This document shows positions 1 to 64,000 of a stretch of 64,000 nt of DNA, piece after piece. Location of the stretch: positions 27,861 to 91,860 of the forward strand of contig CALJVA010000118.1 of assembly GCA_937975135.1 (NCBI GenBank), read 5' to 3'. The translations under genes and the position numbers were made by a program. The first letter of the stretch is position 1. Every line of letters starts with the position of its first letter. This stretch comes from an uncultured Thermoactinomycetaceae bacterium (GTDB taxonomy: Bacteria; Bacillota; Bacilli; Thermoactinomycetales; CALJVA01). Below the pieces are notes generated by a model. It was given only the letters and a program-made list of their open reading frames with translations, had not been told where the DNA came from and ran no database searches.

Positions 1-60
1 TGCAATTTTTCTCCTAAAGGAAAGCCACATAAATAGAGTAAATTGATTGATAAACTGATA

Positions 61-88
61 CCCCGTTGAGATGGAGACGGGGTTTTTA
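61..88 (+). terminator. Rho-independent terminator of the upstream off-window gene
   Basis: CCCCGT, 10-nt loop, ACGGGG, then TTTTTA. Confidence 0.7.
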
Positions 89-161
89 TGTATCATTTTT
101 CTAGAGATAACTTCCTTTGCTTTATAAGAGAAATTACGATACGATAAAAATATTGTAATGG

Positions 162-425
162 ATGAACGAAGGGGTGCATGGGATGGCAGATGGGGTGACA
201 AGCTTAGGGGTTACTGCACTCATTAATATTATACTTACACTTATTTGTATCGTTTTCAGCTGGTGGATCCTCACGAATATTCGTTTGGATGCATGGATGC
301 GTGAAACAGAGGGAATTCAGGCTAAAGCTTTGCCTGTATTTCTTTCGATTGTACTTGGACATGGTTTAGCCACTTTTTTAATTGATTATATGAGCTGGTC
401 AAAAATGCTTAGTCAATTATTCTAA
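162..425 (+). CDS. Small membrane protein, DUF1146/YwzB-like
   Basis: 87-aa ORF with hydrophobic helices. It sits just upstream of ywmB-murAA as in B. subtilis. The ATG at 183 has a better SD (AAGGGG) and may be the true start. Confidence 0.6.
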   Translation: MNEGVHGMADGVTSLGVTALINIILTLICIVFSWWILTNIRLDAWMRETEGIQAKALPVFLSIVLGHGLATFLIDYMSWSKMLSQLF

Positions 426-493
426 ATAGTATATCCTCCCCCTAATTCGATCAAAATAAAAGTAGGCATTTTTTTGGGGGGAGAGGATCTAAC

Positions 494-1219
494 TTGAGAA
501 TCAAATGGTTTGTCGGTATTATCGGACTCTTTTCACTTTGCTCTTTACTTTTAGGCTCAACTGTACAGCCAGATTCTGAGTGGAGATTAATTGAAGCATT
601 TCATAGTGTAAAAGCAAAGCCAAAGCGGTATGTTTTTCACCTAGGTGGAAGAACAGAAGAAGCGATCGATCGTACAGAACTCCTAACGCTGGTAAAAGAA
701 TTATCATCGGCTTTACAGCTTCCTCTTCCTAAGCACACTTCCACTAAGCATGGCGTAGAATGGAAAGCAACTGGTTTACAACGAAACCTCTATTTAAGAA
801 TTCACGTTCTTAACGATGAACCAAATCTATCACGAACTCATCCATATATTTCAATTCATTTAAGTGGTAGAGGAATTCCCGACAAACAACTTTCTGATAT
901 CAAGAAGCGTTTGGCTCCTGTATTGAAAAAATACGGGGTTAATTCTCAGTTCCAATTTTCGATTCAAGGACTTATACCTAAGGTAAATCAGACACCGTGT
1001 GATACAGTAGATGAAGTTTTGATGGTGCTTCATGCCCGGGAAATTGAGAGTTTGAGAGGGAAGAAAACAGCAAGTATTACAGCCTATACACCTTTGCTAT
1101 CAGGGGGTCTTCAGTCAAAAGGCAATACCATGAATGTTCAGGTAGCAGCGAGGAAAAGTTCCGGTAAAGGCGGTGTAATCCTGACACTGGGTACGCCAAT
1201 CATTACGATAGAATACTAG
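494..1219 (+). CDS. YwmB-family protein with an N-terminal signal/anchor
   Basis: 241-aa ORF with a TTG start after GGAGAGG. The N-terminus is hydrophobic. The position between the ywzB-like gene and murA matches B. subtilis ywmB. Confidence 0.5.
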
Positions 1220-1238
1220 TTTAGTGGAGGGAAAAGAC

Positions 1239-2537
1239 TTGGAAAAAATTATTGTGCGTGGTGGTAAGCCACTCAAAGGACGAGTAAAGGTAAGTGGAGC
1301 AAAAAATGCGGTGTTACCAATTATCGCGGCATCGATTTTGGCTTCTCGAGGAAAAGTTACAATTTTGGACGTCCCGCTTCTGGATGATGTGAAGACAATC
1401 ACCCAATTATTACTCGATTTAGGGATTGGCGTAGAGATAACCGATGGTTCTGTTCATATTTATCCAGAGAATTTGTACAGAACGGAAGCTCCTTATGAGT
1501 TGGTACGTAAAATGCGTGCTTCCTTTCTTGTTGCGGGTCCACTACTAGCACGTAAGAAGCATGCTCGGATCCCATTGCCTGGTGGGTGTGCGATTGGTAG
1601 CCGACCGATTGATCAGCATTTAAAAGGATTGGAAGCAATGGGTGCTGTTTTTGATATTGAACAGGGAGCGATTGAAGGGCGTGTTCCAGATCGACTACGG
1701 GGGGCTAAGATTTACCTTGATGTGGCCAGCGTTGGTGCAACTGAGAATATTATGATGGCGGCAACATTAGCAGAAGGACGCACAATTATTGAAAATGCCG
1801 CCTGTGAACCAGAAATCGTTGACTTGGCTAACTTCTTGAATGCGATGGGAGCCAAGGTACGTGGTGCGGGTACAGGAACGATTCGAATTGATGGAGTTGA
1901 TTTTCTCCGCGGGACGAGCTACACCGTCATTCCAGATCGAATCGAAGCAGGTACTTTTATGGCTGCTGCCGCCATTACACGAGGTGAAGTTTTTGTTGAA
2001 GGGGCTATTACCGACCATTTAAATCCCCTAATTGCTAAGATGCGGGAAATGGGAGTAGAAATATTGGAAGGTGAAAATGGAGTACATGTACGAGCTAAAG
2101 GTCGTCTACGTCCTGTCGATGTGAAAACACTACCCTATCCCGGATTTCCAACTGATTTACAGGCGCAAATGATGGCTTTGTTGCTAACTGCGGACGGAAC
2201 AAGCATTGTAACGGAAACTGTGTTTGAAAACCGTTTTATGCATGTGGAAGAACTGAAGCGGATGGGTGCAGATATGAAGATTGAAGGCCGATCTGTAGTA
2301 ATTAAAGGAGGAACACCTTTATCAGGTGCTAAAGTAAAGTCAACTGACTTGAGGGCTGGAGCGGCACTTGTTCTCGCAGGGTTGGCCGCAGAAGGAATTA
2401 CAGAAGTAGGAGATTTACACCATATTGATCGAGGTTATATCAACTTAGTTGAAAAATTGCGTGGACTGGGTGCGGATATCAAACGTGTAGCTGTTGACGA
2501 TGATGATAGCCTTTCTGTGGAACCTTCTTATGCATAA
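1239..2537 (+). CDS. murA: UDP-N-acetylglucosamine 1-carboxyvinyltransferase
   Basis: The N-terminus [27 protein letters not shown] and the full-length match are typical of MurA. The TTG at 1239 is preceded by GGAGGG; the ORF track starts at 1224. Confidence 0.95.
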
Positions 2538-2791
2538 TACTTATGATTATAAGAGTTAAAAAGAAGAGCCGCTCATTGACACATTGTACCGCGCAGTGCC
2601 GGTTTAAATAGAGTTGGATCGGATTCCAAATTCGATGGGAGAAGCTTTTCCTTCACTAAACTAAACCAAAGAGGATTACCTCAAAAGGAATGAAAGGTGG
2701 AGGGGTCGATTAGTATAGAACAACTAAACAATAACTGATACCGTTTTGTAAAGCAGGTTTGGATCACCTTACCCAAAATGATTCAACCTAA

Positions 2792-2826
2792 GCCTCTAGC
2801 CCACGCTAGAGGCATTTTCTTTTTTC
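2792..2826 (+). terminator. Rho-independent terminator about 250 nt downstream of the murA stop
   Basis: GCCTCTAGC, CCAC loop, GCTAGAGGC, then ATTTTCTTTTTTC. Confidence 0.75.
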
Positions 2827-2956
2827 TTTATTCCATTTCCCCCTTTTTTTGATTGTTCTAAACGACCGATATACAATCATAGATTTATAGAAAGGTTGTC
2901 CTAGAAAGAAATAAAGGGGGAGTAGCACAATCCATTAGGGATCTGTGCATTAAAGA

Positions 2957-3991
2957 GTGAAAAAAACGGTTTTGATTCTTATCTTGTCTATGATTGTGGT
3001 GATGCTTGTACTTCCATCGCTCATGGTTAATTTCTGGAAAGAGGAAGCTTCAGAGAAAGAAGAAGTAGCGGCAGCACCATTGGCCAATAAGGATGATCCT
3101 GTAATATCCGTATATCGTGTAGAAGAACAACGCATTATTGAAGTACCATTGGAAAAGTACATTCGGGGTGTTGTTGCTGCTGAAATGCCAGCTGACTTTC
3201 AGCTTGAAGCGTTAAAAGCACAAGCTCTTGCTGCTAGAACTTATATTGCTAACCGTTTGTTAACAGATCAAGGGACGGATATGGAGAAAATCGATGCGGC
3301 TGCTAAAGGATCACATGTTTCCGATAGTGTACAGCATCAAGTATATGAAAGTGATGAGCAACTAAAGGAGAAATGGGGCTCTGAATACGAAGAAAAAATA
3401 AAAAAGATTAACCAGGCCGTTCAGGAAACAAGGGGTAAAATCATACTTTATAATGGCAAGCCCATTTATGCAGCATTTTTTTCAACAAGTAACGGGCGAA
3501 CAGAAAATTCGGAGGATTATTTTGAGAAAGCTTACCCTTATCTTCGCAGTGTCTCCTCTATTTGGGATCAGAAATCACCAAAGTATATGGATCATAAAAA
3601 AATGACTGTGTCCGATGCAATTCAGCGTATAGAAAAAAAGACAGGAAAGAAAATCACACTTCCTGCAGGAGTTGGTGGTGACTGGATGAAGATTATAAAG
3701 CGAACTGCAGGTGGGCAAGTAGGAAAGGTGAAAATTGGAGATCAGGAATTAACGGGACGCGAGATAAGGGAAGCATTGGAGCTGGCATCTGCCGATTTTT
3801 CATGGAGTGTTCATAAGGAGACGATCATTTTCCAAACGAGGGGTTATGGGCATGGTGTTGGAATGAGCCAGTGGGGAGCAAACCTGATGGCGCAAGAAGG
3901 AAAGTCTGCTGAGGAGATTGTAAAACATTACTATCAAGGGGTAGAGATTGCTGATTTACAGCCATTACTTGCGTCGAAAAATGACAATTGA
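2957..3991 (+). CDS. spoIID: Stage II sporulation protein D (lytic transglycosylase)
   Basis: N-terminal TM segment. SpoIID-domain motifs are present (AQALAARTY, FFSTSNGRTE, GHGVGMSQWGA). The gene is syntenic with murA. Confidence 0.9.
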   Translation: MKKTVLILILSMIVVMLVLPSLMVNFWKEEASEKEEVAAAPLANKDDPVISVYRVEEQRIIEVPLEKYIRGVVAAEMPADFQLEALKAQALAARTYIANRLLTDQGTDMEKIDAAAKGSHVSDSVQHQVYESDEQLKEKWGSEYEEKIKKINQAVQETRGKIILYNGKPIYAAFFSTSNGRTENSEDYFEKAYPYLRSVSSIWDQKSPKYMDHKKMTVSDAIQRIEKKTGKKITLPAGVGGDWMKIIKRTAGGQVGKVKIGDQELTGREIREALELASADFSWSVHKETIIFQTRGYGHGVGMSQWGANLMAQEGKSAEEIVKHYYQGVEIADLQPLLASKNDN

Positions 3992-4065
3992 TTATATTGG
4001 TTCGTAATGATTGCTACCTATAAAAACGACACGGTTCAGAGACCTACACTTGCTTAAATATAGAA

Positions 4066-4110
4066 AGAGCCTTTATGCCTATTCAAAAGGGATTAAAGGT
4101 TCTTTTTTTT
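4066..4110 (+). terminator. Rho-independent terminator after spoIID
   Basis: AGAGCCTTTA pairs with TAAAGGTTCT (one G-U pair), followed by T8. Confidence 0.7.
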
Positions 4111-4206
4111 GTGCAACAATTTGGTGTTGGAAAATACAAAACATTACTCATCTGAGGTATAAAATGAGAATTCCCTGTCGAGAATGATGTCTGAGGTGAT
4201 ATCTAA

Positions 4207-4878
4207 ATGAAACCCGAAGAACCAAATAAACGAATGAATAAGGTGGAAATGCCATTCCGCTTTAAGTGGAAACGGTTATTTGCGAAAAAGTGGGTTTTCC
4301 CAGCACTCTATATGGCAGCGGCTGCACTTATTTTCAGCATGGTTTGGTGGTACCAGACCAGCCGAGATTTTAGTGTAACTAAGCCAGATACAAAGTTACA
4401 GGAGACCGTTTTGAATACAGCGGAAGAAGAGACGGAGCAATTAATCGTTCCCGTTGCTAAGGAAAGCAAAGCAGAAATGAAGATGGGATTTTATGACGAT
4501 GCAGGATCAGAAAAATCAAAGGAAGCTTCTTTGGTGAAGTATGCCAATACCTACTGGCCCCACTCAGGGGTTGATTTTGCACGAAAAGATGGGAAAACCT
4601 TTGACGTTGTAGCTGCATTGAGTGGAAAAGTAATTCGTGTCGAAGAAAACCCCGTAATCGGTCATGTTGTAGAGATTGCACATGGTAATGGCTTGATTAC
4701 AGTATATCAAAGCTTAGCTAATGTCAAAGTAGCTAAAGATGATCAAGTCAGACAAGGTGATGTAATCGCAGAAGCGGGAAGAAATAACTTTGAAAAAGAA
4801 GCAGGTATTCATCTACACTTTGAGGTTCGAAAAGACCAACAAGCTGTGAACCCGGATCAATATTTAAAAATTAATTAG
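4207..4878 (+). CDS. spoIIQ: Stage II sporulation protein Q (TM anchor plus LytM/M23 domain)
   Basis: KKWVFPALYMAAAALIFSMVWWYQ and the LytM domain align closely with my recollection of B. subtilis SpoIIQ. The spoIID-spoIIQ-spoIIID synteny is also seen in C. difficile. SD GAGGTG. Confidence 0.8.
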   Translation: MKPEEPNKRMNKVEMPFRFKWKRLFAKKWVFPALYMAAAALIFSMVWWYQTSRDFSVTKPDTKLQETVLNTAEEETEQLIVPVAKESKAEMKMGFYDDAGSEKSKEASLVKYANTYWPHSGVDFARKDGKTFDVVAALSGKVIRVEENPVIGHVVEIAHGNGLITVYQSLANVKVAKDDQVRQGDVIAEAGRNNFEKEAGIHLHFEVRKDQQAVNPDQYLKIN

Positions 4879-4894
4879 GATTTAAATGTGATCC

Positions 4895-4923
4895 AAGCAC
4901 CGCTCTATTCAGGAGCGGTGCTT
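4895..4923 (+). terminator. Strong hairpin after spoIIQ with a weak T-tract
   Basis: AAGCACCGCTC, 7-nt loop, GAGCGGTGCTT (11 bp, perfect). Confidence 0.5.
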
Positions 4924-5042
4924 CAATTATACAAAAATAAAAAAGTCGCTTTTTTGGCTTGTCATAGCTTGTTTAGGTGAGAATAACCGCCAAAACGGCT
5001 CATATAATGTACCAAACATTGAGCCAGAGGGAGGCGAGGGGA

Positions 5043-5336
5043 GTGCACGATTATATAAGAGAAAGAACGATAAAGATTGGGCGTTATTTTGTAGAAACGC
5101 GTAATACTGTAAGAAGTATAGCGAAAGAGTTTGGAGTATCTAAAAGTACTGTACACAAAGATTTAACGGAACGTCTTCCTGAAATCAATCCTGAACTGGC
5201 AAGTAAAGTGAAAGAAATTTTAGAATACCACAAATCAGTTCGCCATCTTCGTGGAGGTGAAGCGACGAAAGTTAAATATAAACGAATGCCGAGTAAAAAA
5301 GAAAGTGGTAAGTCAGAATCTATGCTTAAAATTTAA
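5043..5336 (+). CDS. spoIIID: Sporulation transcriptional regulator SpoIIID
   Basis: VHDYIRERTIKIGRYFVETRNTVRSIAKEFGVSKSTVHKDLTERLPEINP...HLRGGEATK is near-identical to the canonical SpoIIID. The GTG at 5043 follows GGAGGCGAGGGGA. The ORF-track start at 4977 is an upstream extension. Confidence 0.92.
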   Translation: MHDYIRERTIKIGRYFVETRNTVRSIAKEFGVSKSTVHKDLTERLPEINPELASKVKEILEYHKSVRHLRGGEATKVKYKRMPSKKESGKSESMLKI

Positions 5337-6253
5337 TGGGCGACACCTTGGGGTCAGTCATCCAGGAATATTTCTACCATTTATACATACCAAGATTTAA
5401 TATTGGGCAAAGAATTTGTCATCGAAGGGATTTACAAAACATAGAGATTCTATCCCCCTTACCCCTCCCCATTTTTCCTATTGATGATAGGATTGACATA
5501 GCCCTTAGGGATATCTTAAATTATCAGAAGAGGAATATCCCCTTTTCCGCAAAGGGGAAAGCATGTTATGAGTATTATAATTTCCATAAATTCACAACCC
5601 TTATTCGGCTTCGCCGATCTTTAGTTAAGTTCTAAGGGTGGAATAGTATAATATATAAAGAAGATCTCTCTTCCTTATAGTGAACCCGTCTTTTTGGTAG
5701 AAAAGGACGGGAAATGTTTGTATACTAATAAGTATGGTATGAAAATCTGCTCTGTGGAAGGAAAAGTAAAACAAAAAATATAAAAGTACCCTTTTTGGGT
5801 CGGGTGTGGGGTGTACTGCGCAACGTGATGTTCTAATAATGGAGGATTCGCAGCATACCCCACGCCCTTCCGCCTTTTTCACATCTCTTATTTTACGGTG
5901 TGAAAAGTGCCGCAAAATCGCTTTTCAGCCGCTAGGAGATGCGGAATGTTTTTTCCTAGGTCGAATAGAAGAAATAAATGAAGAGAATTGAGTATCGTAA
6001 GTTTTTAATGAGGACGAGCATTGGTTTCGTTTGTTGGTGATGAAAAAGTGGTGTTTAATTAAACAGTTTAGTTGAGGGATCATATAATAGAAGAAATTGT
6101 TTATCGGGGTAAATACGATCACTATGGAATCGTATAAGGAAGTTATAATGAATTTCAATATTCTTTTTATTAGAGAGAAGGAAAACCAATTGAGGGGGGA
6201 AGCCCGTTCTACCCACCCATCGAGGGGAGGGGCAGGAATCGGGATGCAAGGAA

Positions 6254-6940
6254 ATGGATAAAATGAGGCGGCGACTGAAAGGCGGACAGACAGAATCTTT
6301 TCATCCTAACGAAGGAAGCATAAAGAAAAAGTTGCCTCGCTCACAAGAAGAAAGGAATCCGGAAGAGCGAATGCAAGAAGACGAGGAAGAAAACTTGAAG
6401 GAAAAGTCCGTATCAACAATAGCAACGGAGCCAGTAGGAACGTTAAAGTGGAAAAAGGAAGATTCTGCTTCTGAACAATGGGAGAGCGAATTAGATAAAG
6501 AATCCTCCCTTTTAAAAGTGGGAAAACTAAAATGGAAAAAAGAGGATGACCCATCTGAGGAACAAATCCCTTACTTAGATTCTAAATATGATAAGAACTC
6601 TTCACTTGTAAAAGAAGAAACAAATGAATTAGCAGCTTCAGCCCAATCATTAACCATGCAAAAAGATCCTAAACCTTCCCATGAAGCAGCAAAAATCAAG
6701 GGTGCTGATCAAAAGTCCGATCTTGCTGAAGAGAGTAAGAAAAAGCCGTTAGGACGGAGAATGCTCCGGCTATTTATTAAGATTACTTGGTTTCCTGCCC
6801 TTATAACCTTTGCTTTAATTATTGGTCTGATGATTGGTTATGGGGTACTGGGAGCAAAAGAGGTTGAGCAAGACTTATCTGTTGGAGATGTTTTTGATAT
6901 TGAACTATGGAAACATCTCTATAATTTGATATATGGCTAG
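6254..6940 (+). CDS. Acidic repeat protein with a C-terminal TM and an EpuA-like (PF11772-like) tail
   Basis: 228-aa ORF. It has two LKWKKED-containing repeats. The C-terminal LIIGLMIGYGVLG...DVFDIELWKHLYNLI resembles the EpuA family as I remember it. Confidence 0.5.
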   Translation: MDKMRRRLKGGQTESFHPNEGSIKKKLPRSQEERNPEERMQEDEEENLKEKSVSTIATEPVGTLKWKKEDSASEQWESELDKESSLLKVGKLKWKKEDDPSEEQIPYLDSKYDKNSSLVKEETNELAASAQSLTMQKDPKPSHEAAKIKGADQKSDLAEESKKKPLGRRMLRLFIKITWFPALITFALIIGLMIGYGVLGAKEVEQDLSVGDVFDIELWKHLYNLIYG

Positions 6941-7059
6941 GAAAACCCGCCTTTCGCTGCAAACTTCTTATTGTAGCAAGGCGGGCTGTTTTCCATCCAC
7001 ATACGCAAAGGTACAAATCGGTTATAATAGAATGATGGGATAGGCGAGGAGGGACCCTG

Positions 7060-7581
7060 ATGAATTTGCCCAACTTATTAACTTTGTTTCGCTTTGCTTT
7101 GATTCCAATCTACATAGTAGTTTTTTTCTCAGATATACCTGGACATATGCAATGGGCATTCGGGGTTCTTCTCTTAGCTGGGTTAACGGATGTTCTTGAT
7201 GGATATTTGGCTCGCCGAAATCATCAGGTTACAAAAGTGGGCGTGATGTTAGATCCTTTGGCCGATAAAATGATGATGATCGCTGTCTTTTTAAGCTTAC
7301 TAATTGCACAACGAATCAGCTTAGGGGCGGCACTGGCTATTTTTATGCGTGATATAGGGATGATCGTGGGAGCAGGGATCTTTCATATTCGAGGAAAGCT
7401 TACGGTTCCTGCGAATAAACTGGGCAAATTAACTACGTTCTTATTTTATGTGGCGCTTTTTCTTATCATGTTTGAACTTTCGATGGCGGAAACGTTTTTA
7501 TGGGGAGTTATTATCCTTTCGTTTATCACTTTGATTGTCTATATTGTTCAGTTTAAACAGTTAAACAAAGAACAGCAATAA
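7060..7581 (+). CDS. CDP-alcohol phosphatidyltransferase family protein (PgsA-like)
   Basis: N-terminus MNLPNLLTLFRFALIPI. Carries the D-G-x2-A-R...G-x3-D-x3-D motif (DVLDGYLARR...GVMLDPLADK). Multi-TM. Confidence 0.85.
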   Translation: MNLPNLLTLFRFALIPIYIVVFFSDIPGHMQWAFGVLLLAGLTDVLDGYLARRNHQVTKVGVMLDPLADKMMMIAVFLSLLIAQRISLGAALAIFMRDIGMIVGAGIFHIRGKLTVPANKLGKLTTFLFYVALFLIMFELSMAETFLWGVIILSFITLIVYIVQFKQLNKEQQ

Positions 7582-7650
7582 AGAGCGATTACATATAGAA
7601 GAGAATGATTTCCTTTGAAAAAACTGCAATGACATGAAAAGTGTAAGATA

Positions 7651-7659
7651 TGGTATAGT
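7651..7659 (+). promoter_or_regulatory. Extended -10 promoter element (TGgTATAGT) upstream of the malic enzyme gene
   Basis: TGGTATAGT lies 68 nt upstream of the TTG start. No good -35 element. Confidence 0.35.
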
Positions 7660-7726
7660 ATTACATTAGTGTCTAGATACAGTTATGGAGATTTTACATG
7701 ATAAAGTCTGAGGAGGTGAAAAAGGC

Positions 7727-9040
7727 TTGACGGAACGGAATATTATCCGGTCGCTAATGGTGGAAACCCCCTCGGTTCCTGGAAATCTTGGGCGTGTAAC
7801 GACGGCGATTGGTGAGGTTGGTGGAGATATTGGTGATGTGGAGACCATTAAGATTGGTCCTGTATCGATTACACGAAATATTACGGTACATTGTGAAGAT
7901 GAAGAGCAGCTTCAATCCGTAATGAATGCGATACGCCAATTGGGGGGCGGCATACGTTTACATGCAGTATCGGATGAGGTTTTACGTGCCCATGAAGGCG
8001 GAAAAATACGGATGAGAAGCCAGATTGATATTCGTTCTCTCGCTGATATACGCCGAGTCTATACTCCAGGAGTAGCCGATGTCTGTCGTTTATTACAAAG
8101 AAGTCCTGAAATGTCTCGTATTTATACGAGCATTGGGAACACAGTAGCCATTGTTACCGATGGCTCTGCAATTCTTGGACTGGGCAATATAGGCCCTGTT
8201 GCTGGGATGCCTGTAATGGAAGGAAAAGCAGCCCTTTTTGATCAGTTTGCTGGTATTAGTGGGATTCCGATATTAATCAATACTGGGGATCCCGATGAAA
8301 TTGTGGAGACAGTGAAAAGAATTTCCCTCAGTTTCGGAGGTATTTTGTTAGAGGATATTCGCTCACCTCAATGCTTTGAAATTGAAGAGAGGCTAAAAAA
8401 TGAATTGGATATCCCAGTGATGCATGATGACCAACATGGAACAGCAGTGGTTACGTTAGCAGCAGTAATTACTGCTTGTCGAAGTACGGGAATCGATTTA
8501 CAAAATGCGAGTGTGGGTCAAATTGGTTTAGGAGCAGCAGGTTTAGCGATTTGTCGTATGTTTCTTGCTTATGGGGTAGAAGAGGTCTATGGGACAGACC
8601 TTGAGGAACAAGCAATTCAACGTTTAGTTTCTTTTGGGGGTAAACCTCTTTCACTGGAAGAAATCGTACAATCTTGTGATATTGTTATTGCGACTACGGG
8701 TGTTCCTGGTTTAATTCGACCGGAATGGGTACGGAAAGGTCAAGTAATATTAGCCTTGTCCAATCCAAAACCAGAAATACGCCCTGAGGAAGCACTACAA
8801 GCCGGTGCATCCTTCGCTGCTGATGGACGAGCTGTGAATAATGTGCTTGGCTTCCCTGGAATTTTCCGTGGAGCTTTGGATGCTGGAGTGAAGCAAATTT
8901 CACATCAAATGTTGGTTGCAGCAGCAGAAGCGATCGCCAATTGTACTCGTGAAGGGGATTTAGTTCCACATCCTTTAGATCCAAAAGTACACCGAGAAGT
9001 GGCCCGTGAAGTAGAAGCTGCAGCGCGGATGTCTCGCTAA
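7727..9040 (+). CDS. NAD(P)-dependent malic enzyme with an N-terminal ACT domain
   Basis: Malic-enzyme motifs are present: GPVAGMPVMEGKAALF, VMHDDQHGTAVVTLAA and GLGAAG. The first ~75 aa look ACT-like. TTG start after GAGGAGGTG. Confidence 0.88.
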   Translation: MTERNIIRSLMVETPSVPGNLGRVTTAIGEVGGDIGDVETIKIGPVSITRNITVHCEDEEQLQSVMNAIRQLGGGIRLHAVSDEVLRAHEGGKIRMRSQIDIRSLADIRRVYTPGVADVCRLLQRSPEMSRIYTSIGNTVAIVTDGSAILGLGNIGPVAGMPVMEGKAALFDQFAGISGIPILINTGDPDEIVETVKRISLSFGGILLEDIRSPQCFEIEERLKNELDIPVMHDDQHGTAVVTLAAVITACRSTGIDLQNASVGQIGLGAAGLAICRMFLAYGVEEVYGTDLEEQAIQRLVSFGGKPLSLEEIVQSCDIVIATTGVPGLIRPEWVRKGQVILALSNPKPEIRPEEALQAGASFAADGRAVNNVLGFPGIFRGALDAGVKQISHQMLVAAAEAIANCTREGDLVPHPLDPKVHREVAREVEAAARMSR

Positions 9041-9120
9041 GGGAATGTTGAAATGATTTTTGCTATTGAACGGCTCACTATATTGTAATTGCTTTGTACA
9101 ATAACTTAGCTAAGTAGAAC

Positions 9121-9152
9121 AGCGCCAAGGCTTAGCTTGGCGCTTTTTATTT
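9121..9152 (+). terminator. Rho-independent terminator
   Basis: AGCGCCAAG, loop, CTTGGCGCT, then TTTTTATTT. Confidence 0.8.
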
Positions 9153-9352
9153 GAACCTAGCCTTCTGTAGTATTTCATATTCATACAATGTTAAATAGAT
9201 AATAACAGTTACACGAGCTATAATGAAGACAAATATGCTCTATAAGGTTGTCAGAAAATGGAGCATTCAATTACTCCTGGATTAGAAAATAATATCAAGA
9301 AGATAGAGACGGGAAAGATAATCACAATGTACTTCTATAAAGGGGTAGAAAA

Positions 9353-9787
9353 ATGAAAATGGATATAAAGAAAATCATGGAGACAATTCCCCATCGATAT
9401 CCCTTTTTGCTGATCGATCAAATCAAGGAGTTAGAAGTAGGAAAGCGAGCGGTCGGAATAAAAAATGTTACCATTAATGAACCCTTTTTTCAGGGACATT
9501 TTCCCGATTATCCAGTCATGCCTGGTGTACTTATTGTGGAAGCTCTAGCCCAAGTAGGAGCTGTTGCCGTGCTCGGAATGGAGGAAAATCAAGGGAAGTT
9601 AGCTTTTTTTGCGGGAATCGATCGATTTCGCTTTCGTGGTCAGGTGAAACCAGGGGATACCTTGGAGTTGGAAGTTGAAATGATTACACTACGTCGATCC
9701 CTTGGCAAAGGAAAAGGAATTGCTAGAGTAGATGGTCGCATTGTTGCTGAAGGGGAGCTTATGTTTGCGATCGGAAACCAACAGTAA
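9353..9787 (+). CDS. fabZ: 3-hydroxyacyl-ACP dehydratase
   Basis: [18 protein letters not shown] and [14 protein letters not shown]. Confidence 0.95.
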
Positions 9788-9800
9788 AACGAATAGCATC

Positions 9801-9826
9801 AAGGAAGGTCCAAGTGGACCTTCCTT
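9801..9826. terminator. Perfect 11-bp hairpin between the convergent fabZ and a small minus-strand ORF
   Basis: AAGGAAGGTCC, AAGT loop, GGACCTTCCTT. No clear U-tract on either strand. Confidence 0.5.
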
Positions 9827-9841
9827 ATCCAAAGGAAGCAC

Positions 9842-9964
9842 CTAGCTAAAAAAGAATCGAATGAACCAGCCTAGCATACCCCATAATGGTAAACTAAGAA
9901 GGACGGCATTTACAAGCCCAAGTACAAAATTAACAGGGTTTTCGGGATCAGTGTTTTGGTTCAC
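9842..9964 (-). CDS. Candidate 40-aa hydrophobic peptide (below the ORF-track cutoff)
   Basis: GTG start 9 nt after AAAGGAAGG. Translation: VNQNTDPENPVNFVLGLVNAVLLSLPLWGMLGWFIRFFFS. It ends just before the hairpin at 9801-9826. Confidence 0.35.
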   Translation of the reverse strand: MNQNTDPENPVNFVLGLVNAVLLSLPLWGMLGWFIRFFFS

Positions 9965-10173
9965 AACAATTAGCCTTCCTTTTGTGTACTTATGCTATTA
10001 GTATCACCAGAAAGAGTTGGATCATTCTTTATTTCCCACCGGCATGGATAGTGAATGGAATGGGACAAGCCGATCCGGGATATAAAAAGAAAAAATAAAA
10101 AATCCCGGCAGCATAAACCTCTTATATACTGTGGGGTAAGTTGACCGGCAGAGAAGGGGAGAGAATTTGCATT

Positions 10174-11364
10174 GTGAGTTTTAATGTTTTAGTGATATCC
10201 CACATGTATCCTAATCCGGGCAACCCGACGTCCGGAATTTTTATCCATAACCAGGTGAAAGCCCTTGTTCGAGAGGGAATCTCCTGCCGGGTAGTTTCGC
10301 CCATCTCCTATTTCCCATTCCACTCGCAGTGGAAACGAGGGGTCTTTCCCACACAGGTAATCATGGATGGTATACCCATTCATTACATACCGGTATGGTT
10401 GTTACCCTATAACTTTTTCTTTTCTTCTTATGGTTATTTATACTATCATTCGATCGTACGTTTTGTAACGGCCCTTAATGAGGAATACAACTTTGATCTT
10501 ATCCATTGCCATCGGATCTTCCCTGATGGATTTGCAGGAGGCTTATTAAAAAAACGATTATCAATCCCAGTTATTAGTACCGTACATGGACCTGATTTTT
10601 ATAGGGATGCTTTTCGAAGCCGTTGGACCTATCGTCGGATAGAGCAGGCACTACGTATGAATAACCATATTATTACTGTTAACGAGCAACTGAAGCGGGA
10701 TATACATAAAGTTGCTCCAGGAGCTGAGGTAACAACGATTTACAACGGATTTGATCCGACAAAGTTTTATCCAAGTGATCAACAAAAAGCACGCCAAGAA
10801 TTAGGGATCACTACAAAGGGGAAGATGTTACTCTTTGTTGGGGATTTTTCAATACAATCGGGTCTGAGTTATCTTCTAAAAGCTTTTTCTGAACTTCTCC
10901 AACAAGATTCAACTACCATTCTCTGTTTGGTAGGGGACGGACCCTTACGATCGAGATTGATGAGTGAAGCACGTTCTTTGGGAGTATTAAAACAAATTAT
11001 TTTTGCAGGTCGAAGACCACATGATGAGATTCCCCTTTGGATTAATAGCTCTGATGTTGTTGTCTTTCCTGGTACAGAAAATGGATCAGGTACAATCGCT
11101 TTGGAAGCGATGGGATGTGGGAAACCCGTGGTTGCAACAGAAACAATAGGGATTGCAGAAGTGGTACAACATCGCAAAACAGGTTTTTTGGTTAAAGCAG
11201 GCGATGTAAAGGAACTGGTGCGTTATTTGTCTATATTGCTCGATAACGAAAAGGGATTAACAAAGGATATGAGCGAGCGCTCCTATTCCGAATCAAGTAA
11301 TTTAACCTGGAAAGAAAATGCCCTCCGAATTGGCTGGCTCTATGAACAGGTACTCCGTAGTTAA
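10174..11364 (+). CDS. Family 4 glycosyltransferase (GT4)
   Basis: The N-terminus VLVISHMYPNPGNP is GT4-like. The C-terminal EGSG/E-x7-E region is present (ENGSGTIALEAMGCGKPVVAT). The GTG at 10174 is in frame with the ORF-track start at 10141. Confidence 0.85.
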   Translation: MSFNVLVISHMYPNPGNPTSGIFIHNQVKALVREGISCRVVSPISYFPFHSQWKRGVFPTQVIMDGIPIHYIPVWLLPYNFFFSSYGYLYYHSIVRFVTALNEEYNFDLIHCHRIFPDGFAGGLLKKRLSIPVISTVHGPDFYRDAFRSRWTYRRIEQALRMNNHIITVNEQLKRDIHKVAPGAEVTTIYNGFDPTKFYPSDQQKARQELGITTKGKMLLFVGDFSIQSGLSYLLKAFSELLQQDSTTILCLVGDGPLRSRLMSEARSLGVLKQIIFAGRRPHDEIPLWINSSDVVVFPGTENGSGTIALEAMGCGKPVVATETIGIAEVVQHRKTGFLVKAGDVKELVRYLSILLDNEKGLTKDMSERSYSESSNLTWKENALRIGWLYEQVLRS

Positions 11365-11533
11365 GGGATTAGACTCTCCTAATATTCAATTTGGAACGTA
11401 CATTCGATATTCCTTTTCGAAAGGAGGTACGACAGGAGAAAGATCTTGTTCAGCATCTCCACAATTGGGATGCTGAACATGCGCCGTTTTTCTCTACATC
11501 AATCGTTGTCGAATCTCCTGTCGGTAATTTTAT

Positions 11534-12454
11534 ATGAAAGTACTGGTGACAGGAGGAGCAGGTTTTATTGGCTCCCATATTGTTGATAAACTGATCGATC
11601 GCGGTGACCGTGTGGTTATCGTGGATAATTTAAGTACTGGAACAAAGGCTCATCTTCATCCTGAGGCAACCTTTTATCATATGGATATCCGTGAAGAACG
11701 TCTATTTGAAGTATTTGATTTGGAGCGCCCAGAAGTAGTAATCCACCAAGCAGCTCAAAATAATGTTCCTACATCATTATCCGATCCAATTTATGATGCA
11801 GAGGTAAATATTATTGGTACCATCCGGCTGTTGGAAGCATGTCATCGTGCTCAGGTAAAGAAGGTGATCTATGCATCTTCAGCTGCTCTATATGGTGACC
11901 CCTGTTATTTGCCCATCGATGAAAAGCATCCTGTTTCTCCACAGTCCGCATATGGGATTTCAAAGTACGTTCCAGAGCATTATCTTAAAATGTATGCTAA
12001 TTTGTATGGTCTTAAATATACAATTTTACGTTATGCCAATACTTATGGACCACGACAAGGCTTACATGGTGAAGGAGCTGCAATCCCCTCATTTATTAGT
12101 CGAATGATACAGAAGAAACCGTTACTTGTTACAGGAGATGGCGAACAGACACGTGATTATATCTATGTGGAGGATATCGCTTATGCCAATTTGGCGGCGA
12201 TTGATAATGGGGATGGAGAAATATTAAATATTGGTACTGGAATCTCTACTTCTCTTAATCACCTTATTAAAATATTAGAAGAAATATCAGGGGAAAAATT
12301 AGAAGTCAATTATGTACCGAAACGTCCGGGAGATATCAAGGATAGCTATTTTGATAACCACTTAGCAAAGAAAAAGTTAAATTGGTTTCCGCAAACGGAT
12401 CTACCCACAGGTTTAAAGCGAACCTTTGAGGCATGGAAAAAAGGAAAGGTATAG
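11534..12454 (+). CDS. NAD-dependent sugar epimerase (GalE-like UDP-hexose 4-epimerase)
   Basis: VTGGAGFIGSH Rossmann motif, SSAALYG, and the YGISKY catalytic Y-x3-K. Confidence 0.85.
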   Translation: MKVLVTGGAGFIGSHIVDKLIDRGDRVVIVDNLSTGTKAHLHPEATFYHMDIREERLFEVFDLERPEVVIHQAAQNNVPTSLSDPIYDAEVNIIGTIRLLEACHRAQVKKVIYASSAALYGDPCYLPIDEKHPVSPQSAYGISKYVPEHYLKMYANLYGLKYTILRYANTYGPRQGLHGEGAAIPSFISRMIQKKPLLVTGDGEQTRDYIYVEDIAYANLAAIDNGDGEILNIGTGISTSLNHLIKILEEISGEKLEVNYVPKRPGDIKDSYFDNHLAKKKLNWFPQTDLPTGLKRTFEAWKKGKV

Positions 12455-12613
12455 CATTTTTGCTTTGCTTGAAACATTTTACGCAAAAAACTCGTCTACT
12501 ACTATAGGTCCTAAAATCATAAAGCTTCCGCAATGTAACAGAAAGATACATGATGAAACAGAGGTAAAAGAGAGGTGAAACATCTGCCACTAAAGGTGGA
12601 AGTAACATTCAAA

Positions 12614-12640
12614 CATATCTTGTCAAGATTACAAGATATG
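12614..12640. repeat. Perfect 10-bp inverted repeat (operator or terminator candidate)
   Basis: CATATCTTGT, 7 nt, ACAAGATATG, followed by CTTGTTGTGTTTTT. Confidence 0.4.
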
Positions 12641-12671
12641 CTTGTTGTGTTTTTAGTGGCAGTGGAGTGGA

Positions 12672-13313
12672 GTGCAATCAAAGATGTTTTATGGAAGTTA
12701 TACGCTAATGGGCAATGAACAAGAGACTTTGACTCGTTTTTACCCATATTTTAAGCGTGCTTTCGAACTTATTTTTTCTGTCACCCTTTTATTCCTAACT
12801 CTACCGGTACTTCTCCTGAGTATGTTGTTGATCAAGTTGGAGTCTAGGGGACCTGTCTTTTACCGTCAGAAGCGTATTGGATTGGCTGGAAAAGAATTTT
12901 ATATTATTAAGCTTCGCTCGATGTATGTGGATGCTGAAAAAAATGGTCCTCAGTGGGCTAAAGCGAATGATCCACGGGTTACACGAGTGGGCCGTTTCAT
13001 TCGCTTAACTCGAATTGATGAGCTACCGCAACTTTTTAATGTGTTAAAAGGTGATATGAGTTTAATTGGGCCTCGTCCGGAACGCCCTGTGTTTACAGAG
13101 AAATTTGCCAAAGAGATTCCTGGATTTAAAAAGCGACTTTGTGTCAAACCTGGCATTACTGGATGGGCACAGGTAAATGGGGGATATAATCTAACACCAG
13201 CCCAAAAGCTGGAGATGGATTTGTATTACATACAGTCTCAATCTTTTCGCCTTGATCTAGAGATTTTGATTCGTACTGTTTGGGTCGTTCTATCCGGCCA
13301 TGGGGCACGATAG
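12672..13313 (+). CDS. Undecaprenyl-phosphate sugar phosphotransferase (small monotopic PGT, EpsL/PglC-like)
   Basis: One N-terminal hydrophobic segment. Motifs: [37 protein letters not shown]. Confidence 0.88.
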
Positions 13314-13346
13314 TGGTGTGAGTGTTGTTTTTTCATTGAGAAAATT

Positions 13347-13383
13347 AAGCGCACTTTCAAGTAGAAAGATGCGCTTTTTTATT
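13347..13383 (+). terminator. Rho-independent terminator
   Basis: AAGCGCA, loop, TGCGCTT, then TTTTTATT. Confidence 0.7.
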
Positions 13384-13395
13384 CTTGTAAATTTG

Positions 13396-14076
13396 TTATT
13401 GAACCTTTCGATAGGCGATTTCTTCAAAAGTGACACTACCCTGACCACTGGTGTGTTCTGCAACAAAGTTTTTCCACCTATTTTCTTCTCCTATAGGAAC
13501 CCAAATGAACCATGATACTTTTTCTAAAAACTGTGTTGACTCAATTTCTACGCCAGCCTGTCGTAGTTCGTATTCCACTTTACCCATTGCAGGATAATCA
13601 ACGGTTATTTTTATTTTACGGTGTAAAGTGAAGAGAGATTGTCCGGCTGCGTCAAGTCCTTTTGCTGCGGCTTCACTGTAAGCCCGAACAAGTCCCGCTG
13701 CTCCCAGCTTAATACCACCGAAATAACGGGTGACAACAATCGCGGTATCTACGAGTTCTCGTAAACGGATGACTTCCAAGATTGGTTTACCAGCTGTTCC
13801 AGAAGGTTCTCCATCATCAGATGCTTTTTGGATTCCTTGTTCGGGATCTTTACCAACTCGATAGGCAAAACAGTTATGTGTCGCATTCCAATGCTTTTTT
13901 GATACTTCATGGATAAAGGAGAGTGCCTCTTCCTCAGTTTCTACCCTTTTCACATGCGCGATAAAACGAGATTTCTGAATATTGATTTCGGTTACAGCTG
14001 AGTTGGTTACCGTGATATATTTTTCTAACAAGTATACACACCTCTTCCTTTTAAGAGGGATCTTGGTCTGCTTCAA
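13396..14076 (-). CDS. YigZ/IMPACT-family protein (UPF0029)
   Basis: SRFIAHV, HNCFAYRVG, DDGEPSGTAGKPIL and VVVTRYFGGIKLGAAGLVRAY. Confidence 0.88.
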   Translation of the reverse strand: MKQTKIPLKRKRCVYLLEKYITVTNSAVTEINIQKSRFIAHVKRVETEEEALSFIHEVSKKHWNATHNCFAYRVGKDPEQGIQKASDDGEPSGTAGKPILEVIRLRELVDTAIVVTRYFGGIKLGAAGLVRAYSEAAAKGLDAAGQSLFTLHRKIKITVDYPAMGKVEYELRQAGVEIESTQFLEKVSWFIWVPIGEENRWKNFVAEHTSGQGSVTFEEIAYRKVQ

Positions 14077-14192
14077 GAAGCATTAAATATAGCTTAGCAC
14101 GATTTACTTCCTTTTGCTCAATTCAAGTTGGAGACCAGCTAGAGAATTATACAAAAAGAAGGCAAAGAGATGGAAATCCATAAAAGGTACAT

Positions 14193-14232
14193 AAGATAAA
14201 GAAAGGACCGACCTGATAAAAAGGTACGGTCC
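14193..14232 (-). terminator. Rho-independent terminator of the LCP gene (minus strand)
   Basis: On the minus strand: GGACCG, loop, CGGTCC, then TTTCTTTATCTT. Confidence 0.6.
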
Positions 14233-14241
14233 AAAGGGTTC

Positions 14242-15318
14242 CTATTGGGTGAGATTTTGATGGTTTTGGGTCTGGCTTTGAGTTTCGGCTGGTTTTTCTC
14301 TACCATCTAGATATTGTGGTGGTAGTTCTAGGTGTTCACGTAAAATATCGCTAATCCGTTGTCGTTCAGGTTCGTGAACATAATAATAATAGGTTCTTCC
14401 ACTACCAGGTCTCCAATTGCCATCGTCCCCTTTTAATTCAAGGGATTCCATGTTTTCTTTGGGGATATTACTAATTAATCTTTGTAAAGATGGAAGATCT
14501 TTTATATTGAAGTCAAAGGCCACATTTTTTCCTAGAGCTTGAAGTATATCATCGATTTTTGAGACGTTTTTAAAGCTAGCCATTTTGCTTGCTACATCTT
14601 GCAGTACTTGACGCTGACGCATATTTCGTCCAAGGTCTCCCATTTTATCCCGCTTACGCATACGGACATAGGCAAGGGCTTCTTCACCGTTTAGGTGCAT
14701 AGGGCCCTTGGTAAAGTAGATGCGCTCATTTTTCCCTGCACGTTTTTCCCAAAAGTCAAAAGGTACTTCAACATCGACACCACCTACCGCATCTACGATC
14801 TCAACAAATCCCTTAAAATTGATGGTGGCATAATGATCAACTGGGACGTTTAGGAATTTTTCCACCGTTTCTATAAGATGTTGGACAGGGTCAGCCCCTT
14901 GGCGGAATGCATAAGCGGGGACCGAATTGATCTTATCTTTGCCCCCATTGCGGTTAGGGATCTCAACATAGGTATCCCGTGGGATGCTGAGCATTTTCAT
15001 AGTATTATTCTTAGGATTGATGGATAGGAGCATCATTGTATCAGGACGATAATTCCCCTCTCCCCCCTGTGCATCAATCCCGAGTACTAAAACAGTAAAG
15101 GGTTCATCGATCGATGCGACCTCATCTCGTAAGTCTGACTTGGTACGGTCTAACGGCTTGTGAGCATCAGATACTGCACTCACAAAATGATAAGCATAAT
15201 AGCCGCCTACTCCTAAGACAAGAAAAAGGGTAAGAAGGGTGATACGAAGTACCCATTTCCGTCGTCTTTTTTTCTTGAAACGTTTTATCCGACTAGCATG
15301 GACTCGTTCCTTTTCCAT
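14242..15318 (-). CDS. LytR-CpsA-Psr (LCP) family cell-wall glycopolymer ligase
   Basis: N-terminal TM, then FTVLVLGID, RPDTMMLLSINP, SIPRDTYV and LAYVRMRK. Confidence 0.88.
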   Translation of the reverse strand: MEKERVHASRIKRFKKKRRRKWVLRITLLTLFLVLGVGGYYAYHFVSAVSDAHKPLDRTKSDLRDEVASIDEPFTVLVLGIDAQGGEGNYRPDTMMLLSINPKNNTMKMLSIPRDTYVEIPNRNGGKDKINSVPAYAFRQGADPVQHLIETVEKFLNVPVDHYATINFKGFVEIVDAVGGVDVEVPFDFWEKRAGKNERIYFTKGPMHLNGEEALAYVRMRKRDKMGDLGRNMRQRQVLQDVASKMASFKNVSKIDDILQALGKNVAFDFNIKDLPSLQRLISNIPKENMESLELKGDDGNWRPGSGRTYYYYVHEPERQRISDILREHLELPPQYLDGREKPAETQSQTQNHQNLTQ

Positions 15319-15616
15319 ATAATCCCTGCTTTGATATAAGAATTCCTTTTAAATTAGATAAGTAAGAAAGAGTTCAAATAGTGAATGGAAAATAAGCAAC
15401 TTTCTACTTTCAATTATAATATCATCTATTAATTATAAGGATCAAGTAAAATGTAATAAATATTTTCGAAGATAAGATTCTATCTTTAATTATAATATTC
15501 TTCCAAAGGGATGCTAAAAAGAAAGAAGGTATTCGTATTTATGGTGAATGATCTAGGAGTATCGATCGCAAACAATTCCATGGATTAAACCGCTCTACAT
15601 TCCGTAAGATAACAAG

Positions 15617-16528
15617 CTAACTTTCAATTTCTAAGTGCCGACGGAGTTGTTGTTGGATGCGCTTTTGTTCCGATTCAGGGACGATAAAGTAGTAACGATC
15701 TGCCCATTGATCATACCCTGAAATTCTAAGAGTTTCAACATTATCTTTTGGAATAGAACGAAGGAGAGATTGTAGTCGCCAGATGTCTGTGAGAGTAAAT
15801 GAGGTTTCCAGGTGATTCGAACCAATCCGTATCAATTCATCCACCTTGGCTAGAGTGGAGATACTCTTTGCCTTATCCCAAAGGCTGTAAAGTACTTGCT
15901 GTTGTCTACGGTGTCGATCAAAGTCATCACTTTCTGTTCGATCCCTTACATAGGCCAAGGCTGCGTCACCATTAAGATGCATTTTACCTTTTACAAAATG
16001 ATGTCCTCTTGAAGAGAATTCTCTAGTTCCTACAATATCGACACCACCATAGGCATCAATAATTGCCCGAAATCCTTTCATATTTACTTTTACATAATGA
16101 TGGATAGGAATTTTTAGAAATTCTTCAATCGTACGGATGGTCGAGGGAATTCCATCTCCCAATGCATAGGCATGGTTAATTTTATCTGTTACTATACGCT
16201 TAGAAGGTAAGATAAGTTTTGTTTTTAGATCTCTGGGGATATGGACGACCTTTATGGTTTGTAATCTGGGGTTAATCGTTAAAAGAATGAGTGCATCTGT
16301 TCTTCCCCGGTCACCTTTCCGCTGATCAACGCCGATCATAAGTAATGAGAAAGGGTCTTTAGGAAGAGCAGCTTGCTCCATCCAATTAGTAGTGGAGTTC
16401 TTTTTCACTTGACCCAGCTTTACGTTTTGATCTGTCGGTGGAAGGGCGCGAGTGCTCCAATAAACACCGATAAAGAGAAAGGTAAGGATGATGACAAGGG
16501 TAGTTATTCGTGCGATCATACGTAACAC
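15617..16528 (-). CDS. LCP family protein (second paralog)
   Basis: N-terminal TM, then SLLMIGVDQR, RTDALILLTINP, HIPRDL and LAYVRDR. Confidence 0.85.
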   Translation of the reverse strand: MLRMIARITTLVIILTFLFIGVYWSTRALPPTDQNVKLGQVKKNSTTNWMEQAALPKDPFSLLMIGVDQRKGDRGRTDALILLTINPRLQTIKVVHIPRDLKTKLILPSKRIVTDKINHAYALGDGIPSTIRTIEEFLKIPIHHYVKVNMKGFRAIIDAYGGVDIVGTREFSSRGHHFVKGKMHLNGDAALAYVRDRTESDDFDRHRRQQQVLYSLWDKAKSISTLAKVDELIRIGSNHLETSFTLTDIWRLQSLLRSIPKDNVETLRISGYDQWADRYYFIVPESEQKRIQQQLRRHLEIES

Positions 16529-16723
16529 CTTCTATGCAGTTACTTTTCAGGTTGGAAAGAGGGTTTTGTATTGTTCTTAGTGAAAAGGGGATTGATAATA
16601 GCTTTTCACGAACAAAAAGAAAAAGTGCAAACAATTTTTACCGCATCGAAAGTTTTTCGTCAATGATCTTTGTTTCATGGTAAGCTTTATTTATAAAAAA
16701 GGAGAAAGCGCGGGTAAAGTAAA

Positions 16724-18958
16724 GTGAAAAAGTGGTTATCGCTAGGACTGATTATTCTCCTGTTAATAGTTTCTCTATTGGGTTGTCATCCCAGTACAAG
16801 GGATAACGAAATTGAGAGCGATGTAAAACCGGTAAATTCGGAGTGGGTGATTCAATGGAAAGGTGAGGTGGACCCATCCTTTCTTCAAACGGTGACGATT
16901 ATTCACCGTTCTGGAATCGAGGGACGCACCATGCTTGTAAGATTAAAGCAAGGTGTTGACGAGGAGAAATGGGTACAACGTTGGTCCTCCAATAAAAATG
17001 TGGAGTTTCTACATCCGAATCACAAATATAAAGTGGAAAGTCGCGTCTCTTTTGGTGAAAAACAACAGCGGGATTGGTATTATCTTGAGCAGACAGGGGT
17101 CAATAAAGCATGGCAACTACCTTTGCCAGAGAAACCCCGAGTAATTGTAGCAGTGGTGGATACAGGGATCGATTTGGACCATCCTGTGATAAAGCCTTAT
17201 TTGATCGAAGGGATTGATGTCCGAGACCCTGGACAGCTTCCTGATGACCGGGTTGGGCATGGTACGCGTGTTGCTGGTGTGATCGCTACCATTTTTGAAG
17301 GATGGGAATCAAAGGAAGAGAAAAAATCAATACGTATCATGCCTGTGAAGGTAATGGAAAATGGAAAAGATGGGGATGTCTATTTTACCTCAGAAGGAAT
17401 TCGTGAAGCGGTTCGACGAAAAGCGGATATTATTGTATTGGCTCAGGGAAGCTGGACTTATTCCGATACAATGGCTGATGCGATTAATCTAGCGGAAGAA
17501 GAAGGAGTAGTTGTGGTTGGGGCAGCAGGCAATGCAAAGCTGGATGATTTAGGGGGCATTGTTTATAATCGACCTCTCTACTATCCTGCTGCTTTACCTA
17601 CTGTATTAGCAGTAGGGTCTGTAGGGCCAAATCGACAATTGGAACCAACTTCTAATGTAGGACCTGGATTAGATGTTGTTGCTCCAGGGGAGTCGATCGG
17701 GGCTCCCACTGTGGGAGGAGGATATGGGACGGAGTCAGGAACTTCTTTTGCCGTTCCGCAGGTAGCCGCGTTAGCAGCTATGATTATAAAGTTATACCCT
17801 GATTTCACTCCCGCCCAGGTCCGAAACTTGATTCGGCAAACAGCAGATCCAATCGGTGATCGATGGAATGAGCAGGCTGGTTATGGACATGTCAACTTTT
17901 ATGCAGCCTTAACCACAGAACCTAAGCAAGATATTTTCGAGTTGAATGATTCAATAACTAGAGCGATTCCACTATCATTGAATCAGCAGATTCAAACATC
18001 AATCAAAAATGAAGAAGATGAAGACTGGTTCTCACTTACCACACCTCACGAAGGAACATTAACACTGAAAATAGCTAGTAAAGAGCAGGCAGAGATAAAC
18101 ATGCAAGTGATCATCGAACGTGATGGTCGTTCAGCAGAGTACAAGATCAATGGTCAAAGAGAAGTAAATTTATCGGTTCCTGGAGGAAGAGTTCTTCTGA
18201 AGGTAACTGCACCTGTACTGAATAAGCCCCTGGTCTATGAGTTGTCCAATCTGTTTCGTATAAAAGCTGACGAGTATGAAAACAATGATTACCTTTGGAA
18301 TGCACATAAATTAACATTGTCAAAGGATACCTTATATGTAGAGGGAACCTTTCATAAGAAAAGAGACGTGGATTGGTTTCGTCTGGAAATTCCCCGTCCG
18401 GGAAAACTGTGGATACAGCTTGATGTGACAACACCCCGGTCGGATCCTGTTCTTTATGTACAGGAAGCAGGGGCCGCCCATGGTCAAAAGGTTGATAAGG
18501 GTGGAGCTGGAGATTCGGAGTTTATCGAGCAAACTGTGTCCCAAGGTGCGATTTATATTCGTGTCTCCGATTTTGGCGGTAATGTGATTCTTGAGCCTTA
18601 TTTATTGGGAATTAAATATGAATCGCATTCAATTGACAGTTCAGAGCCTAATGATTTATCAGGTCAATCTACGTTGATCAGCCTTGATAAAAAAGTAAAA
18701 GGTGAGATTGACGGACCTGCCGACCTTGATTGGTACACTTTTTTTGTTGATGAAGAGTCAGAAGGAACGATTTGGTTGAATCACCGTGGGGTAAAGATGG
18801 TTGTATATGACTATCATCTCAACGCTTTAGGGCAGCTATCTGAACCATCACAAAAGTCGATTTCCCGACGATTTTCACCTGGGAGGTACTATATCCGAGT
18901 AGAGGCTGAAAGGGCTATTGGAGAGTATGAGATTTGGTTAGAATTAAACAAGGAATAA
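16724..18958 (+). CDS. S8 subtilisin-family serine peptidase lipoprotein with repeated C-terminal PPC-like domains
   Basis: Lipobox LLGC. Catalytic motifs VAVVDTGID, HGTRVAG and GTSFAVPQVA. There are three repeats containing 'D-x-DW(F/Y)' in the C-terminal 330 aa. Confidence 0.88.
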   Translation: MKKWLSLGLIILLLIVSLLGCHPSTRDNEIESDVKPVNSEWVIQWKGEVDPSFLQTVTIIHRSGIEGRTMLVRLKQGVDEEKWVQRWSSNKNVEFLHPNHKYKVESRVSFGEKQQRDWYYLEQTGVNKAWQLPLPEKPRVIVAVVDTGIDLDHPVIKPYLIEGIDVRDPGQLPDDRVGHGTRVAGVIATIFEGWESKEEKKSIRIMPVKVMENGKDGDVYFTSEGIREAVRRKADIIVLAQGSWTYSDTMADAINLAEEEGVVVVGAAGNAKLDDLGGIVYNRPLYYPAALPTVLAVGSVGPNRQLEPTSNVGPGLDVVAPGESIGAPTVGGGYGTESGTSFAVPQVAALAAMIIKLYPDFTPAQVRNLIRQTADPIGDRWNEQAGYGHVNFYAALTTEPKQDIFELNDSITRAIPLSLNQQIQTSIKNEEDEDWFSLTTPHEGTLTLKIASKEQAEINMQVIIERDGRSAEYKINGQREVNLSVPGGRVLLKVTAPVLNKPLVYELSNLFRIKADEYENNDYLWNAHKLTLSKDTLYVEGTFHKKRDVDWFRLEIPRPGKLWIQLDVTTPRSDPVLYVQEAGAAHGQKVDKGGAGDSEFIEQTVSQGAIYIRVSDFGGNVILEPYLLGIKYESHSIDSSEPNDLSGQSTLISLDKKVKGEIDGPADLDWYTFFVDEESEGTIWLNHRGVKMVVYDYHLNALGQLSEPSQKSISRRFSPGRYYIRVEAERAIGEYEIWLELNKE

Positions 18959-19203
18959 GGATTCTTTCTGTTTGGTAGAGATAAACACAGAAAACGTGTA
19001 TACTAAAAAATATCCTATCTTGATGGTAGGAGCATTTAAGAACGGACAAGCCTTAAAGACCGGTGAAATCCATCCAATAAGCGTGTGGGGCGTTATACAT
19101 TGGAATTCTATACATCGCTCTTAGGAAAGTGGGTTTAAGAAGGCAAAAGTACTTAACGAAGAAATGTGTTTTTCCCTATAAACAGGGAGGAGGGAGAGCT
19201 TGA

Positions 19204-20406
19204 ATGTCTGCTAAACAAAAAAGAAGCTTATTTACATCTGAATCCGTAACAGCTGGACACCCTGATAAGATATGTGACCAGATTTCAGACGCGATATTGG
19301 ATGCGATTTTAGCTAAGGACCCAAACGCCCGTGTTGCTTGTGAAACCTCGGTAACTACAGGCTTGGTACTTGTTTCTGGGGAGATTTCAACCACTTGCTA
19401 TGTGGATATTCCACGAATTGTCCGGGATACATTAAAAGAGATTGGGTATACCCGGGCAAAGTATGGTTTTGACTATGAGACAAGTGCGGTTCTTACATCT
19501 ATTGATGAGCAATCAGGTGATATCGCTGCAGGGGTAAATGAAGCACTGGAAAAGCGAGAAGGATTGATGAGTGAAGATGAGATTGAGGCGATTGGCGCAG
19601 GGGATCAAGGGATTATGTTTGGGTTCGCTACCAATGAAACACCCGAACTGATGCCCTTACCTATTTCACTCGCTCATCGCTTGGCGCGGCGTCTACATGA
19701 AGTTCGAGTTAACGGTACCCTACCTTATTTGCGTCCAGATGGGAAGACTCAGGTAACAGTCGAGTATGAAGAGGACCGTCCAATCCGGATTGATACAGTT
19801 GTGGTTTCAGCTCAGCATGCTGAGGAGATAACACTTGAGCAGATTAAAGAGGATATCATAAAACATGTGATAAATCCGATTGTTCCTGAATCAATGCGAG
19901 ATGATAAGACCAAGTATTTTATCAATCCTACGGGCCGATTTGTGATTGGTGGGCCAATGGGAGATGCTGGTTTAACGGGGCGAAAGATCATTGTTGATAC
20001 TTATGGAGGTTATGCCCGTCATGGAGGCGGTGCTTTCTCTGGAAAGGATCCGACCAAGGTGGATCGCTCAGGAGCCTATGCCGCTCGCTATGTGGCCAAA
20101 AATATTGTTGCTGCAGGATTAGCAGATAAATGTGAGGTTCAAGTTGCTTATGCAATTGGTGTCGCTCAACCAGTATCCATTCGAATTGATACCTTTGGGA
20201 CTGGGGTAGTGGAGGAAGAGCGACTGGTTCAGCTAGTTCGGAAACACTTTGATCTGCGTCCAGCAGGAATTATTCGTGCTCTTGACTTGCGCCGACCCAT
20301 TTATAAGCAAACTGCAGCTTATGGTCATTTTGGCCGTACTGATTTGGATCTTCCATGGGAGAGGACAGATAAGGCTGAGGTGTTACGTGCAGAGGCAGGA
20401 TTATAA
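19204..20406 (+). CDS. metK: S-adenosylmethionine synthetase
   Basis: [37 protein letters not shown] and DTYGG. Confidence 0.97.
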
Positions 20407-20761
20407 AGCGCTTCGAGAAGCTTTATAATAATTGGGCTACGATCGATTCTTTGTTTTTAAGGAAGAATTAGTAGTCCAACCGTCCCCTCTTTAACGGAAG
20501 ATCAGGGAAATCGTTATTTTTAGAAGTTATGTAATAAAAACTTAGCTAGGGATCAGGGGAGTGTTAGGGTGCGGAGCGTCTCTTGCGCCGAATTCGCAAC
20601 AGCGCAAAGTCGTCAAACACTCCCGGACCCGTATAAAAGGCATAAAAATCTCATCTTCGATTAAGGATCAACACCATGATGTAAGAATTTTCTTCAGACG
20701 AGTAAGTGAACCCTCCCTTTTTCTTTTGCATATAATGGGGCAAAAGAAGGGGGCGAATGCG

Positions 20762-21196
20762 ATGGAACAGTGGCTCCTATGGGGGCTAACACTGTACGGA
20801 GCAATATGGTTCCTTCTATTTCAGGGTATACGAACTTTTAGTTTCAGATTCCCCAAAGATTGTACTCACTTGGTTCTATTCACCAAAAATAGCCAAGCTT
20901 CAATTGAATGGGTAGTCCGGTCCTTTTACCTTTGGAATTGGTGCCTTGGGAGAGAAGGCTGGATTACATGTATTGATGAAGGGTCGATGGATGACACAAA
21001 AGTAATTCTATACCGTCTTCAACCGAAATATCCACGATTAAAGCTGCTCTCCAAGTATGATCCCCTTGTTGAAGAAATCACTAGAGAAGCCAAGAAGGAT
21101 GATAAGACCATCATTATCGATCTAAAAAAAGAGAGAATTAGTTTTCCGCAATTACTGTCAGAAAAAAGGGAACCATCAGTTAAGGGGCAACTATAA
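20762..21196 (+). CDS. Hypothetical membrane-anchored protein
   Basis: The ATG is 8 nt after AGAAGGGGG. The N-terminal TM is WLLWGLTLYGAIWFLLF. I recognise no family. The ORF-track start at 20561 runs through a strong hairpin and is unlikely. Confidence 0.45.
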   Translation: MEQWLLWGLTLYGAIWFLLFQGIRTFSFRFPKDCTHLVLFTKNSQASIEWVVRSFYLWNWCLGREGWITCIDEGSMDDTKVILYRLQPKYPRLKLLSKYDPLVEEITREAKKDDKTIIIDLKKERISFPQLLSEKREPSVKGQL

Positions 21197-21357
21197 GTAT
21201 ATAGGTCTAGATCCTTTTAAATATAACCTTTGTGCCAAGGGTGCGAAGGTCCTTTCTATGTTTTTTGTAGTTCTGTGGCGATAGTTTAAAGGCTTTCCTG
21301 CTGGAATCGGTGGTAGAATGAGGATTTGTTGAGAGTTTGATAACTTGGGGGTGTAAC

Positions 21358-23040
21358 ATGTTTTGGCTCTATACTCTAAAAAATGCCCCAGATCGTTATT
21401 ATCTCTCCATGTTTCTAGCTGTTGATCGACTTTATTGGCAACTTCAAGGAGATGAGATATTGGAGGTGTCAGCACCACTTTTTATTGGACATGCTTTTAG
21501 GAAATCTCGAGAGGGTAGACTCGGGGTTGAAGCGGATTTTTTTATGTCAAATGATCTTTTACCACTTCGGCGCCGATCCTCTAACTCAGTGAAGAATTTA
21601 GAGGAACTTTCAGTCTCTCTTTTATCCTTACTGGGAGGAAGAGTTTTACTGTGGGAAGAGATTATCTCTTGTTTACAAATGCATTGGGGAAAAAACATAA
21701 GTCAGAAAAAAATAAGGGCTGGTATCCAATGGTTATATCTTCATAAAAAAGTAGCGATTTGTCCTGCTGTTACTTCTTTTGGAGCAGCTGCAGTTTGGAA
21801 GTGTAGTCGTTGTGGTGCAAGGCGGGAGGATCTTATTATTTCATCCTGTGCTCGGTGTAATGAACAGTGTGTTTCTTGTAATAACTGTATATCTTTAGGA
21901 AGGTGTCGTTCCTGTGCTCCCCTTTTCCTATTTTTGGACACAGAAAAGAGGAGAAAGGTAAAGGTTTCTCTTCAGCTTCCTCCCTTAACAGTGGGTCAAC
22001 AGAAGGTAGCTGACTATTGTGTTCAGTGGTTGAAGAAAAAAGAAAAAGAGCTTTTAGTATGGGCGGTTACAGGATCAGGGAAGACGGAAAGTTTGTTACC
22101 GGCAGTAAAAAAGGTATTGGAAGAAGGAGGTTCGGTTTTATGGGTTACGCCACGGCGTGATGTGGTTCAAGAATTGTCTCCTCGTTTTAAGGAAGCCTTT
22201 CCTGGGCTTGAGATCGTTACTTTATACAGAGGAAGCGGTCCATTATGGAGCAAAGGTCCTTTGGTTGTAGCCACTGCTCATCAGGCATGGCGCTTTTACC
22301 GTCGGTTTCAATTGGTGGTAGTGGATGAAGTAGATGCTTATCCTCTATTAGGAGATGAAACGTTATATAAAGGATTGGATCGGGCCGGAAGGATTCCCGG
22401 AAAACGGATTTTACTTACTGCAACACCACTCGATCGGTGGCTCAAAAAAGTGCGAAAAGGAGAACTACCTGTCGTACTCCTACCTGCTCGATATCACGGT
22501 TATCCCTTGCCCGTACCACAAGTAAGCATATGTCGAAAACTATGGACCCAGTTAAAACGTTGCGGGGAAGTGCCTTCCTTGGAATCATTTATTTATCAAG
22601 TAATCGAGAAAAAAGGCCAAGGATTATTATTTGTTCCACGGATTGGAGATGTAGATGTGATTCTCACTTGGATCCGTAAACGTTTACCTGAATTGTATGA
22701 TCAGAGTACAGGTGTATCGTCTCGGGATCCCCAACGCGGTGAGAAAATTCTTTCTTTTCGTCGAGGAGAGATTCGTCTTTTGGTGACCACAACCATATTG
22801 GAGCGTGGAGTAACAGTACCTACTTGCCATGTAGTGGTCATCGGTGCTGAGCACATGGTATTTGACAAAGCTTCTTTAATCCAGATTGCCGGTAGAGTGG
22901 GAAGATCGGCTTCTTATCAACAAGGAAAAGTACTTTTTATTGCTACCGAAGCAACAGAAGGACAACAAAAGGCTGTTCATACGATTCAGAGAATTAACCG
23001 TCAGGCTGAAAAAGAGGGATTACTTAGCAAGGGGATCTAA
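21358..23040 (+). CDS. comFA: Competence helicase ComFA (DEAD/DEAH-box, with a Cys-rich zinc ribbon)
   Basis: Walker A GSGKTE, DEVD box, TATP, TTILERGVT, QIAGRVGR. A 9-Cys cluster precedes the helicase core. It is followed by comFC. Confidence 0.85.
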   Translation: MFWLYTLKNAPDRYYLSMFLAVDRLYWQLQGDEILEVSAPLFIGHAFRKSREGRLGVEADFFMSNDLLPLRRRSSNSVKNLEELSVSLLSLLGGRVLLWEEIISCLQMHWGKNISQKKIRAGIQWLYLHKKVAICPAVTSFGAAAVWKCSRCGARREDLIISSCARCNEQCVSCNNCISLGRCRSCAPLFLFLDTEKRRKVKVSLQLPPLTVGQQKVADYCVQWLKKKEKELLVWAVTGSGKTESLLPAVKKVLEEGGSVLWVTPRRDVVQELSPRFKEAFPGLEIVTLYRGSGPLWSKGPLVVATAHQAWRFYRRFQLVVVDEVDAYPLLGDETLYKGLDRAGRIPGKRILLTATPLDRWLKKVRKGELPVVLLPARYHGYPLPVPQVSICRKLWTQLKRCGEVPSLESFIYQVIEKKGQGLLFVPRIGDVDVILTWIRKRLPELYDQSTGVSSRDPQRGEKILSFRRGEIRLLVTTTILERGVTVPTCHVVVIGAEHMVFDKASLIQIAGRVGRSASYQQGKVLFIATEATEGQQKAVHTIQRINRQAEKEGLLSKGI

Positions 23041-23053
23041 AGGAGGATAGGGG

Positions 23054-23764
23054 ATGCAATGGTGGGAACTTTTTTTTGCTGCTCCCCGCAAGTGCTGGTT
23101 TTGTCTAACCCCTGTGAAGGGGCATCGATGGAGTGACGTTTGGGATTTAATTTGTCCTGTTTGTTCTAAAGCGCTGCGCCCGATCCAGGCCCCTTTTTGT
23201 CAACGGTGTGGCCGTGCATTTAATAAACAAGAAAAAACACGCTTTTGCACTGACTGTATTCAGCCCCTTTATCCTGCTTTAAGAGCCAATCGGAGCCCAG
23301 TAGCTTACACATCTTGGACGAAGGAGATTATTGGACTGTTTAAATACCGGGGTCGTGAGAGTTTAGCAGAGCCACTTGGTAAAATGATGGCTAAGGTGGT
23401 GATGGAACAATATCCACGACCTTCACTGATTACTTTTGTTCCTCTTCATCCAATTCGGCTGGCTGAAAGGGGATTTAATCAGGCTGAGTTGCTGGCTCGC
23501 GTAATAGCAAAAAATTTGTATTTACCCTGTGAGGAGTTAATTATTCGGACCAAAGAAACATCCCCCCAAAGCAAAAGAACACGACATGAACGTTTATTAG
23601 CAATGAAAGGGGTATTTTTATATTCTTCCACCATCTCCCTTATCGGAAAGCGAGTCCTACTTGTTGATGATGTATATACTACGGGAACAACATTGGGGGA
23701 ATGTGCCACACTTCTTCGAGGCGTGGGAGCCTCACAAGTATATGCTGTTACCTTTGCACGTTAA
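23054..23764 (+). CDS. comFC: ComF-family phosphoribosyltransferase-like protein
   Basis: N-terminal CxxC...CxxC and ERGFNQAE. PRTase loop VLLVDDVYTTGTT. Confidence 0.88.
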   Translation: MQWWELFFAAPRKCWFCLTPVKGHRWSDVWDLICPVCSKALRPIQAPFCQRCGRAFNKQEKTRFCTDCIQPLYPALRANRSPVAYTSWTKEIIGLFKYRGRESLAEPLGKMMAKVVMEQYPRPSLITFVPLHPIRLAERGFNQAELLARVIAKNLYLPCEELIIRTKETSPQSKRTRHERLLAMKGVFLYSSTISLIGKRVLLVDDVYTTGTTLGECATLLRGVGASQVYAVTFAR

Positions 23765-23782
23765 CGGATATGTTTTCTCTAC

Positions 23783-25408
23783 TTATTCTCCGTCAACTAT
23801 ATCGATGATAAATGATTTTAAATCAATGATTCGATTGTATTGTGGCTTGCGCTTAGTTCCTAATATTATCAAGGGAGCGAGAGAATCGGATCGATGAAGT
23901 GAGCCATGTCCTCCTCCACCTAGATGTTTCGGCGAGTATCGATCCGCAAATTGATAGCCGGGCTTCGCCGTCACAACAATCAAGGGACTGGAGTGGAAAT
24001 GGAAAACGCCAGCTAACCGGCTTAAAGCGTCCGGATAATCACCATAAGTGATCTCTTTTTTTGTCTGGTTCAAAGTCAGATTTAGTACATAAGGATCCCC
24101 TTGAAGCTCCCACTGCTGATCATAGATATCCGTCCATTCTTCTCCAGGTCTGAAGCGAAGAAACTTGTCAGTCCCCCCTCGGCGTACTTCAACCCATTGG
24201 CCATCTTCAATCGCAATGAGGTCGATGCGGGAATCTTCAACCACCAATGAGACAAGCTCTGTAAGATCTAATGTTGGTTGTAATACATAGATATAGGCCA
24301 TTCGCTCATTTACACAAATTACAATCTCCGTTTCTGAAGAAGCTGTTTTCCCAGCAGGTAAGGTTTTATAATTACGAAAGATGGAATGTAAAGGGATAAT
24401 CGGTTCTTGATCCTCAGGTAAAATCTTCGTTTGTCCGCTATCACCACTTATAATCCAAATGATCTCTTCCAATGCTTTATCCCAAGAACCGAAACTATCC
24501 AGCAGTGAAGCTAGTTCCTTGTCCAGTTTTTGTAGACCGCTAGTATCCTCTGGCCCCTTTTTATGAATCGGTTTATCCAAGTCTGAAAGATAGACAAATA
24601 AAAAGCGGGGAAGTAGTTTCTGTTTTATTAACTTTTTTGTGATGGCAATTGGATACGGATCTGCAAAGCCAAGGCTATTGAGTATTCCTTCTGGAATCCC
24701 CTCTTCTTCTGGAAAGGGATTGGCAAAGGTTCCAAAAGCAAATAAATCGGGGCCTTTCACTTTTAAATGTTCTTTGAGAGAGGTTGGAAGATGTAACCAA
24801 GTGGGAAAGGAAAGGGTATGCTCAGTTTGACCACGATAAATCATTCCATTAATCGAACCAGAAGGAATTCCCCGTTGAGCAAGTTCTTCATAAATGGTGG
24901 ATACTTGATGGCTTAAGTGATTCTGGTTTAAATGGAGCAAAGCATCCTGAAGAACCTGGTTAGGTCCTTCGTGAAATGCCTCATTTGCACCGGTGCCATA
25001 ATTGACTACTCTTTTTTCCTCTTCCCTATACCAGTTGAGTCCAAAAATACCATGTTGGTTGGGGTGTGTACCGGTAAGAAGTGTACTGTCGATGGTAACG
25101 GACATGGTGGGGAATGAACTTACGATTTCTGTTACCGTTTGTGCATGTTGGGTAAAAAAACGTAGGGCCGGTAGTCGATTGGCGGCAATTTCCTGTTGCA
25201 TTGTTTTCATAATTAATGAATCGATCATTAAATAGATTACTTTCTTGTGATTGGTGGTTTTGGACTGATGAGCGATCTTTTCTAGGGTTTTCGTGGGATC
25301 CTTTCTTTTGGTTTTTTTATTGTGGAAACGAATTATCGCTAGTAAAAGGAGCAGAAATAAAAATAATAATACCCATTTCAATCCGCATCCCTCCCCTTTC
25401 CCTTTCAC
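23783..25408 (-). CDS. Membrane-anchored alkaline-phosphatase-superfamily protein (nucleotide pyrophosphatase/phosphodiesterase-like)
   Basis: N-terminal TM. IYLMIDSL is a metal-ligand Asp region. SSFPTMSVTIDSTLLTGTHPNQHGI is a nucleophile region. The distal metal sites are ISGDSG and GGGHGS. Confidence 0.7.
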   Translation of the reverse strand: MKGKGEGCGLKWVLLFLFLLLLLAIIRFHNKKTKRKDPTKTLEKIAHQSKTTNHKKVIYLMIDSLIMKTMQQEIAANRLPALRFFTQHAQTVTEIVSSFPTMSVTIDSTLLTGTHPNQHGIFGLNWYREEEKRVVNYGTGANEAFHEGPNQVLQDALLHLNQNHLSHQVSTIYEELAQRGIPSGSINGMIYRGQTEHTLSFPTWLHLPTSLKEHLKVKGPDLFAFGTFANPFPEEEGIPEGILNSLGFADPYPIAITKKLIKQKLLPRFLFVYLSDLDKPIHKKGPEDTSGLQKLDKELASLLDSFGSWDKALEEIIWIISGDSGQTKILPEDQEPIIPLHSIFRNYKTLPAGKTASSETEIVICVNERMAYIYVLQPTLDLTELVSLVVEDSRIDLIAIEDGQWVEVRRGGTDKFLRFRPGEEWTDIYDQQWELQGDPYVLNLTLNQTKKEITYGDYPDALSRLAGVFHFHSSPLIVVTAKPGYQFADRYSPKHLGGGGHGSLHRSDSLAPLIILGTKRKPQYNRIIDLKSFIIDIVDGE

Positions 25409-25580
25409 GATTTTGTATTAAAAAGCATGTGGTCAAATCCTTGATTTTATGCAGAAACATTTCATAAGAGTTTTTCTACTGTTTCGATAAAGGTGCTCTT
25501 TATAATCGCAGAAAGGTATAGATCCATCATTTTATGGAAATACGGATAATAGTAATAAAAGCGTGAAAGGAGCGAGTTAG

Positions 25581-25853
25581 ATGAATAAATCAGAACTGAT
25601 TAAACGGGTAGCGCATGCGACTGATATTTCTCAAAAAGAGGCGGGAGAACTGGTCAACGCAACTTTAAACGTTATTAAAGAAGCACTGAAGCAAGGAGAA
25701 AAAGTTTCTCTAATTGGCTTTGGGAATTTTGAAGTTCGAAAACGTGCAGCGCGGATGGGACGGAATCCACAAACGGGAGAGCTCATTCCCATTCGAGAAG
25801 GTCGTGTACCTACCTTTAAACCTGGTAAACAATTAAAGGAAGCTGTGAACTAA
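25581..25853 (+). CDS. hup: DNA-binding protein HU
   Basis: MNKSELIKRVA...GFGNFEVRKRAARMGRNPQTGE..I...VPTFKPGK. Confidence 0.95.
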   Translation: MNKSELIKRVAHATDISQKEAGELVNATLNVIKEALKQGEKVSLIGFGNFEVRKRAARMGRNPQTGELIPIREGRVPTFKPGKQLKEAVN

Positions 25854-26005
25854 CGGATCAAGGTTCAGGATACTCTACCAAAATCAAGGAATTAAAAAAG
25901 TCTCTTGTGAATAATGTGTATAAATCTGTGTATAAGTTTTAATATTAAAACGAAAAACACCTTCTTTATAAACTTTCTTACCTAAATTTCCATTTTGTTC
26001 AAGTC

Positions 26006-26034
26006 TTGACTTGGCTATAGGCTAGTGATATAGT
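26006..26034 (+). promoter_or_regulatory. SigA-type promoter of the cold-shock gene
   Basis: TTGACT, 17-nt spacer, TATAGT. It leaves a ~50-nt 5' UTR. Confidence 0.55.
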
Positions 26035-26090
26035 TACCTTGCGTGGGAAGGCATCTCATGTGTATTAACTTTAAGAAGGGAATGTGTTTT

Positions 26091-26291
26091 ATGCAAGGCA
26101 AAGTAAAGTGGTTTAACGCGGAAAAAGGCTACGGTTTCATCGAGCGGGAAGATGGAGACGACGTATTTGTTCACTACTCTGCAATTCAAGGTGAGGGTTT
26201 CAAAACTTTGGATGAGGGTCAATTGGTGGAGTTTGAAATCGTAGAAGGTTCGCGTGGACCACAAGCCGAGAATGTAGTAAAAATTGGATGA
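26091..26291 (+). CDS. Cold-shock protein (CspA/CspB family)
   Basis: [59 protein letters not shown]. The ATG at 26091 is in frame with the longer ORF-track call. Confidence 0.95.
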
Positions 26292-26301
26292 TGATAACAG
26301 A

Positions 26302-26336
26302 ACCCTTGGGAGCGATTCCAGGGGTTTTTTGTTTTT
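26302..26336 (+). terminator. Rho-independent terminator
   Basis: CCCTTGG, loop, CCAGGGG, then TTTTTTGTTTTT. Confidence 0.75.
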
Positions 26337-26448
26337 CTAGGTGTATAATAAAGTAGAAAAATGTTAACATCTGCTTTTCAAGTGGAGGAGGAATTTTCGT
26401 ACACGAAGGGAATAAATACAATAGTAAGCGAAAGGAGGAGTTCGCTTC

Positions 26449-27003
26449 ATGAAAATCAATGTCCGCGGAAATAATATTGAAGTGACAGAAGCACTACGGG
26501 ATTTTGTCGAAAAAAAGATAAGTCGGTTGGAAAAATATTTCGACGATTCCTCTTCAGCTCAAGCCAATGTTGCTCTAAGTGTTCAACGAGATGAGCATAA
26601 AGTAGAAGTTACAATCCCTTTCCCTCGCTTATTGGTTCGAGCAGAAGAAACAAGTGGAGATATGTATGCCTCGATTGACCTGGTAGTGGAAAAGTTAGAA
26701 CGGCAAATCCGTAAGTACAAGACACGGGTCAATCGAAAAGCAAGGCAGAATGGAAGCCTCCGATCGCATTATTTGAATGGTACAACGGTTTTAGAGGAAA
26801 AAGATGAAACGGATTGGAAAGATGAGCCTCCCATAGTACGGACGAAGCGATTTAACTTAAAACCGATGGACATTGCGGAAGCCGTGTTACAAATGGATTT
26901 ACTTGGCCATAATTTTTTTGTCTTTACCAATTCCGAAACCAATCGGGTAAATGTTGTATATAAACGAAAGGATGGTCAGTACGGCTTAATAGAACCGGAG
27001 TAA
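26449..27003 (+). CDS. hpf: Ribosome hibernation-promoting factor, long form
   Basis: MKINVRGNNIEVTEALRDFVEKKISRLEKYF and the C-terminal dimerisation domain (RTKRFNLKPM...FFVFTN...VVYKRKDG.YGLIEP). The gene lies upstream of secA as yvyD does. Confidence 0.93.
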   Translation: MKINVRGNNIEVTEALRDFVEKKISRLEKYFDDSSSAQANVALSVQRDEHKVEVTIPFPRLLVRAEETSGDMYASIDLVVEKLERQIRKYKTRVNRKARQNGSLRSHYLNGTTVLEEKDETDWKDEPPIVRTKRFNLKPMDIAEAVLQMDLLGHNFFVFTNSETNRVNVVYKRKDGQYGLIEPE

Positions 27004-27037
27004 CAACAAGACTTCACATAATAAGGGTTGGATTCCG

Positions 27038-27283
27038 ATGAGTTTCCTTTATTTTTTAGGAAGTGTAATCTTGTTTTTCATTGTATCAACCTTGACTCAG
27101 ATTATCTATGGGAATATGAAAGCAAGTTATCAGATTCCCCTTTGGTTTCCTATCTTAACCGCAATTTTGATGTTGCTCTCTCTCACCTATCTTGGATTTC
27201 ATTGGTTGACTGTAATTTTAATTGGGATCGTAACAGGCATAGCGGCAGCGAACTCCAGTTATACTTCAAGATATCGGATCTAG
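27038..27283 (+). CDS. Small 3-TM membrane protein, unknown family
   Basis: 81-aa hydrophobic ORF followed by a terminator. The SD is weak. Confidence 0.45.
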   Translation: MSFLYFLGSVILFFIVSTLTQIIYGNMKASYQIPLWFPILTAILMLLSLTYLGFHWLTVILIGIVTGIAAANSSYTSRYRI

Positions 27284-27335
27284 ATAGCATCTATAATTTT
27301 TTCCTGATATGAAAAAATGTATCCTAGATGTACTT

Positions 27336-27361
27336 GGGGCAGGGAATTCTGCCCTTTTTTT
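27336..27361 (+). terminator. Rho-independent terminator
   Basis: GGGCA, loop, TGCCC, then T7. Confidence 0.55.
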
Positions 27362-27497
27362 ATCGACAGGAAAAAGTGAAAACGAGGTTGTTTTTTGGTA
27401 TACTTATACAAAATACAATCGATATCAATCACAGGTCCCTTTTCCTGTTTCAATCTATAAATGTTTGCACTGTGACTCTCAGAAGGGGATGGTATAA

Positions 27498-30035
27498 TTG
27501 CTAAAAGTCCTTCGCAAACTGCTTCCCAACACGAATGAACGAGAATTGAAACGTTGCTATAAAATCGCCAATCGGATCGAGGAATTGGAACCCGAAATTT
27601 CCTCTTTAAGTGATGAGGAGCTTAAAGGAAAAACAGATACTTTTAAAGCGAAGCTTAAAGATGGCGCTTCTCTTGATGATTTGCTACCAGAAGCTTACGC
27701 AGTAGTACGAGAAGCTGCGAATCGGGTATTAGGTATGCGTCATTATTATGTTCAACTGGTTGGAGGGATTGTTCTACATCAGGGAATGATCGCGGAGATG
27801 AAGACAGGGGAAGGAAAAACCCTTGTTTCTACTCTTCCTGCTTATCTTAATGCCCTTACTGGTAAGGGAGTCCATATTATTACAGTGAATGATTACTTGG
27901 CAGAACGGGACCGTAAATGGATGGGACAAGTGTTTGAATTTCTTGGCCTAACCGTTGGTTTAAACCTGCCAGGAATGTCTCCAGAAGAAAAGAAAGCAGC
28001 CTACGAAGCGGATATTACCTTTGGAACAAATAACGAATTTGGATTTGATTACCTTCGTGACAATATGGTGCTATATCCAGAACAAATTACTCAACGTCCG
28101 CTCCACTTTGCGATTATTGACGAGGTAGACAGCATTTTGATCGATGAGGCACGAACCCCTTTGATCATTAGTGGTCAGGCCAACAAACCTACAGATCTCT
28201 ATTATACAGCGGATCGGATTGTACGGCGATTAAAACCGGAAGAAGATTACACTGTAGATGTAAAAACCAAGACGGTTACATTGACCGAGCAAGGTGTAGA
28301 TAAAGTCGAAAAAGCAGCAGGCATTGATAACTTATATGATGCAAAACATAGTGATATCAACCACCATATTGAACAAGCATTAAAAGCACATGTCATTATG
28401 AAGCGAGATGAAGACTATGTAGTCAACGAAGAAGGGGTTGTAATCGTTGACGAGTTCACAGGACGATTAATGCAGGGGCGCCGCTACAGTGATGGATTAC
28501 ACCAAGCGATCGAAGCCAAGGAAGGGTTACAGGTTCAGCGAGAAACCATGACCCTAGCAACGATCACACTGCAAAATTATTTCCGTCTTTATGAAAAGTT
28601 AGCTGGAATGACTGGAACGGCAAAAACGGAAGAAGAGGAATTTCGTAAAATTTATGGGATGGATGTTGTTCAGATTCCCACGCACCGCCCTATGATTCGG
28701 AAGGATCTTTCTGATGTACTCTATAAAACCGAAGAAGCTAAATTTAAAGCAGTGGTAGAGCAAATAGTAGAGAATCATAAGATTGGTCGTCCAGTATTAG
28801 TGGGTACAGTTTCGATTGAAAAATCAGAGAAGTTGTCTCGGATGCTTAAAAAGAGAGGAATTCGCCATCAGGTTCTTAACGCTAAGCACCACGCCAAGGA
28901 AGCTGAGATTATCGCCCAAGCGGGACAAAAAGGAGCTGTGACGATTGCTACGAACATGGCGGGACGTGGAACGGACATTGTTTTGGGCGAAGGAGTCGCC
29001 GAATTAGGAGGACTACATGTAATAGGGACCGAACGCCATGAAAGCCGTCGGATTGATAATCAGTTACGTGGCCGTTCAGGAAGACAGGGAGACCCTGGTT
29101 CATCACAATTTTTCCTTTCATTGGAAGATGATTTGATGCGTCGCTTTGCCCCAGAAAGTATGTCCGAGATGATGGAGCGGCTCGGACTACCTGATGATCA
29201 ACCAATTGAAGGGCGTATGTTTACAAAAGCAGTGGAGAGTGCACAGAAAAAAGTTGAAGGAAATAACTTTGATGCACGTCGCTGGGTGTTGCAGTATGAT
29301 GATGTGTTGAATCAACAACGAGATATTATTTATAAACAACGTCGCGAAGTACTGACAGCGAGCGACCTTCGTGATGTTGTATTAAATATGAGTAAAGAGG
29401 TTGTAAAGCGGATTGTAGAGGTTTACACACCGAAGGAAGAGCTTCCGGAGGAATGGGATCTAAGTGGTCTTGTAGATCAGTTGGAAAGTGTATTCTTTCC
29501 GGAAGGATACCTTGATGAAAGTGATTTGGAAGACTTAGAGGCAAAGGAGATTATCTCTCATATTTGCAAGCAGGTGGAAGCCTACTATGATCAGCGAGTG
29601 GAAGAATTAGGATTTGAACGCCTACAGGAATTTTCCAAAGTTGTGATCTTACGAACAGTGGACCGCAAATGGATGGACCACATTGACGCAATGGATCAAC
29701 TGCGTCAAGGAATTCATCTGCGCGCCTATGGCCAAGCCAACCCATTGCGTGAATATCAGTTTGAAGGATTTGAGATGTTTGAGCAGATGGTGCGAGAGAT
29801 CCAAGAAGAAGTAGTCAAGTATGTGATGAAATCAAGTATTGGCGAAGAACTAGAACGGGAAGCCGTTGCGGTAGGTCAGACAGCTTCTACTGGAGGATCT
29901 CCTCACGAAGAAGAAAAACAGCCAAAACGTCAGCCAATTCGTCGGTCCGAAAAAGTGGGTCGCAATGATCCCTGCCCCTGTGGGAGTGGGAAAAAGTATA
30001 AGCACTGTTGTGCTCGGTCCAGCCGTACAGGTTAA
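27498..30035 (+). CDS. secA: Preprotein translocase ATPase SecA
   Basis: Full-length SecA: [28 protein letters not shown] and [10 protein letters not shown]. The C-terminal zinc motif is [16 protein letters not shown] start after AGAAGGGGA. Confidence 0.97.
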
Positions 30036-30110
30036 TTGCAAATGATCCTTCCAGCAACTGAACTTAGGACTATAATAAAAAGATAAGAATATCTCCTCGA
30101 GGTGATTGAT

Positions 30111-31224
30111 ATGGCAACTTTAGGTGAAATAAAAAACGAAGTCGCAACTACAGCCAAACGATTGGCGGATATTAGGGGGTCTCTTTGACCTCGATCGTAA
30201 AAAGGAACGGATTGCTTTATTAGAAGAAAAGATGTCGGCCCCTGACTTTTGGAATGATCAAGGGAAAGCACAAAAAGTAATTGATGAGATGAATCGTCTA
30301 AAAGAGCAAATCGAAACCATGACGAAACTGGATAGCAAATACGAAGATCTAGAAGTAATGCTGGAGTTAATAGCGGAAGAAGATGATGAAGGGCTACTAG
30401 AAGAAGCCGCTCGAGAATTGGATGAACTAAAAAAAGAGTTAAGTTCCTTTGAATTGGCATTGCTATTAAGTGATCCTTATGATAAAAATAATGCGATTTT
30501 AGAACTTCATCCAGGAGCGGGTGGAACAGAATCCCAAGACTTTGCTCAACTTCTCCTCCGAATGTATACGCGATGGGCAGAACGAAGTGGCTATAAGGTG
30601 GAAACACTGGACTATTTGCCGGGAGAGGAAGCAGGGGTAAAAAGTGTAACCCTTCTCATTAAAGGACACAACGCTTACGGCTATTTGAAGGCAGAAAAAG
30701 GAGTTCATCGTTTGGTTCGTATCTCTCCTTTTGATTCTTCCGGAAGACGTCATACCTCCTTTGTATCTGCAGATGTAATGCCGGAAATTACAGATGATGT
30801 GGAAGTTGAGATAAAATCAGATGAACTTAAAATCGATACTTATCGCTCGAGTGGTGCAGGTGGACAGCATGTAAACACCACTGATTCGGCGGTTCGGATT
30901 ACGCATTTACCCACAGGAATTATTGTAACCTGTCAATCAGAGCGCTCTCAGATTAAAAACAGAGAGCGGGCCATGAAAATTTTGCGTGCTCGTCTCTACC
31001 AACATATGATGGAGGAACGACAAAAAGAAATGGCTGCACTCAAGGGGGAGCAAACTGAAATTGGCTGGGGTAACCAAATTCGTTCTTATATCTTTCATCC
31101 CTATAGCATGGTGAAAGATCATCGCACCCAATTGGAAATAGGCAATGTGCAGGCCGTAATGGATGGTGAGATTGATGAGTTTATTGAAGCTTATCTGCGC
31201 CAGCAAGTGCGTGAAAAAGGTTGA
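30111..31224 (+). CDS. prfB: Peptide chain release factor 2, requires a programmed +1 frameshift
   Basis: Frame 0 (30111-30185) ends at an in-frame TGA at 30186. The +1 frame from 30187 continues into the RF2 body, with SPF (RISPFDS) and GGQ (SGAGGQHVN). Confidence 0.93.
30174..30189 (+). other. prfB: prfB autoregulatory +1 frameshift site
   Basis: AGGGGG TCT CTT TGA C: an internal SD-like element 3 nt upstream of the CUU-UGA-C slippery/stop context. Confidence 0.9.
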
Positions 31225-31231
31225 TTTATCG

Positions 31232-31258
31232 GCCGGGAGCCCGATTCCCGGCTATTTT
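31232..31258 (+). terminator. Rho-independent terminator after prfB
   Basis: GCCGGGA, loop, TCCCGGC, then TATTTT. Confidence 0.65.
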
Positions 31259-31324
31259 CGTTACAACCACTGAAAAAAATAATCCAATGTTTATTAAAGT
31301 CTTATGGTAAAAGGAGGATTCATT

Positions 31325-32113
31325 ATGATGGAATTTAAAAACATTTCTTTGGAAAAAGGTGAAGGTTGGGCTCTAATTACGATTCAGCGTCCGAAGGCAA
31401 TGAATGCACTCAACCAAGCTACCTTGGAGGAGTTGGGACAGGCGATCGACTGGGTAGAGAAGGAAGAAAGTATTCGATCCCTTATTATTACCGGAGCTGG
31501 TGATAAGGCTTTTGTCGCAGGGGCAGATATTGGTGAACTAAAGGAATTGCCCTCAGCGGCTCATGCACAAGAGTTAGCACTTAAAGGACAAGCATTATTT
31601 AACCGGATTGAAGAGCTACCAAAGCCGGTTATTATGGCGATCGGAGGTTATGCACTAGGTGGAGGTTGTGAATTAGCCATGAGTGGTGATATTTTACTTG
31701 CCTCCACTCAGGCGCGTTTTGGACAGCCGGAAGTCAATTTAGGTGTCATTCCTGGTTATGGAGGAACACAACGTCTTGCCCGTTTAGTAGGAAAAAATAT
31801 GGCAAAATACCTCTGTTTGACTGGAGAAATGATTACTGCTGAGGAAGCGTTGCGTTTGGGCTTGGTGCAAAAAGTTTATCCCCAGGAAACATTGCTTGAT
31901 GAAGCAAAGAAATTGGCCAGTCAATTAGCCACAAAAGCCCCTATTGCTATGAGCTATATAAAGAGAGCAATTAATGTTGGTACGGAAGAAAGCCTGAAAG
32001 CTGGACTTCAATTGGAAGCTTCCTTATTTGGACTTTCTTTTGAAACGGAAGATCGGAATGAAGGGATGAGTGCATTTTTGGAAAAACGTAAGCCAAATTT
32101 TAAAGGTAAATAA
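31325..32113 (+). CDS. Enoyl-CoA hydratase/isomerase (crotonase) family
   Basis: ALN..T..EL, ITGAGDKAFVAGADI, GGYALGGGCELAM and GQPE..LG.IPG.GGTQRL. The ATG is 6 nt after AAAGGAGGA. Confidence 0.9.
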   Translation: MMEFKNISLEKGEGWALITIQRPKAMNALNQATLEELGQAIDWVEKEESIRSLIITGAGDKAFVAGADIGELKELPSAAHAQELALKGQALFNRIEELPKPVIMAIGGYALGGGCELAMSGDILLASTQARFGQPEVNLGVIPGYGGTQRLARLVGKNMAKYLCLTGEMITAEEALRLGLVQKVYPQETLLDEAKKLASQLATKAPIAMSYIKRAINVGTEESLKAGLQLEASLFGLSFETEDRNEGMSAFLEKRKPNFKGK

Positions 32114-32258
32114 AAGGAGCTTATTTCTGGTTATAGGTTTTTGCCCCTTAATCAACCTTTAGGGAAGTGTTTCTAAAAAAAGGAGGTTGACAACGGCATA
32201 AGGGCATGTTTTTATTTAAGAGATTCAGGTATTGAATAACTGGAGGGAGTTTTAACGA

Positions 32259-34052
32259 GTGGATTATCTTAACTTACCTCTCTATGTTTGGATCCTCGCA
32301 ATCTCGATTATTGTTATACTGATAACGATTTCTGTCTTTATAATGAAGCGACGGGCTAAAGAGGCTCGAGAGCTGGATGCGATGTTTGAACCAGCATGGG
32401 ATGAAGAAGCAGAGGGATTAGATCGAGAAACCATCCAAAGAAGACGAAGGGAAATGCGATCTCGCAGGCAAAAGGAGTACGAATCTAGAATAGATAGAGG
32501 AATAAAAAGTGAGAAGAAGCAAGAGGAAAATGAAGAAAGTGAGCATTTCCCAGCGGATTCATCAGAACAAGAGCTTCATCATAATGTGAAAGAAGGTTTT
32601 TCTTCTGAAGATCAGGACGAAAAGTCAGAGCAAAAGGAGCCAAAACCTTTATATAGTTCATCTGCGGAGAGGAAAATGTTAACGAATGAAGAAACAGAAC
32701 AAGAGAAGTTAAAACAGGATCCCAGTTTAGATCGCTTGGGTAGTTTACCTCCTCTGGGAAGATGGCAAGAAGAAAAGAGTTCGATAGGTAAGCGAACCAC
32801 TTTGGAACAGACGCAGATGGAACCTGGAAGTTTGCCTCCGCGGGGGAAAAAATCGACTGACTTAGAAGAGGCGATACAACCAGAAAGCCCTAAAGAGATG
32901 CATAGTAAAGATTCCGAACGGCACGACCTTACTCGAGGTGCTATCCAAGGGACAGGATTTCGTCGTTTAGGGGATTTGCCCCCCCTAGATACTTCCCGTT
33001 TTCAACATAAAAAAGAGGCGGACAGTGAGCCGAAGGACGAGCATGACTTGGTTGGGAATACGACCGAATCTCTCTACAGACCATTTTCCAAAGAAGAATC
33101 AAAGGATGGAGCCTCCTTGGAGGAGAAAGAGTTACAATCCCTTGATGAGGGATTGCCTTTAAGGGGTCTTTCTCGATTAGATCCAAAAGCAACAGAAGCG
33201 AAATCAGGGGTTGAAAGTAAAGAGGAAAAACGATATCTTCGCAGGTCCACATTCTATAGAGATATAAAAGCTGAAGAAACGAGAGAGAAGCAGGAAGAGG
33301 CATTAGCCTTAAAAGAAGGCTTGGAACCACGTCGTGCTTCTCATTCATTGCTCCAGGGAACTGAAGAGACCCAAGAAACAATGAAGCAACAAGAGGTTGA
33401 AGAAAATAAACCAAAGCGCATACTTCGAAGATCCCAAGCTTTCAAAACTAAAGAAACAGGGGAATCTTCCATTTTGAAAGAGAGTACTTCTTTTGATAGT
33501 AATTTGGCTTCTGAGGGTGACTTTCAAGAGTCAGAAGGACCGATCGAAGCCAGAATGGAGCCAAAGGGAGAAGAGAGTGGACTAAGACGCAGGTACCTTA
33601 AGCGATCTGCAAGAAATGAAGAAATAGAAAAACCTGCTTCTGATGAAGGCGATGTTTCTGTTGAAGAGAAGTTGCCTTCTCGCAGTGCCTTCCATCTCGA
33701 GTCTTATGACACAAGAGAGCTTTTGGGGACAAGAGAGCAAAGGGAAACGATTGCCGACCATCAACCAAAAAGAATTCTTCGCCGCTCCTCAACGTTAAGG
33801 CAAGGTGAAATGATAACTTCTTCAAAACAAGAGGAGAAAATAGATTCGTTTGGAGATCATTCTTTTCCGCTTCGGCGATCGGCCAAAAAGGAGTTTCAAC
33901 AGGAAGAAATACAAGAAACAAGTCATTCTTCAGAGCGTTTGCTTGATCTTGAAGAGAAGCAAGAGCCATCCTATCCTAATATAGGACAAGGACTTGGTCC
34001 GCGGAGCCAGAGGCAGAAAAGCCGTTGGAAAATGCCTTGGAGTAAAAAGTAA
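32259..34052 (+). CDS. N-terminally membrane-anchored, highly charged low-complexity repeat protein
   Basis: 597-aa ORF. It has a single TM (LPLYVWILAISIIVILITISVFIM), then ~560 aa rich in E/K/R/S with recurring motifs. A strong terminator follows. I recognise no family. Confidence 0.6.
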   Translation: MDYLNLPLYVWILAISIIVILITISVFIMKRRAKEARELDAMFEPAWDEEAEGLDRETIQRRRREMRSRRQKEYESRIDRGIKSEKKQEENEESEHFPADSSEQELHHNVKEGFSSEDQDEKSEQKEPKPLYSSSAERKMLTNEETEQEKLKQDPSLDRLGSLPPLGRWQEEKSSIGKRTTLEQTQMEPGSLPPRGKKSTDLEEAIQPESPKEMHSKDSERHDLTRGAIQGTGFRRLGDLPPLDTSRFQHKKEADSEPKDEHDLVGNTTESLYRPFSKEESKDGASLEEKELQSLDEGLPLRGLSRLDPKATEAKSGVESKEEKRYLRRSTFYRDIKAEETREKQEEALALKEGLEPRRASHSLLQGTEETQETMKQQEVEENKPKRILRRSQAFKTKETGESSILKESTSFDSNLASEGDFQESEGPIEARMEPKGEESGLRRRYLKRSARNEEIEKPASDEGDVSVEEKLPSRSAFHLESYDTRELLGTREQRETIADHQPKRILRRSSTLRQGEMITSSKQEEKIDSFGDHSFPLRRSAKKEFQQEEIQETSHSSERLLDLEEKQEPSYPNIGQGLGPRSQRQKSRWKMPWSKK

Positions 34053-34064
34053 AAAAACCAATCA

Positions 34065-34100
34065 AGCTCACCTCTTAAGCAAGGTGAGCTTTTTTATTTT
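34065..34100 (+). terminator. Rho-independent terminator
   Basis: AGCTCACC, loop, GGTGAGCT, then TTTTTATTTT. Confidence 0.8.
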
Positions 34101-34171
34101 AGAAGGTACCGATGTATATTCCCACTAGAAGCATAGCATGCTAATCGTAGATCAATTGGAGGTGGGAAAAC

Positions 34172-34300
34172 TTGGTTAGGAAAAACGCTTCTCGTACTGC
34201 GGAAGAATCAAAGGACCGAAAAGAGTTGATGGAAAAACCCCAAGGTAAAAATGAAGAGAGTACCTATTCGCGTCAACCAAACCATTTGCGTTCTCAATAA
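34172..34300 (+). CDS. Candidate 42-aa hydrophilic protein (small spore-protein-like composition)
   Basis: TTG start after GGAGGTGGG. Translation: MVRKNASRTAEESKDRKELMEKPQGKNEESTYSRQPNHLRSQ. It is below the ORF-track cutoff. Confidence 0.35.
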   Translation: MVRKNASRTAEESKDRKELMEKPQGKNEESTYSRQPNHLRSQ

Positions 34301-34373
34301 CTGACGATTGATTGTTTCAAGTTTAGCTACTTGATGAAAAGCACTCTAAGCAGGAGAAAGGAGAGCATTTCGT

Positions 34374-34730
34374 TTGAAAACAAAATGGAAATATTCTCTT
34401 GCTGTCGTTGCGGTTTTGGCCCTTTTTAAAATGGTTGGTTGTGGTACTGCTCAGGATGACCAACAAACTGAAGAAGCACCGCCACCCTCTAATGGAACTT
34501 CCTATGATGAGGCACAAGCAAAAGAGGCTTATCAAAATCACTGTGCCAGTTGTCATGGGAATAACCTTGAAGGGGGCTTTGGGCCAAATATGCAAAAGAT
34601 CGGTAGTAAATATTCAAAAGAAGAGATTGCCAACATTATTGAAAATGGCATAGGTACGATGCCGGCGCAAAAACAGGTTTCCGATGAAGAGCGTGAAAAC
34701 TTGTCAGCTTGGTTGGCGGAACAAAAATAG
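34374..34730 (+). CDS. cccB: Cytochrome c-551-type lipoprotein
   Basis: Lipobox MVGC, heme motif CASCHG, distal Met (GTMPA). The position between prfB and ftsEX matches B. subtilis cccB. Confidence 0.85.
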   Translation: MKTKWKYSLAVVAVLALFKMVGCGTAQDDQQTEEAPPPSNGTSYDEAQAKEAYQNHCASCHGNNLEGGFGPNMQKIGSKYSKEEIANIIENGIGTMPAQKQVSDEERENLSAWLAEQK

Positions 34731-34796
34731 AAAGTTATTTTGGAATACCCTAATACGATCAGGTTAAAAAGATAAGTAATATCCTAAGAGCTACTA

Positions 34797-34829
34797 AAAA
34801 CAGGTTTTGATTTCAGAACCTGTTTTTTT
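34797..34829 (+). terminator. Rho-independent terminator
   Basis: AAACAGGTT, loop, AACCTGTTT, then TTTTG. Confidence 0.8.
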
Positions 34830-34993
34830 GCCCTATGATAATATGATAAAAAAGCACTTATGGATGTATCTCACTATAAAGGGAGAAAATCCCTTCGCTC
34901 CTTGCATTTCCGATATGACTATGATAGTATATCTGTGATTTCTAACAGTTTCCTCTTCACTAATAAATACTTATTTTACGGAGTTGTTAAACA

Positions 34994-35344
34994 ATGAATC
35001 AAAGTTTTAATGCGCAACAAAAATCTTCTACCGGACTGGATGGCAATATAGCTGCACTTCTCAGTTATTTAGGGATAATTGTAACCGGAATTATCTTTTT
35101 CTTACTTGAAAAGGAAAGCCGCTTTGTTAAATTTCATGCGATGCAATCCATCATTATCTCTGTGGCATACTTCGTGATCAATTTGGTGTTCAATTTTGTT
35201 CCTTTTATCGGTGGAGTTTTGCGTACTCTTTTTGGTCTTGCTGCTTTAGCCATCTGGATTGTATCGATGGTGAAAGCGTATCAAGGAGAAACCTTTAAGC
35301 TTCCAGTGGCGGGAGATATTGCAGAAAAGCAAGCAGTAAAGTAA
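34994..35344 (+). CDS. DUF4870-family membrane protein
   Basis: AALLSYLGIIVTGIIFFLLEKESRFVKFHAMQS pattern, with 3 TM segments. Confidence 0.7.
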   Translation: MNQSFNAQQKSSTGLDGNIAALLSYLGIIVTGIIFFLLEKESRFVKFHAMQSIIISVAYFVINLVFNFVPFIGGVLRTLFGLAALAIWIVSMVKAYQGETFKLPVAGDIAEKQAVK

Positions 35345-35361
35345 ACCCTATTCAAACACAA

Positions 35362-35396
35362 GCCCTGTGGAAAGAACCGCAGGGCAATTATTTTTT
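35362..35396 (+). terminator. Rho-independent terminator
   Basis: CCCTGTGG, loop, CCGCAGGG, then AATTATTTTTT. Confidence 0.75.
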
Positions 35397-35557
35397 CGAG
35401 TGAAATCAGCAAATAGCCTCCTATAGAAGCACAAGAAATGAGTTTCTCACCAGTAACAATGAATGAATATCCCCAGTCCCCTAGGAACAATTGCTGAATA
35501 TAAGCTTTTAGAGTAAAATAAAATTTGGAAATATAATAGAAGCAAGGGGGGGCACGA

Positions 35558-36208
35558 TTGAAAAAGAAACTCCTTGGAGGCACTATAGCAATTTTGATCC
35601 TGCTAATTCCTACTACTGGTTTTGCGGATCAAGGTGCGAGGCAATTTGATACGCCGTCCTTATTTTCAGAAGGTTCTTCCAGCAATAGTCTAATGATTAT
35701 ACAGCCTTTAGAGTATATAAAACCTTTACCACCCATAGAACCAATCAGGCCAATACAACCTAAGCCACTGCCAAAACCATCACCGATTCAACCGATCGAT
35801 CCTGTACCATCACCGATCGATCCGATTCGACCGATTAAACCTGTTCCAGAACCGAAACCCATTGACCCTCAGCCAAAACCTGTTCCAAAGCCCGTTAAAC
35901 CTAAGCCAACTCCGAAACCTGTTGATCCTAAACCGACTCCTGTTAACCCAAACCAACCAGCAAAATCCGTAAAATCTGAGTTACCTAAGAAAAAAACAAC
36001 AAAAAAAGTAGAGAAATCACAGAAAAATTCTCCAGAGCCTACTCCAGTAAATTCTGAGAATCAGAAAATCCCTCAAACAAAAAATGGAGGCAAGTTACCA
36101 AAGTCAACTACCAACCAGCCAAAATGGATTGCAGCTGGTGCTGCCACCACCCTTATTGGTATGTATTTTATGGTACTTGGATTACGGCGTAATCAGAGGG
36201 CCAAATGA
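35558..36208 (+). CDS. Secreted proline-rich surface protein with a C-terminal sortase-type sorting signal
   Basis: Signal peptide (cleavage near GFA/DQ). About 90 aa of P-[IV]-x-P repeats. The C-terminus is LPKSTT, then a hydrophobic helix, then RRNQRAK. Confidence 0.75.
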   Translation: MKKKLLGGTIAILILLIPTTGFADQGARQFDTPSLFSEGSSSNSLMIIQPLEYIKPLPPIEPIRPIQPKPLPKPSPIQPIDPVPSPIDPIRPIKPVPEPKPIDPQPKPVPKPVKPKPTPKPVDPKPTPVNPNQPAKSVKSELPKKKTTKKVEKSQKNSPEPTPVNSENQKIPQTKNGGKLPKSTTNQPKWIAAGAATTLIGMYFMVLGLRRNQRAK

Positions 36209-36849
36209 AGCGATGGATTCTTCTTTCCTGCGGGTTATTATTTACCTTATTGGGAATTGTCGTAGTTGCCATGAATATCTTTAGTTTTCAGCAAGAACTA
36301 TCAGTCCTTGAGGAAACCAATGAACAAATACAGATTGAGCAAATGGCAAAAATCCCTAGACAATATGTGATTCCTGATGAACGATACCAGGATAAAGAAG
36401 CCGATCCAGAAACGATTGTTTATCAAATCCGGCCCAAGAAAGGAGAACAATTTGGATCGCTTGTAATCCCAAAATTGGGATTAAAGCTTCCTTTGATAGA
36501 AGGAACTGGGAAAAGGGAATTGGCTAAGGGAATTGGTCATTATCGCAACTCTGTGCTTCCTGGAGAGAAAGATACCAGTGTACTTGCAGGACATCGAGAG
36601 ACTTCTTTAAAGCGGGCGGGAGAGATAAAAAAAGGGGATCTACTCCGTGTAGATACACACGAGGGAGAGTTTATCTATGCCGTCACAAAGATGTGGATTG
36701 TGGACGAAAATAACCGAGAAGTGATCGTCTCTACTCAAAGACCGATCATTCGCCTTGTTACCTGTTATCCTTTTGATATGCTGAGTACTTCTACAGAGCG
36801 TTATATCATTGAAGCAGAATTAGTCGATTCAAAACAGAAAAGTCCCTAA
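36205..36849 (+). CDS. Sortase (class C/D-like)
   Basis: N-terminal TM, LAGHRET (His), RLVTCYPF (TLxTC Cys), distal Arg. The start overlaps the substrate gene's stop (ATGA). Confidence 0.85.
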   Translation: MKRWILLSCGLLFTLLGIVVVAMNIFSFQQELSVLEETNEQIQIEQMAKIPRQYVIPDERYQDKEADPETIVYQIRPKKGEQFGSLVIPKLGLKLPLIEGTGKRELAKGIGHYRNSVLPGEKDTSVLAGHRETSLKRAGEIKKGDLLRVDTHEGEFIYAVTKMWIVDENNREVIVSTQRPIIRLVTCYPFDMLSTSTERYIIEAELVDSKQKSP

Positions 36850-36893
36850 TTTTAGATTAATTCTTGTGAAATATGATAGCTAACCCATTTTTT

Positions 36894-36925
36894 AAGACCA
36901 TCCTTTTTAGGCTGGTCTTTTTTTT
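36894..36925 (+). terminator. Rho-independent terminator
   Basis: AAGACCA, loop, TGGTCTT, then TTTTTT. Confidence 0.8.
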
Positions 36926-37033
36926 GATCATGATTGGTAGGGTATCCAAAAAGAATTTAATTCCTTTCACTCTTTTTTAGGTCAAAATCTGTTAATCTAT
37001 AGAGTAATACAAACAACCAACTCCGATTAGAAA

Positions 37034-37750
37034 ATGGTGAGTGACATGGTGGAGGCGCAAAAGAAAAATTTTATAAGTGGAATGATCAAGGCTTTTCCTC
37101 TTGTAATTGGATATTTACCCATCGCGATTTCCTTCGGAGTTATTTCTTTAAATGCTGGTATTCCTCTGTTACAAACCGTACTGATGTCACTATTGGTGTA
37201 TGCTGGCGCAAGTCAATTTATGGCAATAAATATGTTTACAGTAGGGGCAGGGGCATTAGAAATAGTGATGGCTACTTTTGTTTTAAACCTTCGCCATTTT
37301 ATTATGAGCCTATCATTAATGAATCTATGGGATCATCTTCCTAAAAGATGGAAGTCTATTTTTGCTTTTGGCATTACAGATGAAACCTTTGCGATCGCTT
37401 CATTAAAAACAGAGGAGGACGCTGCTGCTTCCAGCAAAGCTTACTTAATCGGTTTACTAGTAACCGCTTATGGTTCTTGGGTGAGTGGGACTCTGATCGG
37501 AGGTCTCTTAGCAGGAGTTATTCCCCCAACAATAAGTGAAAGTATGTCGATCGGACTGTATGGGATGTTTATCGGCTTGTTGGTGCCCGCTGTGCAGCGT
37601 CTTTGGAAAACAGGAATTGTTGCTGTAGTCAGTATGGGTTTGTGTACTCTTTTTAATCAATTTTTTGCTAGTGGTTGGAGTATCATCTTGGCCACTGTGA
37701 TAGGGGCTACTCTTGGTGCAGCAATCCTAAAGGAGGAGGAAGCAAGGTGA
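37034..37750 (+). CDS. azlC: AzlC-family branched-chain amino acid exporter subunit
   Basis: Multi-TM with the YAGASQF motif. It is followed by an overlapping azlD. Confidence 0.8.
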   Translation: MVSDMVEAQKKNFISGMIKAFPLVIGYLPIAISFGVISLNAGIPLLQTVLMSLLVYAGASQFMAINMFTVGAGALEIVMATFVLNLRHFIMSLSLMNLWDHLPKRWKSIFAFGITDETFAIASLKTEEDAAASSKAYLIGLLVTAYGSWVSGTLIGGLLAGVIPPTISESMSIGLYGMFIGLLVPAVQRLWKTGIVAVVSMGLCTLFNQFFASGWSIILATVIGATLGAAILKEEEAR

Positions 37751-38049
37751 TCCTTTTTTTGATTATTTTAGGAATGGCTGTTGTAACTTACTTGCCCCGT
37801 ATGCTCCCAGTATTGATTATCGACCGATTCACCCCCCCTACTTGGCTAAACCGCTGGTTAAAGAGTATTCCTTACGCAGCTTTGGGAGCACTAATTTTTC
37901 CAGGAATTCTAACTGTAGATCAACTTCCCTGGGTAGGTGTGATGGGAGGGCTTGTTGCTGTAATTCTTGCATTCCTTCGATTGCATATTATTCTAGTAAT
38001 TTTTGGTTCAATTGGAACAGCTATTCTTACAAAAATGTGGTTAAGTTAA
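37747..38049 (+). CDS. azlD: AzlD-family membrane protein
   Basis: The GTG overlaps the azlC stop (GTGA). VILFLIILGMAVVTYLPRMLP is typical of AzlD. Confidence 0.75.
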   Translation: MILFLIILGMAVVTYLPRMLPVLIIDRFTPPTWLNRWLKSIPYAALGALIFPGILTVDQLPWVGVMGGLVAVILAFLRLHIILVIFGSIGTAILTKMWLS

Positions 38050-38237
38050 TTTCTTTGAATCTATTAACGAATAAACTCCCAAATCGATGAAACTTTCCCT
38101 GGGTTAATTTTCGTTAATAATAATAAACATCGCCCCCATCTGTCCTGTCGATTTGTGTGGGTGATCTCTATTTTTCTTTCATCGGTGCGAAATTTGTCGA
38201 GAAAGAACGGATTTTCTATAGGAAAAGAAAAATAGGG

Positions 38238-38246
38238 TGGTATAAT
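38238..38246 (+). promoter_or_regulatory. Extended -10 promoter element upstream of ftsEX
   Basis: TGGTATAAT about 150 nt upstream of ftsE. Confidence 0.4.
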
Positions 38247-38398
38247 AGAATAATAGCTTATTTTATTTCCTTTCATTACAATCATAAAAAAAGTAATGTA
38301 GTAGAAGTTATCGTTTTGGGATCAAGGAAGCGAATTGGTCTTGTTAAGGAATACTCTATACTACCGTTCAGGGAGATGTAAAAGAGTGAAAGCAGAAG

Positions 38399-39094
38399 GT
38401 GATCATTGTGATCAAGATGCATGATGTATGGATGGTTTATAAGAAGGGTGTCGAGGCACTACGCGGGATTAATGTAGAGATTGAGCCTGGAGAATTTGTT
38501 TATGTGGTCGGCCCAAGTGGAGCTGGTAAGAGTACCTTTATTAAGCTGATGTACCGCGAGGAGAAGCCTACATCAGGTGTAATCTTGATCAATGGTGTTA
38601 ATGTAAACCGGATGCGGGACTGGAAGATTCCATACTTAAGACGTAACATCGGTGTTGTCTTCCAAGATTATAAATTGCTTCCCCACTTGACTGCTTATCA
38701 AAATGTTGCTTTCGCCATGGAATCGATTGAGGCTCCAAGACGGCATATTCGTCGCCGAGTACATGAAGTACTTGACTTAGTAGGTTTATATGATCGGATG
38801 CATGCGCTTCCCTCCCAACTTTCAGGTGGTGAGCAGCAGCGTGTTTCCATTGCTCGAGCCATGGTCAATAACCCTAGCTTGTTAATCTGTGATGAGCCGA
38901 CAGGAAACTTGGATCCGGAGAACTCTTGGGATATTATGTACCTGCTGGATGAGATTAATTCACGGGGAACAACCATTGTAATGGCTACACACGATAAAGA
39001 GATTGTAAATACCATGCGAAAAAGGGTCATTGCAATCGAGCAGGGGGTTATTGTACGGGACGAAGAGCAGGGGGAATACATTTATGAAGATTGA
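38399..39094 (+). CDS. ftsE: Cell-division ABC ATPase FtsE
   Basis: GPSGAGKST, LSGGEQQRV, LLICDEPTGNLD. It overlaps ftsX. The true start could be 38408 or 38417. Confidence 0.93.
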   Translation: MIIVIKMHDVWMVYKKGVEALRGINVEIEPGEFVYVVGPSGAGKSTFIKLMYREEKPTSGVILINGVNVNRMRDWKIPYLRRNIGVVFQDYKLLPHLTAYQNVAFAMESIEAPRRHIRRRVHEVLDLVGLYDRMHALPSQLSGGEQQRVSIARAMVNNPSLLICDEPTGNLDPENSWDIMYLLDEINSRGTTIVMATHDKEIVNTMRKRVIAIEQGVIVRDEEQGEYIYED

Positions 39095-39989
39095 TACAAT
39101 GATCCGGCATGTAAAAGAAGCATTTCGAAGCTTGTCTCGTAACCGGATGATGACCTTATCGGCGATAAGTGCTGTTGCGGTGACACTGTTTATTTTTGGT
39201 ATCTTTATTGCTGTGGCGATGAACATCCAGTTTTTGGCCAAAGAACTGGATAAACAGATGGCACTTCGAGCCTCAATTAGTCCAACAGCCACCAATGATG
39301 ATATTGAACGTTTGCAAAAAGAGATCGGAAAAGATTCTGAGGTAAAGTCAGTTAGCTTTGTCTCTAAGGAAGAAGGATTGCGCCGAATGAAGGAGCAATG
39401 GGGAGACGACAGTGATGACTTCTTTCGGGGACTGGAAGGGGAAGACAATCCTTTGCCACATATGTTGGTAATTGTTCCTCAAAATCCTCAGGAGATTAAA
39501 GCCCTCGCTGAAAAGATAGAGAATAATAACAAGAACTATATTGATCAGGTAGATTTTGGTGGGGGTGTGACTGACGATCTTCTCAGTTTTTCTAGCTGGA
39601 TTCGCAATATAGTTTTAGTGCTGGGTATCGGTTTAGCGATTCTATCAGCATTTTTAATTTCCAATACCATTAAATTGACGATTTTTGCTCGACGTCGAGA
39701 GATTGAAATTATGCGATTGGTTGGAGCGAGTAACTGGTTTATTCGCTGGCCCTTCTTTATAGAGGGAGCAGTAATTGGTATACTGGGAGCGATTGTTCCT
39801 GTGGGACTCGTATTACTCATCTATTATTCATTGCTTAATGCTTTAGGCGTAGAGTCTTCTTATAGTTTCTTTCAACTCCTCCCCATGTGGCCTTTAAGTT
39901 TATATATAGCTGGGATAACCATTGCCCTTGGTGTAATTATTGGTGTTTGGGGTAGTTTGATTTCGGTGCGTCGTTTCTTGCGTGTATAA
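39084..39989 (+). CDS. ftsX: Cell-division ABC permease-like protein FtsX
   Basis: MKIDTMIRHVKEAFRSLSRNRMMT, an extracellular domain, then 3 C-terminal TM segments. The ATG at 39084 overlaps the end of ftsE. Confidence 0.9.
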   Translation: MKIDTMIRHVKEAFRSLSRNRMMTLSAISAVAVTLFIFGIFIAVAMNIQFLAKELDKQMALRASISPTATNDDIERLQKEIGKDSEVKSVSFVSKEEGLRRMKEQWGDDSDDFFRGLEGEDNPLPHMLVIVPQNPQEIKALAEKIENNNKNYIDQVDFGGGVTDDLLSFSSWIRNIVLVLGIGLAILSAFLISNTIKLTIFARRREIEIMRLVGASNWFIRWPFFIEGAVIGILGAIVPVGLVLLIYYSLLNALGVESSYSFFQLLPMWPLSLYIAGITIALGVIIGVWGSLISVRRFLRV

Positions 39990-40159
39990 AGGATTTGGTG
40001 TGGGAAGCGAGGTTTATCTTATATAAGCCTCGCAACCTCACAAAATGCTCTAGCTCGATAATCACCATCGTATTCACAACTTTGTAACAAGTGATAATGA
40101 GTTAAGTGGCGAAACCATTTTATACCTAAACTTTTGTTTGTGGATAGAGGAGGGATGTT

Positions 40160-41311
40160 GTGAAGCGGCCTCTTTTTAGATTGATGGTATTGCCGGTTCT
40201 TATCTTGGCCCTCTTGCCGCTACCAGGACAAGTTGAAGCAGAGGATTCCGTCATCGATGAAAAGAAAGAAGCCGTTAAAAAGCGGGATAAAGAGATTCAA
40301 CGACTAGAAAGAGAGAAAAAACAGACATTGGCAGATCGTGAACAAGCCTTAGCCAAATTGGAACATACGAAAAAGAAACTAACCAAGCTAAATGAACAAT
40401 TATATGAAACGGAAGTACAATTGGAACGAAGTCGTCATAATTTAGATCAGATTAACCGCCGGATTCAGTTGCATAAGGAAAACTACAAGAATCGGATTCG
40501 CAGAATGTATCAACAAGGCGAGATGTTTTATATCGACTCATTGGTGAAAGCAGATTCTATAGGAGAATTTCTGCACCGCTTGGAAGTGATCCGTTTATTA
40601 GCTAAACGAGATGAGCAGATGCTACAACAATATGAAATAGATAAGCAAAAAGCAGAACGAGAACGAAAAAAAATTGCATCGTTGTTGGAGCAACAACGGC
40701 AGCAATCGATAAAAGCGAAGGAAGCGCATAGCAAATTAAAAGCGGAGTTTAAAAAGTATGAGGCTCATATTGCTGATCTGGATCGTCAACAAGACCACCT
40801 GGAAAAGCTAAATGAAAAAGACCAGGCGGCAATTCGTGCTTTAGTGGCCAAAGCCGCACGGGAAAGACAAAAAAATGAACAGAATAAACAAAAACGTACA
40901 GATGGAAAAGTTACTGCGGGTAAGTTTTTGTGGCCTGTTAAGGGTGGACGACTTACTTCTGGTTATGGAATGCGTTACCATCCCATTCGTAAAGTATATA
41001 CCCTACATGCAGGAATAGATATTGCAGCCCCGATGGGAACTCCCATTTATGCAGCAGCAGATGGAGAAGTGATTGAGTCTCGTCCAGCCCGGGGTTACGG
41101 ATATATTATTGTTATCTACCATGGCGGGGGAATCTCAACAATGTATGCACATATGTACCCTCAGGATGTTGTCGTTCGTCCGGGTCAAAAGGTGAAACGA
41201 GGACAAAGAATCGCTGCTGTGGGAAACAATGGTTATTCTACAGGTCCTCATCTCCATTTAGAATTATTCAAACAAGGTAAGCCTGTGAATCCATTGCCTT
41301 ACTTTCGTTAA
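40160..41311 (+). CDS. Secreted coiled-coil plus M23 (LytM) metallopeptidase, paralog 1
   Basis: Signal peptide and ~230 aa of heptad-like E/K/Q/L sequence. The M23 domain is intact: HAGID (HxxxD) and HLHLE (HxH). Confidence 0.88.
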   Translation: MKRPLFRLMVLPVLILALLPLPGQVEAEDSVIDEKKEAVKKRDKEIQRLEREKKQTLADREQALAKLEHTKKKLTKLNEQLYETEVQLERSRHNLDQINRRIQLHKENYKNRIRRMYQQGEMFYIDSLVKADSIGEFLHRLEVIRLLAKRDEQMLQQYEIDKQKAERERKKIASLLEQQRQQSIKAKEAHSKLKAEFKKYEAHIADLDRQQDHLEKLNEKDQAAIRALVAKAARERQKNEQNKQKRTDGKVTAGKFLWPVKGGRLTSGYGMRYHPIRKVYTLHAGIDIAAPMGTPIYAAADGEVIESRPARGYGYIIVIYHGGGISTMYAHMYPQDVVVRPGQKVKRGQRIAAVGNNGYSTGPHLHLELFKQGKPVNPLPYFR

Positions 41312-41332
41312 AGAAAAATCGCTCTACTTATA

Positions 41333-41388
41333 TAGTAAGAACTGTTTGTTAAGGGAGAGGTAGTAAGAACTGTTTGTTAAGGGAGAGG
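41333..41388 (+). repeat. Perfect 28-bp tandem duplication containing the SD of the downstream gene
   Basis: TAGTAAGAACTGTTTGTTAAGGGAGAGG occurs twice, head to tail (41333-41360 and 41361-41388). Confidence 0.95.
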
Positions 41389-41390
41389 GT

Positions 41391-42428
41391 TTGATGAAGA
41401 AAACCTGGATTATGATGGTTATCGCAGCATTATTAATTATAACCATCAATCCTGTAGGGGTGCAGGCAGAAGGAAAAGAAGAGAAAGAACTTAAAGAAAT
41501 CCAGGGAAATCAGAAGAAAACAAAGGAAAAATTAGATGAACTTGTAAAGCAAATTGAAGATATAAAAAAGAAGTTAGCCCCATTGGAAGAACAGGTTTAT
41601 GAAACGGAACAAAAGCTGAAAGAGACTGAAGAAAAGAGAGAGAAGGCGGCAAAAGAAGCGGAGTATTATGATACCATTTTTAAGAATCGCTTAAGAGCGA
41701 TCTACCAAAATGGTGAGATGGGATATATGGAATCTTTATTCCGCGCTAAATCCTTTAGTGAGTTTTTAGCCCGGTTTGAGAGTATCCGGATTATAGCCAA
41801 AAATGACCGTGCGGCTTTGGATCGATATTTAAAGACAAAAGAAACCTATGAAAAAGAGACAAAGAAACTGAAAAAGTTAAAGGAGCAACTAGAAGAACAA
41901 AAAGAGAAAGAAAAGAAAGTGTATGACGAACTAATGGCCGAAATGAAAAAGAATCAGGCTTTGTTAGCAAATTTGGAGCATGAGGAAAAGCTGAAAAAGG
42001 AAGAGATTCGTAAGAAAAATGAAATGATGTCCCGTCATTCAGGTGCTCCCTATACTGGAGGTAAGCTCGCATGGCCTACGGCTGCACGGCGTATTTCATG
42101 TGGATTTGGTTGTTATCCGGGACATACGGGAATCGATATTAGTGGTCCAATAGGGACTCCGGTCTATGCAGCTGAATCGGGAACTGTGGTTGAAAGTCGA
42201 CCGGGTGGTGGATATGGCTGGATGATTGTGATCAAGCATGATAATGGTCTGGCAACCTTATATGCCCATAGTTGGGGTTATCAAGTGTTGGTAAAAAAGG
42301 GACAACGTGTCTCGCGTGGGCAGCAAATTACCTCCATTGGCAACAACGGACGTTCAACTGGACCACACCTTCACTTCGAAGTGCATCGAGGTGGACAAGC
42401 GGTCAATCCGTTGCCATATATACAATAA
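41391..42428 (+). CDS. Secreted coiled-coil plus M23 (LytM) metallopeptidase, paralog 2
   Basis: Signal peptide and a coiled-coil region. M23 motifs HTGID and HLHFE are present. Confidence 0.88.
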   Translation: MMKKTWIMMVIAALLIITINPVGVQAEGKEEKELKEIQGNQKKTKEKLDELVKQIEDIKKKLAPLEEQVYETEQKLKETEEKREKAAKEAEYYDTIFKNRLRAIYQNGEMGYMESLFRAKSFSEFLARFESIRIIAKNDRAALDRYLKTKETYEKETKKLKKLKEQLEEQKEKEKKVYDELMAEMKKNQALLANLEHEEKLKKEEIRKKNEMMSRHSGAPYTGGKLAWPTAARRISCGFGCYPGHTGIDISGPIGTPVYAAESGTVVESRPGGGYGWMIVIKHDNGLATLYAHSWGYQVLVKKGQRVSRGQQITSIGNNGRSTGPHLHFEVHRGGQAVNPLPYIQ

Positions 42429-42436
42429 ATCTGGTG

Positions 42437-42472
42437 GAGAAACCGCTGAACTTTACCAGCGGTTTCTCTTTA
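42437..42472 (+). terminator. Rho-independent terminator
   Basis: GAGAAACCGCTG, 8-nt loop, CAGCGGTTTCTC, then TTTAC. Confidence 0.75.
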
Positions 42473-42746
42473 CACAACCAAAGAGATGCCAGGTAGAGGA
42501 CTATCCACCGATGATAATGAAAAAAGATACTAATTAATTACAGCATGTCATATTATTAGGATGTAAAGACGTGAAGCAAAATATTGATGGTATAATAAAT
42601 ATTACATGACCCATGAAGGGCATAGTTATTATACGGACAAAAACCTAACCTCAGGTGGCGAGGGATTGTTTTTTTTTCGTTGTTTATTGTTCACCTTGAA
42701 TAAAGGAAAACAATAAAGATGTCAAATAGAAAAAAGGGGTGTTCAC

Positions 42747-44192
42747 ATGTATATACGCGGCAGAACCGTTGCCCTGATCGTCGTGTTTACTGTTTTATGT
42801 ACGAGCTTTGCTACAGCCGCGGTTGTCGGGGAGAATGGTTTGGTCTCCCTCTTTGCTGGATCAGGCAGTACCTCCGCTTCAGGAAGTTCCGATGGACTGA
42901 AAAAATACCAAGAAAAGCTGGAACAGGCATATTCACTCATTACAACAAACTATATCGATACGGTGGATGATAAGAAATTAGTGGATGGTGCCATCCGAGG
43001 GATGGTAGAAGCCCTGGGAGATCCCTATTCCAGCTATATGGATGAGAAAGCAGCAGCGGAGTTTAATTCTTCCTTCGAAACTTCGTTCCAAGGAATTGGT
43101 GCAGAGGTAACGATGCGTGACGGTCGGGTAACAATAGTTGCTCCGATTAAAGGCTCACCCGCTGAAAAAGCTGGCTTAAGACCGGAAGATCAAGTGATCA
43201 AAGTAAACGGAGAAAGCTTAGAGGGGCTTACATTACATGAAGCAGTAGAGAAAATTCGTGGTCCCAAAGGGACGAAAGCAAATCTGGAGATCATTCGACC
43301 GGGCAGATCAGAAGTACTAAAAATTTCTGTTGTTCGGGATGAGATCCCCATTGAAACCGTTCATGCAACGATGTTGGATGGAAAAATTGGTTTGATTGAA
43401 ATTAGTCAATTCTCTACTGAGACAGCAAATGACTTTACCAAGGCCCTGCAAAAGTTAGAGAAGGAAGGCATGAAAGGTCTTATCATCGATGTACGGGGAA
43501 ATCCGGGTGGGATGTTACAGGCAGTACAAGAGATTGGAGGAAATTTACTCCCTAAAAACCGGACCATTATGCAAATGGAAGATAATCAAAAGACAGCCAA
43601 AGTTACTGGTAAGTTAGATCAGCGGAAGCCCTATCCCATAACTGTGTTAATTGATCAAGGAAGTGCTAGTGCCTCTGAGATTCTCGCTGCAGCATTGAAA
43701 GAATCAGGCGGATATACTCTGGTAGGACGAAAAACTTTTGGGAAAGGTACCGTTCAAGCAGCCAAAGAATTTAATGACGGCAGTAATATAAAGTTAACCA
43801 TTGCTAAATGGTTAACTCCCAATGGAAATTGGATTCACAACAAAGGGATCAAGCCCGATGTTGAAGTAAAGCATCCGGAGATGTATAATGCCACAGTGCC
43901 TCTGGTAGAGAAGCCCTTAAAGAAAAATCAGGCAAACTCTGATATCCAGCAAGTCCAATTGGCTTTAAAAGCACTTGGCTTCCGGCCAGATCGTACGGAT
44001 GGTTACTTTAGCGAGCAAACCGAGACCGCAGTAAAAGCGTTCCAAAAAATGAACAAGCTAAAAATGACTGGTGAAGTAGATGCAGTTACTGCTGCTAAGC
44101 TGCAAGAAGAGTTGATCAAGATGCGTAATGATCGAAAAAATGATGTTCAACTTCGCGTTGCAATTGAGACACTGAAAAAGCAGATGAAATAA
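42747..44192 (+). CDS. ctpB: S41 carboxy-terminal processing peptidase with PDZ and a C-terminal peptidoglycan-binding domain
   Basis: PDZ (GSPAEKAGLRPEDQVIKVNG), IIDVRGNPGG, GSASASEI and TFGKGTVQ. The C-terminal PG_binding_1-like repeat is present. The position between ftsEX and uvrB is conserved. Confidence 0.85.
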   Translation: MYIRGRTVALIVVFTVLCTSFATAAVVGENGLVSLFAGSGSTSASGSSDGLKKYQEKLEQAYSLITTNYIDTVDDKKLVDGAIRGMVEALGDPYSSYMDEKAAAEFNSSFETSFQGIGAEVTMRDGRVTIVAPIKGSPAEKAGLRPEDQVIKVNGESLEGLTLHEAVEKIRGPKGTKANLEIIRPGRSEVLKISVVRDEIPIETVHATMLDGKIGLIEISQFSTETANDFTKALQKLEKEGMKGLIIDVRGNPGGMLQAVQEIGGNLLPKNRTIMQMEDNQKTAKVTGKLDQRKPYPITVLIDQGSASASEILAAALKESGGYTLVGRKTFGKGTVQAAKEFNDGSNIKLTIAKWLTPNGNWIHNKGIKPDVEVKHPEMYNATVPLVEKPLKKNQANSDIQQVQLALKALGFRPDRTDGYFSEQTETAVKAFQKMNKLKMTGEVDAVTAAKLQEELIKMRNDRKNDVQLRVAIETLKKQMK

Positions 44193-44226
44193 AAAATACC
44201 CCTAGGATCTCCTAGGGGTATTTTTA
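44192..44226. terminator. Bidirectional-looking Rho-independent terminator
   Basis: AAAAAA, TACCCCTAGGA, loop, TCCTAGGGGTA, TTTTTA. Confidence 0.85.
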
Positions 44227-44358
44227 TTAGGGATTTTGTGACTCAGAGTGGAAAATATGTGTATAGGGTATACTGGAGAGAGTTTACATATCCTTAAAAA
44301 AGAACGGATGTTCGTTGTGGCCCCCAGTATGTTATAATCATGGAATAGAGAATCCGAG

Positions 44359-46347
44359 GTGATTCAGATGGAGAAATTTCAACTGGTATCTGAATTTACT
44401 CCGCAAGGGGATCAGCCACAGGCGATTCATCAACTAACGATGGGAATCAAAAATAAAAAGCGATTTCAGACTCTTTTAGGAGCGACGGGGACAGGAAAAA
44501 CTTTTACCATTGCCCAGACAATTGCTCAAGTACAGCGTCCGACCCTCGTAATCGCTCATAATAAAACCCTGGCTGCTCAATTATGTGGAGAGTTAAAGGA
44601 ATTTTTTCCTCATAATGCGGTTGAGTATTTTGTCAGTTATTATGATTATTATCAGCCAGAGGCATATTTGCCTCAGACAGATACTTATATAGAAAAAGAT
44701 GCTTCAATCAATGATGAGATTGATAAGCTACGTCACTCTGCTACTAGTGCTCTATTTGAGCGAAGAGATGTGATTATTGTATCCAGTGTATCCTGTATAT
44801 ATGGTCTTGGCTCCCCCGATGAGTATCGGGATCTTGTTCTTTCCTTACGGGTGGGAATGGAACGAGACCGGAATGAAGTTTTACGTAAGCTGATTGATAT
44901 CCAGTATCAACGTAATGATATAAACTTTACTCGGGGAACCTTTCGAGTGCGAGGGGATGTCTTAGAGATTTTTCCTGCCTCGCGGGGTGAACAGGCAATT
45001 CGTGTGGAATTTTTTGGTGATGAGATTGAGCGGATACGTGAAATTGATGTGTTAACTGGAGAGATATTGGGCGAGAGGGAACATGTTGCAATTTTTCCAG
45101 CCTCTCACTATGTGACCCGGGATGAAAAAATGAAGCGAGCTTTAGTCAGTATTGAAGCGGAGTTGGAAGAGCGACTAAAGGAACTGAAGGAACAAGGTAA
45201 ATTACTTGAGGCACAACGATTGGAACAACGTGTGCGTTACGATTTAGAGATGATGCGGGAGATGGGTTTTTGCTCTGGAATTGAGAACTATTCCCGGCAC
45301 TTGGTTGGTAAAAAGCCTGGGGAGCCTCCCTTTACCTTGTTAGACTATTTTCCTGAGGATTATTTATTGGTTATTGATGAATCCCATGTGACGATACCTC
45401 AAATACGGGGAATGTACAACGGGGATCGGGCACGGAAAGATGTCTTGATAGAGCATGGTTTTCGTTTACCCTCTGCTCGTGATAATCGTCCCTTACGCTT
45501 TGAAGAATTTGAGGAACGCTTTAATCAGGTGATTTTCGTCTCTGCGACCCCCGGTCCGTATGAGCTGGAGAAAGTTCCCACACCTGTAGAACAGATTATT
45601 CGGCCAACCGGTTTGTTGGATCCCTTAATTGAGGTGCGTCCAACCCAAGGCCAGATTGATGATTTAATTGGAGAAATTAATCAGCGAATTGCTGCGGATG
45701 AACGTGTTTTAATTACTACATTAACAAAGAAGATGGCCGAAGACTTGACTGATTACCTGAAAGAAGTGGGGATCCGTGTTCGTTATCTCCATTCGGACAT
45801 TAAAACAATTGAACGTATGCAAATTATACGTGATCTGCGGTTGGGTGAGTTTGATGTACTTGTAGGAATTAACCTTTTACGGGAAGGATTAGATCTTCCA
45901 GAAGTATCTTTGGTGGCCATCTTAGATGCGGACAAAGAAGGTTTTCTTCGCTCCGAACGATCATTGATTCAGACAATTGGTCGAGCAGCAAGAAATGCCA
46001 ATGGCATGGTGATTATGTATGCCGACCAAATAACCGATTCAATGCGCAAAGCGATTGATGAAACGGAACGACGACGTGAAATTCAGAAAGAGTATAACAA
46101 GAAGCATGGCATTACCCCTCAAACAATTCGTAAGAAGGTTCATGAAGTAATCGAAGCGACGAAGGTAGTGGAGAAGGAAGAAGTATACCAAGTGTTGCCT
46201 GAGTTTAATCAGATGAGTAAAAAGGAACGACAAAAGGTTGTGGAGCGTCTTGAAAAAGAGATGAAAAGAGCTGCTAAGGAATTGCGGTTTGAAAAAGCGG
46301 CAGAATTACGTGATCTCATCATCGAGCTAAAAGCGGAGGGAGTTTAA
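44359..46347 (+). CDS. uvrB: Excinuclease ABC subunit B
   Basis: [26 protein letters not shown]-terminal UVR domain (FEKAAELRD). Confidence 0.97.
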
Positions 46348-46352
46348 AAGGA

Positions 46353-49208
46353 ATGGCACAGGAGCAAATCGTAATTCGTGGAGCCCGTGTCCATAATTTA
46401 AAAAATATCGATGTCACCATTCCCCGTGACAAATTAGTTGTAATTACAGGGTTATCTGGTTCAGGAAAGTCATCATTAGCCTTTGATACCATTTATGCTG
46501 AAGGGCAACGCCGGTATGTTGAATCGTTATCTGCCTATGCCCGACAGTTTTTAGGTCAGATGGATAAACCGGATGTCGATTCGATTGAAGGGCTTTCCCC
46601 GGCAATTTCCATCGATCAGAAGACGACCAGTCGCAATCCCCGCTCCACTGTTGGGACGGTCACTGAAATCTATGATTACTTACGACTTCTTTATGCACGT
46701 ATCGGCCGTGCCTATTGTCCTACACATGGGATCGAAATCGCTTCACAAACGGTTCAACAAATGGTGGACCGCATTAAAGAATTGCCAGAGAGGACACGAA
46801 TTCAGATCCTTGCTCCAGTCGTGAAGGGACGTAAGGGAGAGCATGTTAAGCTGTTACAAGGAATTGCACAACAGGGATTTGTCCGTGTTCGCATCAATGG
46901 AGAGATTCGGGACTTATCTGAGGAGATTCGCCTGGAGAAAAACCGTAAACATTCCATTGAAGTGGTAGTCGACCGACTGGTGGTCAAGCCTGGATTTGAA
47001 ACGCGTTTAACTGATTCCCTGGAGACGGCTTTAGAAATCGCAAAAGGACAAGTTTTAATCGATATTATCGATGGAGAGGAGTGGCTGTTTAGTCAAAACC
47101 TTGCTTGTCCCGAGTGTGGATTTAGTATCGATGAGTTAACACCGCGAATGTTCTCCTTTAACAGTCCTTTTGGTGCTTGTCCGGATTGTGATGGTCTGGG
47201 AAGTCGGATGGAAGTGAATCCTTCCTTAGTAATACCAGATCATGGTAAAACTCTTGCTGATGGTGCGATTGAACCTTGGGCAGGTTCTTCCTATTACGAA
47301 CAGCTGTTAGAAGCTTTTTGTCGTCATTTTGAAATCGATTATCAAACCCCTGTGAAAGAGCTATCTCAAAAAAAGTTGGATCTCATACTTTATGGTACAA
47401 AGGAACGCTTTCCCTTTCAGTATAAAAATGATTTTGGACAAGTCCGCACCATGATGGCCCGTTTTGAGGGAGTCGTCCACAACTTGCAGCGTCGCTATTT
47501 GGAAACAAATTCGGAAAATATCCGGGAGCAAATAGCAAACTATATGAGTGATGTTGTATGCCCTACCTGTAAGGGGGCTCGTCTACGGCCGGAAAGTTTA
47601 AATGTACGGATTGCCGGACAAAATATCGACTATGTAACAAAACTGTCGATTCGTGAAGCACTTGACTTTTTCTCCCAACTGGATTTGACAGAAAAGGAGA
47701 AGGTTATTGCTCACCAAGTGCTTAAAGAAATTCAAGAACGACTTGGTTTTTTAACCAGTGTTGGTCTAGACTATTTAACACTTCACCGCTCTGCAGGATC
47801 TCTCTCAGGAGGAGAAGCGCAGCGCATTCGATTAGCGACACAGATTGGATCCAGCTTAATGGGTGTTTTATATATTTTGGATGAGCCGAGCATTGGATTG
47901 CACCAGCGGGATAACGAACGATTGATCAAGACAATGAAGCGAATGCGTGATCTTGGAAATACACTCATTGTGGTAGAGCATGATGAAGATACCATGTTGG
48001 CCTCTGATTATATTATTGATATTGGCCCTGGTGCTGGAGCTCATGGAGGCTATATTGTCGCCCAAGGAACACCGGCGGAAGTAATGAAATCAAAAGAATC
48101 TCTTACTGGGAAGTACTTAAGTGGAAGAAAGTTTATTCCTCTTCCGGCCGTTCGTCGCCAACCAAAGGATAAATGGCTTCGGGTAATAGGGGCTAAGGAA
48201 AACAATTTAAAAGAGATTGATGTTGAAATTCCCCTTGGTGTTTTTACGTGTGTGACAGGGGTATCTGGTTCAGGAAAAAGCACATTGGTAAATCAGGTAC
48301 TTCATAAAGCATTGGCCCGTAAGCTAAATCGGGCAAAAGTGACTCCTGGTGCTCATAAGGAAATACAAGGGACAGAGCATTTGGATAAAGTAATCGATAT
48401 TGATCAATCTCCCATTGGCCGGACCCCCCGATCCAACCCGGCGACATATACAGGGGTTTTTGATGATATTCGTGATCTTTTTGCTGCTACTCCCGAAGCG
48501 AAGGTACGTGGATATAAAAAGGGACGCTTCAGTTTTAATGTTAAGGGAGGTCGTTGTGAAGCTTGCCGTGGGGATGGGATTATTAAGATTGAAATGCATT
48601 TCCTGCCAGATGTCTATGTTCCCTGTGAAGTGTGCAAAGGAAAACGATACAATCGGGAAACATTAGAGATTCGTTACAAAGGAAAAAATGTTGCTGATGT
48701 GTTGGAGATGCGGGTAGAGGAAGCATTGGAGTTTTTCAAAAACATTCCCCGTATCAAACGAAAATTAGAGACTTTAAATGATGTAGGACTCGGATACATC
48801 CGTCTGGGACAACCGGCTACAACTCTTTCAGGCGGCGAGGCTCAGCGAGTCAAGCTTGCTTCTGAGCTATATCGCCGCAGTCGAGGAAGAACATTGTATA
48901 TCCTTGACGAGCCGACTACAGGATTACATGTGGATGATATTGCACGCTTATTACGGGTTTTGCAACGACTTGTTGATCAAGGAGATACGGTCCTAGTGAT
49001 TGAACATAATCTTGATGTGATTAAGACCGCCGATTATGTAATAGATCTTGGTCCAGAAGGTGGTGACGAGGGAGGTAGGATTGTTGCTACAGGAACACCT
49101 GAAGAGGTGGCAGCTACACCTACTTCTTATACAGGTCGCTTCCTCGCCCCGATATTGAAAAGAGATCAAGAGCGAATGAAAAAAGTACCTCAAGCTTCCA
49201 GCCAATAA
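46353..49208 (+). CDS. uvrA: Excinuclease ABC subunit A
   Basis: Two ABC modules ([12 protein letters not shown] and [10 protein letters not shown]), zinc fingers ([13 protein letters not shown]), and LSGGEAQR twice. Confidence 0.97.
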
Positions 49209-49264
49209 GGGTAAGATTGGTACCCATTTTCTTCAAGTAAAACTTCTTATATCAAGGATTTGCC

Positions 49265-49306
49265 GCTTCCCCTTTTAATGATTAACAAGGGGAAGCTTAA
49301 TTTTTT
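49265..49306 (+). terminator. Rho-independent terminator after uvrA
   Basis: GCTTCCCC, 16-nt loop, GGGGAAGC, then TTAATTTTTT. Confidence 0.75.
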
Positions 49307-49463
49307 GTATTCTTTTTATTAGAGAAGAATCCCATCAGTGAAGCAAAGGATTGTGGGTTGTTTTAAGATTTTCAATTTTTGTCTCCTGTCCAAAAGAAAT
49401 CACATCTAAACGAAGCGAAAGGGGAAAATGATGTTGTATTGGCGCAGCCTAAAGTTTGTAGCA

Positions 49464-49472
49464 TGATATAAT
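49464..49472 (+). promoter_or_regulatory. Extended -10 promoter element (TGaTATAAT)
   Basis: TGATATAAT about 360 nt upstream of the yvlD-like start. No good -35 element. Confidence 0.35.
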
Positions 49473-49830
49473 CAATCTTATATATTTGAAAGACTGTTAT
49501 ATCAATAAAATTAGACAATAATAATCCTTCGGTTTTCACAGGCTTTGACAGGATAACCACCCCACCATCAATATTCAAAGTGAAGGTATGAGAATGTCAG
49601 GTATCTTCGCTTAATTACTCATAAAATTCTGGGCCACACGGGGTTTGCTTGATCAAACTCCTATGTGGGATGGTTTTACCCCAGAAATCTACACCTCTAA
49701 ACGGAGCCTAAGTGGTGGGAGTATGTCATACTTAGTGTAGATACATAGATAGATGGAGAAAGGTGACTTCTTGGTAAGTATGAAGGAGTTATCGGATACA
49801 TGAATAACTTTTCTTGGGGGAGTGTTAAAA

Positions 49831-50178
49831 GTGAAGCTTATTATTAGATTACTTATTAATGGCCTGGCTGTTTTTATGGCAGCCCAGCTTGTGTCGGGAA
49901 TACAAGTCCAAGGTTTTTCAACTGCACTGTTGGTTGCCTTGGTACTGGCCTTGATCAACACATTGATACGCCCTTTTTTACTTTTACTTACCCTACCCAT
50001 TAATATTATGACCCTTGGTTTGTTTACTTTTGTTATTAATGCCTGTCTTTTCTGGCTCACAGGCTCTTTAGTACCAGGTTTTTCAGTATCAAATTTTGCT
50101 AGCGCATTATTAGGAGCCGTGATTGTGAGTCTCATCTCTTGGCTTTTAAATTTGGTTTGGAAGGAAATGCAGAAATAG
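49831..50178 (+). CDS. YvlD/DUF360 (phage-holin-4-like) membrane protein
   Basis: Four TM segments, LINTLIRPFLLLLTLPINIMTLGLFTFVINA. It precedes hprK as yvlD does in B. subtilis. The GTG at 49831 is 8 nt after GGGGGAG. Confidence 0.8.
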   Translation: MKLIIRLLINGLAVFMAAQLVSGIQVQGFSTALLVALVLALINTLIRPFLLLLTLPINIMTLGLFTFVINACLFWLTGSLVPGFSVSNFASALLGAVIVSLISWLLNLVWKEMQK

Positions 50179-50199
50179 TATCTTGTTGAACGAAGGGGG

Positions 50200-51141
50200 A
50201 TGGGTGTGGAAGAAAAATTAACAGTAAAAGAACTTGTTCAGCGATTTAATCTGGAGATTTTATGTGGTTGGGAAGGATTAGATCGACCACTAACCGTGAG
50301 CGATATTTATCGTCCTAGTTTGGAATTGGCAGGAATTATGAAGTATTATCCCGCAGAACGATTGCAGATTTTAGGTAAAACGGAGTTATCCTTTATCAGT
50401 GAACTGACTAAAGAGGTGCTGCATGAACGGTTAATACTGATATTGCAGAAATCAACCCCTTGCCTTTGTATCACAGGGGGAGGCGAGGCGCCTTCACAAT
50501 TGATCGAAACTGCTGAAAACAACGGGATTCCTGTATTACGCACATCAATGGCTACCAGTCGCTTTATCAGTAAAGCGGTTAATTTTTTAGAAAGCCACCT
50601 TGCCCCACGAACAACAGTTCATGGTGTTTTGGTTGATGTGTATGGGGTAGGAGTTCTTTTGATGGGTGCAAGTGGAATTGGAAAAAGTGAGACTGCATTA
50701 GAGCTTGTCAAGCGCGGTCATCGCTTGGTAGCGGATGATGCTGTTGAAATTTTACAAAATGCAGAAGATCGCTTGATTGGAACAGCCCCTGATCTGATTC
50801 GGCATCTGCTGGAGATTCGGGGACTTGGTATCATCAATGTAATGACCTTATTTGGAGCAGGAGCTGTTCGAGATCATAAGAAGATCTCCTTAGTGATCCG
50901 TCTGGAAGCATGGAAAGCCAATCGACAGTATGATCGGTTAGGTTTGGATGAAGAACGGATTCAAATCATTGATGCAACACTTCCACAACTAACCATACCC
51001 GTAAGACCTGGACGAAACTTGGCGGTAATTATTGAAGTGGCTGCGATGAATTTTCGCCTAAAACGGATGGGCTTTCATGCTGCGCAACACTTTGCGGAAC
51101 GATTAAAAGAAGCCCTTGATGAGGGGGATGACTTAGAGTGA
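50200..51141 (+). CDS. hprK: HPr kinase/phosphorylase
   Basis: [19 protein letters not shown] and [11 protein letters not shown]. Confidence 0.95.
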
Positions 51142-51226
51142 ATTACTTTGTACAGGTTTTATTTCCAATGGAGGACAAAGTAAGATAAAATAAATAAAAG
51201 CTTTGGGATACGGAAGGAGGAACGCC

Positions 51227-52135
51227 ATGTTCCTGACACAAGTAATCGATCCAATCGCCTTTTCTATTGGACCATTTACTATCCATTGGTATGGTTTGAT
51301 AATGGGAACAGCAGCGTTGGTTGGACTTTGGCTGGCAATCCGTGAGGGGAGACGTCATGGATTGGACAGTGAAGTTTTTCTCGATATGATGATCTGGGTA
51401 ATTCCGGCAGCTATCATAGGGGCACGCCTTTATTACGTTGCTTTTGAGTGGAGCTACTATTCGGAACACCCCGCAGATATTCTTGCCGTTTGGAAAGGTG
51501 GACTTGCGATCCATGGAGGTTTAATTGGTGGTTTCTTAGCTGGCGCTTGGTATGTAAAGCGTCATAAGCTCGCTTTTTTCCACCTGGCTGATATTGTGGC
51601 ACCAAGTATTATATTGGGACAAGCAATTGGTCGTTGGGGCAATTTTATTAATCAGGAAGCTCATGGATCCGAAGTTAGTGAATCTTTTCTTCAAAGTCTC
51701 CATTTGCCCCAGTGGATTATTGATCAAATGTATATCCAAGGAGCTTATTATCACCCCACATTTCTTTATGAATCACTATGGAATATCGTTGGGCTTATAT
51801 TGCTCTTGCTCTTACGCCGTTTCAATCCCCGACGAGGAGAAATCTTTTTTAGTTACTTAATTTGGTATTCCTTGGGTCGTTTCTTTATCGAAGGGTTACG
51901 GACAGACAGTTTGGCCTTTTATGGTCCTGAATGGCTGGCCGGCTTCTTAGATATTTTATGGTCTCCCGTGCAAGCCCTTTTTGAACCGGGGATGATTGCC
52001 GATGGGAATGTTCGAATCGCTCAGTTACTAAGTCTAAGTATCGTGATAATTGCCTCCATGGCGATTATATTACGCCGAAAAATGGGGTATGCTCAGCAGG
52101 CTTATCGGGAATCTAACGAAAGCATTTCCGGATAA
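51227..52135 (+). CDS. lgt: Prolipoprotein diacylglyceryl transferase
   Basis: [45 protein letters not shown]. The ATG at 51227 is 6 nt after GGAAGGAGG. Confidence 0.95.
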
Positions 52136-52161
52136 AAACAAACATTTGGAGTGGTTATCTT

Positions 52162-52815
52162 TTGCGTTATTCGGTGATATTGTTTGATTTAGATGGAACC
52201 TTACTTGATACCAGTGAGTTAATTTTTACCTCTTTTAAACACACTTTTGAACGTTTCTGTCCAGGGAAATATTCGCGAGAAGTTGTGATCCCTTATTTTG
52301 GTGAGCCCTTGGAAGAGACGATGAAGCGATTTAATCCTGGACAAGCGAAAGCGATGGTGGAAACTTACCGGAAGTATAATCTTCTTTATCACGATCAACT
52401 GATTCGCATATTTCCCGAGGTCCAAGAAGTATTGGCCAAACTTTATGAAGCTGGAATCAAACTCGGAGTGGTGACGAATAAACAGCGAAAAACAGCAGAG
52501 ATGGGTCTAAATCACTTTAATCTAGGAAAGTATATGGAAACCATGGTCTGTTATGGGGAAGCAGAGCGACCTAAGCCAGCTGCAGCTCCAATTCTTAAAG
52601 CATTGAAGCAACTAAATGCGACTCCTGACCAGGCACTTATGGTTGGAGATAGTCGCTTTGATCTCTTGGCAGCTCGGGAAGCTGAGGTAAGCTCTGTGTT
52701 TGTTAAATGGAGCTTACATACTCTTGATTCCATCAAGGAGTTTTCTCCTACTTATGTTATTGAGAGAATGAGTGATCTGCTTTCTCTGGTACAGATAAAT
52801 GGTGGGAGCGAGTAA
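52162..52815 (+). CDS. ppaX: HAD-family pyrophosphatase PpaX
   Basis: ILFDLDGTLLDT, VVTNK and MVGDS. The gene order is hprK-lgt-ppaX. Confidence 0.85.
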   Translation: MRYSVILFDLDGTLLDTSELIFTSFKHTFERFCPGKYSREVVIPYFGEPLEETMKRFNPGQAKAMVETYRKYNLLYHDQLIRIFPEVQEVLAKLYEAGIKLGVVTNKQRKTAEMGLNHFNLGKYMETMVCYGEAERPKPAAAPILKALKQLNATPDQALMVGDSRFDLLAAREAEVSSVFVKWSLHTLDSIKEFSPTYVIERMSDLLSLVQINGGSE

Positions 52816-52817
52816 TC

Positions 52818-53327
52818 ATGCGGAAGGTAGAACGTTACCCTGTTACAGGCAGCAATTCGCTCTGGCAATTATATCGGATCCTTCCCTTCTGGCGCGTTTT
52901 TCGCAATGTAGTAGTTATTTTGATTGCGCGATTTGTTCCTTTTTTTGGTTTTAAAAATGCATTGTACCGTATATTAGGGATACGAATCGGGGAAAAGACA
53001 GCCATTGCGTTGATGGCGGTAATGGATGTGCTTTATCCAGAACGAATTTCCATCGGGAAAAATACAATTATTGGTTACAACACCACCATTTTAACCCACG
53101 AATACTTGATCGATGAATACCGGGTAGGGGATGTTCGCATAGGAAATCATGTGATGATTGGAGCAGGCTCCATTATCCTTCCCGGTATTACCATTGGGGA
53201 TTACGCTGTGGTGGGTGCTGGTTCTGTTGTTAACCAGGATGTTCCCCCATTTGCTTTTGTTGCTGGTCAGCCAGCACGTGTAATCCGTTATCAGGAGAAG
53301 AAAAGAGAAGAAAAACCTCAGTCCTAA
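52818..53327 (+). CDS. Hexapeptide-repeat O-acetyltransferase (YvoF-like)
   Basis: Left-handed beta-helix repeats (IGNHVMIGAGSIILPGITIGDYAVVGAGSVV). Syntenic with yvoF. Confidence 0.8.
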   Translation: MRKVERYPVTGSNSLWQLYRILPFWRVFRNVVVILIARFVPFFGFKNALYRILGIRIGEKTAIALMAVMDVLYPERISIGKNTIIGYNTTILTHEYLIDEYRVGDVRIGNHVMIGAGSIILPGITIGDYAVVGAGSVVNQDVPPFAFVAGQPARVIRYQEKKREEKPQS

Positions 53328-53481
53328 AGGAATGATTATAAAAGAGAAGGGGGATTCCCCTTCTCTTTTACGTCAGCAAATATTTGTTACAATAGAGATC
53401 AATTTTTGTTCTCGTTAGATGGAATCTACTGGAGATGGTATCTTCTCATTCGATAAAATGCAGGATAAGGGGGGAAGACCG

Positions 53482-53817
53482 TTGTTTGCCACACGGTTGT
53501 CTCAATTGCGTAAAGGAGCAGGAATAACTCAGGAACAGCTTGCCAAAGAACTGGGAACTTCACGCGGAGCATTATCGATGTACGAAATTGGACGGCGGGA
53601 GCCTGATTTCGATACACTGGTGAGAATTGCCCGTTATTTTTCTGTTACCGTTGATTATCTTGTCGGCTTGAGTGATCAACCTCATGGACATGGTAAACAG
53701 TCGGTTATACTTCGGGAATTATCACAACTAACTGAAGATGAGGTAGAGTATGTACGTGAAACTTTGCAGGTTTATCGCCGTTTAAAAAGAAAGCAACAAA
53801 AGAGCCAGGAAGACTAA
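53482..53817 (+). CDS. XRE-family helix-turn-helix transcriptional regulator
   Basis: LSQLRKGAGITQEQLAKELGTSRGALSMYEIGRREPDFDTLVRIARYFSVTVDYLVG. The TTG at 53482 follows AAGGGGGGA. The ORF is open from 53419. Confidence 0.8.
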   Translation: MFATRLSQLRKGAGITQEQLAKELGTSRGALSMYEIGRREPDFDTLVRIARYFSVTVDYLVGLSDQPHGHGKQSVILRELSQLTEDEVEYVRETLQVYRRLKRKQQKSQED

Positions 53818-53858
53818 TCATCAACGAAGTTTAAACATACATAGATGGAGAAGAAAGA

Positions 53859-53885
53859 CTGGGGTAGGATCAATGGCAACCCCAG
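53859..53885. terminator. Hairpin between the convergent XRE gene and pyrD
   Basis: CTGGGGT, 13-nt loop, ACCCCAG, with pyrimidine/purine-rich flanks. Confidence 0.5.
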
Positions 53886-53970
53886 CTTTCCGTCAAGAAT
53901 GCCTATTGATATAAAGTGCCAACGAAAAAGATAGAGATGTGTGTTTCTATGTATGGAAATAAGATAGATA

Positions 53971-55050
53971 TTATGCATCCACACCAACGATATCTTCAAC
54001 CTTCTTGACACCATCTCGTTCAAAGAGAGCGAGTAATTCTTGATTAATTTTTTGGGAAATTCTTGGTCCACGGTATATCATTCCAGTATAAACTTGAATG
54101 AGCCGAGCTCCAGCGCGGATTTTTTTATAGGCATCTTCACCGGTAAAAATTCCACCTACCCCAATAATAGGAACTTTCCCCTTTGTAATCTGATAAATAT
54201 GCCGGATTTTCTCTGTGGCAGTGTCTGACAGTGGTTTACCGCTTAAGCCACCAGATTCTTGAGCATGGGGATGACGCAATCCCTTACGAGAGAGCGTTGT
54301 ATTGACCGCGATGAAACCGTCGATTCCTAAATCGAGTCCCAGTTGGATCGCTTCTGACAATTCTTCTTTGGTAAGATCAGGAGCAACTTTAAGAAACAAA
54401 GGTTGGACAGTGCCAGTCTTTTTAGCCAAATTATTGCGTTCATCCAGTAAAAATCGGAGAAGTTTTTCGAGGGATTCTGCTTTTTGTAAATCTCGCAATC
54501 CCTTGGTATTGGGAGAACTGATATTGATGACAAAATAATCTCCCAAAGAATAAAGGCTACGAAGTCCTTGACGATAATCTTCTACTGCTTTTTCATTCGG
54601 TGTATTCTTATTTTTTCCTAAGTTGATCCCAATTGGAATCGTGGGTCGGGGTAGGTTTCGTAGGTTCTTCGCAGCCGCTTCAATTCCTCGGTTATTAAAT
54701 CCCATCCGATTAATAATGGCATAGTCTTCTGGCAAGCGGAACATTCGCGGAGGTGGATTTCCCGGTTGCGGTTTTGGAGTCAGAGTACCTACTTCTACAA
54801 AGCTGAATCCTAAGGCAGCTAGTGCAGGATAAACGGTAGCATTTTTGTCAAATCCCGCAGCAAGGCCAACGGGATGAGGAAAAAAGAGATTCCCTACTGT
54901 GCCTGCTAATCGGGAATCATTGATTTTTCTTCTGCGAAGTAATGAGAGAAATCCTGGTGTAGCCTGAGCCAAGCGTAAGGCATGTATGGTCCAATCGTGA
55001 GCTTTTTCCGGATCTAGGTGAAACAGTAGTTTTCGTAGATAGGGGTACAA
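53971..55050 (-). CDS. pyrD: Dihydroorotate dehydrogenase (quinone), class 2
   Basis: N-terminal extension MYPYLRKLLFHLDPEKAH, GFDKN, the catalytic-Ser motif NISSPNTKGLR, and GVGGI. Confidence 0.92.
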   Translation of the reverse strand: MYPYLRKLLFHLDPEKAHDWTIHALRLAQATPGFLSLLRRRKINDSRLAGTVGNLFFPHPVGLAAGFDKNATVYPALAALGFSFVEVGTLTPKPQPGNPPPRMFRLPEDYAIINRMGFNNRGIEAAAKNLRNLPRPTIPIGINLGKNKNTPNEKAVEDYRQGLRSLYSLGDYFVINISSPNTKGLRDLQKAESLEKLLRFLLDERNNLAKKTGTVQPLFLKVAPDLTKEELSEAIQLGLDLGIDGFIAVNTTLSRKGLRHPHAQESGGLSGKPLSDTATEKIRHIYQITKGKVPIIGVGGIFTGEDAYKKIRAGARLIQVYTGMIYRGPRISQKINQELLALFERDGVKKVEDIVGVDA

Positions 55051-55296
55051 GCCCCTTTCCCTCCTTGTTATATCGATTTTCTATAAATAATTTCAGGTGA
55101 AAGATGAGAGGGGTAAAGTCCTTCTGTAGCATAACATATTTTCCACTTAAATTATGAATGGAGTTTTCCCTTTCTAGTAAAAGCATATGAAATGAATAGT
55201 TTATTCATTGTAAGGAGACTAAACTTATTGATGAGGCTTGTTTTTTCCCTGTGCTTCCAATTATAATGAGATATATTGTAACAACTAGTAGATTGG

Positions 55297-56160
55297 ATGG
55301 GAAAACCGATGGCGAAATTGTTGGGGAAGAAAGGTCTTGTCATTTTATTTACGCTTTTTTTATCTGTGATGTTAACCGGTTGTGGAGAATTGATTGAGGC
55401 TTTATCGAAAGTAGGAACAGCAACAGAACAAAAAGAAAAGGCAAAGGAAGAAAAAGAAGAACTTACTGCTGAAAATGTTCTAAAGAAGAATCGGGAAGAA
55501 ATGGACAAGGTAAAAGGTTTTTCCTATACTGCGAATGGAGAGATGAAAATCTCTGGGGATACGGGGACAGGAATTTCCGCTAACCTATCCATTAAGATTA
55601 AACAGGATTCGGAAGTTTTAATTGACTCTCCCGATGTACACCATAATATCTCGTTCCAAGCTATGGGTGAATCCAAGAGCTGGGAAGTATATTTTGTAGA
55701 TGGAACATTTTATAGCAATGAAGATGGTTTTTGGACGAAGAAAAGTGGCTTAAGTGGTTTTGACTTTGGAAGTATTAGTATTGTAGATGATCCTCATGTT
55801 ACACTCAAACAGCTGCGGAATGAGTCAGATCCTAAAATGAGCCAGGAATCAGGTTCTTATGTTTTTGAACTGGAAGTCCCTCAAGAAAAATCAAGTCTTT
55901 TCTTGAGAGGAATTCTAGAAGGGATTATGGAAGAGTTGTCACCAACCAATTCCAATTCTTCGACCATCAAAAAGAAAATCTGGCTAGATGAAAAAACTTT
56001 TTTGCCCACCAAAATGGAACAATCCCTCGAATTAACTTTTCCTCCCAGTGGTGGAGATAATCCTGAAAAGATCGAGCTTGTTCTGGAAGCTTCAATCACA
56101 GGGCAGATCGATCAAGTAAATGTTCCCTCTCATGTTGTACATGGTGCAATAGAAAATTAA
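55297..56160 (+). CDS. Putative lipoprotein, unknown function
   Basis: Signal peptide with lipobox LTGC. The mature domain is beta-rich. I recognise no family. Confidence 0.65.
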   Translation: MGKPMAKLLGKKGLVILFTLFLSVMLTGCGELIEALSKVGTATEQKEKAKEEKEELTAENVLKKNREEMDKVKGFSYTANGEMKISGDTGTGISANLSIKIKQDSEVLIDSPDVHHNISFQAMGESKSWEVYFVDGTFYSNEDGFWTKKSGLSGFDFGSISIVDDPHVTLKQLRNESDPKMSQESGSYVFELEVPQEKSSLFLRGILEGIMEELSPTNSNSSTIKKKIWLDEKTFLPTKMEQSLELTFPPSGGDNPEKIELVLEASITGQIDQVNVPSHVVHGAIEN

Positions 56161-56176
56161 TCGATTTCGTTATTGG

Positions 56177-56209
56177 CCGTGGTCCCATTGGGATCGCGGT
56201 ATTTTGTTT
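56177..56209 (+). terminator. Rho-independent terminator
   Basis: CCGTGGTCCC, ATTG loop, GGGATCGCGG (two G-U pairs), then TATTTTGTTT. Confidence 0.7.
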
Positions 56210-56273
56210 CTGTTTCGCTTTCGTCTCTTCTTTCACTTTCGTTATAATAATTTGGGAAGTGGAGGGAAGTACA

Positions 56274-56837
56274 GTGAAATTACCATTTGCTACAGCTAAT
56301 GAAGGTAAATTAGAGGAAGCAAGGCGAGTACTCGCTCCATATGGAATTGAAGTAGTTCCATTAAAAGTAGATATATGGGAGCCGAAAGAGGGATCTGTTT
56401 CAGAGATCGCCTTAGAGAAACTACGTCAAGTGCGTGCACAGGGTTATCAGCGTGTCATGGTGGATGATACTGCTATTTTTTTTGCCGCATATGATCAGTT
56501 TCCAGGAGTTCTTACCAAGCGAATTTTTGATCGTATCGGATATCGGGGCATTATGAAGTTGTTAGAGGGGGAATCACGAGCCGCTTGGTTTGAAGGAGCG
56601 GTAGCCGTCGCATGGGATGATACGGAAGCTTGTTTTACAGCTCGAACCTATGGGGAGATTATTACTTGTGAACCTGAAAAAATTGTAATGCAACCGGGAA
56701 TGCCTTTTAATCCGATCTTTATTCCAGAAAATGAACAGCGAGTTTGGGCGGATCTTTCTTTTGAGGAACAACTGAAAATTTCCTATCGTGGAAAAGCTCT
56801 GAGGCAATTGGCTGACTGGCTCCAAAGAGCGGTTTGA
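56274..56837 (+). CDS. Non-canonical purine NTP pyrophosphatase (Ham1/RdgB family)
   Basis: FATANEGKLEEA at the N-terminus and Ham1-like length. The GTG at 56274 follows GGAGGG. Confidence 0.65.
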   Translation: MKLPFATANEGKLEEARRVLAPYGIEVVPLKVDIWEPKEGSVSEIALEKLRQVRAQGYQRVMVDDTAIFFAAYDQFPGVLTKRIFDRIGYRGIMKLLEGESRAAWFEGAVAVAWDDTEACFTARTYGEIITCEPEKIVMQPGMPFNPIFIPENEQRVWADLSFEEQLKISYRGKALRQLADWLQRAV

Positions 56838-56896
56838 TAGTGTAAGGATATGGGATCTGTTCGATCGATCTGATCGATTTTAAGAAAACAAAAGAA

Positions 56897-56925
56897 TTGA
56901 CAGTCCTTTGGGATCATGTTAAGCT
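56897..56925 (+). promoter_or_regulatory. Possible his operon promoter
   Basis: TTGACA, 17 nt, TAAGCT (weak -10). An alternative TGGTATATT lies just downstream. Confidence 0.3.
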
Positions 56926-56978
56926 ATGGTATATTCTTTATCTCATTAGCGAACTAAAGTGATCTAGGGGTGAGGTGA

Positions 56979-58160
56979 ATGGTGGATCAACGTCGATTTG
57001 AAAAGCCAGCGGGGTTTCGTGATTATCCTCCGCCACTGGCGGAGAAAAAACGGGCCCTAGAAGAAAAGATTCGGAAAGCGTTTTGCCGTTGGGGATACCA
57101 GGAAGTGCTCACCCCTACATTGGAATACTTCGAGACTGTGGGTGAAGCGAGTGTAATCGAAGAAAAGAGGATATTTAAATTAATTGATCGAGAAGGAAAA
57201 ACACTCGCTTTGCGACCAGATCAAACCGCGCCGATTGCTCGGGTAGTTTCTACATCTTTAGGTGATGCGCCTCTACCCTTACGCCTCTTTTATCAGACCA
57301 ATGTTTTTCGGGCACAGGAGGAGAGAATGGGGCGCGATGCGGAGTTTTTTCAATCTGGAGTGGAGTTGATTGGGGAACCAACTCCAGAAGGGGATGCTGA
57401 AGTGATTGCTTTGGCTGTAGAAGTGCTGCAGATATGTAAGATCCCTTCTTTTCGTCTGGTAGTGGGTCATGTAGGGTTGTTACATGATTTGCTTCAGGAA
57501 ACCGTTGGTGAATCACAAATGATCCAAAAATTGAAGCAAGCTTTACGGGAGCGGGACAATGTGGGATACCGCCAACTGGTACAAGAAGCGAAATTGAGCA
57601 CGAATCACCGAGCATTTCTCCTTTCTCTGCTTAGTCCAAAAGAACAGTTTTCTCTTTTGGAAGGGATTCAGGATAAATTTCACTCATCTGAAATTGAGCA
57701 AAGCGTAGCTTACCTAAGAGCATTGTGGGAGGCGCTACAAGATTATGGTGTATCTAACAACGTTACTTTTGATCCCCTGTTGACAGGAAGTTTGTCTTAT
57801 TACACAGGAGTTTACTTTGAAGGGTATGCCAATGCACTTGGTTTCCCACTGTTAAGTGGTGGGCGATATGATCGACTGATGGAACGATTTGGTCGCTCGG
57901 CAGGGGCCACAGGTTTTGCGATTAAAATCGACCGCTTAATGGAGGTTTGTTTACACATCCCTTGTAAAACAAGGCGTATAGCTATTCTTTTTTCACAAAA
58001 AAAGAGAAAAGAGGCGATTACAAAGGCAATGCGATTACGAAAGCAGGGATTGGCGGTTGTGCTTCAACCAATAGATCGACGAAATAAACTGTCAGAAGTG
58101 TGGAAATCATCTTTTACCCAGTGGATTGAGTTGAGAGAGGAGGAGGGAGATGAAAAATGA
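56979..58160 (+). CDS. hisZ: ATP phosphoribosyltransferase regulatory subunit
   Basis: HisRS-like catalytic-core paralog ([25 protein letters not shown]) lacking an anticodon domain. It precedes a short-form hisG. Confidence 0.9.
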
Positions 58161-58791
58161 ATTGACGATTGCCATGCCAAAAGGGCGTATCCTGAAGGAG
58201 GCCCTTGGTTTGCTACACAATGCGGGAATAGATGTGCCAACTCATATTGCTGACTCTCGAAAGTTAACAGTAAAACTGCCAGTAGAGGGGCTTTCTTTTT
58301 TTCTAGCTAAACCAACAGATGTTCCCACATATGTAGAATATGGTGTGGCAGATTTGGGGATTGTAGGCAAGGATGTCTTACTTGAGGAGGGCCGGGATGT
58401 ATATGAGCTCCTCGATTTGCAAATTAGTCCCTGTAGGATTAGTATCGCTGCATTGCCTGATTGGCAACCTGTACTGCACCCGCGCGTTGCGACAAAATAT
58501 CCACGTCTTACAGAACGGTATTTTCGCGGTCTTGGGCAGCAGGTAGAAGTGATTCGACTAAACGGGTCTGTGGAGTTGGCCCCCCTGATTGGGCTTGCAG
58601 ATCGTATTGTCGATGTGGTTTCTACCGGTCAGACCCTGAAAGAAAATGGCTTGGTTGAGCTTAAACAGATTACCTCAGTAACTGCTCGCCTAATTGCTAA
58701 CCGGGGAAGTTATCGGATGAAACGCAATGCGATCGGCATTTTGGAAGAGAAATTGGCTCTGGCGGTGGGGAAAAGGAAGGTGCTACAATGA
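58150..58791 (+). CDS. hisG: ATP phosphoribosyltransferase, short form
   Basis: [28 protein letters not shown] and [12 protein letters not shown]. At 213 aa it is the HisZ-dependent type. Confidence 0.95.
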
Positions 58792-60068
58792 TTGCCATTA
58801 AGGAGCCGCAAAGGCTGCTAAAGGAGCGGACAGCTGAAGGCATGGATGACCAGGAGCGAGCGGAGATCCTAGGAATTTTAAATGCGGTTAGGCGAGAGGG
58901 AGATGCGGCTTTACGCCGTTTAACAGCACAGTTTGATAGAGTTCAGTTGCAAGAACTGCGTCTCTCTTACGAAGAAATGGATGAAGCGCTCCATCATGTA
59001 TCTGAAGATTTTATAATGGCATTACGCCGAGCGGCCAGGCGAATTTATACGTATCATGAAAAGCAAACGTTTCACTCCTCCCTTATAACAGAAGAGGATG
59101 GAACGGTTTTGGGACAATTGGTTCGTCCATTGGAGCGAATAGGTGTTTATATACCTGGAGGACGGGCAGCCTATCCCTCTACTGTGTTGATGACCGTTAT
59201 ACCTGCTCGAGTTGCTGGTGTTTCAGAAATTGTAATGATGACGCCCCCAGGACCGGAGGGAAAGGTTGATCCTTCGATCTTGGTGGCAGCTCAGGAGGCG
59301 GGGGTGACAGAAATATGGAAGGTGGGTGGAGCACAGGCAATTGGGGCACTTGCATATGGAACTGAGTCGATCCGCAAAGTGGATAAGATTGTAGGTCCGG
59401 GTAATCGTTACGTAGCCCTGGCGAAACGGGAAGTTTACGGCCAGGTGGATATTGATATGATTGCAGGGCCCAGTGAAGTAGTGATTATTGCAGATGAATC
59501 TGCTGATCCCGCTTTTGTGGCCGCTGATCTATTGGCCCAGGCCGAACATGATCCCCTGGCCTCTGCGATTTTACTAACAACATGCAAAAAAATGGCTACT
59601 CAGGTGATCCAAGAGTTAAAATTCCAATATCGTGACTTAAAGCGCCGTCAGATTGTAGAGGCCTCGCTGCAAAAACAGGGTGCAATCTGCATTACCACCG
59701 ATCTGGATGAAGCTATTGATACTGCCAATCAATTAGCACCTGAGCATCTGCAATTGATGGTAAAGCAACCATGGAATTGGGTAGGGAAAATAAAAAACGC
59801 AGGAGCGATTTTTCTCGGTACTCATTCTCCCGAGGCGATTGGAGACTATATTGCCGGTCCAAGTCATGTGCTTCCAACCAATGGAACAGCTCGCTTTTTT
59901 TCTCCCCTTGGAGTGGATGATTTTATAAAGAAGTCGAGTCTTATTGCATATAGCAAAGAAGGTTTCCAGCGAGATGGTGCTGCTGTGATGTTGTTGGCGG
60001 AGAAGGAAGGCTTAGATGCACATGCTGCCTCGATCCGCGCCCGTCTTCAACAAAGGAGGGGAAATTAG
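58788..60068 (+). CDS. hisD: Histidinol dehydrogenase
   Basis: [16 protein letters not shown] and [13 protein letters not shown]. Confidence 0.95.
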
Positions 60069-60069
60069 G

Positions 60070-60663
60070 ATGGAAGGAGAACGAACAGCAAGCATTTACC
60101 GAGTGACAAGTGAAACGGAGGTTTCTTTAAATTTGTCGGTTGATGGAGAGGGGAAAGCTTCTCTTGCAACAGGTGTCCCCTTTCTGAATCATATGTTAGA
60201 TCTTTTTGCCAAACACGGTCAGTTTGACCTTGAAGTTATGGCGAAAGGAGATTTGGAGATTGACGATCATCACACAGTAGAAGATGTTGCCCTCTGTTTG
60301 GGAAAGGCTTTCCACCAAGCTTTGGGGAAGAAACAGGGAATTCGTCGTTATGGTCAAGCATGGGTACCGATGGACGATGCCTTAGGACAAGTGGTGATTG
60401 ATCTTTCTGGTCGATCTTATCTTCATTTTCAAGCCACTTTTCCTAGCCAACAGGTAGGAACATTTTCTACAGAGTTAGTTGAGGAGTTTTTTGCCAAGTT
60501 AGCACAGGAAGGACGATTTAATCTCCATGTGATTCTTCATTATGGACGCAATACTCACCATATGATTGAAGCCCTTTTTAAAGCATTGGGTCGTGCTTTG
60601 GATGAAGCGACACAGATTGATCCACGGGTGAAGGGAATTCCCTCGTCAAAAGGGGTGTTATAA
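60070..60663 (+). CDS. hisB: Imidazoleglycerol-phosphate dehydratase
   Basis: DDHHTVEDVALCLG, GRNTHHMIEALFKALGRAL and IPSSKG. The ATG at 60070 follows AGGAGGGG. Confidence 0.95.
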   Translation: MEGERTASIYRVTSETEVSLNLSVDGEGKASLATGVPFLNHMLDLFAKHGQFDLEVMAKGDLEIDDHHTVEDVALCLGKAFHQALGKKQGIRRYGQAWVPMDDALGQVVIDLSGRSYLHFQATFPSQQVGTFSTELVEEFFAKLAQEGRFNLHVILHYGRNTHHMIEALFKALGRALDEATQIDPRVKGIPSSKGVL

Positions 60664-61284
60664 GTGATGATTGCTGTTATTAGTGATCCGAGTGAAGGAG
60701 TTTCTGTGATTGGAAAGCGACTGGAAAAGTTGCAGGTACCCTACATAGAAACTTGTGATCCGGATCAGATTCGGCATGCCTCAGGAATAATTCTATCTTG
60801 TTCAGGGAATTTCGGACAAAAAATGCGCTTCCTTTCCCAACATCAGTTAACTCATGTGATCAAGGAAGAAGCGATAAAAGGGAAACCTTTACTAGGAATT
60901 AACCTAGGGATGCAGTTGCTTTTTACTAGCAGTGATGAAGATGGGTACCATCAAGGTTTAAACTTGTTGGCGGGTCATGTTCAACCTTATAAGGGGAAGG
61001 ATTACGATATTCATCTGGGTTGGCATCGACTTCGCTTTACACAGATGGATCCTCTGACCTGGGGATTGGAGGAACAAGAGGTGTATTTTGCACATCGTTT
61101 TGCAGTACAGGTTGCCAATCCGGAAGATTTACTTGGGAGAACTGATGGGGATCCTCCAGTTGTAGCGATTGTAGGGAGAAATAATATTTATGGAATTCAG
61201 TTCTGTGTTGAGAAAAGTGGTTCTCTTGGGTTAAAGTTGCTCCAAAGGTTTGTACATCAATGTAAGTTAAGGATGGACGTGTAA
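60664..61284 (+). CDS. hisH: HisH-like ImGP synthase subunit with a degenerate glutaminase active site
   Basis: It sits in the hisB-hisH-hisA position and is HisH-like throughout (LLGInLGMQLLF, HLGW, YFAH, GIQFcvEKSG). The catalytic Cys and His are replaced by Asn and Cys. Confidence 0.85.
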   Translation: MMIAVISDPSEGVSVIGKRLEKLQVPYIETCDPDQIRHASGIILSCSGNFGQKMRFLSQHQLTHVIKEEAIKGKPLLGINLGMQLLFTSSDEDGYHQGLNLLAGHVQPYKGKDYDIHLGWHRLRFTQMDPLTWGLEEQEVYFAHRFAVQVANPEDLLGRTDGDPPVVAIVGRNNIYGIQFCVEKSGSLGLKLLQRFVHQCKLRMDV

Positions 61285-62036
61285 TGGGAACATTTGTAAT
61301 CTACCCGGCGATAGATATTCGCGGTGGTGCTTGTGTTCGTCTGGTGCAAGGAGATTTCAGCCGAGAAACAGTGTATCATCGTGATCCAGTAGAGATGGGG
61401 ATTCGATGGGAGAAAGAGGGAGCGGAATGGCTGCACGTGGTTGATCTTGATGCAGCTCGTACAGGTATTATGACCAATCTCCCAATTATTAAAAAAATGA
61501 TTGCGGCTCTATCGATTCCAGTTCAAGTGGGAGGAGGTGTGCGGAACAAGGAGCAGCTAGAGATATTGCTAGAAGCTGGGGCAGCCCGTGTTGTCTTAGG
61601 TTCCGCTGCTGTGGATCACCCTGATTTTGTTAAAGAGGTACTGGCTGCTTATCCAGAGCAGGTAGTGGTAGGGATTGATGCGAGAGAAGGTAGGATTGCT
61701 ACCCATGGATGGTTAAAAACGACAGAAATACCAATGGAACAACTAGCTAAAAAAATGGCAGATTGGGGTGCCCAGAAGTTTATTTTTACCGACATTGGGC
61801 GTGACGGCACCTTAAAAGGACCTAATCTCAAGGAAATTCTGAAACTAGCAACAGCTAGCAAAGCTCAAGTGATTGCTTCTGGTGGAATTCGTTCGCTAAG
61901 TGATTTGCAGCGATTGGCACAGTATCAAGACAAGGGAGTCCAGGGGGCTATCGTGGGAAGAGCTTTATATACTGGGGATCTAGATCTTAAAGAAGCACTT
62001 TATTTACTTGCGAAACAAGGGGAGAGGAAATTTTGA
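61284..62036 (+). CDS. hisA: ProFAR isomerase
   Basis: IYPAIDIRGG, VGGGVR, GIDAREG, IFTDIGRDGT and ASGG. Confidence 0.95.
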   Translation: MGTFVIYPAIDIRGGACVRLVQGDFSRETVYHRDPVEMGIRWEKEGAEWLHVVDLDAARTGIMTNLPIIKKMIAALSIPVQVGGGVRNKEQLEILLEAGAARVVLGSAAVDHPDFVKEVLAAYPEQVVVGIDAREGRIATHGWLKTTEIPMEQLAKKMADWGAQKFIFTDIGRDGTLKGPNLKEILKLATASKAQVIASGGIRSLSDLQRLAQYQDKGVQGAIVGRALYTGDLDLKEALYLLAKQGERKF

Positions 62037-62797
62037 GCAGTAAGGCGATTATTCCTTGTTTAGATATAAGGAATCGACGGGTAGTATCAGGGATCTCTTT
62101 TGGCGATTTACAGGATGTGGGAGATCCGTTGGAGTTGGCCCTCCAATATGAACGAGAAGGAGCAGATGAGTTAATCCTCCTTGATATTTCACCTGCTGAG
62201 AGGGGAGACTCTTTCTGTGACCTAGTTCGCCAAATCGCAGAAGAGATTAGTATCCCCATTACCGTAGGTGGAGGGATTACTTCCTGTAATGATATTGAGG
62301 AAAGGTTGGTGGCAGGAGCGGACAAGGTTTCAATTGGTACCGCAGCGGTTTTACAGCCTGAATTGATCCAAGAGGGGGCACGTTTATTTGGAAGTGCTTC
62401 TCTTATGGCGGCGGTTGATGTTCGTTTTCATCCTCAGGAGAAGGACTGGTTTGTCTATATATATGGTGGACGCCAGGCGACTTCATGGCGTGTGGTTGAC
62501 TGGGCAATCCAGTTGGCGGAGTATGGAGCGGGAGTGATTCTCTTAACAAGCGTTGATCGAGATGGTCATCAGGAGGGTTATGATTTAGAGCTGATCAACA
62601 ATGTGAGTGAAGCTCTTCGGATTCCCGTTATCGCTTCAGGAGGAGCGGGTACATTGGATCATTTCACCACTCTTTTTACTAAAACGAGGGCGTTTGCTGC
62701 CTTGGCTGCATCTGTTTTTCACTTTGGATCTTTGTCGATCCCTCACCTGAAGCAATCTCTTTCCGAAAGTGGGGTACCTATCCGTGCTACATTTTGA
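62033..62797 (+). CDS. hisF: ImGP synthase cyclase subunit
   Basis: [48 protein letters not shown] and LAASVFHF. Confidence 0.95.
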
Positions 62798-63419
62798 CTT
62801 GGAGAAAGTTCGTTTTGATGAAAATGGTTTGGTTCCAGTGATCGTACAGGATCACCGGAGTAAAGAGGTACTCACCTTGGCATTTATGAACAAAGAGGCG
62901 ATTCAAAAAACAATATCTACCGGGGAGACCTGGTTTTGGAGCCGTTCTCGCCAATCACTGTGGCATAAGGGAGAAACCTCAGGAAATACCCAACAGGTCC
63001 TCTCTCTTACTCTTGACTGTGATGGTGATGCCTTGTTGGCTCGTGTGATTCCTAAGGGGCCTGCCTGTCATACCGGTAAGCAAAGCTGTTTTACTTCTGG
63101 TGAAGACCATTCATCTGACCATGTCAATACTGACCGCTTCGATATCTTGAATAAACTGGAGAATCGAATCGCTTTACGTGATCAAGACCGACCCCAAGGA
63201 GCATATACAACTTACTTATTTGAACAGGGTCTGGATAAAATATTGAAAAAAGTGGGTGAAGAAGCGTCGGAAGTGATTATTGCTGCTAAAAATAAATCCG
63301 CCCAGGAATTACGCTCAGAGACTGCAGATTTGATCTATCATTTAATGGTACTTTTGCGGGCTTCATCCCTTTCTCTCGATGAGGTGTTAGCTGAGTTGGA
63401 GAAGCGATTTGAGAAATGA
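62769..63419 (+). CDS. hisIE: Bifunctional phosphoribosyl-AMP cyclohydrolase / phosphoribosyl-ATP pyrophosphatase
   Basis: [34 protein letters not shown] and C.TG..SCF, then the HisE part (YTTYLF..G..KI.KKVGEEA.E). The true start may be 62784 or 62799. Confidence 0.93.
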
Positions 63420-63442
63420 AAATTGTACTCAGTAAATTAACT

Positions 63443-63468
63443 GCTTCAAGACCTCTTGAAGCTTTTTT
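63443..63468 (+). terminator. Rho-independent terminator of the his operon
   Basis: GCTTCAAG, ACCT loop, CTTGAAGC, then TTTTTT. Confidence 0.85.
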
Positions 63469-63794
63469 ATTGTTGAAAGTGACTGGGGAATAGTAGGGGT
63501 TCAATTATTGGTAACAAAACGATCCGTCAAATCAGGGGATCGTGGGAAAGATAAAATATGACAATTTAGTAACATTTCTAGTCTATTCTCCTTCGTTTTG
63601 ACTCGAAGACAGAGTGATGAAATGGAGTAAGTATCGGAAGGTAACCGTTTATTTTAACCTTTCAAGGTAGAGGGGTTTTCTGTAAAAGGAATCACCAAAA
63701 TCGCTTACTCAATGTTATCACGGGCATAAATATGGTATACTTCATGCAAAGTACCAAACCACCAACGGTAGTTAATGTTGGTTGGAGGGGAATT

Positions 63795-64000
63795 ATGAGT
63801 AAACAGTCGATGAAATGGGATCAAGGACAGAAAGTTGTACGTCTACGATTGGATGCTGGGTTTTTCTTTGAACGTGCCGTTCGCTCGCTAGATCGGAATA
63901 ATTATGAGAAAGCGTTGAAGTACTTTCGCTTGGCAGTTGACAAGGAGCCGGAAAATCCGATCAATCACTGCAATTTGGCAGGCGTGCTATCAGAAATGGG
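63795..64000 (+). CDS. TPR-repeat protein (5' part; continues past the window end)
   Basis: The ATG follows GGAGGGG. FFERAVRSLDRNNYEKALKYFRLAVDKEPENPINHCNLAGVLSEMG is TPR-like. The position after hisI matches B. subtilis yvcD. Confidence 0.7.
   Translation, partial: MSKQSMKWDQGQKVVRLRLDAGFFFERAVRSLDRNNYEKALKYFRLAVDKEPENPINHCNLAGVLSEM

Follow-up and report, generated by a model that had tools for sequence, protein, structure and literature searches.

A histidine operon with a predicted catalytically dead HisH and an altered HisF in a Thermoactinomycetaceae bacterium: a putative ammonia-only imidazole glycerol phosphate synthase

How can a complete histidine operon persist when the glutaminase subunit of its imidazole glycerol phosphate (ImGP) synthase carries neither the nucleophile nor the histidine of its catalytic triad? 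ImGP synthase, made of HisH and the cyclase HisF, is the textbook model of ammonia channelling and long-range allostery, and this question is raised by the locus described here, which lies in an assembled stretch of 64 kb (the whole stretch that was analysed, hereafter the window). The operon order hisZGDBHAFI(E) that had been predicted from the bare sequence was confirmed, with genes that overlap or abut and with hisH in its slot between hisB and hisA. The features of the locus are as follows, where dN/dS values come from selection tests of the window against the sister species L001, which is 89% identical.

56259..56837, + strand: ham1/rdgB-like NTP pyrophosphatase gene, upstream of the operon (Pfam Ham1p_like, E = 1.5e-32)
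56908..56935, + strand: promoter-like site upstream of hisZ (consensus match only)
56979..58160, + strand: hisZ, regulatory subunit of ATP phosphoribosyltransferase, first operon gene (ORF; dN/dS 0.15)
58150..58791, + strand: hisG, ATP phosphoribosyltransferase (ORF, orthologous to HisG of related loci; dN/dS 0.14)
58788..60068, + strand: hisD, histidinol dehydrogenase (ORF, related loci; dN/dS 0.11)
60016..60663, + strand: hisB, imidazoleglycerol-phosphate dehydratase (NF002115, 331 bits, ORF residues 22-215; dN/dS 0.09)
60664..61284, + strand: hisH, 206-aa class-I glutamine amidotransferase, predicted catalytically dead (ORF, profile and structure alignments)
61284..62036, + strand: hisA, ProFAR isomerase (TIGR00007, 279 bits; dN/dS 0.14)
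62033..62797, + strand: hisF, cyclase subunit (TIGR00735 match, alignments)
62769..63419, + strand: hisIE, bifunctional cyclohydrolase/pyrophosphatase, last operon gene (NF002747, 282 bits; dN/dS 0.12)
63443..63470, + strand: terminator-like hairpin (63443-63462) followed by a T-run, directly after hisIE (consensus match only)

The orthologues of hisZ in related loci carry the Pfam tRNA-synt_His and HisZ-like domains, and the true start of hisB is probably the ATG at 60070. The hisB stop codon directly abuts the hisH start, a GTG at 60664; hisH ends with TAA at 61282-61284, as an ORF check established, and hisA overlaps both the hisH stop (TAATG) and the hisF start. An Rfam scan of the 64-kb window gave no match, hence neither a T-box nor any other leader precedes hisZ.

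Four replacements in HisH had been proposed in the original prediction, and all of them were recovered in the alignments. Asn80 (AAC, 60901-60903, in GINLGMQ) stands in place of the nucleophile Cys and Cys181 (TGT, 61204-61206, in QFCVEKS) in place of the triad His, both codons having been re-read in the window and each catalytic change requiring two nucleotide substitutions; the oxyanion strand PGVG has become S45-C46-S47-G48 (60796-60807), and the N-terminal loop DYGMGN has become SDPSEG, from S7 to G12 (60682-60699). The columns were fixed by HMMER alignment to the solved HisH chains 4gud, 1gpw and 7ac8, with MAFFT alignments to T. maritima and family sequences as a second confirmation for HisH and HisF alike. 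In profile and structure alignments, Asn, Cys and Glu fall on the Cys-His-Glu columns, so that the T. maritima triad Cys84-His178-Glu180 corresponds to Asn80, Cys181 and Glu183 of the window protein, with only the glutamate kept; the C-H-E triad itself was present in 147 of 150 diverse HisH representatives. Since the Cys nucleophile, the triad His and the PGVG oxyanion strand are all absent, the window HisH is predicted to be one that cannot hydrolyse glutamine by the class-I amidotransferase mechanism.

The protein is still recognisable as HisH. It scored 125.8 bits on TIGR01855 (cut-off 105.4; the canonical Laceyella HisH reaches 227.3), its AlphaFold2 model had a pLDDT of 92.3 and a pTM of 0.91, and the best Foldseek matches to that model were again the HisH chains 4gud, 7ac8 and 1gpw (TM 0.81-0.87), so the model assigns it the class-I amidotransferase alpha/beta fold. 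Comparisons were made with a 192-aa version (P0001) that begins at a later start, a choice of the gene caller; the exact full-length sequence was unmatched. In alignment, W120, Y141 and K184 of the window HisH are the conserved equivalents of hW123, hY138 and hK181, which we take, on the basis of published work and of how PDB entry 2wjz is titled, to be HisF-docking residues.

One trivial account of such a sequence is a sequencing or assembly artefact, including a mis-assembly that restored the frame, and the original prediction had allowed for a misassembly. The closest long relative, L001, is indeed full of split genes; nevertheless, these splits are indel errors, as shown by a 1-nt gap in comparison with a pair of independent short-read contigs from that species, and hisH is unaffected by them. 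For the same reason we rejected genome decay as the cause of the split genes in L001. A HisH differing by one residue was found on at least 7 independent SRA-derived contigs, and the window HisH and HisF recurred at 99.5% amino-acid identity in at least 4 further independent assemblies; moreover, an artefact would need two nucleotide changes for each catalytic residue. This explanation is therefore effectively refuted already, and we give it practically no weight. Our search for the SRA, ERZ and DRR accessions of the carrier runs found no paper on their habitat.

Is the gene kept, or is it simply decaying? The sister species L001 carries the same Asn and Cys in its HisH, and between the two species hisH showed a dN of 0.054 against a dS of 0.451 (dN/dS 0.12); of the differences, 25 were nonsynonymous and 46 synonymous (binomial test against neutrality, P = 1.5e-14). 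The remaining his genes gave a dN/dS of 0.09-0.15, so that hisH is constrained as strongly as its neighbours, and dS over all eight genes was about 0.45-0.8. The dead residues are common to the two species, and the pathway therefore stayed selected after the death of the glutaminase. The suggestion that HisH persists as a pseudoenzyme is thus supported, as a dN/dS of 0.12 favours retention over gene decay, and the window HisH fits that term: it is a homologue without essential catalytic residues, and it is under purifying selection.

The same data bear on a less flattering reading, namely that histidine synthesis is blocked at step 5, that the host is an auxotroph and that the operon is in early decay with hisH as the first gene hit. 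In relatives most or all of the other his genes are gone from the locus, so histidine biosynthesis is evidently often dispensable in the family, and no other HisH or HisF that was examined is as degenerate as those of the window. Against this, all eight his genes of the window are intact ORFs under the constraint just given, accumulated since the split from a sister that was already dead at HisH, and an operon without use would not have stayed intact over such a time; furthermore, the same dead HisH occurs on contigs from several independent SRA runs. We consider an operon in early decay quite unlikely.

Degeneracy is not spread evenly over the operon. HisH and HisF each keep 73% of the identity typical of their family and HisA keeps 87%, compared with 92-98% for HisZ, HisG, HisD, HisB, HisI, Ham1 and PyrD; the acceleration relative to the family norm is confined to HisH and HisF. 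In HisF, two replacements had been foreseen, and both columns were confirmed against HisF structures: Ala5 (GCG, 62045-62047) in place of R5 and Val168 (GTG, 62534-62536) in place of E167. The set A5, E46, K98 and V168 thereby corresponds to R5, E46, K99 and E167 of T. maritima, which form the gate of the ammonia channel in the structure papers on that enzyme. As also predicted, the equivalents of E46 and of D98/K99 and the catalytic aspartates (Asp11 and Asp129, the latter being D130 of T. maritima) are retained in the alignments, together with R249, G20, F23 and the GGG and SGGAG phosphate-binding motifs. A third change, missing from the original prediction, lies in loop 1, where K19, the allosteric relay to HisH, has become Ser19 (62087-62089). 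No variation at R5 or E167 was seen in about 185 other HisF sequences (121 from databases and 64 further ones encoded at the loci), and it is only in the clade of the window that they are replaced; K19 is invariant in the 121 database sequences, the set scored for that position.

The window HisF as a whole has diverged to an unusual degree. Its identity to the family is 53%, where the family mean is 72%, and 24 of 122 family-conserved positions are altered, with the changes concentrated in loop 1, loop 2 and the bottom of the barrel. On TIGR00735 it scored a marginal 300.0 bits against a cut-off of 294.55, and a canonical relative scored 375.4. In view of these altered positions and of a score only about 5 bits above the cut-off, an impaired or altered cyclase activity is possible. 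Work on engineered HisF is informative here: the K19A variant keeps its ammonia-dependent cyclase nearly intact (kcat 1.1 versus 2.4 per second; PMC11350729) and weakens allosteric activation of the glutaminase (PMC8115485), and HisF without a partner accepts ammonium salts in vitro (PMC11350729). The loss of R5, E167 and K19 may be no more than a relaxation of constraint at the channel gate and in allosteric coupling, and need not be an adaptation that admits ammonia. All three residues are retained in the other lineages with a dead HisH; their loss is therefore not needed for life without the glutaminase.

Could the two proteins have taken up another task, HisF catalysing a different reaction or the pair acting as regulator, while another enzyme makes ImGP? 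The joint and specific acceleration of HisH and HisF, the clustering of the HisF changes in loops 1 and 2 and the barrel bottom, and a HisF that barely passes its equivalog cut-off would all suit such a neo-functionalised pair. HisH/HisF-like pairs outside histidine biosynthesis do exist, namely HisH2/HisF2 and WbuY/WbuZ, which serve the acetamidino modification of glycans; these are catalytically active and are located in glycan gene clusters. The window HisF, however, fell below the cut-offs of both paralogue models (WbuZ, 243 against 299.7; AglZ/HisF2, 189.8 against 310), and its context is a his operon rather than a glycan cluster. It has also retained D11, D130, G20, F23, GGG, SGGAG, D98 and K99, and we know of no alternative ImGP-forming enzyme. 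Finally, the genes that act before and after step 5 are under selection, which implies that step 5 must work. We regard a change of function of this kind as very unlikely.

A further explanation leaves HisF at its usual task and lets another glutaminase feed it, either an intact second hisH or a recruited amidotransferase elsewhere in the genome, with the operon copy as a drifting, redundant paralogue. Our view of this genome is 64 kb wide, the GTDB representative genomes gave no match to its species, and second HisH/HisF pairs of the WbuY/WbuZ and HisH2/HisF2 type are known from other bacteria, with NCBIfam models available for them. Several observations speak against it. No further class-I amidotransferase was found within the 64-kb window; the dead hisH sits in the orthologous hisB-hisA slot and is translationally coupled to its neighbours; and a dN/dS of 0.12 is unexpected for a redundant copy. 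Moreover, the window HisF has itself lost the residues for gating and coupling on which any partner of the HisH type would depend, and each cultured species with a dead HisH had a single HisH locus in a family-motif scan of representative genomes. HisF has also been argued to need a matched HisH (PMC3896937). An external glutaminase seems to us unlikely, if somewhat easier to imagine than the readings above.

We consider it probable, then, that the pathway works, with HisF living on free ammonia and HisH kept as a selected, non-catalytic protein. On this preferred reading, the window would hold a working hisZGDBHAFI(E) operon whose ImGP synthase has given up glutamine. HisF would convert PRFAR to ImGP and AICAR with free ammonia, which we infer because the whole pathway remains under purifying selection. 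Docking of the dead HisH on HisF is probably preserved, judging from the conserved equivalents of HisH W123, Y138 and K181 and from HisF D98 and R249, and HisH would be retained for a structural or regulatory role. It probably does something other than splitting glutamine.

Compared with canonical HisH-HisF (T. maritima and E. coli; PDB 1gpw and 7ac8), the window pair has the genes, the operon position and the folds in common, but it is without the Cys-His pair and PGVG, its N-terminal G-x-G-N loop (hN12) is rewritten, and its HisF has lost R5, E167 and K19. To judge by these residues, neither glutamine hydrolysis nor channelling nor V-type allosteric activation can run here in the way described for the canonical enzyme. 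A precedent for a HisF that apparently lives on free ammonia in vivo is Corynebacterium glutamicum, in which a hisH deletion mutant is prototrophic and whose HisF can complement E. coli lacking hisH (both unpublished observations cited in a review, PMC3896937). The HisH of that species, however, is competent for catalysis and rescues an E. coli hisH mutant, whereas in the window the glutaminase has been destroyed naturally and the gene conserved. A second comparison is offered by the engineered variants hC84S and hC84A, which fold and bind HisF and glutamine (KD about 1.7 mM for hC84S; PMC8115485), showing that a dead HisH can stay a ligand-binding partner. These are single laboratory substitutions, however; in the window HisH the losses go further and take in the N-terminal loop, the triad His and the oxyanion strand, which makes its binding of glutamine uncertain.

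The closest working model for such a protein stands at the head of the same operon. HisZ, a dead paralogue of histidyl-tRNA synthetase that regulates HisG, is likewise a non-catalytic pseudoenzyme subunit of a histidine-pathway enzyme. Unlike HisZ, which is ancient, widespread and characterised, the dead HisH is an uncharacterised protein of recent origin that recurs inside a single family, and it survives even where no other his gene is left at the locus.

The last point emerged from the relatives. The Cys nucleophile was absent from 19 of 174 family-centred HisH sequences, and it has been lost repeatedly within Thermoactinomycetaceae, a recurrent, family-wide trend. Dead HisH proteins inside intact operons were also found at three other loci (L098, L011 and L102). 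Elsewhere the gene stands alone: ham1, the conserved upstream neighbour, lies immediately 5' of an orphan dead hisH in relatives (synteny), as in the cultured Baia soyae, Croceifilum oryzae, Polycladospora coralii and two strains named "Thermoactinomyces sp.", and no other his gene was found within 10 kb on either side of the orphan in those five cultured species. The same arrangement recurred in three metagenomic lineages, and the orphan loci showed three distinct downstream junctions. Close pairs for a selection test were available in the Baia group and in two metagenomic lineages (the pair L008/L097), and in these the orphan hisH had a dN/dS of 0.08-0.18, a sign of purifying selection. In the nearest outgroup (P0003; L004 and L005), no hisF was found in the approximately 230 nt after hisA, both contigs ending at the same point, and Rfam gave nothing in the sequence following hisA of L004.

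Because the dead hisH stays beside ham1 after the other his genes have left the locus, and is selected where tested, at least part of its role is probably independent of the histidine pathway. A more specific proposal, which we put forward tentatively and would hold at somewhat less than an even chance, is that HisH has a second role in Thermoactinomycetaceae requiring neither glutaminase chemistry nor the histidine pathway, for example in ligand sensing, regulation or scaffolding, with expression alongside ham1. Such a role would account both for the repeated loss of the Cys and for the survival of the dead gene through independent two-sided operon deletions, e.g., in Baia soyae and Croceifilum oryzae. 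The window might then represent an intermediate, an ammonia-only ImGP synthase whose HisF is already without the channel gate and the allosteric relay. The orphan proteins retain the HisF-docking residues, so a HisF-like partner could still exist in those genomes; the Shimazuella HisF search listed no orphan-hisH species, but several relatives with a known HisF were missing from its results as well.

Our literature search found nothing relevant on a naturally dead HisH or on the HisF gate residues, and the phenomenon is apparently undescribed. What these organisms offer are natural versions of the enzyme that appear to have had their glutaminase, channel gate and allosteric relay dismantled, with the cyclase and the remaining pathway genes still selected. 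Such HisH/HisF pairs are a ready-made in vivo test of what each element contributes, and they can show if free ammonia is enough for HisF. That a dead HisH has been kept repeatedly, even alone at its locus, points to an undescribed function of a familiar protein, and that function is accessible in the culture-collection strains DSM 46831, DSM 46876, DSM 45891 and DSM 45892. Additionally, annotation pipelines name these dead proteins "HisH" because they pass the equivalog cut-off, and metabolic reconstructions may therefore wrongly assign glutamine-dependent, or indeed any, histidine synthesis to the organisms that carry them.

Judged by its sequence, the imidazole glycerol phosphate (ImGP) synthase of the window, composed of the glutaminase subunit HisH and the cyclase subunit HisF, is a real, selected and glutaminase-less enzyme. 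It is part of a trend that recurs within the family and ends in an orphan pseudo-HisH, encoded with no other his genes at its locus.

Features of the his region in the window
55297-56160: DUF6612 protein with a lipoprotein-like N-terminus, between pyrD and ham1
56259-56837: Ham1/RdgB-like NTP pyrophosphatase (ham1)
56979-63419: hisZ, G, D, B, H, A, F and IE ORFs, neighbours overlapping or abutting
60664-61284: hisH, 206 aa
62033-62797: hisF

The catalytic columns of HisH were fixed by HMMER alignments to the solved chains 4gud, 1gpw and 7ac8, and by MAFFT with family members and T. maritima HisH. As the original prediction had it, Asn80 (AAC, 60901-60903) occupies the nucleophile Cys84 column and Cys181 (TGT, 61204-61206) the His178 column, and the replacements of the PGVG oxyanion strand by SCSG and of DYGMGN by SDPSEG were likewise recovered; the triad Glu is retained (Glu183 at the Glu180 column), and no Cys/His/Glu triad stands at the catalytic columns, which hold Asn, Cys and Glu. 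The AlphaFold2 model of this HisH is confident (pLDDT 92.3, pTM 0.91), and every solved structure among its closest matches is a HisH (TM 0.81-0.87). All these dead HisH proteins, as we call those without the nucleophile Cys, pass the TIGR01855 cut-off of 105.4 bits (126-207 bits) and are therefore named HisH by pipelines.

That the pattern is an artefact can be excluded, being contradicted by independent contigs: at least seven SRA-derived contigs bear a HisH one residue away from that of the window, the four of them that were fetched carry the same operon, and a sister species (loci L001-L003, 89% identical) shares the HisH Asn and Cys as well as Ala5 and Val168 of HisF. The comparison of L001 with a pair of independent short-read contigs from its own species, which revealed a single 1-nt gap, also speaks against it. 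L001, an ENA contig, has many split housekeeping genes (pyrD, hisZ, hisIE, rapZ, cofD and whiA; for example at 3265-4287, 6310-7493, 12118-12742 and 17041-19624); in view of that gap we rejected them as pseudogenes and attribute them to assembly indel errors.

Between the window and L001, hisH displays dN 0.054 and dS 0.451 (dN/dS 0.12), with 25 nonsynonymous changes over 479 sites and 46 synonymous changes over 136 sites (P = 1.5e-14 against neutrality), and the remaining seven his genes give 0.09-0.15. The dead residues are common to both species, and therefore the divergence measured all postdates glutaminase loss; HisH and every other pathway enzyme stayed under selection thereafter, and hisH is not decaying. 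For all his genes dN/dS stays at about 0.1 across dS 0.45-0.8, which contradicts an early decay of the whole operon. Against 13 canonical Thermoactinomycetaceae operons, HisZ, G, D, B, I, Ham1 and PyrD of the window keep 92-98% of the usual family identity, HisA 87%, and HisH and HisF 73% each, so the acceleration is essentially confined to the two subunits of ImGP synthase.

Alignment of HisF to PDB chains and T. maritima HisF upheld the prediction that Ala5 stands in for R5 and Val168 for E167, and that E46, D98, K99 and the catalytic D11 and D130 are retained; R249 is also retained. Lys19 is replaced by Ser, an extra loss not foreseen originally. In total, 24 of 122 family-conserved positions are altered, including R5A and E167V at the barrel-bottom gate, F77I and V126M in strand residues that, reading from strand order, would lie nearby, and G15R, K19S, A54P, M62F and deletion of R59 in loops 1 and 2. 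Neither R5 nor E167 varies among 64 HisF from the fetched loci, nor does any of R5, K19 and E167 among 121 database HisF, both sets containing HisF from other dead-HisH lineages. We take R5, E46, K99 and E167 to be the ammonia-channel gate, following T. maritima and yeast structure papers; no statement assigning them as such was retrieved from the open-access literature. The pattern in the window agrees with what is published on Lys19: K19A barely affects the ammonia-dependent cyclase (kcat 1.1 vs 2.4 per second; PMC11350729) and lowers allosteric stimulation of the glutaminase (PMC8115485). The window HisF retains G20 and F23, on which cyclase activity as such depends.

On the reading with the most support, HisF would form ImGP from free ammonia. 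HisF uses ammonium salts in vitro at basic pH (PMC11350729). According to unpublished observations cited in PMC3896937, a Corynebacterium glutamicum strain deleted for hisH, one of the closest precedents, grows normally on ammonium minimal medium, and HisF(Cg) rescues an E. coli strain lacking hisH. A second glutaminase elsewhere in the genome supplying HisF is argued against by the purifying selection that the dead copy shows and by HisF itself having lost its coupling residues; none is encoded within the 64-kb window. With no glutaminase to couple, the constraint on gate and relay residues would, most simply, lapse; the channel may also have been opened adaptively, though the data do not require this. 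R5, K19 and E167 are kept in the HisFs of three further lineages whose full operons encode a dead HisH (L011, L098 and P0102/P0112). HisF may have been neo-functionalised, its marginal equivalog score (300 vs 294.55) and accelerated evolution being compatible with such a change, against which stand the catalytic and phosphate-binding residues that it retains and the selection on flanking pathway steps.

The dead HisH is still likely to dock on HisF, because the equivalents of HisH W123, Y138 and K181 and HisF D98 and R249 are conserved. HisZ, encoded in the same operon, is a dead tRNA-synthetase paralogue serving HisG and offers a precedent by analogy. The laboratory variants hC84S and hC84A, which fold and remain able to bind both glutamine and HisF, are a close precedent (PMC8115485). 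In the open-access literature we found described neither a natural nucleophile-less HisH nor a HisF without R5, K19 and E167.

The closest homologues of the window HisH are from Thermoactinomycetaceae. Among 174 family-centred HisH, 19 lack the Cys (substituted by N, G, S, Q or H); across 150 diverse cluster representatives, 147 are C-H-E at the triad columns, the three exceptions having a family-type GLNLLPG motif.

Dead HisH by locus (L numbers, related loci) and triad-column residues
Full operon: window clade, N-C-E
Full operon: L098/L099, G-Q-E
Full operon: L011, G-H-E
Full operon: L102, G-H-E
Operon, read up to hisA: L004, H-R-E
hisB-hisH pair as sole operon remnant: L100 4330-5561 and L101 1303-2534, G-H-E
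Orphan: L016 10001-10624, Baia soyae DSM 46831, N-H-E
Orphan: L017 9268-9858 and L018 10001-10594, Baia group, N-H-E
Orphan: L019 10001-10603, Croceifilum oryzae DSM 46876, N-H-E
Orphan: L065 10001-10606, Polycladospora coralii, G-Q-E
Orphan: L007-L009, L097 and L010, metagenomic lineages

The proteins P0102 and P0112 probably belong to the full-operon class, HisF being encoded on contigs of matching length. The cultured N-H-E orphans are those of Baia soyae, Croceifilum oryzae, and Thermoactinomyces sp. DSM 45891 and DSM 45892. In a neighbour-joining tree, dead HisH adjoins canonical HisH at at least five separate points, an approximate count given the short tree and long-branch effects; P0027 (C-H-E, in an operon), for instance, shares 81% identity with the orphan P0021. 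Asn at the nucleophile column, two nucleotide changes from Cys, recurs in three dead lineages (window clade, Baia clade L016-L019 and P0308), and the less diverged dead lineages, with the top TIGR01855 scores, mostly carry one-step Gly or Ser.

In canonical relatives this place is occupied by pyrD/ham1-hisZGDBHAFIE. The orphan hisH lies immediately 3' of ham1, with no other his genes within 10 kb on each side; the spacing of 10-135 nt at every such locus (L007-L010, L016-L019, L065 and L097) suggests co-transcription. Downstream junctions are of three kinds, Yip1(-)/prs, TPR/trx and LytR(-), which argues for at least three independent operon reductions, each sparing hisH. Selection tests covered the Baia group and the L008/L097 pair, Polycladospora and L010 being left out for want of a close partner: dN/dS is 0.08-0.16 among the four cultured Baia-group species (L016-L019) and 0.18 for L008 vs L097 (P against neutrality 1e-13 to 1e-22), next to 0.06-0.12 for the adjoining pyrD and ham1, so that orphan hisH is under purifying selection in both. 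Classical HisF-docking residues are retained, and a barrel-type partner elsewhere in these genomes is possible. In Thermoactinomycetaceae, then, the glutaminase becomes dispensable before any other part of the pathway, which fits free-ammonia sufficiency, and hisH is the last gene lost. The latter has no easy explanation unless HisH serves a function independent of the nucleophile and of the rest of the his operon at the locus.

Several minor observations concern the loci themselves. In the nearest outgroup (P0003, H-R-E), hisA is not followed by hisF (L004 8165-8391; L005 8102-8328; L006 from about 1760); two contigs stop at the same point and the third diverges there, which suggests a repeat or mobile element where hisF is expected, and Rfam found nothing at that position. 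L101 carries a phage-type integrase about 1.5 kb downstream of the hisB-hisH remnant. Rfam at gathering thresholds likewise gave no RNA families over the whole window (1-64000), and thus neither a T-box nor any other leader in the 141-nt ham1-hisZ gap (56838-56978). The operon of the window is flanked by a promoter-like site 5' and a terminator-like hairpin 3'; ham1 is its constant 5' neighbour in Thermoactinomycetaceae, and the DUF6612 gene is kept in L004 (78% identity) and missing at that position in Baia-group loci. Finally, the mechanical start of the hisB ORF (60016) falls inside hisD and the family profile match begins only at residue 22; the real start is probably the ATG at 60070, immediately after the hisD stop.
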